Position numbers and translations under genes: made by a program. The notes beneath the pieces were generated by a model that made no database searches, was not told the DNA's origin, and saw only the letters and a program-made list of their open reading frames with translations. Positions 1 to 64,000 of a DNA stretch of 64,000 nucleotides are shown piece after piece. This stretch comes from Eledone cirrhosa (Eukaryota). Position 1 is the first letter of the stretch; every line of letters begins with the position of its first letter. The stretch covers positions 117,862,001 to 117,926,000 of the forward strand of contig OZ024741.1 of the NCBI GenBank assembly GCA_964016885.1, given 5' to 3'.

Positions 1-62
<62 letters not shown>

Positions 63-120
63 AAGGCTCTGATACCATCAACACTATAAACACAGAGCTG
101 GCATATCTAAGAACTGACTA

Positions 121-176
121 ACTGCCTGATGAGGTCATAGCCATTCAATGGTTATCATCGAAATATATATAGCAGT
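121..176 (+). ncRNA. Type I hammerhead ribozyme in a ~160-bp PLE-terminus-like fragment (60-221) between (TA)n tracts
   Basis: ACTGC-CTGATGA-[stem II containing ATAGCCA/TGGTTAT]-GAAA-TATATA-TA-GCAGT; stem I ACTGC/GCAGT; palindromic stem III. Confidence 0.8.
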
Positions 177-217
177 AAATAAAGGATTATGAGTTCATGC
201 AATTGACTTATGTTTCG

Positions 218-258
<41 letters not shown>

Positions 259-260
<2 letters not shown>

Positions 261-560
261 TCATCATCATCATCATCACCGTTTTACGTCCGTTCTTCCA
301 CGCTAGCATGGGTTAGACGGGTTGTCCTGTTGTGGGCAGTGTCTGGTCGGCTGACCATGCCTTGCTCATACAGGAACTGATCTGGCTTGATTTCTACAGC
401 TGGATGCCCTTCCTAACACCAACCTCATTTACAGTGAGTGCTGGGTGCTTTTTCGTGGCGCCTACACGTCCACTTTACAGTGTGGGCTGGGTGCTTTTTT
501 GCCGTGGCACCTCCACGACCACCTTGCGGTGGGGGGGGGGGGGCATATTGTTTATATACT
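259..560 (-). repeat. Interspersed SINE/LINE-tail repeat with (GAT)n tail; related pieces at 1330-1608 and 10285-10385
   Basis: Shared motif GTTAGGAAGGGCATCCAGCTGTAGAAA in all three; (ATG)n/(CAT)n terminus in two. Confidence 0.6.
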
Positions 561-1057
561 TCAGCATGTACCCATGGGAGGTCGGGTACCCTGTATTACT
601 GCGTGACGCCAGAAGTCACGGTCGTGTGTCATAGACTTTGAGAGGTGTAGTTGGGTAAGGTCGGCTTTTATCACCTCATCCCAAGTCATCTTGGGTCTCC
701 CCACTCCGCGGTTTCCATCAACTTCTAGTGCTCTGCACCTTTTTATGCAGCTGTCATCCTTCATACGCATCACATGTCCATACCAGCGTAACCGCCTCTC
801 CTGCACGCAGCATTTGATTCCTCTTATGCTCAGTCTCTCTCTCAATTCATTTATGCTTTGTCGTTCACGTATATTACTGTTACACATCCATCGGAGCATG
901 CAGGCTTCGTTTCTCTCTAATCTACGTAAGTCTTCCACCTTCAGCGCCCAGGTCTCACTACCATGCAACATCGCTGTTCGGATACACGCATCATACAGTC
1001 TGCCTTTCATTCTGAGGGAGAAGCCTTTTGCAGCTAGCAGTGGTAGTAGTTCCCTAA
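561..1057 (-). mobile_element. RTE-clade LINE 3' fragment, same family as 52042-53700
   Basis: Translation MLHGSETW...RRLRWYGHVMRM...GRPKMTW; near-identical to 53260-53700. Confidence 0.9.
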
Positions 1058-1086
1058 ACTATATATATATATATATATAATGCATA

Positions 1087-1123
<37 letters not shown>

Positions 1124-1639
1124 GGGACGACCTGATAAACTCCGACCTCACACACACCTCTCCAAGACAATGTCACTGGACCGAGATCTTTGGCGGCACT
1201 CAGTAATAGAGAAGACCCGCCTTACCTAAATACAAAGTAAAACCTACTACAGTTAGTAGGCATCTCTAACAAAATACACCACCGTCCCGCCACCCCCACC
1301 CCATCTACACCGCCCCTTTCAATGTAAAGTTATGTTGGTGCCACAACATCCAGGCCGAAACAAATGAGATCGTGTAGGTGTCACGACAAAAAACACACAG
1401 TCCACGCTGTAATATGGCCGTGTAGGCAACACGGTAAAAACCTCCCAGTCCCACACTGTAAATGTGGTTGGTGTTAGGAAGGGCATCCAGCTGTAGAAAA
1501 CCCGCCAGACAGTCCTATGCGAGCAAGACAACCACTCTTGCCTCAAGTGGGAAAACTCCCGTCCAAACCCATGCAAGCGTGGAACATGGACGTTAAACGA
1601 TGATGATGATATATATATATATATATATATAAATATATA

Positions 1640-2574
1640 ATGCATATATATATATATATTTTTGCCTTAACTCTCCTGCTCTGAGCCAGTGTTACAGTAA
1701 AGCCAGAGTCCTGGTGTTTCTCCAGTGCAAGGCGCATACAATAGTCCACTACGATGATAAAAAGGTAGGGAGCCAATGTATCTCCCTGGAACACTCCAGC
1801 CAGTATCTCAAAGAACTCTGTCATCCCATCAGGTGTAATGAGTTGGGCTTTGGTGTTGGTGTAGAGCGGTGATATCAGGTCTACTAGCTTCTTGGGGATT
1901 CCATGGGCTGAGAACGAATGAGATTAAGACAAAATATCTGGTAGAGAATATTAAGACGCCAGAGAAGATTACTAATGTAGGCGGGAAGTTGCTAGAATTG
2001 GTTGAAGACTTCCTGTATTTGGGAGCAAAGATTGGGAATACGGAAGATGATGTGGTCAAGAGGAAGAGCAAAGCCTGGACGGTGTGTCACAGCTTGAGAT
2101 CGGTGTGAAAGTCGGACCTTCGTAAAGACCTGAAGATCTGCCTCTTCGTTGCTGTAGTGGAGTCTGTGCTGCTGTATGGGTCTGAGACTTGGACACTGAC
2201 CAAGAAACTCACTCAGATGGTGGATGGGTGCTACACGAGAATGCTGAGGATGGCTCTGAACATTAATCAGTATACACTGAGGCTGAAGAACTCAGAGCCG
2301 AACGGGAGCCTCCCAAAAGTCAGCTCAAAAGTGACACAGATGAGACTGAGGTTAGCTGGGCATGCTCACTGACATCCAGAGTTGATACTGCATTCAGTGC
2401 TCCTGTGGGAGTCCCTGCATGGACACACTGGAAGAGGAAGACCAAAGTTAACATATGTTGATGCCCTAAGGACAGACACTGCTCTGTTGGAGATGCAGGA
2501 CATGGCATCGATAATGAGGGACAGAGACTGCTGGAGAGAACTCGTCCATGCATCTCAGGAATTTTACCCGCCCT

Positions 2575-2576
<2 letters not shown>
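1640..2576 (+). mobile_element. RTE-like LINE (second family), 5'-truncated with an inverted 5' segment (1640-1868 minus; ~1895-2576 plus)
   Basis: Minus: GVFQGDTLAPYLFIIVVD (RT motif). Plus: VEDFLYLGA, ESVLLYGSETW, RLRLAGH, GRPKLTYVD. Ends CCGCCCTAG directly into (TA)n, like the copy at 59914. Confidence 0.85.
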
Positions 2577-2661
<85 letters not shown>

Positions 2662-4654
2662 ATACACACACATATATATATATATATACATACACACACA
2701 CATACATATATATATATTCTCCATTTATTTTATATGTATTTATCTTACCAATTTTCCTATGGTTCAGAACAATGTGTTGTATGTTAGAATAGAAGGCAGC
2801 AAAATTAACAGAATTATGAGAATGCTTGAGAAATTACCTTGCAGTATTTGTTCCAGCTGTCAGTGCTCTGAGTTCAAATCCCTCCTTTTCATGGTGGTAG
2901 TGGAGGGAGCGGGGTCAGTAAACAAAGTACCAGTCCAGGGGTCAAGTAGATTGGCAGAATTGTTAAAGGATAGGATGTCTTATAGTATCTGTTCCAGCTT
3001 TCTTTTATGTACAGAGTTTACTGGTGCTGTTATTTGTGCCAAGCGTTAACCATTAAACAAAATAAGCATGTGCTTAGGACCTCAAGTAAAGAAGGCCCCT
3101 CATAGAAATTTTTTTCCAGCGCCAGATTTACAATAGACTATGGTGTAATGTTACACCTGAACCATGGCCCATACAAAGGGGGCCTCCATAATCCTTTTGA
3201 TAGTTAGGCCAGGCCCATTGCTAGGCTTTAGTGTCAGAGGTGGGTTGGTTTGTGTTGGCAATTTCAGAGCACTTTGGGCGGGTACTCTAATTTGCAATAA
3301 TTCTAAGGCAGAGTTTTAGGATACCACCATAGACTTTTCTAGATCTGAGGGTACGCCATTAAAAAGTAAAGGAAGAGTGGGGTGTAGTGCCATCCAATGC
3401 ACCCCACCACCCCTAATAGCGACTTAGGCCCCTAAATATCTAATCTTAATCTGGCCCAAATTTCTACCTTTCCTTTGGACAGCCTTGGTGGAATGCAGAG
3501 GTGAGATTTACATGCTTGACCAGTTTCTGGTCTTCACTAAAATAAAATAAAAAATATATATTAAAAAAAAAATTTACCCAGACCTACATCTTGGAGAGAA
3601 ACTTTCCTAGTGCAGATCCATGGTCTCATGATATATACAGAGGGCCTCTGTCTATATTGTATGCAAGCATGGTCTTGCAACTACTGAGGGAGTCATAAGG
3701 GCGCCATATTGCCATACAGTATTTCTAGGGCATTTCTATACAGTAGATTTCTTCCAGAGAAGGATAGAGAGTGAGAGAATAGAAGTGAGAAAGAGATATA
3801 GAGGAAGAATCGACTCCAGTACTACACTGGTACTTTTTTTTATCAACCAATATATGCTGTATATATTAGCATGGGTCAACTTCCCTCTAAGTCTCTGGGT
3901 AATGTTATATGAATAAATGGAACCTGTTGTTTTATAGCCAAATAACTCAGATAAGGCTGGTACATATATATATATATATATATATTTGGGTTTTTTTTTT
4001 TTCTGTTTGACTAATACACATAAAGTACTGTTCTTCGTTTAAAGACAAGATGCAACAATTGAATTTACCACTATTTAAACCTATCACTAAATCTTATGCA
4101 TTTTACTGTTTCATTTTTTGTAATCATTTTTTTTAAATGTCTATGCCGTTGTTGATGACAACGAAATGAGGCCCAGTGACTAGATAAACATGTGTTCAAA
4201 TGTTGTTACAGCCAGTGTTGTGCCTCTGAGCAAGATACATAACTCTGCTTCTACACTTTAACTCAGAAAATAAATAAAAACAAAACAAAATAAAAAATAT
4301 ATAAATAAATAAAACTTCTAATTTAAAATTATAAATATTTTCCTGTCTTTTAGGAAGCATTTTGTTGCTACACAGATATTTCATCGATTTGTGTCAGCAG
4401 TGGCTTTCATCATGTTGTATATATCTTAACAGATTCCTGTGTATATATATATATAACTTAATTATGAAATACTTGTACATGGGTGCTGGGATGTGTGCGT
4501 GATTAAGAATTTTGCCTCGAAGCCATTCAATTTTGGATTCGATCGCACTGCTCAGCACCTTGGGTACATGTCTTCCATCATAGAATCTACCTCAGGTTGA
4601 CTAATTTCTTGTGAATAAAATTTGGTACACAGAAACTGTCTAGAACCACCAGTG

Positions 4655-5400
4655 GCTTTAAAGAAAAGATTACCTATCTAGAAAACACCCCAACACCACT
4701 TAGGAGAAATAGGCATAGGCAAATTAGTTGGTACAACCGAGAGGGATCTACACCAATAGCTAGGACTTACTTCAAATTGCTGAATAAACACTTCCCCTAA
4801 CAACATAGGTACTACACTATCTTTAATAAGGATATGATAAGACTCTCCTACTCCACTACACCTAATTTAGCTAAATTAAATAAGCCTACTACCTCTGAAA
4901 CCTAACCCCTGGATGGGAGCCTTGTGCAACTGCCACAACAAGGAAGTGTATCCACTTGAAAACAAATGCCTGATGACTGGCATCGTATAGAAATGCGATG
5001 TTGTCTCAGGCATTGGGCATTGATGACAACAACAAAAAAACATATATTGGAATGACATCCAACAAATTTAAGACCCGGTGGTATGCCCATACCCACTCGT
5101 TTAGAAGACCAGATAAATCCAATCAAACACCGCTTGCCACTGATATCTGGGACCTCAAGAGGAACTCCACCCCTTTCACGCTCAAATGGAAATAACTCCA
5201 GAGAGCATACTCATACATAGGAGAACACAAGTGTTGCGACCTTTGTATTTCAGAGAGCTATGATATACTATTTACCAAGGACCCGACACTGAACAAACTC
5301 TCTGAACACAGCCCGAACTGCATGCACAAAAACTATGCAACATATAAATCCTACAAACTGGTTCTGTCCCAAGAACAATAGTTTAAAAAAACACCTCATA
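4655..5400 (+). pseudogene. Decayed Penelope-like element fragment (linker plus GIY-YIG endonuclease), related to 30553-32230
   Basis: YIGMTSNKFKTRWYAHTHSFRRPDKSNQT matches the 31.9-kb ORF; frameshifts and stops. Confidence 0.85.
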
Positions 5401-5532
5401 ATATCCCCTCCCTCACCCTCAATCTACGCCTACTTTCGGTACGCCTCACAGTATTGAGGTTCTGTAAGTACCCTTTACCTACTTGTATAAGCGTACTTGT
5501 ATGTATGAAATATGTGTGTGTATATATATATA

Positions 5533-5613
<81 letters not shown>

Positions 5614-5625
5614 TTAATATAGATG

Positions 5626-5676
5626 AGATTCTACAGGACTAGAACTGTTTCATTCATTAGAAATCATCAGGAATCT
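5626..5676 (-). ncRNA. Hammerhead ribozyme, family shared with 10825, 29833, 36894 and 56611
   Basis: Minus strand: AGATTC-CTGATGA-TTTCTAATGAAT-GAAA-CAG(TTCTAGTC)CTG-TA-GAATCT. Confidence 0.8.
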
Positions 5677-6215
5677 GGGTATCAAAAAATAAATATGGTA
5701 TTTATAGGTCTCTACAAGTGGTAGGAGAGGGTGGGGTGTGGGATGGGTGCAGGTCATTGGTTGATAGAAAAGGGAATTCATTAAAAGCTAATTCTACAAA
5801 GCTATAGTTAATTTATATTTATTTATGTTTTTAGAGTAACAAAGGCAGACAGAATTCTATAAACAGGTTCCGGATGGCATACCATTCCTTGTCAATAAGT
5901 TTCTCTTAAGCTAGCAGATGTCTATAAAATCAGTGGGGGGTCATTCATGCTCGATAGAATTAAAGAGAAGGGAGATTCTTTAAAAGCTAAAGTCATTAAG
6001 GTTCTACTAAGTGACAAAGGTCTAGGGAATTCTGCAGACAGATTCAAAATACTGAGTGCATATCTTACTATTATCTTCGAACTTCTCTTAAACTAATCAA
6101 CAATATGCCAAATCAACAGACACATTCACAAAAAAACAAAAAAACCCCAAAAAACAAAAAAAACAGATAAACAAAAAAAACCACACCTAAAAAACAAAAA
6201 AACACACATACTCAC

Positions 6216-6423
6216 TCACACATTTACGCGCAACCATAAACACACACACAAACACATATACACACATAAAAACACACACACATATATAAAAAATATATAA
6301 ATATATACAAATATATATTCATGTACACACACATACATACACACATACATACATACATACATAAATAAAATACATATACACATATACATACGCACACATA
6401 TATATATATATATATATAAATAC

Positions 6424-6476
<53 letters not shown>

Positions 6477-6578
6477 TACATATACACATATATATATATA
6501 TATACACACATACACACACACACACATACATACATATATATATACATACACACATATACATACATATATATACAAATA

Positions 6579-6637
<59 letters not shown>

Positions 6638-6879
6638 ACACACACACATACACATACATACACACATACACACATATAAACACAAATAAATACACTCACA
6701 CGCATACATACAAACACGAGTATACATATGTATAAATATCTATACACACACACATACACACACATATATATATGTGTATATATATACACATATATATACA
6801 CACATACATACACACATATATACACATATACACATATATATACATACACATATACACATATATATATATATATATATAC

Positions 6880-6936
<57 letters not shown>

Positions 6937-6991
6937 TACATACATACATACACACACATATATACATATATCTCTATACACACACATACAG

Positions 6992-7042
<51 letters not shown>

Positions 7043-7043
7043 T

Positions 7044-7107
<64 letters not shown>

Positions 7108-7186
7108 GCGCATACACACATACACACACCCACACACAAAATATATATACACACACACACTCTCTCTCTCATGCACATATATATAT

Positions 7187-7234
<48 letters not shown>

Positions 7235-7365
7235 CATACATATACATACACATATACATATATGTATATATACACACACACATACAAATACATACATACA
7301 TACACATACACATATATATACATATATACATATATATACACATATATATATATACATATATATAT

Positions 7366-7397
<32 letters not shown>
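6216..7397. repeat. Compound (TA)n/(CA)n/(TACA)n microsatellite
   Basis: Direct inspection; source of many spurious YI/CV ORFs. Confidence 0.95.
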
Positions 7398-7404
<7 letters not shown>

Positions 7405-7533
7405 AGAAATAGGACGAAGGTAAACAGTTACAAAAGGATTTAATCCACGTATTAACAATTGTTTCATAAGAATTTCAGTCCATTATTGCTACACTATGTT
7501 ATAATAGGCAATCAAGAAAGATACTGTGGCATC

Positions 7534-7566
<33 letters not shown>

Positions 7567-7852
7567 CAACTTTGTATTTTGAAAATTCGGATGCCACAGT
7601 ATCTTTCTTGATTGCCTATTATTACATAGTGTAGCAATAATGGACTGAAATTCTTATGAAACAATTGTTAATACGTGGATTAAATCCTTTTGTAACTGTT
7701 TACCTTCGTCCTATTTCTCTTTTTTGATTACACTCCTCGTTTGTTCGTGTTTCCACTACAGAATCCCTACCAACCTGTCGAGTCACCTTAACGTATGTTG
7801 ATAACTTTCCTCACAACTTGTTCTACCAAGCTTTGGAATATTCCTAATTACT
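7398..7852 (+). mobile_element. Fold-back palindrome (7398-7725) plus one-sided tail (7726-7852) in (TA)n; candidate variant HHR at 7573-7675
   Basis: ~140-bp near-perfect inverted arms. TGTATT-TTGAAAA...GAAA-CAATTG-TT-AATACG; stem II is irregular. Confidence 0.75.
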
Positions 7853-7869
7853 GTATATATATATATATA

Positions 7870-9157
7870 CAGGGTGCGGACGATATTTGTTCGCAAGATT
7901 ACTGTCTTGGAAAAAATAACACAGTAGTTTTATTTTTTAAGATATATTTATCAAACTTGGGTCAGTTTGTCTTCATGACTTGTTCTTTCGATGTCACTCA
8001 ATAAACCCGCCATTGGCTTTGATGACGGTCTCAAGGCGGCCTCGGAACTGGCTACAGGCCTTCGTCACTGTACCCCAACTTAGGCCCCTAAAGGCACCTG
8101 TGATCCTGGCCTTCAGATCGTCTTTCGTATTGCAGCTAGATCTGTTGGTGTCTCGTTCCACTGCGCCCCACACAAAGAAGTCGAGGGGGTTGCAGTCAGG
8201 CGAGCTGGGAGGCCAGATGTCAGGTGAAGTGTGGTCGACGAAGTTCTCTGACAGCCAGGCTTGGGTCTTTCGGCTGGTATGGCAGGGTGTTGAGTCTTGC
8301 TGCCACACGTATGGCCTACCTACAGCTACCTGGTCGATCCAGGGCTTTACTACCTTGCTCAGAACGTGGATGTAGCCATCGGTGTTCAGCTTGAGGCCCT
8401 CAGGGAAGAAGTGAGGTGGTATGACGACACCTAAGACCAATGTTGTCGCTGGAAACTTTGTCTGCATAACTCTGGGCACGTCTTTGGATGAGACAGCGAG
8501 CCACCTGTTGTTCTGGGAGTTGATCTTCTGGTCTTGGCAGAAGTTTTTCTCGTCGGAGAAAAACCACAGCATGTCTGGCTCCAGTGGGTGTTTCAAGTTG
8601 TTGATCAGCTTCTTTGTGTGCTTCAGTCGCTTTTCTTGCATCGCCTTTGACAGAAATTATCCTTTCCTCATCTTGTATGAAATGTAGCGAATGCCTTCAT
8701 GTACCACCAGCCTAATGAGCTTTTCATCCACGCCTTTCTCCCTTGCAATGGCATGCATCAACTTGCTAGGTTCATTGTTGATGATATCCTGAACTTCAGC
8801 GACGAACTCGGGTGTTCTGAGGGCGTCAGATTGTCGATCATGTGTTTTCCTCTCTGATGTTGCTTCGTAGTCGAATCCTGAATCTTCCAATTCCTTTCTG
8901 ACCTTTTCCACCATTCTCTGCTGACGCTGAGAAAGTCTGAAATTTCCTTATTTGTCCTCCCGGCGCGGATTCCAAGAAGAACTCTGTGTCTCTTCCACAA
9001 ATTTGGAGGTTCAAAATTATTCATAATCAATTATTCTGAAAATAAATAATGGAAATATAGTCACTGTTTTTATGAAGGCAAGAGTGACAACGGAAATAAA
9101 AAAAATTTGCATAAAATTAGCAGTTGAAAATTGCGAACAAATATCATCCACACCCTG
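7870..9157 (-). mobile_element. Tc1/mariner superfamily DD37D (maT) transposon with disrupted transposase (7994-9030)
   Basis: TIRs CAGGGTGCGGACGATATTTGTTCGCAA / TTGCGAACAAATATCATCCACACCCTG; WFFSDEK, QQD-(37 aa)-D in WPPSSPDCNPLD; ORF split in three. Confidence 0.92.
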
Positions 9158-9365
9158 TGTATATATATACATATATATATATATAGTAATAATAATAAAT
9201 TTTAAGACTAAAATCCAAAGAGGGCTCGGTAAGGATGAATATATATCAGATATATAAGAACTGTAGAAGATCCCGTTAAGGGTGAAAGCAGCGATTCTTT
9301 GCTTAAACTTTAATCTGTTATTTTAATAAATATATATATATTGGCAACATGACCCTCCCAAAGTA

Positions 9366-9369
<4 letters not shown>

Positions 9370-9406
<37 letters not shown>

Positions 9407-9424
9407 ATATTTATATAATAATAT

Positions 9425-9472
<48 letters not shown>

Positions 9473-9564
9473 TATATATATATATATATTAATATATATA
9501 TATATATATATATATTAATATATATATATATATATTAATATATATTAATATATATATATATATA

Positions 9565-9598
<34 letters not shown>

Positions 9599-9614
9599 TA
9601 TATATATATATATA

Positions 9615-9648
<34 letters not shown>

Positions 9649-9802
9649 TATATATATATATATATATATATTAATATATATATATATATATATTAATATA
9701 TATATATATATATATTAATATATATATATATATATATTAATATATATATATATATATATTAATATATATATATATATATATATTAATATATATATATATA
9801 TA

Positions 9803-9836
<34 letters not shown>

Positions 9837-9975
9837 TATAGTATATATATATATATTAATATATATATATATATATATTAATATATATATATATATATTA
9901 ATATATATATATATATATTAATATATATATATATTAATATATATATATATATATTAATATATATATATATATATA

Positions 9976-10051
<76 letters not shown>

Positions 10052-10087
10052 TATATATATATATATATATATTAATATATATATATA

Positions 10088-10150
<63 letters not shown>
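9370..10150. repeat. (TA)n tract with periodic TTAA interruptions
   Basis: Direct inspection. Confidence 0.95.
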
Positions 10151-10152
<2 letters not shown>

Positions 10153-10284
10153 AAGCACATGGCTTAGTGGTTAGAGCATTGGCCTTGCAATAGAAAGGTT
10201 GTGAGTTCAATTCTCAGAACTGGTGATGTGTTGTTTCCTTGAGCAAGACACTTTATTTCACATTGCTCCAGTTTACTCAGCTGA
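10151..10284 (+). mobile_element. tRNA-derived SINE (relatives at 26290-26539 minus and 54911-55080 plus)
   Basis: A box TGGCTTAGTGG, B-box-like GAGTTCAATTC, core CCTTGAGCAAGACACTT...CACATTGCTCCAGT. Confidence 0.8.
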
Positions 10285-10621
10285 AGGAATGGAGGTGCCA
10301 TGGCAAGAAAGCACCCATCACTCACTGTAAATGAGGTTGGTGTTAGGAAGGGCATCCAGCTGTAGAAATCAAGCCAGGGAAAAGTGGATGTAAAAAATGA
10401 AATGAAAAAAAAAAATGTGTGTGTGTGTATATTTGTATATATGTGTATGAGTGTGTATATATGCATGTATAGATGTGTATATATATATATGTATGTGTGT
10501 ATGTATATATTCCTGCTATCGTGGAAGAACGGACGTAAAATGATATATATATATATATGTGTTGTCCAATGGGCAGAAAAGAACAATATGCTGCTGAACG
10601 AATACATACACATACATATAT

Positions 10622-10775
10622 ATAACAAAGGAATTGTGGTAAGGAATCTGATGGACCATAACGCACCAAAGTACTCAATACTTAGGGTAGTAGAGTGGGT
10701 AATAGGAACAATTATGACCCCGACGGCAGAGCTCAAGCCGTTTCGACGGCTATTTCTGGACTAAATAAAAATTTT
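10622..10775 (-). mobile_element. 3' terminus of the PLE-like 'GAGCTCAGCCGTC' family (copies at 11130-11282, 19440-19620, 19865-19927, 55331-55531, 56080-56240, 61950-62136)
   Basis: Shared tail TACCCACTCTACTACCCTAAGTATTGAGTACTTTGGTGCGTTATGGTCC; carries the 3' half of an HHR (GAAACGGC...GCCGTC). Confidence 0.8.
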
Positions 10776-10824
10776 TACCAACCAACAGGAAATGTATAAA
10801 TACCACCATAACACATTAACAGTC

Positions 10825-10876
10825 GGCTTTCCTGATGATTTCCTTCAAATGAAACAGTTCTAGTCCTGTAGAAGCC
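10825..10876 (+). ncRNA. Hammerhead ribozyme followed by a PLE tail (to ~10950)
   Basis: GGCTTTC-CTGATGA-TTTCCTTCAAAT-GAAA-CAG(TTCTAGTC)CTG-TA-GAAGCC; tail ends CCCCGATTGAACCCGGGA as at 56740 and (similar, reverse strand) 29750. Confidence 0.8.
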
Positions 10877-10981
10877 ATTTCTATATTAAATATTTATACT
10901 CAGCTATGTATTGAGTACTTATTGTGGTTACCCCCGATTGAACCCGGGATACAAACACACACATATGTGTGTGTGTATGCA

Positions 10982-11018
<37 letters not shown>

Positions 11019-11565
11019 AGTAAGGTTACTTGGAGGCGTCCATAGGTGGTATGTCATTTAAGCACTGTGCATCACTGATTCTTCATTTTCCATATTATAT
11101 ATATATGTGTGTGTGTATATATATATATATAACAAAGAGGGTGTGGTAAGATACCTTATAGACCATAATGCACCAGAGTACTCAATACTTAGAGTAGTAA
11201 AGTGGGTAATATGGAAAGAGCCATGACCCCAACTGTTGAGCATCGGCAGTTTCGACAGCTCTGTCATCAGGGTCCTGACTCCTATATATATATACACATA
11301 CACACACATTTGTGTGTGAGTGTGTCTACATGCATGCAGGTATATGTATGTTGTTTGTGTATGATGTAAAAATAATGTAAAATCTTAGTGAGTAGAACTG
11401 CTTATAGGGAGGCAACTCCTTAAAGGGACGTAACTCAACAAGTGGTCTTAGCCAAATGAGTGGTTTCACCATAGTTATGATTTTTCATGTAATATAATAA
11501 ATTGTACACTTTTATAAGGTCACAACTATTTGTATGTATGTATATTTATGTTTATATATATATAT

Positions 11566-11735
11566 ACGAGGGTCAGCTGAAAAGTTCATAGCCTGAATAT
11601 GAATGATTGATGCTATTGCTGTGAAATCTTGCATGCATCAATTTCAACTCTTCGTATTAATAACTACAGTTTCTTTCCAGAGACTATGTTGAAAAATAAA
11701 CCTCATTTGGTCAGGTCATGAGCTTTTCAGTATCT
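11566..11735. mobile_element. Mariner-like MITE, decayed
   Basis: TA-CGAGGGTCAGCTGAAAAGTTCAT at left; ATGAGCTTTTCAG partial inverted copy at right. Confidence 0.5.
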
Positions 11736-11893
11736 ATCTATCTATCTATATCTATATCTATATATATCTATATATATATCTAAATCTATATATATATATG
11801 TGTGTGTGTGTAAAAGGTAAGCAGAATTAACATGATCAGTACAGTATATGGAAGGAATATATTAGGTTAACACTTGAAATAGCAGGAAGAAGG

Positions 11894-11929
11894 TCTTAAC
11901 GTTTCGGACGCTAGTCCTTCATCAGAAGA
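11894..11929 (-). ncRNA. Minimal hammerhead ribozyme in a PLE-like terminus starting ~11812; decayed paralog at 19176-19345
   Basis: Minus strand: TCTT-CTGATGA-A-GGAC(TAGC)GTCC-GAAA-CG-TT-AAGA. Confidence 0.8.
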
Positions 11930-14900
11930 AAGAATGAAAAATAAGATAGACTGAAGGGACGGGCGGGGTGGAATTGGAAATGATGTCATTAGATAAAATT
12001 AACAGGTCCATTCATGTTGACATCTCTTGGAAAACTGTTGGTGCTGGCGTTTTGTGTATGATATATTTTTTAAGAAAAGTGGATGATGGAGTGCATCTGC
12101 CTAAAATAGAAATAAAACCGTTTTGTATAAAGAGCCATACTTGTGCGCCTGTGTGTGTTATACGTCCGTACAAAGCTAAGAATATATGTGTGTATATGTA
12201 AGTAAAAGAGTGTGTGCTTGTAAGTATGAAGCTATGAACAAAAGTATGTTTATATAAGGGTGCGTGTGTTTGTATACAGAGCTGTGAAGGGAAAAGTGCA
12301 TATTTTGTTGGTCTGTATTAGTTATAAGAGTATATGTTTATGACCATAAGTGAGTCATAGAAATCTAGGGGTGACGGAGTATTAAATATGTGACGGGCCT
12401 CCACACAGTTTCTGTATATGAAATTTCACTTGCAAAGCATCGGTCAATGCAAAGATTATGATAAAAGACACTTGCACAATATATCATGTAGGAGGATCAA
12501 ACTCAGAACCATTTGCTGGTGAAGCAAACTTATCAACCACAACTAAGCTTGCATCCATTATGAATATATAAACATTCCCAAGGAAATATTTTGTTATTAA
12601 AGAATTTCTTCAACATCGCTTCTCTTGTTTTCGTTATTTTTCATTTAATCTCACTTAACAGATAAACACAGTTAACCACCATCTTTGGTTTCAGTGGTGA
12701 GTCTTCCAATTGTTCAATAAACCAAACAGCGTGCTCACGCATGGTAATTTATTTAACCCTTTAGCATTTAAACCAGCCGTATCTGGCCAGAATTCTCTCA
12801 CCTTTTTCTGTTCAAACTAGCCACAACAGGCTGCTCATACTTATGTTCAGGTATTGTTCTCAAAATAAATAATATCAAAATCTCATAGATTCAATGTTAT
12901 GTGAGATAATTATGTGAAATAAACCTTTACCATAAAAATACAATACTACATATAAAGTAATGCAAATGCTAAAGAGTTAAGACCTTAGACAAAATTATGA
13001 ATATAAGGTTAAGACATTCATTTTACAGTTTATGTGGGTTCAGGTTCAATTCCTTAGCTTGACACTTTCAACTAGTGTTTTCTGCCATAGTTTTAGGTTG
13101 AAAGTAGAAATGGTAATAGGTGCAAATAGAATGCTTTGTGTTCTTTCCTGCTTTCTGTACCCTGAGTTCAAAACTTGCTGAGATCCACTTTGCCTTTTAC
13201 CCCTTCAAAGTCTTTATAAAAGAATTACCAGTCCAATACTGGGGTCGATCCTTCTTCAATATTTCTTTCTTACTTCCTCTCTCTTTATCTCTCTTCTTTG
13301 GAAGAAATTGGCTATATTAAAATCTGGAGAAGGGATGGGTTCCACCAGTTTTTAAATGCCCAAGATATGCCATATTTCACCATGGCAGCACTAAGACCCC
13401 TATCATTAGTTATGGGTTCATACATACATAACTGATTCACATAAAAAATAGGGATTTCTAAAGATGGTAGTTCTAGGAGTGCTATGAGTTGCATTTATTG
13501 ATATGGTAGAGATAGATCTGGGAATAACAGCAGTAAACTATAAATAGTAGTTCAGGGATTAAACCAACGAGATTTGTAGTTTTATAGTTGTAGGTAAGAG
13601 GTTTTAAATGTGGTCATTCAGGGATTAGTTTTAATGGGTAAAAGAAACTACAGATATTGAGGATTATGATAAGCCTATTGTAGGTGAGGTTAATTTAAGA
13701 TATGTTTCATACAAGCACATACTCATATGTATTTCAAATACCATAGTATTTAAAACATGAACTGAATGACCAGTCAACACTAATAGGTAATTATTAGAAA
13801 AAGGATAGTGACTTCAGAGTTTCAGTTTGGTCACTATACACAGACATGCATATATATTTATATATACATACACGCACGTGTGTGTGTGTCTGTCTGTATA
13901 TCATGACTCATACACTGTTAACTTTCCTGACCTATGTACATTATTCTATGTACTATACATGCACTTTTAATGAGTTGTTGTACACCTAAGCACTACACAA
14001 CAAAAAAAATAAGTTTACTCTAACAATATTTTTTAGGAGGAAAAGCAAGGGAGATAATATAATCTAGAGTTATCTCCCTTACAATAGTTACTACATTTGC
14101 CATAAGGCTTGGTCTTATTACCAGATTTTGTGGCGTTGTTAGTGTTGATGGTGGTGGTAAGGCTACATTTCCCACCGGAATTGGGCCTATTCCCACCGGG
14201 TTATAGACACAGTAGATAGAAATAATTATTTCTAATTTAGGCCAGCGTTTTAGTTGTAAGATGATAAAATTGATTCCAATATTTTACTAGTACTTTATTT
14301 TATCTAGAATATGTGAAGGGGCAAAACAAAAATTGCTAACAATAGAATCCCATATGAGGTATCCATCTGCCTCTAGCCTATGGCAAAGGATATGTCTATC
14401 AGGACTTCTTCCCATCGACTCTGGACAATCTGACTGGCTCCAGAATTGAGGAAGTATAAAAATCTTTTAAAATATGAAAGTGATATTGTTATCTTTTGCT
14501 CTGACAGCGGTTCGTTTGCCCCCCTCCCCCTCACCTGCCTTTTGTTGCATGTTGTCCTAGTTGTGTGTATTACCTGCTCATGTGTTATTTTTGTTTTCTT
14601 TCTTTTTTCCTTTCCCTTTTCTTTCTTTTATCTCTTTTTATTTGTAATAAGTTGACGGTTATGCCTTAATAAAATTATTAGTATATATTTTTTTTTAAAG
14701 TGATATTACAAAGTCAAGGTAGAGGCGCTCATTTCGACTGAACGAAGCAACAGCACGATCAATTTTGAAAGAATGAAATGTTTATAAGAAGAAATGACAT
14801 ATGGATTCATCTTCAACTGTAAAATAATTTATTTGAAATCGAAATAAGAAAATTGTTGAAATTGAACATCTGTTAGTAATATGGATCGATGACTACAATT

Positions 14901-15896
14901 TAACTACACCGCGCTGAATACTTATACACAAGATCTACGCTACTATCAGGACAACCAGGCCGTTGTCAAGGAAGCACAACTCAAGGAGGCCACGTTATAC
15001 AACCTTAAAGGATCTTAGTTTTATACAAATATAAATAAATACGATAAAAATCTTTGCTTCATAGTAGCGTTGTGGAAATATCCAGAAGTAGTTGAGAAGA
15101 TTGCATAGTTTTATGACCTGTCATGTGATTTGGCATGGGTGAATGTGGATTGTGTAGTCGAAAATGCAAGGTTAATAATATTCTTAGTGTGGTCAGAGCA
15201 AGAAATATTGAAAACTAGGTTAATCAGCTTACTAAACTGTAAATTTAGATCGCTTATTTCAGCAATGGAATTTCGTAGGTAAGGGTGGGTTTGCATCACA
15301 TTAGGCCCAGGCTGCCCGACGGATTGAACAAGCTACCGGGAAGGTGTATACAAGACACCACAACTAGGATAGCAAAGCGAGTACATGAATAAATAAACAA
15401 ATAAATAAATAATCATAGTTTCAGATTTAGGCACAAGGCCATCAATTTTGGTGGGAGGAGAAAGTCAATTAAATTGCACCCATGTATTACTGGTACTTTA
15501 TTTTATCAACTCCGTAAGGATTAAAGGTACGTAATATTATGCTGGAAAGCAAGTCCGACGCCCTACCTATAATGCCAATCCACCGCCTTAAGCTTATGGC
15601 TGGAAACAGGACAAGATACGGTGCAGGCAAGTTGAACAAATAGTAACGTAGGAAAGGGGAAATGTACATATATAGAATTTGTCAAGAAAGTAAGTGTGGA
15701 AGAGCGAGTGGAGCAGACATTATATATATATATATTCTTAATATGGGTTCGGATTCATCCCTTCCATTTTGAAATCGAACCATTAAAATATTTGGCATTT
15801 GAAACAATTGTAAATGAATAACGAATAAACGTATTTATAATAAGTGTAACTTGATTCTCCTACTTGAAATTCTGATTATATATATATATATATATA

Positions 15897-16314
15897 AGGG
15901 TTAAAATACTGGAGCGTGTTGGAGTTAAACACCCTCTTCGTATTATAGAAATGACAGTAAAAGGTATAGCTCAATGTAGTTAAACAGAGCCGAAGAATTA
16001 AGAAAGTAAAACAAAGAAGCCTTCAATACATCAAAAGTCTTTATTAGCCGACAATGTTTCGTCCTATTAAGGACTCATCAGGGCAATTAAAACAACAAGA
16101 AGTATTATCGGCCAATACAAGCCGGAAACTCCGAAGAATATGGAGTGTACATACACTAAAGTATTGTACACTCCATATTCTTCGGAGTTTCCGACTTGTA
16201 TTGGCCGATAATACTTCTTGTTGTTTTAATTGCCCTGATGAGTCCTTAATAGGACGAAACATTGTCGGCTAATAAAGACTTTTGATGTATTGAAGGCTTC
16301 TTTGTTTTACTTTC

Positions 16315-16319
<5 letters not shown>
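15897..16319 (-). mobile_element. Fold-back palindrome (15997-16319) with tail (15897-15996), flanked by (TA)n
   Basis: Near-perfect ~155-bp arms centred at 16158; the ORF track shows mirror-image translations. Confidence 0.9.
16232..16269 (+). ncRNA. Canonical minimal hammerhead ribozyme (mirror copy 16047-16084, minus)
   Basis: GCC-CTGATGA-GTCC(TTAATA)GGAC-GAAAC-ATT-GTC-GGC; GUC cleavage triplet. Confidence 0.9.
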
Positions 16320-16392
<73 letters not shown>

Positions 16393-16452
16393 CAAATGAT
16401 TCTATGGACTTACTTTCTTATATATATGCACACGTATATGTATATATGTGCT

Positions 16453-16538
<86 letters not shown>

Positions 16539-17371
16539 AAGGTGAGTGAGGGATAACTTGAGATAAAGAGAAATATAGTGGCTCTTCCACCCCAAAAAAC
16601 AAAAAGAACAAAAACAAAAACAGATTTTGTTTCAGTGAAACAAGTGTAACATTTCACATTATTGTAATGATGTATATGTTAGGTATATTTTGATAAACGG
16701 TAACATGGCAGGAAACAGCAGATATCGCTTACAGAAATGACCTACGAACAAGACTGACGCTACTATCAAGCCAACTAGGGCGCAGACATCTTAGGAGTGA
16801 ATTACAGAACCTTAAAGCGTCACTTTTATAATTTCCTGCGATCAATATATAAATTACTAAACATCTTTTCTGCGTAGCAGCATTGTGGAAAATATCAAAA
16901 GTGGTGGACAAAGTTGTATGGTGTTATGACCAGTCACATGATTTGGCATGGATGAGTATGGACGGTGTAGTGGAAAATGCAGGCTTAAATTTTTTTTTTT
17001 TTTTCTTTGGTTGATGGTCAAAGCATGAAATGTCAAAAACTAGGTCCGTCTGCTTACTAAGCAGTAAAACAAAATTATTTTATTTTGGAGAACTAGGAAA
17101 AGTGGGTGCACGTTATAGAGCTAGCCTATGTGGGGGTGAATATCCAGGTGCCGGTTTTGATTACGTTGGGGAACGTTTTATGTATATTTTGATAAATAGA
17201 AGCGTGGCAGGAAACATCAGATATCGTTTACAGAAATGATTTGCAAGGAACTGTCAAATACACACATTGTAGCACCATTGAGAATCATATATGGCCGTGT
17301 GGATGATAATAATTATCTTCCCAGTCACCATAGTTTCTGGAGTGTGCGGAAGCGCATCAGATGGCTTAGAC

Positions 17372-17746
17372 CAGGGGGTGTGCAACATATTCCACTGGCA
17401 GGCCACTTTTGAACATTGGAACAACTATTAGGGCCATTAACATTTATTAAGCACTATTCCAAAGTTTCATCACAACCTCTTTCCATAACATGGGACTGGG
17501 AAATTATAATACACATAACCTTATCAGTGAAGCCCTTTAGTATAGGTCAACTGGGACATTATAACACACATAACCCTATCAGTGAAGCCCTTTAGTATAG
17601 GTCAACTAACAGAAAATTGTATTACGGTTACGAAAAAATTTCAAAATAAGTCTGCAAGGTAAAAATTAAAAACGGTCATCGCGGGTCACTCTGACTGGTC
17701 TGGCGAGCTGGATTGTGGACCGCGGGCCGCCCGTTGCACGCCCTAG
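17372..17746. mobile_element. hAT-type MITE
   Basis: TIRs CAGGGGGTGTGCAAC / GTTGCACGCCCTAG; 8-bp TSD GCTTAGAC / GCCTAGAC; internal ~50-bp duplication. Confidence 0.75.
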
Positions 17747-18440
17747 GCCTAGACCCAAAGAACGTGAACCTAATCCGACGTTTGATTTATCACCACCACC
17801 AGTACCACATAAAATCATTTTTTTTTAAATTAAAGCAAGTCAAGGATAAACTGTATTTCTGTCTTTGTATTCGCCCATAAAATATCCATGACAAACATTA
17901 ATAAAACAAACAAAAAAAAAAAAAAAAAAAAAAAAAAGATAACATTGATCGTCAAATTGGGCCAAGGAAACTAATGTTCTTTTTTATCCTTGGATCTTTC
18001 CATTGCTGATACTATCTACCTATCGCAACTCTTGGCAGAAAATATATAATGTTTGTCAAGAAAAAGACCTGGTGTCATTCGTAATATGATGGCGTGGTCC
18101 CGGGGGCTTTCCAGGGGGTCAATGACCACAACCATTTCTTACAAAGCTAGCAAATGACAAAAAAAAAAAAGAAAGAAAAGGAACTCTAATGCAAGTATTC
18201 GAACAGTTTTTCAGAATTAGGTTTCTTCTTACTTTCAACACACCTCCAACCGCTATCAACCGAGACGAATTGGCCTTATGAACAGTGTTGGACTTCCTAT
18301 AAGTTAAATAAACAATAGCTTAGTCAGGACTGGTTTTTTTACCTGCTGAGGCCCTAAGCTATATGAAATTTGAGGCCCTTCCCTAAAAAAAATCGGATAA
18401 AAATAAAATATTGTAAGTAATTATACATTATGATAAAGAT

Positions 18441-18501
<61 letters not shown>

Positions 18502-19053
18502 GCGATAATATTGCTTTTGCTGAATTCCTTATATTGTAGAGTTTTTTTCGGAATGTTTTTGACTGTTGTTTCATGTAAACAGACATTCGTCTCATTCTGA
18601 CGTCACCAGCCCTGTCTCTACATGTGCGTTTTTCTTCATAATTACGCATGATGTTGAACTAGCCTGCTTTTAAATTCCCTTTTTGGCATATTATAAAGAG
18701 TGGAAAAATTTGGTCATCGTGTCTTTGAGCTCTGCTGATGATCGACTCCAACCGTGACCATCCCCACTGAAAGTTTCGTGAAATAGTCTTTAAGACTATA
18801 CAGAGCATTTGTAGTTTTTCCAAATTGAAGGATGAGTATTTTAAACTTTATTTTATTCTGAGTTAAGGCTCTATTGATTTTTCCCTGGATTTCACCAAAT
18901 TCTGTGGATGAATCTATATCCTGATTCTTTTTGAATTGAGTTTGAATTATTTTCCCATATCTTACGTTAACTATTTTTCCATTTTGACGCTATAGTCACT
19001 TATATATTATGGAATACTGTTGGCTTCTTGCTACAATAATTTCTATACTTTTC

Positions 19054-19179
<126 letters not shown>

Positions 19180-19390
19180 GGTAAACAGAAATAACAACAC
19201 CATCGGTACAGTATATGGAAGGAATATATTAGGTTAATGCTTGAAATTGCAGGAAGAGGGTCTTAGCGTTTCGGACGCTACTCCTTCATCAAAAGAAAGA
19301 ATAAGAAATTAGACGATTAAAGAGACGGGCGGGGTGGAATTGGACAAAAAAATATATATATGTATATTATATATATATATTATATATATA

Positions 19391-19439
<49 letters not shown>

Positions 19440-19443
<4 letters not shown>

Positions 19444-19620
19444 GAATAAGTAAGACCCCGACGGCTGAGCTCAAGCCGTTTCGACAGAATTAGCCGTCGA
19501 AACGGCTTGAGCTCAGCCGTCGGGGTCTTACTTATTCCTATTACCCACTCTACTACCCTAAGTATTGAGTACTTTGGTGCGTTATGGTCCACCTGGTTCC
19601 TTACCACATTTCCTTCGTTA
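19440..19620 (+). mobile_element. Short palindrome (19440-19541) plus tail, GAGCTCAGCCGTC family
   Basis: ATAGGAATAAGTAAGACCCCGACGG...CCGTCGGGGTCTTACTTATTCCTAT, then 79-bp tail, flanked by (TA)n. Confidence 0.88.
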
Positions 19621-19943
19621 TATATATTATATATATATATATATATAACTTTTGTTGATAATAAACAATTTAAAGAATAAAATCTAATGAGAAAATAAAA
19701 ATATACTTTTAAATACCGAGCCTCCGAGAGTGTATGGTTCTAAGCTATAGTTATAGGTAAGTCCAGCACTGAGCTTAGGGTCATACACTCTAGGGAGTTT
19801 CATTTTTTAAAACATTCTTATTTTATCATTAATTTTTATTCTTTAACACTAAATCATAACATATATGAGTACTGAGTACTCTGATGCGTTGTGGTCCACC
19901 TGGAATCTTACCACACCCTCTTTGTTATATATATATATATATA

Positions 19944-20699
19944 CTACCAGAATGGCCCGGCGTTGCTCGGGCTTCTAAACCTAGATTGGCATGTTTATCC
20001 CTCCTTTCTGAAACAGTACAGAGAATTACGGAATACCTCGGCCTGGGGATGGTGTCTACATTTTGTGCTTATAAAAAAAATTCGTCGTAGATTACCAGGG
20101 GTTTAACTTAATTGGGTGCCTGAGAGTAAAATGTTCAACCCACGAAAGCCAAGACGATAGGGTTAAGTAAAAAGGCATTCGACAAACCGAACATGTATTT
20201 GTTGTGCTATGGTACAATGAAAGTTACAGAGCAGTAAGCATGTGGGACTGCAGTGGTGGAGAGCAGAAGGAATTTAGTTGGATACTTTTAAGGTTACAAA
20301 AATCTACACAATCTGATATAGACCGAACTGTTATATCGGATGCCGAAAGCTTCGGAATTACTATTGGGGTCACCATCAACAATTTCAAGGGATGTACGTT
20401 TAAGTAGGGATAGTGTAGTCTATAAAGAGGGGTAACTCTTTCAAAATACTAAAGAGTTGTCTCTCTTGAACATTGTAGACAAAATTTCCGAACTGACAAA
20501 AAGGGCTGAAAGTTTTAGTGAAAAACCGCATTTAACAACAGAAATTTGAAAAATAAAAGTAGCAGTTAATATCTTTAGACCGCAAGAAATATATAAATGC
20601 AAGTTGGAAGTCAATCGGAGTAGAAATCTGGATTTGTATAGACTTTGCCAAAATTAGGACACACACACACACACAGACAACTTCAGTTTTATATGTATG

Positions 20700-20700
<1 letters not shown>
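19944..20700 (-). mobile_element. Non-autonomous Helitron
   Basis: Minus 3' end CCCGAGCAACGCCGGG hairpin (same as at 25909) followed by GTAG; 5' end TATAAAACTGAAGTTGTCTGTGTG. Confidence 0.75.
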
Positions 20701-20775
<75 letters not shown>

Positions 20776-20912
20776 CATTGGTCACGCGCGTTTCGCTATT
20801 GATCAGCTCAAGGTTCGATCTGTATTATTTGATTATTATTATTAATAGTATGTAATTATTATTATATTATTTTATATTATATAATTATATATATTATATT
20901 ATATGATATTCT

Positions 20913-21031
20913 ATTCTGAGTTCAAATCCCGCCGAGGTTAACTTTGCCTTTCATCCTTACGGGGTCAATAAAATAAAGTACCAGTAATGCACTGGGTAAT
21001 TGCTGGCCTTGTGCCAAAAGTAGAAACAATT
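20913..21031 (+). mobile_element. SINE fragment; near-identical inverted copy at 22059-22170 inside the Helitron
   Basis: GAGTTCAAATCCCGCCGAGGTTAACTTTGCCTTTCATCC...AAAGTACCAGT...GGCCTTGTGCCAAAA; decayed relatives near 13160, 15420 and 54270. Confidence 0.8.
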
Positions 21032-21187
21032 ATATTATATTGTATTATATTATATAATTATTATTATTAATAATACAGATTTGTATTATTATTACACTCT
21101 GTCTAGCTCTACACCTCGCCAATGACGTAAACTTAAACATCGAGTGGTCACCTGGGTGAATCTACAATACCTTCACATTACACCCCT

Positions 21188-21231
<44 letters not shown>

Positions 21232-21244
21232 CACTAAATCATCA

Positions 21245-24200
21245 TCTATATATATATATATATATAAAACGGTAGATGTCTGTCTGTCTGTGTGTATGAT
21301 TTTTATGCATTTCCACATTTCTCTACCGATTTTGATGATTTTTTTTCCAATGTGCTCTAAATTTACCAGGGCAGGTCAAGGCGTAATTATTTTTGCCAAA
21401 AGTTTCCTGCTTCTATGAAAAGAAATCGATAAAACTAAATACATGCTGTAATCCTCTCTCTTACACGCTTCATTCCTCTAACTAATACCATCAAAAATAT
21501 ATGAAACTACATACATGTTGCAACTCTCTTTAAAAGGTTCACCACTCCCTCTACTCCCCCCTCAATCTCCTCTGCAACTCTCTTCAAAAGGTTACTGCCT
21601 CCGTCTACTACCCTATATCACCATTACAGTTTAGAACAACAACAAAACTTCTTTTTGAAGGAACGCGACACAAACTTTGAAACCTAGGCAACACATCGAT
21701 TTATACAACAACCATAGCTTTACTCTTTCCGTCGCTCTTCCCTCTCTCTACAATAGATTATTCCCCCTCTCTATAATTTAACTGCTTTACTCTCTTCATG
21801 CTTCGAGGTTTAACACTAACTTTACTCTCTCCGTCGCTCCTCTCTCTCTATAATAGATCATTCCCCCTCTTCGTTCGGGAACGCGAAAAAAACTTTGATA
21901 ACTAAACAACACTCATACATCAAATATCAAAATTTAAAAGCCGATAACACTAAATACATACTGCTCTCTCAACGTTACATTTTACACACTTACATTTTAC
22001 ATCAAATAACAAATATTCAAAAGCAAGAGATGAATTTATAAAACAACAAACGTAACAATAATTGTTTCTATTTTTGGCACAAGGCCAGCAATTACCCAGT
22101 ACATTACTGGTACTTTATTTTATCGACCCCGTAAGGATGAAAGGCAAAGTTAACCTCGGCGGGATTTGAACAAACGTAACAATAATGACGCTTAAGCATT
22201 TATTTACATGATTCTCAACAAAGACATTATATTTTATTGTTGTCCTTTTTATAATTTTCTTTCTTTGTTTTTCTCAATATGAGACAAAAAATTAATGAGA
22301 AAACTTTTTTCACGGGATTCTATTCAAAGTGGGACAATTATTGCTTTTGGTCAGGAGAAGGTCATGAAGCAAAAAAATTTCAAATCAATCAACAATAATG
22401 ACAAAAATCGATCATGATCATTCCCCTCTCTATAATTTAACTGCTTTACTCTCTCTGTCGCTCTTCACTCCCTATATGACAACACTGCAGAGAGAGAAAC
22501 AATGTATATGATCAAATGGAGCGTTCCGTATATTCCCCCTCTCTATAATTTAACTGCTTTACTCTCTCTGTCGCTCTTCACTCACTATATGACAACACTG
22601 CAGTGGAGCGTTCCGTATTGACATACTGCTTATCTGGAGCATTTTCAATCGGCTATTGCAAATAACAACCCTCAAAATAACACTTCATATAACAGATTAA
22701 TGCTATAGACATATGAATCGGAATGTAACCCGTGAACTTTTTCCTGGGCAAAATTATTCGAACAGACATGACCTCATTGCCAGAGTGTTCAGACTGAAAC
22801 TGGCTAAACTCATGGCTTTAATCCAAAAGGTCAGGTATTTGGGGCTGTAAAATGTGACATGTTCACCGTCGAATGGAAAAAACGAGGACTGCCACATGCT
22901 CACATTTTGATTTGGTTAGCTAATAAAATCAATTCAAATGCCATAGACAGCTTCATTTCGGCTGAAATCCCTAACCCAGCAACTGACTAGGAATTATATG
23001 ACATCGTCAAAGCTAACGTGATCCGTGTGCGTCGGGTCCTAATGAGCATCGCACGTGTCTGAAAGGGGGGTCGTGCAGTAAGGGATACCCCCAAAAATTT
23101 GTTGACCAGACTCAGACTGGTGGCGACGGGTACCCTCTGTACAGGCGGAGACGGCCCGAGAACGGTGGCTTCACCACAACAGTAAGGGGAGGTCAAGTCG
23201 ACAATAGATGGGTGGTCCCTTACTGCCCGCTTCTCTTGAAGATGTTCAACGCCCACATCAACGTTGAGTTTTGCATCTCCGTCAAGTCGATAAAATACAT
23301 ATGCAAACATATAAATAAGGGCTCTGATGCCGCAATGTTCGCATTTCAAGCTGAAAATAGCAGGGACGAGGTCACAGAATACCTGGCGGGGCGGTACATC
23401 AGTAGCAATGAAGCTTTTTGGCGCCTATTTGGTTTACCACTACACCAACGTCACCCCGCCATCGTACAGCTTGCGGTACATTTTGAAAATTGGCAAAGGG
23501 TTTACTTTACGGACCAAACCGCCGCCAAGTTGGACGTCGATCCGAAAGAGACCACTCTGACGGGTTTCTTCAAACTTTGCCAGTTCGATACATTTGTGTA
23601 CTCCCAGGTTCCATCCTACTTTATATGGTCGAAAAACACTTGGGTGCTAAGAAAGTCAGGTCAGGCTGCTGAAAGACATCCTGGTATAAAATTTGACAGC
23701 TGTCTTGGAAGGGTTTACACTGTGCCTCCAAGTCAGCATGAATGCTTTCATCTCCGCCTTCTTCTGCATGAAGTTGTAGGTCCCCAAAGTTTTCAGGACC
23801 TCAAAAGTGTTGATAGAGAAATATGTGATACATACCGGGAAGCCTGCTTTAAGCGTGGTCTTTTGGAAGATGATTCGCAATGGGATTCCACTTTAGCAGA
23901 GGGTGCTTTGTTGAAATCACCTAAAGGTCTACGGGAAATCTTTGCCATTTTGCTTCAAAAGTGTGAATTGGGTGATCCCAAATCTTTATGGGTCAAGTAC
24001 AGAGACTTCATGTCTGAGGACTTCCTGCGCCTGGCTCATCTGCAGTATACTTCAGTGGAAGTTGGTTACAGCGACATTATCTACAACAGGGCACTCATTG
24101 ATATCGAGGACGCCCTCCTCGACATGGGTGGGAGTGAGTTGGCGACGTATGGCTTGCCGTCAACCGTGAGAGAGGAAGCTAACACGTTGGCCCCGGATTT

Positions 24201-25936
24201 GTTGCGGGAAACAGCATATGTCATCGAATCTCTTTCCCAATACTTAGAGGAAAATGAGCCCAAACTTCTGTCGGACCAAAGGTTGGCCTATTTAACTATC
24301 ATTGACGCGGTTCAAAATCAGACTGAGGGTATTTACTTTCTCGATGCTCCTGGGGGTACCGGAAAAACTTATGTAACGAAATTGATTCTCGCTAAGATTC
24401 GTCAGGAGAAAAAAATTGCGTTGTCCGTTGCATCGTCCGGGATCGCTGCTACTTTGCTGCCGGGAGGCAGGACAGCACATTCAACCTTTAAACACCCTTT
24501 GGATTTAGTAAACACTGAGACACCAAGATGCAATATCAGCAAGAGTTCACACGAAGCTCTGGTTCTCAAAAAAAATGTTGCCTCATTGTTTGGGATGAGG
24601 GCACAATGGCACACAAGGGTGCCCTTGAGGCATTAGACAGGACCCTGAAAGACATTAGGGATTCTACGGCTCCTATGGGTGGCGTAACCCTTCTTCTATC
24701 TGGGGATTTTCGGCAAACGCTTCCTGTCATACCCAAAGGGACAAGAGCTGATGAAGTGCGTGCCTGCCTTAAGTCGTCCATGTTGTGGCTCTAGGTGAAG
24801 AGTTTGTACCTGAGCACAAATATGCGTGCTCATTTGCATGGTGACACCATGTCTGCAGCATTTGCTCAGAATATCTTAGCACTTGGTGAGGGCAAGGTCC
24901 CTGCGGGTGACAAGGGTGGCATAGCAATCGACTACCTGTGCAACATTGTGAGCAGCCCTTCTGGCCTTTGGGAAGCAGTTTTTCCTAATGTCTCATCTAA
25001 CTTTAAAAACCTCGATTGGCTCAGCGAAAGAGCCATCCTTGCTCCGAAAAATACCATGGTTTATTTTATTAACGAGCAGCTGATTGGGAAGTTTCTCGGT
25101 AAAGAGCCATCTTCAAATCTATCGACCGGACGTCAGACCCCGACGATATCGTTAATTATCCGGTTGAGTTATTAAATTCCCTTGAGCCCCCAGGGCTCCC
25201 ACCTCACATTCTTAAGCTTAGGGTTGGCTGTCCCATTATGCTAATAAGAAACTTGCGTCCACCAAAGCAGTGCAACGGTACTCGCATGGTCGTCAAGTCA
25301 CTGACGCTCCACTTGATTTAGGCCACCATTGTAATGGGGTGCGGGAGAGGGGAGAATGTTTTCATTCCAAGGATGAACCTTTTCCCCTCGGCGTCAGATA
25401 TCCCGTTCGATTTCCGGCGATCCCAATTCCCGGTGAGACCATGTTTTGCCATGTCCATTAACAAGTCACAAGGGCAAACATTGTCGGTGGCGGGCATCCA
25501 TTTGGGGGAGCCATGCTTCTCCCATGGCCAACTTTATGTTGCCTGTTCCCGCGTAGGGAGCAGGAATGGACTTTTTGCTTACACTCCTCAAGGGATGACA
25601 CGCAATATCGTCTACAAAGAGGTGCTATAGATGTTGGTGCAGGTGTTGGAGCTATGCCGTCTAGAAAACTGGTAGGGTCACCCATAGCGGACAGATCTGA
25701 CACCCAGCGGCATCAGGGCCACCATCTTGCAACATTGGTCTACTAAATTCACTATTGGAAGATTATTAACCCATCATTGATTGTCCAAAATGCTAATTGG
25801 TTCGTAACTTTTAATAACCGGTTCAACTGCTTTATGCACTTAATTGATAAGTTTATGCACTTTCAAGCTACTTTACCTGTATGTAACTTTTCATAGCAAA
25901 TGAACAAACCCGAGCAACGCCGGGCTAAACTGCTAG
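21245..25936 (+). mobile_element. Helitron, internally deleted, with disrupted Rep-helicase
   Basis: 5' TC(TA)nAAAA; 3' hairpin CCCGAGCAACGCCGGG plus CTAG; inserted between A and T. Confidence 0.9.
22740..25630 (+). pseudogene. Helitron Rep (HUH)-PIF1 helicase pseudogene
   Basis: VEWKKRGLPHAHIL (HUH), FLDAPGGTGKT (Walker A), SSGIAATLLPGGRTAHS, GDFRQTLPV, FAMSINKSQGQT, HGQLYVACSR; several frameshifts and stops. Confidence 0.93.
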
Positions 25937-26289
25937 TATATATATATATATATAATTCATTTTTTATCAATACATTAAAAAACAATAATTATATATTTTT
26001 AGAGAAGGGCCTCAAATTTCATGTAGTTAAGGGCCACGGCAGGTGAAAGTCCGGCCCTGTTTGTAGACGATAGGACGTAGAACGGGTTAAATAAAATTCA
26101 GAAAAATAGCCGGAAAATAAAATGTCGCAAAAAGCTGAAGTTATAACCGCTGCATAAAGATTGAAACGAAAATGTAACAACCTTTACCTGACCCTCAATT
26201 TGTTAGTCAGTATCGTTCGAATCGGTTTTAAGACCCAGTCTGCTTCTGTCAAAAAGTTTAAAGTCTGTCTGAAGCCCGGAGATTCATCA

Positions 26290-26539
26290 TACCGATGCAT
26301 GTCCCGGTTTCTGTGGCGTTAAGCAACTGAGAGTACAAGACTCTCTCCTGGACATGACGCCAGTCCATCACAGGTTAAATTCCCAGTTACTGCTGGTACT
26401 CATTTTTAGCTGAGTATACTGGAATAACATGAAATGAAGTGTTTTGCTCAAGAACACAACACACAACCCAGTCCAGGTATCGAACCCACAACATTAGAAT
26501 CGTAAATTCAGCACTATGACCACTAGGCCAAACGCCTCC
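26290..26539 (-). mobile_element. tRNA-derived SINE
   Basis: Minus: GGAGGCGTTTGGCCTAGTGG (A box), GGTTCGATACC (B box), AACCTGTGATGGACTGGCGTCATGTCCAGG central domain. Confidence 0.8.
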
Positions 26540-26896
26540 ATTTCTGCTTTTGTAGAAAGGCTGGAAAACACCTTATATGATAAATGTAAAACTAGAACTA
26601 AGTCAAAAACGAGGTCGTCACCGTTTAGCTCTGTAAGCAGAGCTACTTTCCTCAAATGCCCCAGATGTCACACTGCTAACGGTGTGAATGGCTTTACATT
26701 TATAACAATTAAAAATTAAAAGAAAATAACAACTAAAAATAAAAAACAGAAATAGACGAAATAAATATATACGATAGAATAGAAGTGAACTTTTGTGCAT
26801 GTCCTAATTGTATAATGTGTGTGTATAGCTATGTATGTATGCATATATTTATATTTAAAAAATATACATGCACACATACATACATGCATGCATACG

Positions 26897-26928
<32 letters not shown>

Positions 26929-26993
26929 TACATACATACGCATATAAATACGCATACATGCATAGATAATTGCACATACATACACACACACAC

Positions 26994-27037
<44 letters not shown>

Positions 27038-27120
27038 CATACATACGCATATACATACGCATACATGCATAGATAATTGCACATACATACACACACACAT
27101 ACAATATATATATATATATA

Positions 27121-27578
27121 TACAATATTAAATAAATGGAAACTATATTTATAAAACCATATTTATTTCATTATATATAATTCGGGGATATCATATTAAC
27201 AATATGCTTTGCCTTCCTCAGACAAAATACAATATAAACAGTTTTATAGATAAATAGATTCGACATACCGTAATAACACAGACTTGCATTTGAAGAGGTT
27301 AAGCTGGCAGCTTAACCTCTTCAAATGCAAGTCTGTGTTATAACGGTATGTCGAATCTATTTATCTATAAAACTGTTTATATTGTATTTTGTCTGAGGAA
27401 GGCATAGCATATTGTTAATATGATATCCCCGAATTATATATAATGAAATAAATATGGTTTTATAAATATAGTTTCCATTTATTTAATATTGTAAATATAC
27501 TCCAAATATTTGTCGAGTGCTTTTATATCAGTTATAAATATTTACTAGTTGTAACCCAACAATTTTAAATATAACTTT

Positions 27579-27580
<2 letters not shown>
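27121..27580 (+). mobile_element. Fold-back palindrome (27121-27493) plus tail; HHR-like motif 27386-27449 (GAAT instead of GAAA) and its mirror; paralog at 63488-63941
   Basis: Arms centred at 27307; ATTTTGT-CTGAGGA-...-GAAT-TATATA-TA-ATGAAAT. Confidence 0.9.
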
Positions 27581-27642
<62 letters not shown>

Positions 27643-27735
27643 TTACACATATACATACATAAATACATACATACACGACCTAAAACACGAGTCCCAAGCA
27701 CTTTATCCATCGACATTTGCAGCAGCAACAGCAAC

Positions 27736-27791
<56 letters not shown>

Positions 27792-27916
27792 ACATGATGA
27801 AATGTAATTTCGTGTTTGATCGTTAGTTATCTAGTTGAATAGGAAACATGGATAGGTAGATTAGTGTGTGAGTAAGTAGGGTGCCACTTCACGTTACATA
27901 CACACACGCACACCCC

Positions 27917-27958
<42 letters not shown>

Positions 27959-27966
27959 CATACCCC

Positions 27967-28005
<39 letters not shown>

Positions 28006-28127
28006 GAAAATGTACGAACAAAACACAGGAAGCAATTGTACACAGTTATATTAGTTATATTGGTGGAAGTCGACGAGATTTCAACGTTTCGGACAGAAGT
28101 CTTTCATCAACAGACTGGCAGAGGTAT

Positions 28128-28170
28128 ACAATCCTGATGAAAGATAATGACCCAGAAACATGTTGATTGT
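28128..28170 (+). ncRNA. Hammerhead-like motif with weak stem II, back-to-back with a decayed minus-strand HHR at ~28078-28115
   Basis: ACAATC-CTGATGA-...-GAAA-CATG-TT-GATTGT; minus: TTGATGA-A-AGAC(TTCT)GTCC-GAAA-CG-TT. Confidence 0.6.
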
Positions 28171-28313
28171 TCCTCAAAGCCAGTGTTGAACAAACAGATG
28201 ACTATCGGTCACCGACACGGCGCAGCTTCAAATCGGGCCGTTTGCTTACAAGCGAATCGAAAATTATTCTTAATGTTCGATATAACCCATATGTACATAT
28301 GTAAGTGTATATA

Positions 28314-28508
<195 letters not shown>

Positions 28509-28593
28509 ACGTGTGCATACTTACATTTATGTATTAGCTGTGCTAGGTTAAGAAATAAAATTCTAATTTTATTTCTATATATATTTTTTTTTC

Positions 28594-29061
28594 AGTGTGG
28601 TCTACCTCTGGTGGTAGGGTCCGTACCGTAGATAGAACTCAATGTAATCCGATGCAGAGTAATCCAGTGAAATCCACAGAAAAGTTCTGTATTCCGCTGA
28701 GTTAATTCCTTAGATACAGAGTCAGATATTAGGTATTAAATTAACAGTGAAAATAAAAACAGCAAAGTCAAGTTACTTTACCTATTCATATCATTATTTT
28801 ACGATCGTTTCGGAGGGTCGGTCATATTGACATATTGTCTGATCTATAGCAGTTATATAACTGTATACTATCAGACCTCATATATAGGTCTGATCGAACC
28901 TATATATGAGGTTTGATAGTATACAGTTATATAACTGCTACAGATCAGACAATATGTCACATATGATCAACCCTCCGAAACGATCGTAAACCAATTATAT
29001 GAATAGGTAAAGTTACTTGACTTTGTTGTTTTTATTTTCATTGTTAATTTAATACCTAATA
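28594..29061 (-). mobile_element. Fold-back palindrome (28727-29061) with left tail; contains the 3' half of an HHR
   Basis: ~160-bp inverted arms with several mismatches; GAAA-CGATCG-TA present, no clear CTGAnGA. Confidence 0.8.
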
Positions 29062-29475
29062 ATAATAATAATAATAATGATTTCATTTATTAGCCACAAG
29101 GGCCGACATGTAGGGGACAATACAAAGACAGGGACAGTGGGGGTTTACAATAAGGTCGAGTAAAAGTGCACAATGGCAAGACTAATTTAACAATGAAAAT
29201 ATAAAATATAAAATAAACTATGCAAAATATAACAAAATAAATTCCCCGATAGGGGGTGGACGACCCTGGGGTGATTCGGGTACCCCACCAATCCTGAACC
29301 ACCCTGCGCTTCTAGGGCACCCAGGAGAGCACCCCTCTCCTCAAGTTAGCTAGCCTATAGGCGCATGGTCAGAGTAGGCCCATTCACACGAGCCATTCTC
29401 GCCACATTCACCCACCTTTTAGCAAATGTACTGGGGGGCAGCACTTCTCTCTCCACCCTCACCCTCCTTTCCAGG

Positions 29476-29512
<37 letters not shown>

Positions 29513-29658
29513 TTTCATTTATTAGCCACAAGGGCCGACATGTAGGGGACAATACAAAGACAGGGACAGTGGGGGTTTACAATAATGTCGAGTAAAAGTG
29601 CACAATGGCAAGACTAATTTAACAATGAAAATATAAAATATAAAATATAATAATATAA

Positions 29659-29690
<32 letters not shown>
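29062..29690 (-). mobile_element. Two tandem 3' ends of a LINE with (TTA)n tails
   Basis: ~160-bp direct repeat (29060-29220 vs 29480-29650); the longer copy carries an ORF end (...KRWVNVARM...MRL*). Confidence 0.6.
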
Positions 29691-29745
<55 letters not shown>

Positions 29746-29832
29746 GTAGGTCCCGGGTTGAGTCGGGGATAACCACAGTAAGTAAGGTACTCAATACATG
29801 GCAGAGTAAACAATTTTTTATTTTATAGAAGG

Positions 29833-29883
29833 AGCTTCTACAGGACTAGTACTGTTTCATTCAGATGAAATCTTCAGGAAGCT
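29833..29883 (-). ncRNA. Hammerhead ribozyme (mirror copy 36894-36944, plus)
   Basis: AGCTTC-CTGAAGA-TTTCATCTGAAT-GAAA-CAG(TACTAGTC)CTG-TA-GAAGCT. Confidence 0.85.
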
Positions 29884-30336
29884 GGGTGTCATATTAAGTT
29901 CTGGTATTTATACATTTAGGTAGTGGTAAGGGAGGGGTGGTGGAAGGGGGGGGGGGTATTTAGGTACACAGGACCACTTCATGGCACAGGCCGTTTTTTC
30001 TTTGGGGAGTGGTCAATTAGCCAGAGTGCTTTTTTGAAATAAATAAATAAGTAAATAAATAAATAAATGAATACATAGATAAAAGAATAAATAAATAAGT
30101 AAATAAAAAAATAAAAAAATAAAAAATTAAAAAAATTAAAAAATTAAAAAATTAAAAAATAAAAAAATAAATAAAAATAAATAAATAAAAACCCCAAGAA
30201 TAGTAATTCAACATTTATAGAAATTAAACATAGAAATAGAAATAGAAATTAAACATTTAACAAGACCGAATTCATGGCACAGACTGGGGTGAGTGGTCAG
30301 GTTAACATACAAGCCACAGGTGGCCAGAGTGTTTTT

Positions 30337-32391
30337 GACCTCTTTCAAATGATCAAAAATATTAAATTCAGGAAAGTCAACATACCTTTCCAAACGGACT
30401 TAAAGGAGAAACTTCTGAAAATGAAAAGTTCCCTGTACCTCCACGTCCCTTCAGACAAAACTAAAAACACCTATGCGGTTATTCCCGACACCTACAACAA
30501 GCTTGCGGATAATGCCATCACAGCAAAGTACAAATAAGTTGATGACACTACTTTGACTGAAACAAACATAGCCGGAAAGAAGATCGCCACTTCCCTTAAA
30601 CTGGAAGACCGGACAGAACCTCTGAGGGTAAAGTCCCCACACTTCACCCTGAAAGACCACAAGAACAACTTCGACAATAAACCGTCGGTCCGGCTGATTA
30701 ACCCGACCAAGTCTGACATAGGATCCGTCAGTAAGAAGATCTTGGACAGGATTCTACCTAGACTACGTACTGCCTCACCCCTCCCACTCTGGAATAGGAC
30801 ATCAGAGGCAATCACATGGTTCCGGGACTTGCCCGACAAAAGCAACACCCGCTTCCTGCAGCTAGACATCGAGGATTACTACGCCTCCATATCAGAGAGC
30901 CTGCTGATTGACGCGATTAACTTCGCCAGGAACTTAACCACTATTACCGAAGCCGAGCAGGAAGTGATCCTCCATGCACGTAAGACTTTTCTTTACCATG
31001 ACAGATCCCACTGGATCAACAAAAAATCTGAGACCCCTTTCGATGTTAGCATGGGTGCTAGCGACTCAGCTGAAATTAGTGACCTTGTGGGTCTGTTCAT
31101 CCTCCACAGGTTGAAGACCCTCTTCACAGGCCTCTCGGGCGGTCTCTACCGAGATGACGGCCTCTTTGCTCTCCACAAAATCAACCCCAGGACCACGGAT
31201 GGGTTCAGGAAAAACCTTTACACCTTCTTTAAAAACTTAGGCCTTAGGATTACCTTAGATTCGAACTTAACTAAAGCTAACTTCCTAGACATTACCCTCG
31301 ACTTAGAAACTTCCCTTTACTACCCGTACCACAAACCTAATGAATCCCTTAGATATATAGACGTTAATTCTAACCACCCCAAAAATATATTAGACAACCT
31401 AGTAAAAAGTGTCTCCATTAGGATATCTAGCCTCGCCGCCAATGAAGATATCTTTAGAGCAGCAGCCCCCTATTACAACGAGGCCCTGGCCCGCAGCGGC
31501 TTTAGAGATAAGATCACCTACCTTACTATAGCCCCACGCCCACCCAGGAAGAATAGGCGAAGGCACATTAGCTGGTACAACTTCAACCGAGAAGTTTCAA
31601 CACCTGTAGCAAAAATTTTCTTCACTCTCTTACAAAAACACTTCCCCACCCAACATAGGTACTATACTATCCTTAATAAGAATACCATTAGACTCTCTTA
31701 CTCCACCACACCTAATCTAGCTAGAAACTTAGCCAACAACAACATCAAGAAGCTAAATAAGTCTACTTTTTCCGAAGCCCATCCAGCAACCGATAGCAAC
31801 TGCAATTGCCCTGATAAGACGACCTGTCCTCTCAACAACAACTGTCTAAAAAAAGATCTCGTGTATATATGCGATGTACTCTCAGGCCCCGATGAAAAAA
31901 GAAACTCGTACATCGGGATGACTTCTAATAGTTTTAAGTCTCGCTGGTACGCCCACACACATTCGTTCCGGCGCCCAGACAAATCTAACCAAACTACACT
32001 CGCCGCCCACATCTGGCACCTAAAAAGGAACTCCATCCCCTTCAAGACCCAATGGAGACTACTCCAGAGAGCGCGATCATACACGGGAGGCCATAATTGC
32101 TGTGACCTCTGTATCTCCGAGAGCTATGAGATTCTATTCGCCAAAGGCCCTCTCCTCAACAAGATCTCGGAACACTCCCCTAATTGCATGCACAAGAACT
32201 ATGCAAATTACAAAAACTACAGACCCCCCGGCCCCCCGACTGACCACCCCCCCATATCACCACCCCGCCCCGCCCCCTTCCCATTTCCGTCCCTCCATCT
32301 CTCATTATTACCCTCTTTCCTCCCCTCTATCTCTCATTATTACCTTCTTTCCTCCCCTCCAGGTCTTATATATTGTGTTGTATACCTCTGA
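30337..32391 (+). CDS. Penelope-like RT plus GIY-YIG endonuclease (resembles Hydra-clade PLEs); 5'-truncated, one in-frame TAA at 30535
   Basis: FLQLDIEDYY, MGASDSAEISDLVG, LYRDDGL, NFLDITL, SNHP, CNCPDKTTCPL, LVY...YIGMT...FKSRWYAH. Confidence 0.92.
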
Positions 32392-33040
32392 GTAAAGTTC
32401 CGTGGCCGCACACACAAATTCACGTATATACCTGCTCATGTTTGCATACGCGCAGTTATGAACCGCTGCACGCACACGTTCATGATTTATTTATCTATTT
32501 AACTGTATATTTATTTATTTATTTATTTATTTATTTAGTTACTTTATTTACTTATTTATTTATTTATCCATTTATTTATTTATTTATTTGTTTATTTATT
32601 TACTTATTTACTGGTTTATTTGTTTATCTGTTTGTTTGTTTGTTTGTTTGTTAGTTAACTCATTCATTTAATTATTTATTAATTTATGAGTGAATGATTA
32701 GGTAATGAATAGATAAGGGATAAAAGATAGGTAACGAATAGTGAATGGTAAATAGTAAGTAATAAATAGTAAATAGTAATTAATTACTTGATGATAATAT
32801 TAATAACTTAATAGTGACATTAATTATTTCATCCTCTATCAGGCCCAGTTTAAAATTTAAAATTTAAAATTAAAATTTGTTCCACTACCTTTATACGATA
32901 GACACATGTATGAGTGCGAACGAGTGCGTGTTTGTGCATATGCGTTTATGTGTACTTATTTGTATGTATGTGTATGTATGCGTGTTTGCCTGTAATTGTG
33001 TATGTGTGTGTATGTATATATGTATACATATATATGTATG

Positions 33041-33071
<31 letters not shown>

Positions 33072-33072
33072 G

Positions 33073-33147
<75 letters not shown>

Positions 33148-33152
33148 ATGGG

Positions 33153-33183
<31 letters not shown>

Positions 33184-33341
33184 TTTTATATGTATGTGTG
33201 TGTGTATGTGTATATATGTATATATATGTGTGAATGTATGTGCGTGTGTGTGTATGTATGTGTATGTATGTGTGTGCATATGTATGTATGTGTATGTATA
33301 GTATAGTTTACACGAGAGAGGCATACGTACATGTAGGTGTG

Positions 33342-33378
<37 letters not shown>

Positions 33379-33558
33379 GTATGTGTATGCGCACGTGTGT
33401 ATGTGTAGATATATATGTGTGTGTATGTGTATGCGTGTGTGTGTGTATATTTGTGTGTTTGGGTTTTCCTTGTGTATATATGTATATATGTGTATGTATA
33501 TATATGTGTGTGTGTGTATATGTATGTGTGTGTATGTGTACGTGTATACGCACACATA

Positions 33559-33599
<41 letters not shown>

Positions 33600-33651
33600 G
33601 TGAATGTGTAGGTGTGCACACACACACACACATATATATATATATTTATAT

Positions 33652-35104
33652 ATATAGATAATTTAATATATCAACTAACATAAGCGCACAGATGCACGCC
33701 CATGCCAGCAAATACACAGGTTATGTCATAGTACCTAGGTGGTTCAATGCAGGAGAATGCAGAACAATAATATAAAGGACGTAAAATAAAAAAATATTTT
33801 TTTAAAAAAAATTTAAAAAAAATTTTTTTCTTACTTAAATTTTCACTCCAACTAATTAGTTTCTGCAATGGGATAAAGACAGTTACGTAATTCAACTGTC
33901 GAGAATTCATTGCGTCATCAGGAAGTCTATTCTCAGTTAAGTCTCCAGGCAATGCGCGGACACTGGCGGCTCATATAAAAATAATAATAATTCGGTAGAT
34001 CGAACAGCTTGCGAGGACTGAATTCTATGTACCGAAATTCTCACTGCTTCAAGTCAAATGGCCGATTCTAAAGAATCAATCACGTGACACAGAGGCTAGT
34101 TAGAAGGAATGGGATGGTAAGATGACTGACGCCTACTAACACCCCAAAAAAAAATTTTTTTAGAAGTGGTTTTGACAAGTTTGCTCGACAAATCAGTGAT
34201 TTGGAGATAAATATAGATAATTTAATATATCAACTAACATAAGCGCACAGATGCACGCCCATGCCAGCAAATACACAGGTTATGTCATAGTACCTAGGTG
34301 GTTCAATGCAGGAGAATGCAGAACAATAATATAAAGGACGTAAAATAAAAAAATATTTTTTTAAAAAAAATTTAAAAAAAATTTTTTTCTTACTTAAATT
34401 TTCACTCCAACTAATTAGTTTCTGCAATGGGATAAAGACAGTTACGTAATTCAACTGTCGAGAATTCATTGCGTCATCAGGAAGTCTATTCTCAGTTAAG
34501 TCTCCAGGCAATGCGCGGACACTGGCGGCTCATATAAAAATAATAATAATTCGGTAGATCGAACAGCTTGCGAGGACTGAATTCTATGTACCGAAATTCT
34601 CACTGCTTCAAGTCAAATGGCCGATTCTAAAGAATCAATCACGTGACACAGAGGCTAGTTAGAAGGAATGGGATGGTAAGATGACTGACGCCTACTAACA
34701 CCCCAAAAAAAAAATTTTTTTAGAAGTGGTTTTGACAAGTTTGCTCGACAAATCAGTGATTTGGAGATAAATATAGATAATTTAATATATCAACTAACAT
34801 AAGCGCACAGATGCACGCCCATGCCAGCAAATACACAGGTTATGTCATAGTACCTAGGTGGTTCAATGCAGGAGAATGCAGAACAATAATATAAAGGACG
34901 TAAAATAAAAAAATATTTTTTTAAAAAAAATTTAAAAAAAATTTTTTTCTTACTTAAATTTTCACTCCAACTAATTAGTTTCTGCAATGGGATAAAGACA
35001 GTTACGTAATTCAACTGTCGAGAATTCATTGCGTCATCAGGAAGTCTATTCTCAGTTAAGTCTCCAGGCAATGCGCGGACACTGGCGGCTCATATAAAAA
35101 TAAT
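33652..35104 (-). repeat. Tandem array, ~2.6 copies of a 559/560-bp unit, one HHR per unit (retrozyme-like)
   Basis: Essentially identical units (ORF-track offsets 33671/34230/34790); flanked by (TA)n. Confidence 0.93.
33845..33926 (-). ncRNA. Hammerhead ribozyme with long stem II; identical copies at 34404-34485 and 34964-35045
   Basis: ACTTC-CTGATGA-CGCAATG...GACAGTT/AACTGTC...CATTGCA-GAAA-CTAATTAG-TT-GGAGT. Confidence 0.85.
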
Positions 35105-35110
35105 ATATAT

Positions 35111-36211
35111 ATACATTTAAAGTGTACGATAAACACGAAATGTGTTTACATTGCAACAGACAAAGTTAGCTATTAATGAAATAAACTAATAAAAGTGAAT
35201 ACAATTTGTCTGTCTCGATATAAGTCCTGCAAAATTTTTGATGTGAGATAGACTAATCTTACTGGATTCCTGTTGATAAACACAGAAGATTTGGGCATTT
35301 CACTCTTTTATTTCTATTCCATTTCGATTCTCTTTATTTTTCAATTCACATTCCACCGTTGCGAAACTTATTTGGGTTTCGAGGTTCAAATTCGTCTACA
35401 GAACAGGTTTGAATTTTGAAATTTAAATATGTCCAGGAATCATGGCCGTTGCCAATATAATCTTGTCTTTATTGACTTATATCGAGACAGACAAATTGTA
35501 TTCACTTTTATTAGTTTATTTCATTAATAGCTAACTTTGTCTGTTGCAATGTAAACACATTTCGTGTTTATCGTACACTTTAAATGTATTAACTGCTCGG
35601 AAGAGCCCCTTCCTGGAGCTTAATTATTGTAAACGACTGAGAGTTTATTCTCAAAATATAATATAATGTATTGCTCCTTTATTGTAAGAGCTGATCCTTA
35701 ATCCTGCATAAGCGGCTGTTATTTCTAGCACCGTGAATGTGGGATAGCTAGTTTTGGCCTGCCTACCCACGTGTAGCCAGTCCTGCAAAATTTTTGATGT
35801 GAGATAGACTAATCTTACTGGATTCCTGTTGATAAGCACAGAAGATTTGGGCATTTCACTCTTTTATTTCTATTCCATTTCGATTCTCTTTATTTTTCAA
35901 TTCACATTCCACCGTTGCGAAACTTATTTGGGTTTCGAGGTTCAAATTCGTCTACAGAACAGGTTTGAATTTTGAAATTTAAATATGTCCAGGAATCATG
36001 GCCGTTGCCAATATAATCTTGTCTTTATTGACTTATATCGAGACAGACAAATTGTATTCACTTTTATTAGTTCATTTCATTAATAGCTAACTTTGTCTGT
36101 TGCAATGTAAACACATTTCGTGTTTATCGTACACTTTAAATGTATTAACTGCTCGGAAGAGCCCCTTCCTGGAGCTTAATTATTGTAAACGACTGAGAGT
36201 TTGTTCTCAAA

Positions 36212-36220
<9 letters not shown>
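35111..36220 (+). mobile_element. Partial tandem repeat (556-bp period, ~1.8 units) preceded by an inverted ~115-bp arm
   Basis: 35224-35664 repeats at 35780-36220; 35111-35226 is the reverse complement of ~35473-35589. Confidence 0.88.
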
Positions 36221-36263
<43 letters not shown>

Positions 36264-36979
36264 TATATATGTGTGTGTAAGTGTTTAAATATGTGTGTGT
36301 ATATATATGTGTGTGTAAGTGTTTTTGTATGTGGTTGTGAGTATGTAAATATATTTTATTCTTTCCATCCAACAAAAACACTCTGGCCACCTGTGGCTTG
36401 TATGTTAACTTGACCACTCACCCCAGTCTGTGCCATGATTCGGTCTTGTTAAATGTTTAATTTCTATTACCAACCCACCTAAATTCCCTACTATATAACT
36501 ATTGAATTACTATTCTTGGGGTTTTTATTTATTTATTTTTATTTATTTTTTTATTTTTTTATTTTTTATTTTTTTTTATTTATTTTTTTTTTTTTTTATT
36601 TTTTTATTTATTTATTTTTTTTATTATTATTTTTTTTATTTTTTTTATTATTTTTTATTTTTTTTTTTTATTTTTTTTTTTTTATTCTTTTATTCTTTTA
36701 TCTATGTATTCATTTATTTATTTATTTACTTATTTATTTATTTCAAAAAAGCACTCTGGCTAATTGACCACTCCCCAAAGAAAAAACGGCCTGTGCCATG
36801 AAGTGGTCCTGTGTACCTAAATACCCCCCCCCTTCCACCACCCCTCCTTACCACTACCTAAATGTATAAATACCAGAACTTAATATGACACCCAGCTTCC
36901 TGAAGATTTCATCTGAATGAAACAGTACTAGTCCTGTAGAAGCTCCTTCTATAAAATAAATAAAAAAAAAAATATATAT

Positions 36980-38308
36980 ATAAATAAAATAAAATAACAG
37001 GAGGCTGGACTGGTGTAAATCCTTGAAAGGTTTATTATACTATGATCATTTCAATGACCGGGTTCCATATGAATCCGGTGATATCATCAGGTATTGGAAT
37101 ATAACAAAGGAATATGTAAAAAACCATGGGTCCGAAAAATCAGAGACAGAGACAAAGAGGACGACTGACCAACTAGCTGCCTTCACCTCGACCAGTCGCC
37201 CTCAAAGTGATGGCAACAGAATCTACTAATGACCATCTGGAGAGGGGCGAAGGCTTATAATGCACTACCACCTCTCCGCCAAAGAAAAGGGGGAAGAAAG
37301 AAAGAAAGGAAGAAAGAAGTCAGCGTAAGGGTCACACTACATTCATGCTAGAAAATGCCGCGAAAAATGCTACTCCAAAGAATCTATATGGTCTAATGTG
37401 TGAACCGAAAATTGGAACATTAAACTTATGTTGCTAGTTATAGGATGAAATTAAATTAAATTAAAAATATTAAATTGCAAAATGATAAATTGAAAAATAA
37501 ATTATTAGAAAATTAAAGGTTAAGGTAGCGAGGTTTATTTAATGAACTTACGGAGAGAGTACTCGGAAAAATTAATTTCCATTTCTTTCGCTGGACGATA
37601 CCACTCGAAACTGGCTGACTCATGGTTGGGGGGTGCTGGCTGGGACTCGCAATCAAAATCTTTACTCTATATCCCATCCTTATATCTTATCGAGATAAAT
37701 TTTTTCATATAAGACTCTTAACGTTACAATTTTCGGTTCACACATTAGACCATATAGATTCTTTGGATAGCATTTTTCGCGGCATTTTCTAGCATGAATG
37801 TAGTGTGACCCTTACGCTGACTTCTTTCTTCCTTTTTTCTTCCTTTCTTTCTTCCCCTTTTTCTTTGACGGAGAGGTGGTAGTGCATTATAAGACTTCGC
37901 CCCCTCTCCAGATGGTTATTAGTAGATTCAGTTGCCATCACTTTGAGGGCGACTGGTCGAGGTGAAGGCAGCTAGTTGGTCAGTCGTCCTCTTTGTCTCT
38001 GTCTCTGATTATTCGGACCCATGGTTTTTTACATATCCCTTTGTTATATTCCAATACCTGATGATATCACCGGATTCATATGGAACCCGGTCATTGAAAT
38101 GATCATAGTATAATAAACCTTTCAAGGATTTACACCAGTCCAGCCTCCTGTTATTTTATTTTATTTATAATTAACTCTGTATTCGCACCACCAACTACAC
38201 AAACGAAGACGGGTGAACTGCACTACGTTGAGTACTCTCCGCAATATTACACCAAGATTGACCATACGGAATGACCAGTTCTATCCAGTGGTGAACCAAC
38301 AAACCTAA

Positions 38309-38311
<3 letters not shown>
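36980..38311 (+). mobile_element. Fold-back element: ~440-bp arms (36980-37423 / 37718-38168), ~300-bp spacer, tail to 38311
   Basis: Inverted arms seen directly; flanked by (TA)n. Confidence 0.9.
38054..38111 (+). ncRNA. Hammerhead ribozyme (mirror 37037-37094, minus)
   Basis: ATAC-CTGATGA-[stem II ACCGG/CCGGT]-GAAA-TGATCA-TA-GTAT. Confidence 0.85.
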
Positions 38312-38356
<45 letters not shown>

Positions 38357-38361
<5 letters not shown>

Positions 38362-38861
38362 AAATTGAGGTTGGTAATGGCACATGGAATATATAAGAGA
38401 CAGAATACTTTTTTGTGAAAAAACATAATTTTATAAGGTAAGGAAATAATAAAGGGTATAAAAAATGACCGGTTTCGATGGGTCTGCAAAAGCCATCTTT
38501 TCAAATGTTGATTAATATTAAGAAAAATTAATAATACGAAGAGTTAAAATTTGAGACTTGAAAATTCAAGTATAAAATTCATTGTGGGATCTCATAGCAG
38601 TTTTCATCTTGGTAGCAACAACAGGTTGACTGCTGTGTCCCTTTCTGGTAGTGAATGAGAAGTTATTTGGGGTGTGGGTTATTTTATAAAGGTCAGATTT
38701 AGCAATCACCAACTGGCCAGCTGCTGGTCAGTGAGGGGGTGGAAGCAATATACATACACATATCTTCCTGTGATGGGTAGGAGAGTGGAGCGTGATAGAA
38801 AGGGATTTAGTGCACTTACACCTATATATACACACACACCTTCATCCACACATACATATAC

Positions 38862-38898
<37 letters not shown>

Positions 38899-39321
38899 CA
38901 CACATACATACACACACACACAGCAGCTGGCCAGTTGGTGATTGCTAAATCTGACCTTTATAAAATAACCCACACCCCAAATAACTTCTCATTCACTACC
39001 AGAAAGGGACACAGCAGTCAACCTGTTGTTGCTACCAAGATGAAAACTGCTATGAAATCCCACAATGAATTTTATACTTGAATTTTCAAGTCTCAAATTT
39101 TAACTCTTCGTATTATTAATTTTTCTTAATATTAATCAACATTTGAAAAGATGGCTTTTGCAGACCCATCGAAACCGGTCATTTTTTATACCCTTTATTA
39201 TTTCCTTACCTTATAAAATTATGTTTTTTCACAAAAAAGTATTCTGTCTCTTATATATTCCATGTGCCATTACCAACCTCAATTTTCTCTATAACCTTCG
39301 CTTTGTGTAGAAAATTACACT

Positions 39322-39325
<4 letters not shown>
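38357..39325 (+). mobile_element. Fold-back element: 370-bp arms (38357-38726 / 38921-39290), short tail; variant HHR at ~39139-39185
   Basis: Near-perfect arms; TTGAAAA-GATGG(...)CCATC-GAAA-CCGG-TC; stem I weak. Confidence 0.88.
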
Positions 39326-39357
<32 letters not shown>

Positions 39358-39856
39358 GCGGACTGGGTCTAAATATATATATATATTGGCGGATTGGGTC
39401 TGAAAATATTGGTCGCCAGGAGATGAAGGGGGCCCACCTACATATAAAATGCTATCATTTAATTTCTAGAATAAATAAATAACATTTTCGAAAAATACAT
39501 AAGTGGAAACAAAACAGTGCAATCAAATTTTTGCGGGAAAATATATTACCTTCCCCAATAAAAAATATTATGTATTTTGCGAAATCCTGAGACTTTCAAT
39601 AATGATCAGAAGTCGACCCTAAATATTATTAATAGCTCTAGGAAAGCCATGAACGCCAGCACATCTTTTTAACTTTGATTTTAAAAGTAGGTTTATAATT
39701 ATCAATTTTCCTTATACTGTTTCATTTCTGTTACACCTCATTTCTGCCCCTTCTCTCTCTTTCTCTCTGTGATATTTGAATTTACTATGATTTGGGCTTT
39801 CTTTATTCATATATATATGTTTTTTGCATGTCAGATTCAAACTTACAAGGGTTGGC

Positions 39857-39908
<52 letters not shown>

Positions 39909-39909
<1 letters not shown>

Positions 39910-40720
39910 CTGAGGATGGATGTCTGTGTGTGAGTTCGAATCCCTAAAGTTCGAGAACCACCCAACCGACTGTTTTCAAACTTTACACATGTAATACTTA
40001 TGTTTCAGGGAGTGTTCTGAGCAAAAAGAATTTCAAATTTTCAATGCCCTAGGGACCGCATTAGGCGATTTAGCGATCTCGCTCTATAATTCTTAGTCTT
40101 TCTCTTTTTAGATAGATACATACATATAACGTCGCGCCCTTATATTATGTCTGTATGTCTGACTGTCTGCATTACGTCAGCAATACTAAGCTTAGCTAAG
40201 GCGGTTATATATTTCACACAACACTAAAAATGAAAGCCGGTAACTATGTATTAGTCAGTCTCTTCTTCATACCGTGAGGAAAGAAAATCCAACTTTTAGT
40301 GGAGCGAGTGAAACAAAGTCGACCCTGCTGCGATTCAAAAATCAGGTCTGCAGGTTATATATTTCACACAACACTAAACATTAAAGCTGGTAAAGAAAAA
40401 CATCGCTGTAATAGCTTCAGTTTGTTTACTTACGTGCCTTTACGAGAACAAATTTACTATTTTACCGCTTAGTATTGTAGAGAAGCACCAAACCGAATGT
40501 TTTCAAACTTTACACATCTAATACTTATGTTTCAGGGAGTGTTCTCAGCAAAAAATATTTCAAATTTTCAATGCCCTAGGGACCGCATTAGGCGATTTAG
40601 CGATATCGCTCTATAATTCTTAGTCTTTCTCTCGTTAGATAGCTACATAGATATAACGTCGCGCCCTTATATTATCTGTCTGTATGTCTGACTGTCTGCA
40701 TTACGTCACTTCCCTGAGGA

Positions 40721-40794
<74 letters not shown>

Positions 40795-41371
40795 TTTGAA
40801 TCCCTAAAACTCGAGAAGTACCCAACCAATTTTTTTTCAAACTTTACATGTGAATTACTTATGGATTACTTAGTGTTATGCACATAAAAAAATTAACTTT
40901 TTTTTATCTCCTATTAGGTGAAAAACTGCGTTTTTAAAGGTTTTTAGGTTTTTTTTGAGGCGTTACGTCAGACCGATTTCCTTGAAATTGTAACTATGTA
41001 TTAGTCAGTCTCTTCTTCATACCGTAAGCAAAGAAAATCCTACTTTCTTATGGCCTAGGTCCCGCATTAGGTGAAAAACTTCATTGTTTCATCTTCTTAG
41101 GTGCTTTTGGAGGCGTTACGTCTAGCCGATTTTCCCGAAATTTAAAGACATATTATGCACATAAAAAATTCATTTTCTTGATCCCGCATTAGGTGAAAAC
41201 CTACATTTTCCTGCTTCATCGAGGAAAATCTTAAAGTTTATCCAGCCAGCAGAGTATTCGGTTTATTTTCTTTACATATTGTCCAGGCATGCAGTTTTTC
41301 CACGATTAGATCTGTTGGCGGCCCGCATTCCAAAATACCTTATCCCGTGCAACGCCGGGTACCACTGGTAG
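39909..41371 (+). mobile_element. Non-autonomous Helitron with internal duplications
   Basis: 3' hairpin CCCGTGCAACGCCGGG plus GTAG; 39965-40180 repeated at 40490-40710. Confidence 0.75.
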
Positions 41372-41379
41372 TATATATA

Positions 41380-41442
<63 letters not shown>

Positions 41443-42078
41443 GTCATTCGATCGACTTTCGTCAAATCGGACCGAAGAAACGATGTTTCCATGGGTCTTT
41501 CCAGTTGCTAATACTATCTATCGGTCGCAAATCCAGGTAATATATATATATATATATATATATTACAGCTCGTAGCATAGGTGAAAGGAGAGACCAACAC
41601 TGGGGGAACTAAAAGGACGAAAAAACGGGTCAGTACTATACGAACATGCTAGACAACAACATGACGGTAACATAGACAACATAGAAATTAGAATAATATC
41701 TAAACATAGAAATGAGCCAGCAGATAGGCAAATCAGAGAGGCCAGTGAAATAGAAATTAGAAGACCAAGGCTAAACAGAAAGAATGAATGGAATAACAAC
41801 AACACCCAAACAAACAACACTGACCTAAGAGAAGTATAAATAAGTAAATAAAATAAAATAAATAAATAAATAAATAAACACACAAGCACAATAACAACAA
41901 GCACATAAACACACACTAGTCACCCATCACACAGCAAACAAAACACTATACACACACGCAAACGCATGCGCAAAGAAGACAAAATAAAATAAACAAACAA
42001 GCAAATAAATAAATAAATATATAGACAGACTGAATAAAAATGGCGTAGATATACAGTACAACAGGAGGAAAATATAAC

Positions 42079-42120
42079 ACCACTGACGATGTTGCAGATG
42101 TGCAACGAAAGATTTATGAT
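42079..42120 (+). ncRNA. Hammerhead ribozyme in pLTR (second copy 46200-46241)
   Basis: ACCA-CTGACGA-T-GTTGCA(GATG)TGCAAC-GAAA-GATT-TA-TGAT; stems I and III imperfect. Confidence 0.7.
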
Positions 42121-42303
42121 AAACTATATATATGTGTTTGTGTCTATATTGTATGTGTATTATTTTTGACCATCGGTCAGTCAATGGCAACATTGAGGAC
42201 CGAGTAAGTTAGATTACCGATATAAAAGACACAGAAGCGAGAAGCGAAAACCAACCAAACAGTGAGTGTGTTCTGTTATTAATTCTGGCAATATTACACA
42301 AAT

Positions 42304-45300
42304 ATGACCCTCCCCAAGTATAACAATATTTGTTTCGACACACGATTTCATATAAAAAACCTCACAAAACTAATTCATCGTCGCTATGGCACTAGCTTGT
42401 GCCAAGCTGAAAGGTTATTGAAAGACACTGTTTTCTGTTATATAAAAACTACAATAACAACAGAACAAATCCACTTCTTAAAACACTGTGTTTCCTTCAA
42501 AATATACACAACAAACATATCAAAACAAGTAAATAATTTATTATTGAACAAATCACAAGCTGAACGACTAAAACACACAATAACAGTTAATATGAAAAGA
42601 ACAACATACACAAAAGTTAACGAACTTTACAGACAGAAACGCATTAACGGTAAGGAAATCCGAAATCTCATCACACCAAACGAGAGGGATAACTTCATGA
42701 GCGACATTCGACGTGAAACGAAATACGCTCGAAACGAATGCAATAGGCATTTCAATAAGAAATTAGAATGGATGAATAAGAAAAAACTACAAGAAAGGAA
42801 AATCGAATATTCTCATAAATACCCAGATAACATCGACAATATCCGTATGACTGATGTAAAACTACCGGAAGAATTTACCAATGACCACACAGTAAATATT
42901 TATGGGAACACTTTAATCAGTGAACAAGAACAACAAATCCTGCGGCTCCCACCAAAATTTGCCATTTACAAAAAGATTAACCCTATGGAGTGCAAAACGG
43001 CGCTGGAAAAGTGTTTCACAAAAATACGTTGGAATGCAAAGGTAAACAACAACAACAACAACAATAATAACGGTAGTAGTAATATAAACAATAACTCTGA
43101 GTAAAGAAATAACAGCCATGACAATAACAATAGCAGGAAAGTGAGAAATAATGATAATGGTAATAATACTAGCGATAGACAGAACAACAACAACCACAAT
43201 AATAATAATAATAGAAACATTAACCACAGACACAGCAGCAGCGACCACAGTAGTAATAACGCTAACAATACGAACAACAACAACAATAACCACAGTGGTA
43301 ATAATGGAAATAGTACATGTAGCAACATCAATGATAGACACAACAAAAACAAGAAACATAATAAAAGTAACAACCACAATGGTAGAAATAACAGTAACAA
43401 CAACAACAACAATAACGGTGAAGTAAACAACAATACATCTAGCAATCATAACAATAATAATAATGCTAATGATAGAAACAACAACAACCACCATGATAAC
43501 AATAATAGCAACACACACAACTATGACGATAGATATAATGACAACCCCTTAGAGAAACTATTTTTCAACCCAGCTGACAAAACATATAAGATGGGCAATA
43601 TCTATCCTACGAGGTTACCCTTTAATAAAAGAGTTTGCATACCACAACAAATAGATGACGAGACAGAGGCACAGTTCACCATAGCTAGAAATAAGATTAG
43701 ACAAATAGTAGACAGGTATACTAAGAGACAGAGCAGACCAGAGGCCCAATAACTTGGGAGGAAACCTGTAGAAGGCTTGGTTAGCCTCAAGCAGCGCACA
43801 AGGGATGGTGAGGTAGTAAGTCTACCCACGGATAAGTCTGGTAGGATGTCAATAGATAACATGCCGAACTACATCAAGGTTATGCAACCCCACATCACCA
43901 ACACGAGCGAAATTGCACAACAAACACACGATGGGAGAGAGAAAATCCTCAACGCTCACATGATGATGTGGACTGACATCCTAAAGCCAAGCAGACGCAC
44001 TGCCAACAACTTCCAGGCGTCTAACAATGGCATACCACCCTTGTATGGGCTCCGCAAAGACCACAAGACAGTCGACGACCCGACAACAGGACCACCAACA
44101 AGACCCGTATGCGGAGCTAATATAGCTAGCAACTACAGGATCTCCTACTTCCTCTCTAATGGTTATACGCTCCATGATCAAGATGTCCCCAGATGTATGT
44201 GACAGTACGGAGGACCTCCTCAGCAGAATCAGTGAGTGCAACAAAAACAGGAACCTATCCAACTGCATAATAGGCAGCATGGATGTGGTGTCACTGTACC
44301 CATCCATTAACATTGATTTTGCTGTGAAAAGATGTGTGGAGATGATCATTGAGAGTGAGGTGGAGTTCTGCGACGTCGACACAGACGAACTGGGCCTCCT
44401 ACTTAGACTTACCTACGACACTGACTACCTAGACAGCCATGACCTTAGATGTTTCTGCCCTAGTAGACCTATAAGAGGTAGACCCCCCACCATAACCTCT
44501 ATGGCAAAAAAGACTTCCATGGGAAGGTGGATTGGGTGGACAAAAGCTATACGGACCCCCCAAAACAATGATCAGGTAAGAAAAATGGTCGCACATGCAA
44601 TAGGGGCTAGTATCAAAACTACCCTAAAGGGCCACATAGTTAAGTTCAACGAGAAGATCTACACCCAAAATGAGGGAGCAGCCATCGGCGTCAGCATAGC
44701 TGGTGATGTTGCCAACCTTTTCATGGTATGGTGGGAAAGGAGACTTAAAGATCTCCTTAATGAGAGCTCCATAGACCTCATCATGTACTCTTGTTATGTA
44801 GACGATATCAATATAGTTATAAGAACACCCCCACTAGAGAGCACTAACAAGTTTGATTTAGAACGTAGCACGATGGAAAGCATCCAGCAGATAGCTAATT
44901 CCATACACCAGAGTATAACTGTAACTATCGACTTCCCTTCCAAACACCCTAACAATAGACTACCTGTATTAGACACAGAACTCTGGATTAACACTATAGA
45001 CGAGAGAGCCCAAATTCTCCACTCACACTATGCTAAACCCATGGCCTCCAAATACCTGATACTCAAAAACTCAGCAATGTCCAGTAGTGCTAAGTTTAAT
45101 ATTCTGATCGCAGATTTGGTACGAGTGATGAAGAATGTGTTCCGCATGTGCGACCCAACAGAAATGGAACGACACATCCAACACTTCATCAACCGCATGC
45201 AGTTCTCTGGCTACAACCAAAGAGACAGAGTCAGAGTATACGAAGGAGCCATGGAAAAGTATAAGACCCTCATAGAACTGGACATGAAAGGAATTTGCCC

Positions 45301-45952
45301 ACTATACAGGAGAAAATCATGGAATAGTTTAGATAGGGCTAGACATAAGATAGGGAAAGCCACCTCATGGTACGACAACAAGAGATACCAGAGTGTCATG
45401 TTTGTGGACGCTACCCCTGGAGGAAAATTAGCTAACCAGTGTAGAAAGGCCCTGAGAAAGACCCACTTAAAAATAAAGGTGGTAGAAAAGCCAGGAACCA
45501 CCATAAAATCCCTGATCAGCAAAACCTACCCTTTTAAGAAAACCCACTGTACCAATAGGAAATGTATCATATGTAAGGTGAACCCCCGGATAAACAGTAA
45601 AACTAGAAACGTAGTCTATAGCATAAGATGTACAGAGGTTACCTGCAGAAACATGACAACAACATACATAGGTGAGACAGCTCGTAGCATAGGTGAAAGG
45701 ATAGACCAACACTGGGGGGAACTAAAAGGACGAAAAAACGGGTCAGTACTATACGAACATGCTAGACAACAACATGACGGTAACATAGACAACATAGAAA
45801 TTAGAATAATATCTAAACATAGAAATGACCCAGCAGATAGGAAAATCAGAGAGGCCAGTGAAATAGAAATTAGAAGACCAAGGCTAAACAGAAAGAATGA
45901 ATGGAATAACAACAACACCCAAATAAACAACACTGACCTAAGAGAAGTATAA
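42304..45952 (+). pseudogene. PLE ORF: N-terminal domain, Asn-rich insert, RT, C-terminal GIY-YIG; two in-frame TAA (43102, 43750) and a frameshift near 44160
   Basis: LPTDKSG, PLYGLRKDHK, RPVC, SMDVVSLYPSI, QNEGAAIG, YVDDI, LPVLD, NVVYSIRC...YIGETARSIGERIDQH. Confidence 0.92.
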
Positions 45953-46441
45953 ATAAGTAAATAAAATAAAATAAATAAATAAATAAATAAATAAATACAC
46001 ACACAAGCACAATAACAACAAGCACATAAACACACACTAGTCACCCATCACACAGCAAACAAAACACTATACACACACGGAAACGCATGCGCAAAGAAGA
46101 CAAAATAAAATAAACAAACAAGCAAATAAATAAATAAATATATAGACAGACTGAATAAAAATGGCGTAGACATACAGTACAACAGGAGAAAAATATAACA
46201 CCACTGACGATGTTGCAGATGTGCAACGAAAGATTTATGATAAACTATATATATGTGTTTGTGTCTATATTGTATGTGTATTATTTTTGACCGTCGGTCA
46301 GTCAATGGCAACATTGAGGACCGAGTAAGTTAGATTACCGATATAAAAGACACCGAAGCGAGAAGCGAAAACCAACCAAACAGTGAGTGTGTTCTGTTAT
46401 TAATTCTGGCAATATTACACAAATATGACCCTCCCCAAGTA

Positions 46442-46512
<71 letters not shown>

Positions 46513-46516
<4 letters not shown>

Positions 46517-48937
46517 ATACTATTTACAGTTATGTATATAGTATAAACAACTATAAACAGGAAGGTCAGTAATTTCCTTTTACCTTATTACCAGTAAGAG
46601 AAATAGCTCACTGTATGAACATCAGTTGTTTCACAGAGGAGGAAAATAAATAAATTATACAATTATCAGAGTTGTGTTCAAATCATTAAATAGCAGACAA
46701 TCGTTTCTTCCAAACTCTCATTTGAAGTCATCGGAATCATTCAATCACCCTTTCAATCTAAACATCTCTACCAACTTGCCTAAGGCTTTCTTCTCAATCT
46801 TAGAAAAAACTTCCCGACCGGCCACAAGTACCATAACCTTATCAATAAACATACAATTAAAATATCGTACTCCACCACACCTAACATAGCATACCATATA
46901 GCTAGTAGTAATAAAAGGAAAATTAATAATTATTTCCAACTAATTAAAACACAACAGGAGGTAAACTTAGTACCTGTAAACAATAGTAGTAATAATAGTA
47001 ATAATGATAATAACACTAATGAAATCAATAACAATACGAATGATAGACATCATTACCCTAGTGCTATCCCTAGCAACCAGAATTCTTCACAACATAGGAA
47101 CCGGCAAGCTAACACCCAGAATAAATGTAACTGTAGAACTAATAGAACTTGCCCCTTAGGTAATAATTGCTTAACGAAAGACAACGTCTACTCATGCACC
47201 GTCAACGCAAACAACTCTTCTAAAACATATATCGGCTCTACTTCGAACAGCATCAAGACGAGATACAACTCACACCTCCACTCTTTCAAGAAACACAATC
47301 TAGCCAACTCCACTTCTTTATCTAGCTACGTACACTCTCTGAAAACTAGGAATAGACCATTTACACTGCAATGGGAAGTAGTAGGTAGGGCATCATCGTA
47401 TAAACCACCGAATAAATTGTGTAATCTCTGTCTTCTAGAGACCCATACTATAGTCTTTTCGAAACCAGACCTCCTTAATAAAAAGTCGGAGACATTTTCC
47501 TCGTGCCAACACCGATACCGTCACTCTTTCCATAACTTTAAACCTAGCTGTTAGTATTTATCAATGTCAGATTTGAATTCTCCACCACATTTAACACTTC
47601 ACACTCTTTGATCAGCTCTTCCTTCTACACAACACCGATGTACCTCTAACCTTATACTCTGCAATAACTGTTAGAATTAAACATAAAGTTACCACCTTTT
47701 GGTATAACTAGTATAGCTTAATTATATTATATAAAGTAATGGATATTTAATATGTTGGGACATTTAATGTAATATGTAATAATAAATTAGATACACATGT
47801 ATCTAATTAAATACTTAAATTAATAACATGTATATAAGGGATCTACCTTTAACACAATGTAGTAATAATAAAGTATATATACATTTATATTTAAATATAT
47901 AATGTAATAGCATTGTATGCATGGGATTAATTTTTAAACAATAATGTATATTGTTGCATATGTGATATATCTAGTTAAATATATAAACAGCTATTTTCCA
48001 TAACATATATCTTGTCCAGTAATGAATGGATAACAATCTTAAGGGACCTTTAATGTATTATAATAAAACACACTGTGTTTAAAATCAAGTATAAATGTAT
48101 AGCATTATGTAATAGAGATTCTATTGTATCACATTATAATGTGTATTAGAGCAAAGATTTTGAATAACTGAATTTAATTAGCTAGTTACCTCCCCTTACG
48201 CATTAGTTCCCCTTACTCACTTCCGGATATTTTAACCGTTAGAAAACCTAGCTGTTGAACTAATGTAGACCATGTATATGAATACAATAAGACTAATTTA
48301 CAATCCATTGCTTTAACTAACTTAAACATTCAATATAAACATTAACTAAAATATAATTCAACATATGTAATGGAAGAGACTGCAATAACTTTATTCTCCT
48401 CAACACACACAAATTCAGACACTATCAACAAACTACGTCCACCTTAGATTTTAATACAATACAGTTTTGCTTAAAACACAGTATTTATTTATCTATAGAT
48501 ACATAATAACTTTGCTTATTTCCTTCTCATATGTATGTCTAACGCATGTGCACTTTCTACACACCTGCATATGTATTGCTAATGATCTCTTTCTTTCTCA
48601 AAGCTCCTTTCACAATGGACTATTGGACTATTCTCTTGTATTATGTGTTGCATGTATTCCACTCTGTGCTTTTAATTTTAATTTTAATTTTAATTTTAAT
48701 TTTAATTTTAAATTTTGTACAATTATCGTAAAATATATGTCACATCCATTCCACCCTGTAAATACGAAACTGTTGCTCACAGCATCAATATATATGTATC
48801 TATATTATTGTTCAGTTGAATAGGAGGCTAATTACATGTACAAACATTGATAATGCTCCGATGATTCCAAATGAGAGTTTGGAAGAAACGATTGTCAGCT
48901 ATTAAATGATTTGAACACAACTTTGATAATTGTATAA

Positions 48938-48950
<13 letters not shown>
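46513..48950 (+). mobile_element. 5'-truncated PLE: GIY-YIG remnant 46745-47554, long 3' UTR, inverted arm plus tail at left (46513-46745)
   Basis: CNCRTNRTCPLGNNC, VY...YIGSTSNSIKTRYNSH; 46645-46740 is the reverse complement of 48850-48948. Confidence 0.85.
48855..48899 (+). ncRNA. Hammerhead ribozyme with CCGATGA core (mirror ~46693-46737)
   Basis: GCT-CCGATGA-TTCCAAA(TGAGAG)TTTGGAA-GAAA-CGATTG-TC-AGC. Confidence 0.7.
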
Positions 48951-48990
<40 letters not shown>

Positions 48991-49263
48991 TGTTTGCTAA
49001 AATAATCAAATTAAATTAATTCAACAGTTAAACACACATAGGAATAATAAGGTTTTTTCCAAAGGGCCAGAAGATTGACAAGTCGATCCTAAATATTACT
49101 ACGGTAATAGCTCTAGGGAAGCCATGAACGACACCAAATCTTTTTAACTTTGATTTTGAAAGTAGGTATATAATTATCAATTTTCCTTATACTTTCGTAG
49201 ATGAATCGGTGGCCTAGTTGGAGGAATCATAGAAGGTAGTGAGCCTGTTTTTACTATTGGTTA

Positions 49264-51620
49264 TGTAGCAAGAGTTGCTTCCCTTGTTATGACGTCACAT
49301 CAGCAGCAGCGCTTGTACAAATAGGACAGTCTAACTGCAGCGTTCGAAGAAGCCAGACGTTAATAGTTTCGCTCTGACAATTAACGACGTGATGGGATCC
49401 CCACCATGGGACCTTCACGCAATAAACTCTTCAGTCGATTCTTTGGGACATTAAACATCCAGGTATGACTTAACATTTATGCACACACCACTCCATCAAT
49501 AAAACATTTGTTACGTTGATAAGCTCTGTTGTTTTTACTCTGATACCGATGTTTACGATACCAATAACTTTCAGTGAATTCAATGGAGTCATAACATATA
49601 AAAGATAGAAGATATTCCCATCCAGGACGACCATCTCTTCTAAAGTGGTGAACCCCGACGATAAATCAAGAAAATGCAGCCTATTTAATTTCGCCATTCG
49701 CTTTAATGGTGACATCGAATGACTTATTGAACTGTTGATTCGCGCAGACAGATGAAACGAACACACAGACACACGTTGAACTTTTCGTTTGGACAAACTT
49801 TTTCTCACCTACGTGACGCTATTTCGGAAAAAAAAAAAAAAAATTCCTCTAACAACATTCCACATGGATTTTTTCTCCGAAACTGTCTACAACGAAAAAT
49901 AGAAGTAATCTTTTTCTCAGCAGCAAACAAACAAGAAAAAATTTTGCTCTTCACCTCACGTGTTTACATCGTTTAAATGTGTTTCACTCACTGGATATAT
50001 TCTTCGTTCTTCTCACAACGAACACTCAAAAAAGACTTGGACTCCTGTATTCTTATATTCAACATGTCAATTTTGATGAACATCACAGCTCGCTTACTCA
50101 TTCAACTAAGCCTTTTTTCGCTACTTTTTCATCACTTTCACAAAAAAATTGAACTCTTGCCATATTTGTTAAACAAAGTGAATATAGCCTTTCCTTCTTT
50201 TTCATCATATTATCACGTTCACACACACATTTTCAAAATGGCTGCCAACGACCTGTTCCACTATCATTTTCGCGCCATTTTCTCGCGCAAAAGAAATATT
50301 TTTTTTATTCAACTTGACTTTAACCTTGTTTCGGCACGTGTGTGGGAGCAAACATCTCGACTCACTGAGATAACATGCGCCATAGATAATGTTTCTTGCC
50401 AAGGATTCTCCAGCCTTAAGCTATATTCTCCTATTTGCCGGTTTAAAAATTTACCACGTAAATTTGCCGTTGAAAACTGGGCATTTTTTCAGAATGCTTA
50501 TTTCTATGGTCGCTGGCCTCTTGACTCATCCAGGTCAACGCGTTCTCAACATCGACCATCAACTTTGGCTGTTATTTCTAGAACTTTCCGCAACTCATTT
50601 TTTCTGGGAAACTTTTTACTGTGAATTGAAACAACTTCGAATAGGCTATCTCACTCCGCGAGACAACAACATCAACAACAACAACAACAGCTTCATCCGC
50701 GGTCTACCAACAACTCAAACCAGCAGAACCGAATAGAGAATTTATTTTTGCAGTTCTCTTCCTGTGAGAAAATCCCACCGCCTTCGGAGGTTGGGAATTT
50801 CACGTTGTACCACAGTCCAGAAACCACCTGCATACATTCTCTTGAGGACACACTCTCTTTTCTGCTGTCATGTGCTAACATACCTGTGAACCTTATTTTG
50901 AACATTTGAACTTTGTTTATAATTTTGTTCGAGCACGTGTCTTTGCTCATTTGACCTCTTCTTTTAAGTTAATTACATTGTATCTTTGTGTGATGGATAG
51001 ACAGATGTCCAGTCGTTCTCTGGCCAAGAGCGGTTGGCTACCTTGATATCTATCATTAATTTTTGCATGCTTATATTTTGCTGTTTGCTTTTGTTGCAAA
51101 CATTATTTTTTGTAATTTTCATACCTGGACTTTAGTGTTACATGCTCGCCATCTTACTTCATACATGGTTGATTCGATTTTTATGTTTTAAAAATCTGGC
51201 GGGAGATAATGTAGCAAGAGTTGCCTCCCTTGTTATGGCGTCACATCAGCAGCAACGCTTGTACAAACAGGACAGTCTAACTGCAGCGTTCGAAGAAGCC
51301 AGACGTTAATAGTTTCGCTCTGACTATTAACCACGTGATGGGATCCCCACCATGGGACCTTCATGCAATAATCTCTTCAGTCCATTCTTTGGGACATTAA
51401 ACATCTAGGTATGACTTATCATTTATGCACACATCACTCCATCAATAAAACATGTGTTACGTTGATAAGCTCTGTTGTTTTTACTCTGATACCGATGTAT
51501 ACGATACCAATAACTTTCAGTGAATTCAATGGAGTTATAACATATAAAAGATAGAAGATATTCCCATCCAGGATGACCATCTCTTCTAAAGTTGTAAAAT
51601 AAAAACCGAAAACGGTTACA
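49264..51620 (+). mobile_element. Decayed, internally deleted LTR retrotransposon (Gypsy-like); LTRs 49264-49645 and 51210-51620
   Basis: ~390-bp direct repeats, TG...CA; PBS-like TGGTGAACCCCGACG; purine-rich GGCGGGAGATAA before the 3' LTR; no clear TSD or intact pol. Confidence 0.8.
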
Positions 51621-52005
51621 TGCACCTTTTGAACAGGATTGAACCCAACCGATTCTAGTTACTACCACTAGGCCACAGAGACAACTACGAAAGTCTTATG
51701 AAAATTTATACTTATTCAAAATTTTCAAAACAAAGTGTTGTGGTGTCGTTCATATCTTTCTTAATGTTATTGCTCCTACTTAAGGTCGACTTCTAAATCA
51801 TTTGGGTGTTCCATAAACTACATCCTCGTTTTGTTTCTCATCTATCTAGACTACATTTTAACCTGCAATCCATGTATCATTTCTGTTCCACCTCATTCCC
51901 CCCCCCCTCTCTGTGATATTTGAATCTACTATGATTTGGGCTTACCTTATTCCTATATATATGTTTTTGCTTGTCAGTTAGATTCAAACTTACAATGATT
52001 GGCAT

Positions 52006-52041
<36 letters not shown>

Positions 52042-52044
<3 letters not shown>

Positions 52045-53700
52045 GAAGAAGAGACCCTACCCCAAGTAGACCCTATAGAGGGCCAGCAGTACAAGTCAGC
52101 AGCAGCGTAGTAAGTAAGGCAATCAAAGATATGAAGATGGGGAAGGCAACCGGTCCATCGGGTATAGCTGCCGAGATGCTGAAGGCATCTGGGTCTGTAG
52201 GTCACATTATAACCACACGTATTGTTAACCAGGTAATACTAGAAGGTGTCATACCAAAAGATTGGTGCAGTAGCATCATTGTCAACTGCTACAAAGGTAA
52301 AGGCGATGCACTAGATAGAGGAAACTATAGAGGTATAAAGTTGATGGACCAGGTCATGAAAGTAACAGAAAGAGTTATAGCACAGTTGATTAGGGACCGG
52401 GTGAAAATAGACGAGATGCAATTTGGGTTTGTACCAGGAAGAGGCACCACTGATGCCCTCTTCCTTGTGAGGCAATTACAGGAAAAGTACCTAGCTAAAA
52501 GTAAGCCACTCTACTTGGCATTTGTCGACCTTGAGAAAGCCTTGACAGAGTTCCACGTGCTGTAATCTGGTGGGCTCTTAGAAAACTAGGAGTAGATGAA
52601 TGGCTTGTGAAAGCGGTACAAGCCATGTATAGGGGAGCAGTCAGCAAAGTTAGGATTAGCAATGAGTATAGCGAGGAATTTAGCGTACAGGTTGGGGTCC
52701 ACCAGGGCTCTGTTCTTAGCCCTCTCCTGTTCATCATAGTCCTGCAGGCAATAACGGAGGAGTTTAAGACCGGATGCCCATGGGAACTCCTGTATGCTGA
52801 TGACCTCGCACTCATAGCTGAATCTATGGTAGAACTAGAGAATAAATTCCAAACTTGGAAGCAGGGACTAGAAAGAGTCTCAAAGTCAACATGACAAAGA
52901 CTAAGGTCCTTGTAAGTAGACGAGAAAACAGAACCCAGATCCCCTCAGGGAAATGGCCTTGCTCAGTATGTAGGAAAGGTGTAGGTAGGAACTCCATTCT
53001 CTGCCCCAAATGCAAACAATGGGTACACAAGAGATGTAGTGGGATCTCAGGAAGCTTAACTAAGAATGTAGGCTTCACATGCAGCAGCTGTGCTGAGACA
53101 GCAAGCAGCAAACAGCCACAGGAAACAAGTACCACCAATCTCTGGGAGGGCTCTGTAGAAACAGTAGACAGCTTCTGCTACCTAGGTGACCGAATTAGTA
53201 GCGGAGGTGGGTGTTCAGAAAGTACAATAACTAGGGTAAGAACAGGATGGAAGAAGTTCAGGGAGCTACTGCCACTGCTAGCTGCAAAAGGCTTTTCCCT
53301 CAAAATGAAAGGCAGACTGTATGATGCATGTATCCGAACAGCGATGTTGCATGGTAGTGAGACCTGGGCGCTGAAGGTGGAAGACTTACGTAGATTAGAG
53401 AGAAACGAAGCCTGCATGCTCCGATGGATGTGTAACAGTAATATACGTGAACGACAAAGCATAAATGAATTGAGAGAGAGACTGAGCATAAGATGAATCA
53501 AATGCTGTGTGCAGGAGAGGCGGTTGCGCTGGTATGGACATGTGATGCGTATGAAGGATGACAGCTGCATAAAAAGGTGCAGAGCACTAGAAGTCATTGG
53601 AAACCGCAGAGTGGGGAGACCCAAGATGACCTGGGATGAGGTGATAAAAGCCGACCTTACCCAATTACACCTCTCAAAGGCGATGACACACGACCGTGAC
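52042..53700 (+). mobile_element. RTE-clade LINE, 5'-truncated RT region with a Cys-rich insert; frameshifted
   Basis: KATGPSGI, YKGKGD, NYRGIKL, QFGFVPGRGTTDA, FVDLEKA, GVHQGSVLSPLLF, LLYADDL, CSVC...CPKCKQWVHKRC, FCYLG. Confidence 0.93.
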
Positions 53701-53744
53701 TTATCGCGCCCTCTTTGGATTTTAGTCTTCAAATTTATTATTAT

Positions 53745-53801
<57 letters not shown>

Positions 53802-54128
53802 GTGGCGGACTAGGTCTAAAAAATTGGTTGCCAGATGAAGGGCGCCCACCTACATATAGAGCTTAGAGCCACACACTCTCAGAGGCCCAGTATTTAAAAG
53901 TATATTTTTATTTTATCATTAGAATTACATTTAATTTTTATAATGAATAAATAACATTTTCAAAAAATACATAAGTGGAAACAAAACAGTGAAATCAAAT
54001 TTTTGCGGAAAAATATTTTACCTTCCCCAATAAAAAAATATCTATTTTGCGAAATCCAGAGACTTTCAATAATGACCTTTGATCTTTCACACTCATTCAA
54101 TATATATATATATATGTGTGTGTGTGTG

Positions 54129-54275
54129 ATGACCCTTTGGAGCTTGGAATCAGCTGCGAAGAGTCATATGCTGCTGTGCTTGATGATGTCAGTAATGTCA
54201 TTAATGTAGATGATGAAAAGAAGTGGGCCCAACACAGTGCCTTGTGGGACATCACTGCTGACTTTGGCTGGATAA
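54129..54275 (-). mobile_element. CR1/L2-like RT fragment
   Basis: SDVPQGTVLGPLLFIIYINDI. Confidence 0.75.
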
Positions 54276-54473
54276 AAGGCAAATTTGACCTCGGTAGAAT
54301 TTGAACTCAGGCTGTAAAGGGCCGTAACTCTATGCTGCAAAGCATGGCGTCGAACCTCTGCCAATCCATCCATTGGCGGTGGATCATAATAGTAGGGAAT
54401 TTGTTGAAGAGATGGCCGTCTTCTGTAAAGAAGTGGCAGTTATCAGTTATCCACTTCACAGTGAAGTGAAGTA

Positions 54474-54697
54474 AAAGAGTGAGGACGATAGAAAGTTACC
54501 ATACCAATTTTTCATGATCCCAGATATTTTCGGATTTGCCATCTATTATCAAGAAAAGTTAGTATGGGGTACTTTAGAGAGAAACCTGAAAAATGCCTCT
54601 CTGAGGTCCCCACTACGGATTCCCCTTGATAATGAATGGAAAATCCGAAAAAAATGGGATCATTAAAAATTGTAACTTTCTATCGTCCTCACTCTTT
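54474..54697 (+). repeat. Older, diverged fold-back palindrome with a candidate TTGATAA-core HHR
   Basis: AAAGAGTGAGGACGATAGAAAGTTAC / GTAACTTTCTATCGTCCTCACTCTTT; TCCCC-TTGATAA...ATCC-GAAA...TGGGA. Confidence 0.6.
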
Positions 54698-54910
54698 AAC
54701 TGCGTTCTTTTTATTCTTCTACTTTCTTATTATCTATAGCCCGCCCAGCACGTGGGGTGGCGCCATGTAAAAAGAATAATGTGAAAAGACAGGCTTTTGT
54801 TCCTTGCCTGACAATCGGATATGAGGTAATAGCTAAAACCAGTCAGCACAAAACCAAATTAGACAACTGATTATTTTTGCAAACACACCTATTTTTTAAT
54901 TTCTTTTACG

Positions 54911-55080
54911 GGAGGCGTGTGGCGTAGTGGGTAGTGTGTTCTGTTCATGATCGTAAGATTGTGAGTTCCATTCCCGGACTGGTCGGTACGTTTTGTCCTT
55001 GAGCAAAATGCATTATTTCACATTGCTTCAGTCCACTCAGCTGGAGAAAAATGAGTTACACCCGTAATTCAAGGGGTCAT
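54911..55080 (+). mobile_element. tRNA-derived SINE
   Basis: GGAGGCGTGTGGCGTAGTGG A box, degenerate B box, CCTTGAGCAA core. Confidence 0.78.
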
Positions 55081-55330
55081 GTGTTATTGTAATGGAGCTT
55101 AACCTCTCCAGTGTGTATAGCCGTACTTACCATGCTTGGCCATTCGTGGGTTGATGAGGCTATTTAACCTATAGTTGGGGTGGATGGTCGTTGAATCTGT
55201 GGAGTTCAGCCGCCCTTTGACAGCAGTTGTTTTTTGTGCAGCTGGGTTTCCACTTACGCTCCTAACCCCACCAGGGTCTGGTGGGGGAGTCGATTTAGTC
55301 ACAGACCACCAGACCATGAAATATATATAT

Positions 55331-55531
55331 ATAGGAACGAGTAGGACCCCGATGGCTGAGCTCAAGCCGTTTCGACGGCTAATTCTGGACTAGTCCAGAA
55401 TTAGGCGTCGAAACGGCTTGAGCTCAGCCATCGGGGTCCTACTCGTTCCTATTACCCACTCTACTACCCTAAGTATTGAGTACTTTGGTGCGTTATGGTC
55501 CACCTGGTTCCTTACCACATTTCTTCCGTTA
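55331..55531 (+). mobile_element. Spacerless palindrome (55331-55452) plus 79-bp tail, GAGCTCAGCCGTC family
   Basis: Centre GACTAGTC at 55391/2; one mismatch between arms. Confidence 0.9.
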
Positions 55532-55776
55532 TATATATATATATATATATACGTGTGTGTATAAAACAACCGCATTTTTAAAGAAGCGTTGAGCGAATTA
55601 TGCATTTTGAATATAGGTTTACTTTCAGTTAATGGCTTCAACGCAGTTTTTTTTACTGGAGACGGAAAAAATGTCCACATTTTGCCTACTCTAGGGGCTT
55701 ATATGCCCAACTAGTTTAACTACTTTCACAGTAAAAAGCCTGCGTATGTCTAAGGCACACAAACACACACAAACAC

Positions 55777-55911
<135 letters not shown>

Positions 55912-56235
55912 TATATATTAGGGGTGCATGTGGAAGCATATACTATATACAATATTTTTATCTCTTTTACTTAGTGAACATGTCACAGATATTTCAGTAG
56001 CCTCTGAGAATATCTGACATCTGTTTCAAGATTCGCTAATCTCTCATCAGTGTCATTCACAACCAACCCCTCTTTATATATATATAAAGAGTCGGGACCC
56101 GATGGCTGAGCTCTTGCTGTTTCCAGACTAGCTGTTGAAACGGGTCCCGATTCTTTATAATATACCAGACTCTACTACCCCAAGTATCGAGTACTCTGTT
56201 GAGTAATGGTCTAATTAGTTTCAAATTGGTTCTAT

Positions 56236-56334
<99 letters not shown>

Positions 56335-56585
56335 TCGAAGAGATTGTTTTGGTAAAAACAGGAGCAAGCAGGAGAAAGGTTTCAACATTCGTAGTTTGTA
56401 GTTACGATGGAGATTCAGCATATCACTAAAATGGATTCATCTGAGGATACCGTTCTCACAACAACAACAAATGCATGAAAGACTTCTTGATTGCATGGGA
56501 GAACCGTTGAAATAATTATGATGATTAAACGATTTATGTAACATCAGCATCTTTACTTTGGTTATTTTTATATATATACTTATAT

Positions 56586-56737
56586 AGAAATGGCTTCTAC
56601 AGGACTAGAACTGATGATTTCCTTCGAATGAAACAGTTCTAGTCCTGTAGAAGCCATTTCTGTTTTAAATCGTGTATATACTCTACTAATGTATTAAGTA
56701 CCATACTTATTGTGATTACCCCCGATTGAACCCGGGA

Positions 56738-56740
<3 letters not shown>
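56586..56740 (+). mobile_element. Mini fold-back (56586-56661) joined at the HHR core, plus tail
   Basis: AGAAATGGCTTCTACAGGACTAGAACTG|ATGA...GAAACAGTTCTAGTCCTGTAGAAGCCATTTCT. Confidence 0.85.
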
Positions 56741-56806
<66 letters not shown>

Positions 56807-56837
56807 AGAACAAAAAATGGTTAAAAGAGTTCCATGT

Positions 56838-56906
56838 ATTTTATTATGCGCATTTCAAAAACAAACATCATCATGCAATAATATTTGTGTTTTCATCAGA
56901 TAAAAC
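56838..56906 (-). ncRNA. Hammerhead ribozyme at the 3' end of the minus-strand PLE
   Basis: GTTTTAT-CTGATGA-[stem II ACAAATATT/GATGTTTGT]-GAAA-TGCGCA-TA-ATAAAAT. Confidence 0.82.
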
Positions 56907-57845
56907 AGGAAGACATCACTTGTGGATAGTTCAGTTTTAAATCAACATATGAGAAGTAGTTTTAGATTGATGTGTGATATTGGGAAACATATTTTATTTA
57001 GAGGGGGGGGGATGAAAAACAGGAGGAGATGAGAGTAAAAAGTGGAGAGGGAGGAGTATAATGAGGAAGGATGAGATAGGAGGAGAGATGGGTGATAGAG
57101 AGAGAGAGATAGCTTTTATAACTGAGAAAGATATATTGTTTTACATAGAGAGGTTGAAAACCGTTGGAAGATAATGTATAAATTAAAAGAATTTGAAAAT
57201 TAACGAAGAGAAAAAAATAATGTAAAGTTAAGGTTTGTATATTTAAGGGTTTGATAATATGTGCGATGAAAAAGAAAATGTTAATATGTATTAAGAATAA
57301 TATTTAAGGGTTTAATAATATGTGCGATGGAAAGAAAGTGTTAATATGTATTAAGAATAATATTTAAGGGTTTAATAATATGTGCGATGGAAAGAAAATG
57401 TTGATATGTATTATTAAAAAAACAAAAGTAATGTAAGTAAGGATATATTGTGAGATGAGCATGAGTAAGTTAGATGAAAGGGAGAAAAAAATAATGAATT
57501 GAGGATGAATAATCTAACGTCAAAAAAAATGTTTATGTTTACGAAGGATTTTTTCAAGGTGATATAAAGTAAGAATATATTGTATTGTGTAATAATTGTT
57601 TCAATGTTAGGCAAAGTGAGAAAAGGTACAGATTAGGGGTTAGAAATTAAAAGAAAAAGAAAAGAAAAGGAAAAGGAAGAAAGGGAAGTGATAAATAGGA
57701 GTGATATAGAATGAGTAACAAGTATTATATAATGTATAATAAATAACTTTGAAATAAGGTAGAAAGATGGGTATATTTTTAAAGAAGTATATATATATAT
57801 ATGTGCCTTTGAGAAAAGGATTCTAAATTGATAAAGTATTGGATA

Positions 57846-59650
57846 TTAGCTGTAGACTTTATGGAATGTTCTATGGAATTTATGCAAGCAGAGAGAAAAC
57901 AAGTCAGTGCGTCTATTTATTATAGAATCTAAATTAGATATAATGGTAAATTTTTCATTTAGACAGATATTGCAAGTCTTGGATAGAGAACTGTTCAAGT
58001 ATGTCGAAGCAGAGGAAACCTTTTTCCAAGAGATGTTATATTTAATATTTTTGTCTTTCAAGGACCATATGAGTTCTGAGAGAGCCGTGTTGGTTCTTTT
58101 AAGTTGGTATTTAAAAGACGAATGATGATTATAAAGACGAGCTTTAAAAGAGGTGGAAGTGGAGCCAAAATAGGTGAAGGAATTGGTGTCAGTAATAACT
58201 TTACATTCGTAGATTAAGTTTTTATCAAGACAATGGTTGTTGAGAGGACATTTATTTTTAACATGGCAATTGCAATTGCGATTAGAGAGATTATTAACGA
58301 GTGACCTAGTATTATCTATAGAAGGAATTGGATTGGAGAAGTTATTTACGATAGGAATAATAGTTTCTTGATTTAGAATGGGATTAAGAACATTTAGCGA
58401 AGTTGTGTTTGACGTTGTATTTGGGTTTGCAGAAATTAGCCTAGAGTTTACAATGACGTCGGGAGTGCTATTACTATTATTATGATATTCAGTGTTGGAA
58501 GGAAGAGATTTAGTATTTAGTATTTTATTGTTGTGTTTAGAGATAATGTTGGAAATGTTGGAGGATGTCGAACAGGAAAATTTTATAGTGTGTTTGTTAA
58601 ATATTTTACTATATATATGTGAAGGAGGGAAGCATTTATTTAAGGCACTAAAGAATAATTTAGGAATATTATTATTAATAGAGATGGAGAAAGGAGCATT
58701 ATACCAGATTATGTTTTTGTATCTAGGTCTTTTATTAAAGTTATTGGAATGATCATGATTAATTATTCTACTGTAAGATCTTCTAGAATTCGTTTCTTGA
58801 CTAGATTTGATTTTATCAGGATAGCCGGCTTTAGAAAGCGCGTTATTATAGTAATTGGCGTTAGCATCAAAGATATTTGTATTAGAAGATAGGTTAGATA
58901 TTCTTTTTCCAATATTACTAACTATAGCATTCTTAATATTAGTGGGGTGGTTAGATCTAAAATTAACATAATTTAGGTTCTCATTGTTTTTATGGTAAGG
59001 GTAATATAGGCCAGTGTCAAGATTAGGAGATACATCCAAGAAATTAGCTAGTTTGATGCTGTTATCAAATTCAATTTTTAATTTATGTTGGTTAAAGAGA
59101 TTACGTATATTGTTCTTAATAATATTAAGGTTAACTATGTTGCAATTTAAGATAGTAAAGAGTCCATCGTCACGATAAATTCCACCGCGAAGTTGAGGAA
59201 TTTTCCGACTCAAAGAGTTCAAAATAAAGATACCAATTAAATCTGTCAATTGGGATGAATCGGATGCTCCCATTGTGATGTCGAAGTTGTTAGAGGTATC
59301 AGCTCTGGTCCAATATTCATTGTTGAATTCTAGGATGGTTTTACGTGCGGTGAGAATGTTGTGAAGTTCATCTGTGGTGATGTCAGAATATTTAAATGCG
59401 AAAGATAGAGCATTGTTGAGAAGTGAAGGCGAAATAGAAGAATAGTAGCTGGCAATATCAAATTGAACAAATTTTAGTTTGTTTTTATTATTCAATTTGT
59501 TGAACCAGCCAATCACTTCAGAAGTACCAAACCATAAATTTAAGTTCAAAGAAGAGCAATTAGAACGAACCTGTGGGATAATTCTATCCAAGATGGCTTT
59601 ACTAACAACCCCCAGATCTGATTTAGAGGGGGCGATTAATCTAACACGTA
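57846..59650 (-). CDS. Penelope-like RT plus GIY-YIG (Hydra-clade-like), 5'-truncated; element spans ~56807-59718
   Basis: [58 protein letters not shown]...[16 protein letters not shown]. Confidence 0.92.
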
Positions 59651-59714
59651 GTACAGTACGAAAATTGTTTTATTGTAAGAGACTATTTTGAGTTTCTAAC
59701 TCAATATATACCTT

Positions 59715-59840
<126 letters not shown>

Positions 59841-59873
59841 ATATATATACATATATATATATATATACATATT

Positions 59874-59913
<40 letters not shown>

Positions 59914-60610
59914 TCTAGGGCGGGTAAAATTCCCGAGATCCATAGACGAGTTCTCTCCAGCGGTCTCTGTCCCTCATTATCGCTGCAATGTCCTGCGTCT
60001 CCAACAGACCAGTGTCTGTCCTTAGGGCATCAACATATGTTAACCTCGGTCTTCCACTTCCAGTGTGTACATGCAGGGGCTCGCACGGGAGCTCTGAGTT
60101 TTTCATCCTCAGTGTATACTGATTAATGTTCAGAGCCATCCTCAGCATTCTCGTGCAGCACCCATCCACCATCTGAGTGAGTTTCTTGGTCAGTGTCCAT
60201 GTCCCAGGCCCGTAGAGCAGCACAGACCCCACTACAGCAACGAAGAGGCGGATCTTCAGGTATTTACGAACATCCGACTTCCACACCGATCTCAAGCTGT
60301 GGCACGCCGCCCAGGCTTTGCTCTTCCTCTCTAGCACATCATCTTCCGTGTTCCCAATCTTTGCTCCCAAATACAGGAAGTCCTCAACCAATTCTAGCGG
60401 CTTCCCGCCTACATTAGTAATCTTCTCTGGCTTCTTAATACTCTCACCAGATATTTCGTCTTCATCTCATTCATTCTCAGCCCCACACTCATCGACACAG
60501 TCTCCACCTCCCGCATCAAATCCTCTTCCCCCTTCACTGTGTTTGTCACCAAAACTATGTCGTCGGCAAATTCAGCATCCGATATCTTTTTCGCCTTAAC
60601 TCTCCTGCTT
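59914..60610 (-). mobile_element. RTE-like LINE 3' fragment, same family as 1640-2576
   Basis: [24 protein letters not shown]; ends CCGCCCTAG into (TA)n. Confidence 0.88.
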
Positions 60611-61949
60611 TAAGACGGTCCTGGGTATGACATTAAACTACATCCAGTGGCAAGGCTCCAGTTCGGGAGTTCAGGAGCTGTGGGGAATGTGGAGTTACCC
60701 CTTAGTTGTCATAACTCCCAGGTCTGCTCTGGCCCGGAGTAGTAGTACCTGTTAGGGCCACATTTATGGGTTACCTCGCCCTCAAACCCCATAATGACCC
60801 GGGGGGGGTAGACTAGGGCTATAACACCCCACTTGCCGATTTTGCAATGGGTAACCCCTGCTTGCCAAGGGAGACGTAAGATCTTCTTTGTATTCTTTTA
60901 TCGCTTCCTTTATTTCCTTCCTTCCCCCTCTCTCCTTAGTCCTTCTACCCCAGCTCTTCTCCTTTGTCGGCGTCTTTTCTCGCCCACCCGAGGCTGCCCT
61001 TTGGCCCCTTGTAGCCTTAGTACCCCCACCCCCTCCCCTAGTCTAGGATAGATTTGGCGGACTCCGCCCTTTATAGCAGTTGGTTTAGACCCCGGATACT
61101 TGTCCCCTTTTTCCGACCGCTCCCACTATTCTCTGTGCCCTCTATATTTCTTAGTGGCACTTATGCCTTATTTTTTCGTTTCAGTATTTCTTTCTTCGCT
61201 TTTCTTTTGGGCGGGGTGGATTCTGAATTTATTCTTCCGTATTCTACCTTTACTTCGTACGAACTTTCATGTAGCTTGTTTTAGATCTTTTAGAGTTAGC
61301 ATTAGTATATATTTTTCTCGGGACTCAGAATTATTATCTCGTATTAGTTCACTTTGCTGCACTGGGTGGTTGCTGGAATTGTGCCCGGGATGGAAACCTT
61401 TATTGTTTATTTCGTGGTAGTCTCTTTAGTATTTTGGCCCCTTTTGTTGACCCGTCACGGTATCATTTACGTACTTATACCTCTTAAAAGGGTCCTCGCC
61501 TATTCCGTCCCACCTAGTTCTTTTACTTATTTCGTTATTTCTTTATTTCTTTCTTTACTTCTTTCTTTATTTATTTATTTATTTATTCTAGACTAACAAT
61601 AGCTAGAGACCTAGGTCGTAGAATTTAATTTACTTTACTTTTTTCTTTACACTCATTTGTTTTTCTTTACACTTATTTGCTTTTCTTCACTCTCAGTATT
61701 TTTTCTTTCCTATATATTTCTACCCCCCATTGTTCTACCTACCGTTCCGACTTCCTCCCCTTCCCCCTCCCCTGTATCTTCTTTGACCTCATGCCCAGCT
61801 GTAACTGGCACTACAAACGCTTGATTGGGGCTACTCCACCCCCTCCCCTCTTTCTCTTACTGGCAGGTTTAGCCACCATCTCCCCTACTAATTTGCAACC
61901 ACAGAATTACTACCGATTTTTGACAATCACTTTGACCATATATGGAATT

Positions 61950-62043
61950 ACCCCTTGAGAAGATCGGCTATTTAAATACCAGGATAAATTTTCATTTAGT
62001 CCAGAATTAGCCGTCGAAACGGCTTGAGCTCAGCTGCCGGGGT
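61950..62043 (+). ncRNA. Variant (U3:A8) hammerhead ribozyme; only complete copy of the GAGCTCAGCCGTC family, at the end of a long pyrimidine-rich UTR-like tract (~60775-62136)
   Basis: ACCCC-TTGAGAA-GATCGGCTA...TAGCCGTC-GAAA-CGGC(TTGAGCTCA)GCTG-CC-GGGGT; the 19.4-kb sister copy has GCCG-TC (GUC). Confidence 0.72.
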
Positions 62044-62134
62044 CTTACTGGTTCCTATTACCCACTCTACTACCTCAAGTATTGAGTACTTTGGTGCGTT
62101 ATGGTCCACCTGGTTCTTTACCACATTTCCTTCG

Positions 62135-63298
<1,164 letters not shown>

Positions 63299-63428
63299 CA
63301 GGTAAGTATTTTTTCTTGATTATAAGATTGTATTACTTATCCAAAATCTTACGTTAAAAATTTTTCATCTTGATGTTATATGTCTGAATTATTGTTGGCT
63401 TTTTGCTTACATTAATCTCTCTATTTTC

Positions 63429-63487
<59 letters not shown>

Positions 63488-63490
<3 letters not shown>

Positions 63491-63941
63491 GATATTAAAT
63501 AAATGGAAACTATATTTATAAAACCATATTTATTTCATTATATATATTTCAGGGATATCATATTAACAATATGTTATGCCTTCTTCAGACAAAATACAAT
63601 ATAGACAGTTTTATAGATAAATAGATTTGACATACCGTTCAACATCGACTTGTATTTGAAAAAGTTGATTTGGCAGTCAATGTTGATTTGGCAGTCGATG
63701 TTGAACGGTATGTCAAATCTATTTATCTATAAAACTGTCTATATTGTATTTTGTCTGAAGAAGGCATAACATATTGTTAATATGATATCCCTGAAATATA
63801 TATAATGAAATAAATATGGTTTTATAAATATAGTTTCCATTTATTTAATATCGTAAATATACTCCAAATACTTGTTGAGTGCTTTTATATCAGTTATAAA
63901 TATTTACTAGTTGTAACCCAACAATTTAAATATAACTTTCC
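63488..63941 (+). mobile_element. Fold-back palindrome (63488-63855) plus tail; paralog of 27121-27580
   Basis: ~160-bp arms, different centre from the 27-kb copy, same tail. Confidence 0.9.
63748..63811 (+). ncRNA. Hammerhead ribozyme (mirror 63532-63595, minus)
   Basis: ATTTTGT-CTGAAGA-AGG..CATATT(GTT)AATATG..CCT-GAAA-TATATA-TA-ATGAAAT. Confidence 0.85.
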
Positions 63942-64000
63942 ATATATATATATATATATATGGTCGTGATTTTTCACGAGTACTCTATCTCAAAATTATT

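What the first reader, a model, noticed from the sequence alone, without database searches (positions are those of the whole stretch)
61950..62043. Compensatory U3:A8 hammerhead core (TTGAnAA) recurring in independent families
Seen: TTGAGAA (61955), TTGAAAA (39143, both arms), TTGAAAA (7579) and TTGATAA (54626, both arms) each sit where CTGAnGA belongs, upstream of stem II, GAAA and a stem III. Established: C3 pairs with G8 in the active HHR fold, and U3:A8 preserves that pair. Inference: a double change in up to four unrelated families suggests selection for function rather than decay; standard CUGAnGA searches would miss them. The 61.9-kb case has three good stems but a mutated cleavage triplet; the others have a weak stem I or II.
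Basis: partly seen in the sequence, partly recalled or inferred. Interest (0 to 1): 0.75.

Follow-up and report, generated by a model that had tools for sequence, protein, structure and literature searches.

The report
U3-A8 hammerheads in Penelope retrotransposons
The four odd RNA motifs are the normal form in four repeat families, three of them protein-coding Penelope-like jumping genes; this swapped core pair is already published, but here it likely arose at least four separate times, and one lineage likely kept spreading for a while with the pair broken, which suggests that the predicted self-cutting is only weakly needed.

Summary
Real, but the variant is known. TTGAnAA is the majority state in all four families (61.9 kb: 74 of the first 100 of 7,176 matches, and 61 of 61 cores in 30 full-length elements; 39 kb: 100/100; 7.6 kb: 98/100; 54.6 kb: 22/32). 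In 1.2 Mb of random genome, hammerhead-shaped hits were C3:G8 58, U3:A8 22, C3·A8 3, U3·G8 1 (shuffles about 1 or fewer each). Three families are pLTR hammerheads of Penelope-like elements (two Hydra-type, one Neptune/Nematis-type). The protein trees need at least four G8/A8 switches; one origin is rejected within the Hydra clade (AU p=7e-7). U3-A8 is published for Schistosoma PLEs (PMC4209133) and other natural hammerheads (PMC3088659), and this scan noted it before, in this and other genomes. New here: the 61.9-kb lineage likely went U3:A8 → C3·A8 mismatch (14 of 15 loci in three successive subfamilies, about a quarter of copies) → U3:A8, and its sister lineage carries U4A. So pairing is favoured in the long run, but cleavage is likely dispensable in the short run. 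The window's GCC triplet is a private mutation. No cleavage was tested.

The parts
61950..62043 (+). Type I hammerhead of family f61 (Hydra-type PLE). Stem I 61950-54/62039-43, core TTGAGAA 61955-61, long stem II 61962-62015, GAAA 62016-19, near-palindromic stem III, triplet 62036-38 = GCC (private; family GTC). This copy is predicted inactive.
60771..62141 (+). 5'-truncated f61 copy: last bases of the ORF, the 3' pLTR and the ~100-nt tail, ending in (TA)n; 95% identical to full-length element L123
39138..39185 (+). Minimal type I hammerhead of family f39 (Neptune/Nematis-type PLE): core TTGAAAA 39143-49, stem II GATGG/CCATC, GAAA-CCGG-TC palindromic stem III, GUC triplet 39178-80, weak A/U stem I with a C·U mismatch
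38322..39343 (.). Head-to-head pair of f39 pLTR ends; the inverted arm carries the second hammerhead at -38504
7573..7675 (+). Hammerhead of family f7 (Hydra-type PLE): core TTGAAAA 7579-85, long stem II opened by U·U (this copy has a private change that weakens it further), palindromic GAAACAATTGT, GUU triplet, 6-bp stem I
7398..7869 (.). Head-to-head pair of f7 pLTR ends; the inverted arm is truncated before the core
54620..54662 (+). Decayed minimal hammerhead of old family f54 (about 80% identity between copies): TTGATAA, extra U, GGAT/ATCC stem II, GAAAATATT, UUU triplet, CCC/GGG stem I in the family majority; no linked ORF found
54470..54581 (-). Inverted arm of f54 with the second TTGATAA at -54552

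Best explanation
The four motifs are hammerhead-shaped RNA elements that carry U3:A8 as their family state, three of them in the pseudo-LTRs of Penelope-like retrotransposons; the pair likely arose several times from C3:G8 and is predicted to allow slow, dimer- or protein-assisted self-cleavage that helps the element in the long run but is likely not needed for each jump. Shown: family states, linkage to RT/GIY-YIG ORFs, covariation across families, at least four G8/A8 changes on the protein trees, and a run of C3·A8 subfamilies between older and younger U3:A8 subfamilies in f61. Inferred: two single transitions through a mismatch state that can still transpose, followed by weak selection (helped by AT-biased mutation) back to a Watson-Crick pair. 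Cleavage itself is untested.
For: Family states. Full-length f61 elements: 62 ORF matches at 99-100% identity; all 61 cores found in 30 of them are TTGAGAA. L123, L127 and L125 carry the motif in both pLTRs, sense to the ORF. Covariation in 24 random 50-kb blocks: 80 of 90 hits are C3:G8 or U3:A8, shuffles 10.2 hits in all. Trees: 4 changes forced in 25 rows (quick tree); 3 forced among 15 Hydra-type rows, one A8 clade rejected (p-AU 7e-7), f61+f7 together rejected (1e-51). Mismatch phase: 24 of the first 100 matches are C3·A8 (counted by eye), true T>C changes, 14 of 15 loci in subfamilies B-D against 4 of 47 in the others, and 24% of depth in public run X1. Literature: U3-A8 in Schistosoma PLEs and low, dimer-type activity of min-HHRs (PMC4209133); covarying 3/8 pairs active in vitro, as cited in PMC3088659; a PLE hammerhead is protein-assisted and not needed for insertion in vitro (PMC11167929).
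Against: No cleavage or RNA data here. In one type III hammerhead scanned for all double mutants, only the G:C swap rescued the 3-8 pair; the other single and double mutants there had low activity (PMC9901934, passage). The f39 monomer is predicted to fold into another hairpin. f7 and f54 have U17 triplets and weak stems. No pile-up of 5' ends at the f61 cut site: 0 of 64 alignments begin within 3 nt of it, 41 begin 30-46 nt upstream. Several G8 labels on the trees rest on one decayed copy assigned by eye, and 4 of 25 rows have no label. The T>C share at U3 is only 4% in the small run X6 (one contig). The subfamily tree uses 171 columns, and its bootstrap had not settled.
Confidence: 0.78

Rival explanations
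1. The core is a catalytically silent relic kept as a structural or protein-binding signal. U3:A8 comes from AT-biased drift in master elements, with the 3-8 pair kept for folding, not for cutting.
For: The C3·A8 phase in f61 and U4A in 33 of 35 rows of the sister family show that deviant cores spread; no cut-site ends; catalytic mutants still insert in vitro (PMC11167929); both changes are C>T and G>A.
Against: Drift alone does not explain why mismatch states are rare across families (4 of 84 hits), nor why GAAA, U16.1, a non-G at 17 and palindromic stem III persist in families with unrelated stems; f61 returned to U3.
Confidence: 0.13
2. Cleavage is strictly required, and the C3·A8 copies are either a recurrent slippage error at the CCCC/TT boundary or stay active through a shifted C3:G7 pair (nearly all subfamily B-D cores read CTGAGAA).
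For: Sporadic C3·A8 occurs in 4 of 47 loci of the other subfamilies, so the site is mutable; G7 accompanies C3 in subfamilies B-D, with one exception.
Against: 14 of 15 in B-D cannot be per-copy slippage (p=1.5e-9; loci share ancestry, which is the point); both arms of inverted pairs carry C3; loss of position 7 is not known to be tolerated (recalled, no call).
Confidence: 0.06
3. U3:A8 arose once and was spread between PLE lineages by pLTR recombination, so the families are not independent.
For: PLE insertions are nested and template jumps are plausible; f54 has no ORF and its tail looks faintly like that of f7.
Against: Stems I-III are unrelated between f61, f39 and f7; three A8 lineages have a G8 sister with starred support; the f54-f7 tail similarity is not significant (53 of 500 shuffles score as high).
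Confidence: 0.03

Closest known systems
U3-A8 minimal hammerheads of Cercyon Penelope-like elements, Schistosoma mansoni (Cervera and De la Pena 2014, PMC4209133; parts 1-2 of 4 read)
   Same: Same core covariation (about 1,300 hits against about 2,000 canonical there), type I topology, place in pLTRs, palindromic helix III, inverted pairs 100-700 bp apart; extra base after A9 in f54.
   Different: Here the pair occurs in Hydra-type and Neptune/Nematis-type PLEs of one genome with at least four switches; f61 has a full helix III and a long helix II; a C3·A8 phase and a U4A sister family are not described in the parts read.
Natural U3-A8 hammerheads (Perreault et al. 2011, PMC3088659; passages)
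   Same: C3-G8 covaries to U3-A8 in several natural ribozymes; the paper cites in vitro activity of covarying pairs.
   Different: Scattered examples, with no retroelement phylogeny or intermediates in the passages seen.
Poseidon PAc hammerhead of Anolis (PMC11167929; passages)
   Same: pLTR hammerhead; two reverse-transcription start sites that give a 'tail' (f61 copies end at +20 or +100 from the cut site in 54 of 64 alignments); no ends at the cut site.
   Different: Canonical C3:G8; activity was measured there, not here.
Hydra clade of C-terminal-EN PLEs (Craig et al. 2021, PMC8557442; passages)
   Same: f61 and f7 have DKT and the CxCX5C linker, f61 has RWR for RWK, insertion into (TA)n, pLTR plus tail plus inverted 5' copy.
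   Different: That paper reports canonical HHRs as universal in Hydra; here two Hydra-type lineages carry U3:A8 and one carries U4A.

Membership tests
Type I hammerhead ribozyme | Core N3-UGA-N-N8-A ... GAAA with a Watson-Crick 3-8 pair | tested here: met
   U3:A8 majority in all four families; not met in f61 subfamilies B-D (C3·A8)
Type I hammerhead ribozyme | Three helices round the core, helix I open | tested here: met
   f61 folds so as a monomer; f39 and f7 pass the descriptor; f54 by alignment only
Type I hammerhead ribozyme | NUH triplet | tested here: met
   GUC (f61, f39), GUU (f7), UUU (f54) in the family majority; not met in the window copy at 62036-38 (GCC)
Type I hammerhead ribozyme | Match to Rfam hammerhead models | tested here: not met
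   No hammerhead hit at E<=10 for 61.9 kb or 39 kb; the other two sites were not scanned alone, and hid its 29 lowest rows
Type I hammerhead ribozyme | Site-specific self-cleavage | not testable with these tools
   No assay; no 5'-end pile-up at the f61 cut site in genomic copies
PLE minimal hammerhead (min-HHR) | In the pLTRs, sense to the RT-EN ORF | tested here: met
   L123, L127, L125; not shown for f54
PLE minimal hammerhead (min-HHR) | Short or palindromic helix III that allows a dimer | tested here: met
   ACCGGT, ACAATTGT, AATATT, near-palindrome in f61; dimer energy below twice the monomer for all nine folded copies, fold not checked to be the active one
Hydra-clade PLE (f61, f7) | DKT, RWK-like motif, CxCX5C linker, C-terminal GIY-YIG, (TA)n target | tested here: met
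   motifs against the PMC8557442 passage; RW motif seen in f61 only; no named reference sequences in the tree
Neptune/Nematis PLE (f39) | DKG motif and CX2-5CxxC linker before a C-terminal GIY-YIG | tested here: inconclusive
   Both motifs present; Neptune and Nematis not told apart without reference sequences
Non-LTR retrozyme | Tandem units each with a hammerhead, no ORF | tested here: not met
   The four sites are dispersed or head-to-head, three tied to ORFs

The most novel reading that the evidence does not exclude
This genome holds a fossil record of a ribozyme crossing a fitness valley: a master retroelement lost the catalytic 3-8 pair (C3·A8), made on the order of 1,700 copies across three successive subfamilies, then regained the pair, while sister lineages switched between C3:G8 and U3:A8 at least four times. 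PLE hammerheads would then be weakly selected passengers whose cleavage is optional for transposition in vivo, and the natural series U3:A8, C3·A8, U4A, C3:G8 makes the open question of what PLE hammerheads do directly testable.
Probability: 0.5. Interest if true: 0.62.

Novelty: new member of a known kind. Interest (0 to 1): 0.42.

Why it matters
The variant itself is not new, but CUGAnGA searches miss about a quarter of the hammerhead-shaped motifs in this genome (22 of 80 paired-core hits). The role of PLE hammerheads is still open (PMC8557442 calls it unclear; PMC11167929 finds cleavage unnecessary in vitro). A natural, ordered series of paired, mismatched and re-paired cores within one recently active lineage gives ready-made test material, and genomic support for weak rather than strict selection on cleavage.

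Tried and rejected
(1) GCC triplet as an editing-activated (A15.1·C16.1) ribozyme: GCC looked common, but that was a search bias towards the query's private base; 100 of the first 100 genome matches are GTC, and 99% of depth in X1. Rejected. (2) Cut-site scars (lead from e1-8643110): 0 of 64 f61 alignments begin within 3 nt of the cut; tested for f61 only. (3) f54 as a relative of f7: not significant; no ORF within 1.5 kb of 30 copies. (4) RNA evidence: no RNA holder listed; the runs laid are contigs of unknown kind. (5) Pfam gave nothing for the f61 and f39 proteins; homolog search returned almost only unnamed proteins, so clades rest on motifs. (6) Primary kinetic papers on 3-8 exchanges were not held; I have no rate for C3·A8 or U3:A8. 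(7) The careful 25-row tree did not finish and the quick tree is cited; one search's tree failed and was redone without two truncated rows, L339 (C3·A8) and L385 (U3:A8). (8) One search's tree was biased (C3·A8 copies fetched without their U3:A8 kin) and is replaced. (9) A third random batch could not be fetched, so the sample is 1.2 Mb. (10) Literature searches for a C3·A8 phase or repeated origins in PLEs showed none; subscription papers are not covered and no supplements were read (those of PMC4209133 and PMC8557442 may list more core variants).

Full report
Setting. The window is G000:C2:117862001-117926000 of a 3.0-Gb genome, rich in (TA)n repeats and retroelement remains. It looks like a cephalopod genome; that is my impression and comes from no call.

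Observation. TTGAnAA alone is common (85 in the window), so I scored the whole structure with a descriptor that leaves positions 3 and 8 free. In the window it gave 16 hits: 13 C3:G8 and 3 U3:A8 (+61955, +39143, -38504), against 0.04 U3:A8 hits per shuffle. The copies at 7579 and 54626/54552 fail as single copies. Rfam finds no hammerhead at 61.9 or 39 kb.

Family states. f61 (61.9 kb): 7,176 genome matches to the core pattern; of the first 100 listed, 74 are U3:A8, 24 C3·A8, 2 U3·G8 (one inverted pair) and none C3:G8 (counted by eye). Its 3' half has 34,916 matches, the first 100 all GTC, so the window's GCC is private. A protein search gave 62 ORF matches at 99-100% identity; in the 30 fetched, 61 of 61 cores are TTGAGAA and 59 of 60 triplets GTC. 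f39: 2,167 matches, 100 of the first 100 TTGAAAA, and no other base at the core at 3% or more in two public runs. f7: 256 matches, 98 of the first 100 TTGAAAA. f54: an old family, 22 of 32 aligned rows TTGATAA, none with G8 in a complete core; 5 of 6 exact matches U3:A8 and one C3·A8.

What carries them. L123 (f61), L127 (f39) and L125 (f7) are elements with the motif in both pLTRs, sense to an RT plus C-terminal GIY-YIG ORF; L123 and L127 also have an inverted 5' copy. By the motifs in PMC8557442 (passages), f61 and f7 are Hydra-type (DKT, CxCX5C) and f39 is Neptune/Nematis-type (DKG, CX4CxxC). f54 shares only about 400 nt between copies and no ORF was linked.

Covariation. In 24 blocks of 50 kb at round coordinates (1.2 Mb), 90 hits passed: C3:G8 58, U3:A8 22, C3·A8 3, U3·G8 1, others 6; shuffles gave 10.2 hits in all, 0.5 C3:G8 and 1.0 U3:A8. 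They fall into 26 C3:G8 and 11 U3:A8 clusters, of which about three U3:A8 clusters look like noise or a mis-set 3' end. Hits within a family are not independent.

Independence. I linked ORFs to the nearest hammerhead of the same element, partly by eye and sometimes from one decayed copy. In 25 rows (21 labelled), the quick tree forces four G8/A8 changes: f39 with a relative, f61, f7 with a relative, and one more. In the 15 labelled Hydra-type rows the careful tree forces three, each A8 lineage with a G8 sister; one A8 clade is rejected (p-AU 7e-7), as is f61+f7 (1e-51). C3:G8 as the ancestral state is inferred from its majority, not from a root.

The new part. The C3·A8 copies of f61 are true T>C changes with shared diagnostic bases, present on both arms of inverted pairs, and include near-full-length elements (L329, ORF 90% identical to the active one). 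I fetched one arm of each C3·A8 locus and 40 of the 74 U3:A8 hits among the first 100 (mostly skipping the active subfamily and inverted partners), masked position 3 and built a tree of 62 rows, four of them from earlier loci. It is a ladder: A (24 of 27 U3:A8, 4.9% from its majority), B (3 of 4 C3·A8), C (2 of 2), D (9 of 9), then E-H (18 of 20 U3:A8; the two active copies 0.5%). A 100/100 branch of 0.07 changes per site lies inside the C3·A8 stretch. B-D are 14 of 15 C3·A8 against 4 of 47 elsewhere. Public run X1 shows T>C at 61955 in 24% of depth; the small run X6 shows 4%. Scaling 24% to 7,176 gives about 1,700 copies (extrapolated). Limits: 171 columns, unsettled bootstrap, root on the three most diverged copies. 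The sister lineage of f61 carries CAGAAGA (U4A) in 33 of 35 rows, at least one a duplicate locus.

How it likely works. Each pLTR transcript can fold a type I hammerhead: f61 does so as a monomer, while f39 is predicted to misfold alone. U3:A8 keeps the Watson-Crick pair at 3-8. Palindromic helices III point to dimers, as proposed in PMC4209133, where min-HHR activity was low. In Anolis PAc, single changes at 3 or 8 (C3G, G8C) abolish cleavage, cleavage needs the element's protein, and dead ribozymes still insert (PMC11167929, passages). That fits f61: copies end at +20 or +100 past the cut site (54 of 64), none begins at it, and 41 of 64 begin 30-46 nt upstream, inside the hammerhead. I infer that a mismatch core can transpose, which opens a two-step path between the pairs, and that weak selection restores pairing. 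Against high activity of U3:A8: in one type III ribozyme only the G:C swap rescued the pair (PMC9901934, passages). I found no rate for C3·A8.

Known or new. U3-A8 is in print for PLE hammerheads (PMC4209133, parts 1-2 of 4 read) and for other natural hammerheads (PMC3088659, passages). PMC13282606 (octopus repeats, passages) has no mention of hammerheads. The bioRxiv preprint 10.64898/2026.07.22.740005 (part 1 of 5) and PMC7151607 (one passage) added nothing on this point. My searches showed no report of repeated origins on a PLE tree or of an amplified C3·A8 phase; subscription papers and supplements were not seen. Earlier notes of this scan report U3-A8 PLE hammerheads in this and other genomes, one with a U·G half-way state; searches for this sequence and for a C3·A8 phase returned nothing.

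Verdict. Observation confirmed, interpretation partly supported, new member of a known kind; interest 0.42, carried by the repeated origins and the mismatch phase.

Noticed in passing
G000-wide; e.g. L329, L330, L331 (C1:54261300-54265500 and others): f61 subfamilies B-D carry C3·A8 (about 24% of cores), between older and younger U3:A8 subfamilies.
   Followed up: yes
window 9265-9287 (+, truncated copy); L069, L278 and many random blocks: Abundant sister family of f61 whose core reads CAGAAGA (U4A) in 33 of 35 rows, with stems I-III present.
   Followed up: partly
f61 family; window 61993-62009 marks the zone: Most short copies start 30-46 nt upstream of the cut site, inside loop/stem II, often as head-to-head palindromes; the 3' half has about five times as many matches as the core. 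It may mark a transcription start or an RT stop.
   Followed up: partly
window 33648-35066: Three tandem 560-nt units, each with a canonical hammerhead on the - strand (33921, 34480, 35040): retrozyme-like or a short PLE tandem.
   Followed up: no
window 126(+), 11925(-), 16081(-)/16235(+), 37090(-)/38058(+), 42083(+)/46204(+), 56899(-), 63588(-)/63755(+): Canonical C3:G8 hammerheads of other families, many with AUA or GUU triplets; only the 16-kb pair is in Rfam's listed rows.
   Followed up: partly
window 30337-32391(+), 44126-45952(+), 46784-47554(+), 57846-59669(-): Four more PLE ORFs or ORF ends, used in the tree; no hammerhead found for the first and third.
   Followed up: partly
f7 and several canonical families: A U·U opposition opens helix II in 5 C3:G8 and 2 U3:A8 hits, so f7's weak stem II is not peculiar to the variant core.
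   Followed up: partly
window 39211-39245, run X6: Clustered T>C and A>G differences absent or nearly absent from run X1, like A-to-I editing of the inverted arms; the run's kind is not on record and alleles are not excluded.
   Followed up: no
window 23017-25175(+), 7994-8656(-), 561-1923(-), 51999-53496(+), 59915-60466(-): Helitron-like Rep/helicase, Tc1/mariner-like transposase and LINE-like RT fragments, named from recalled motifs.
   Followed up: no
f54 family, upstream of window 54620: A pyrimidine tract ending in CAG lies about 30 nt before the core, like the intron end reported next to the D. virilis Penelope hammerhead.
   Followed up: no
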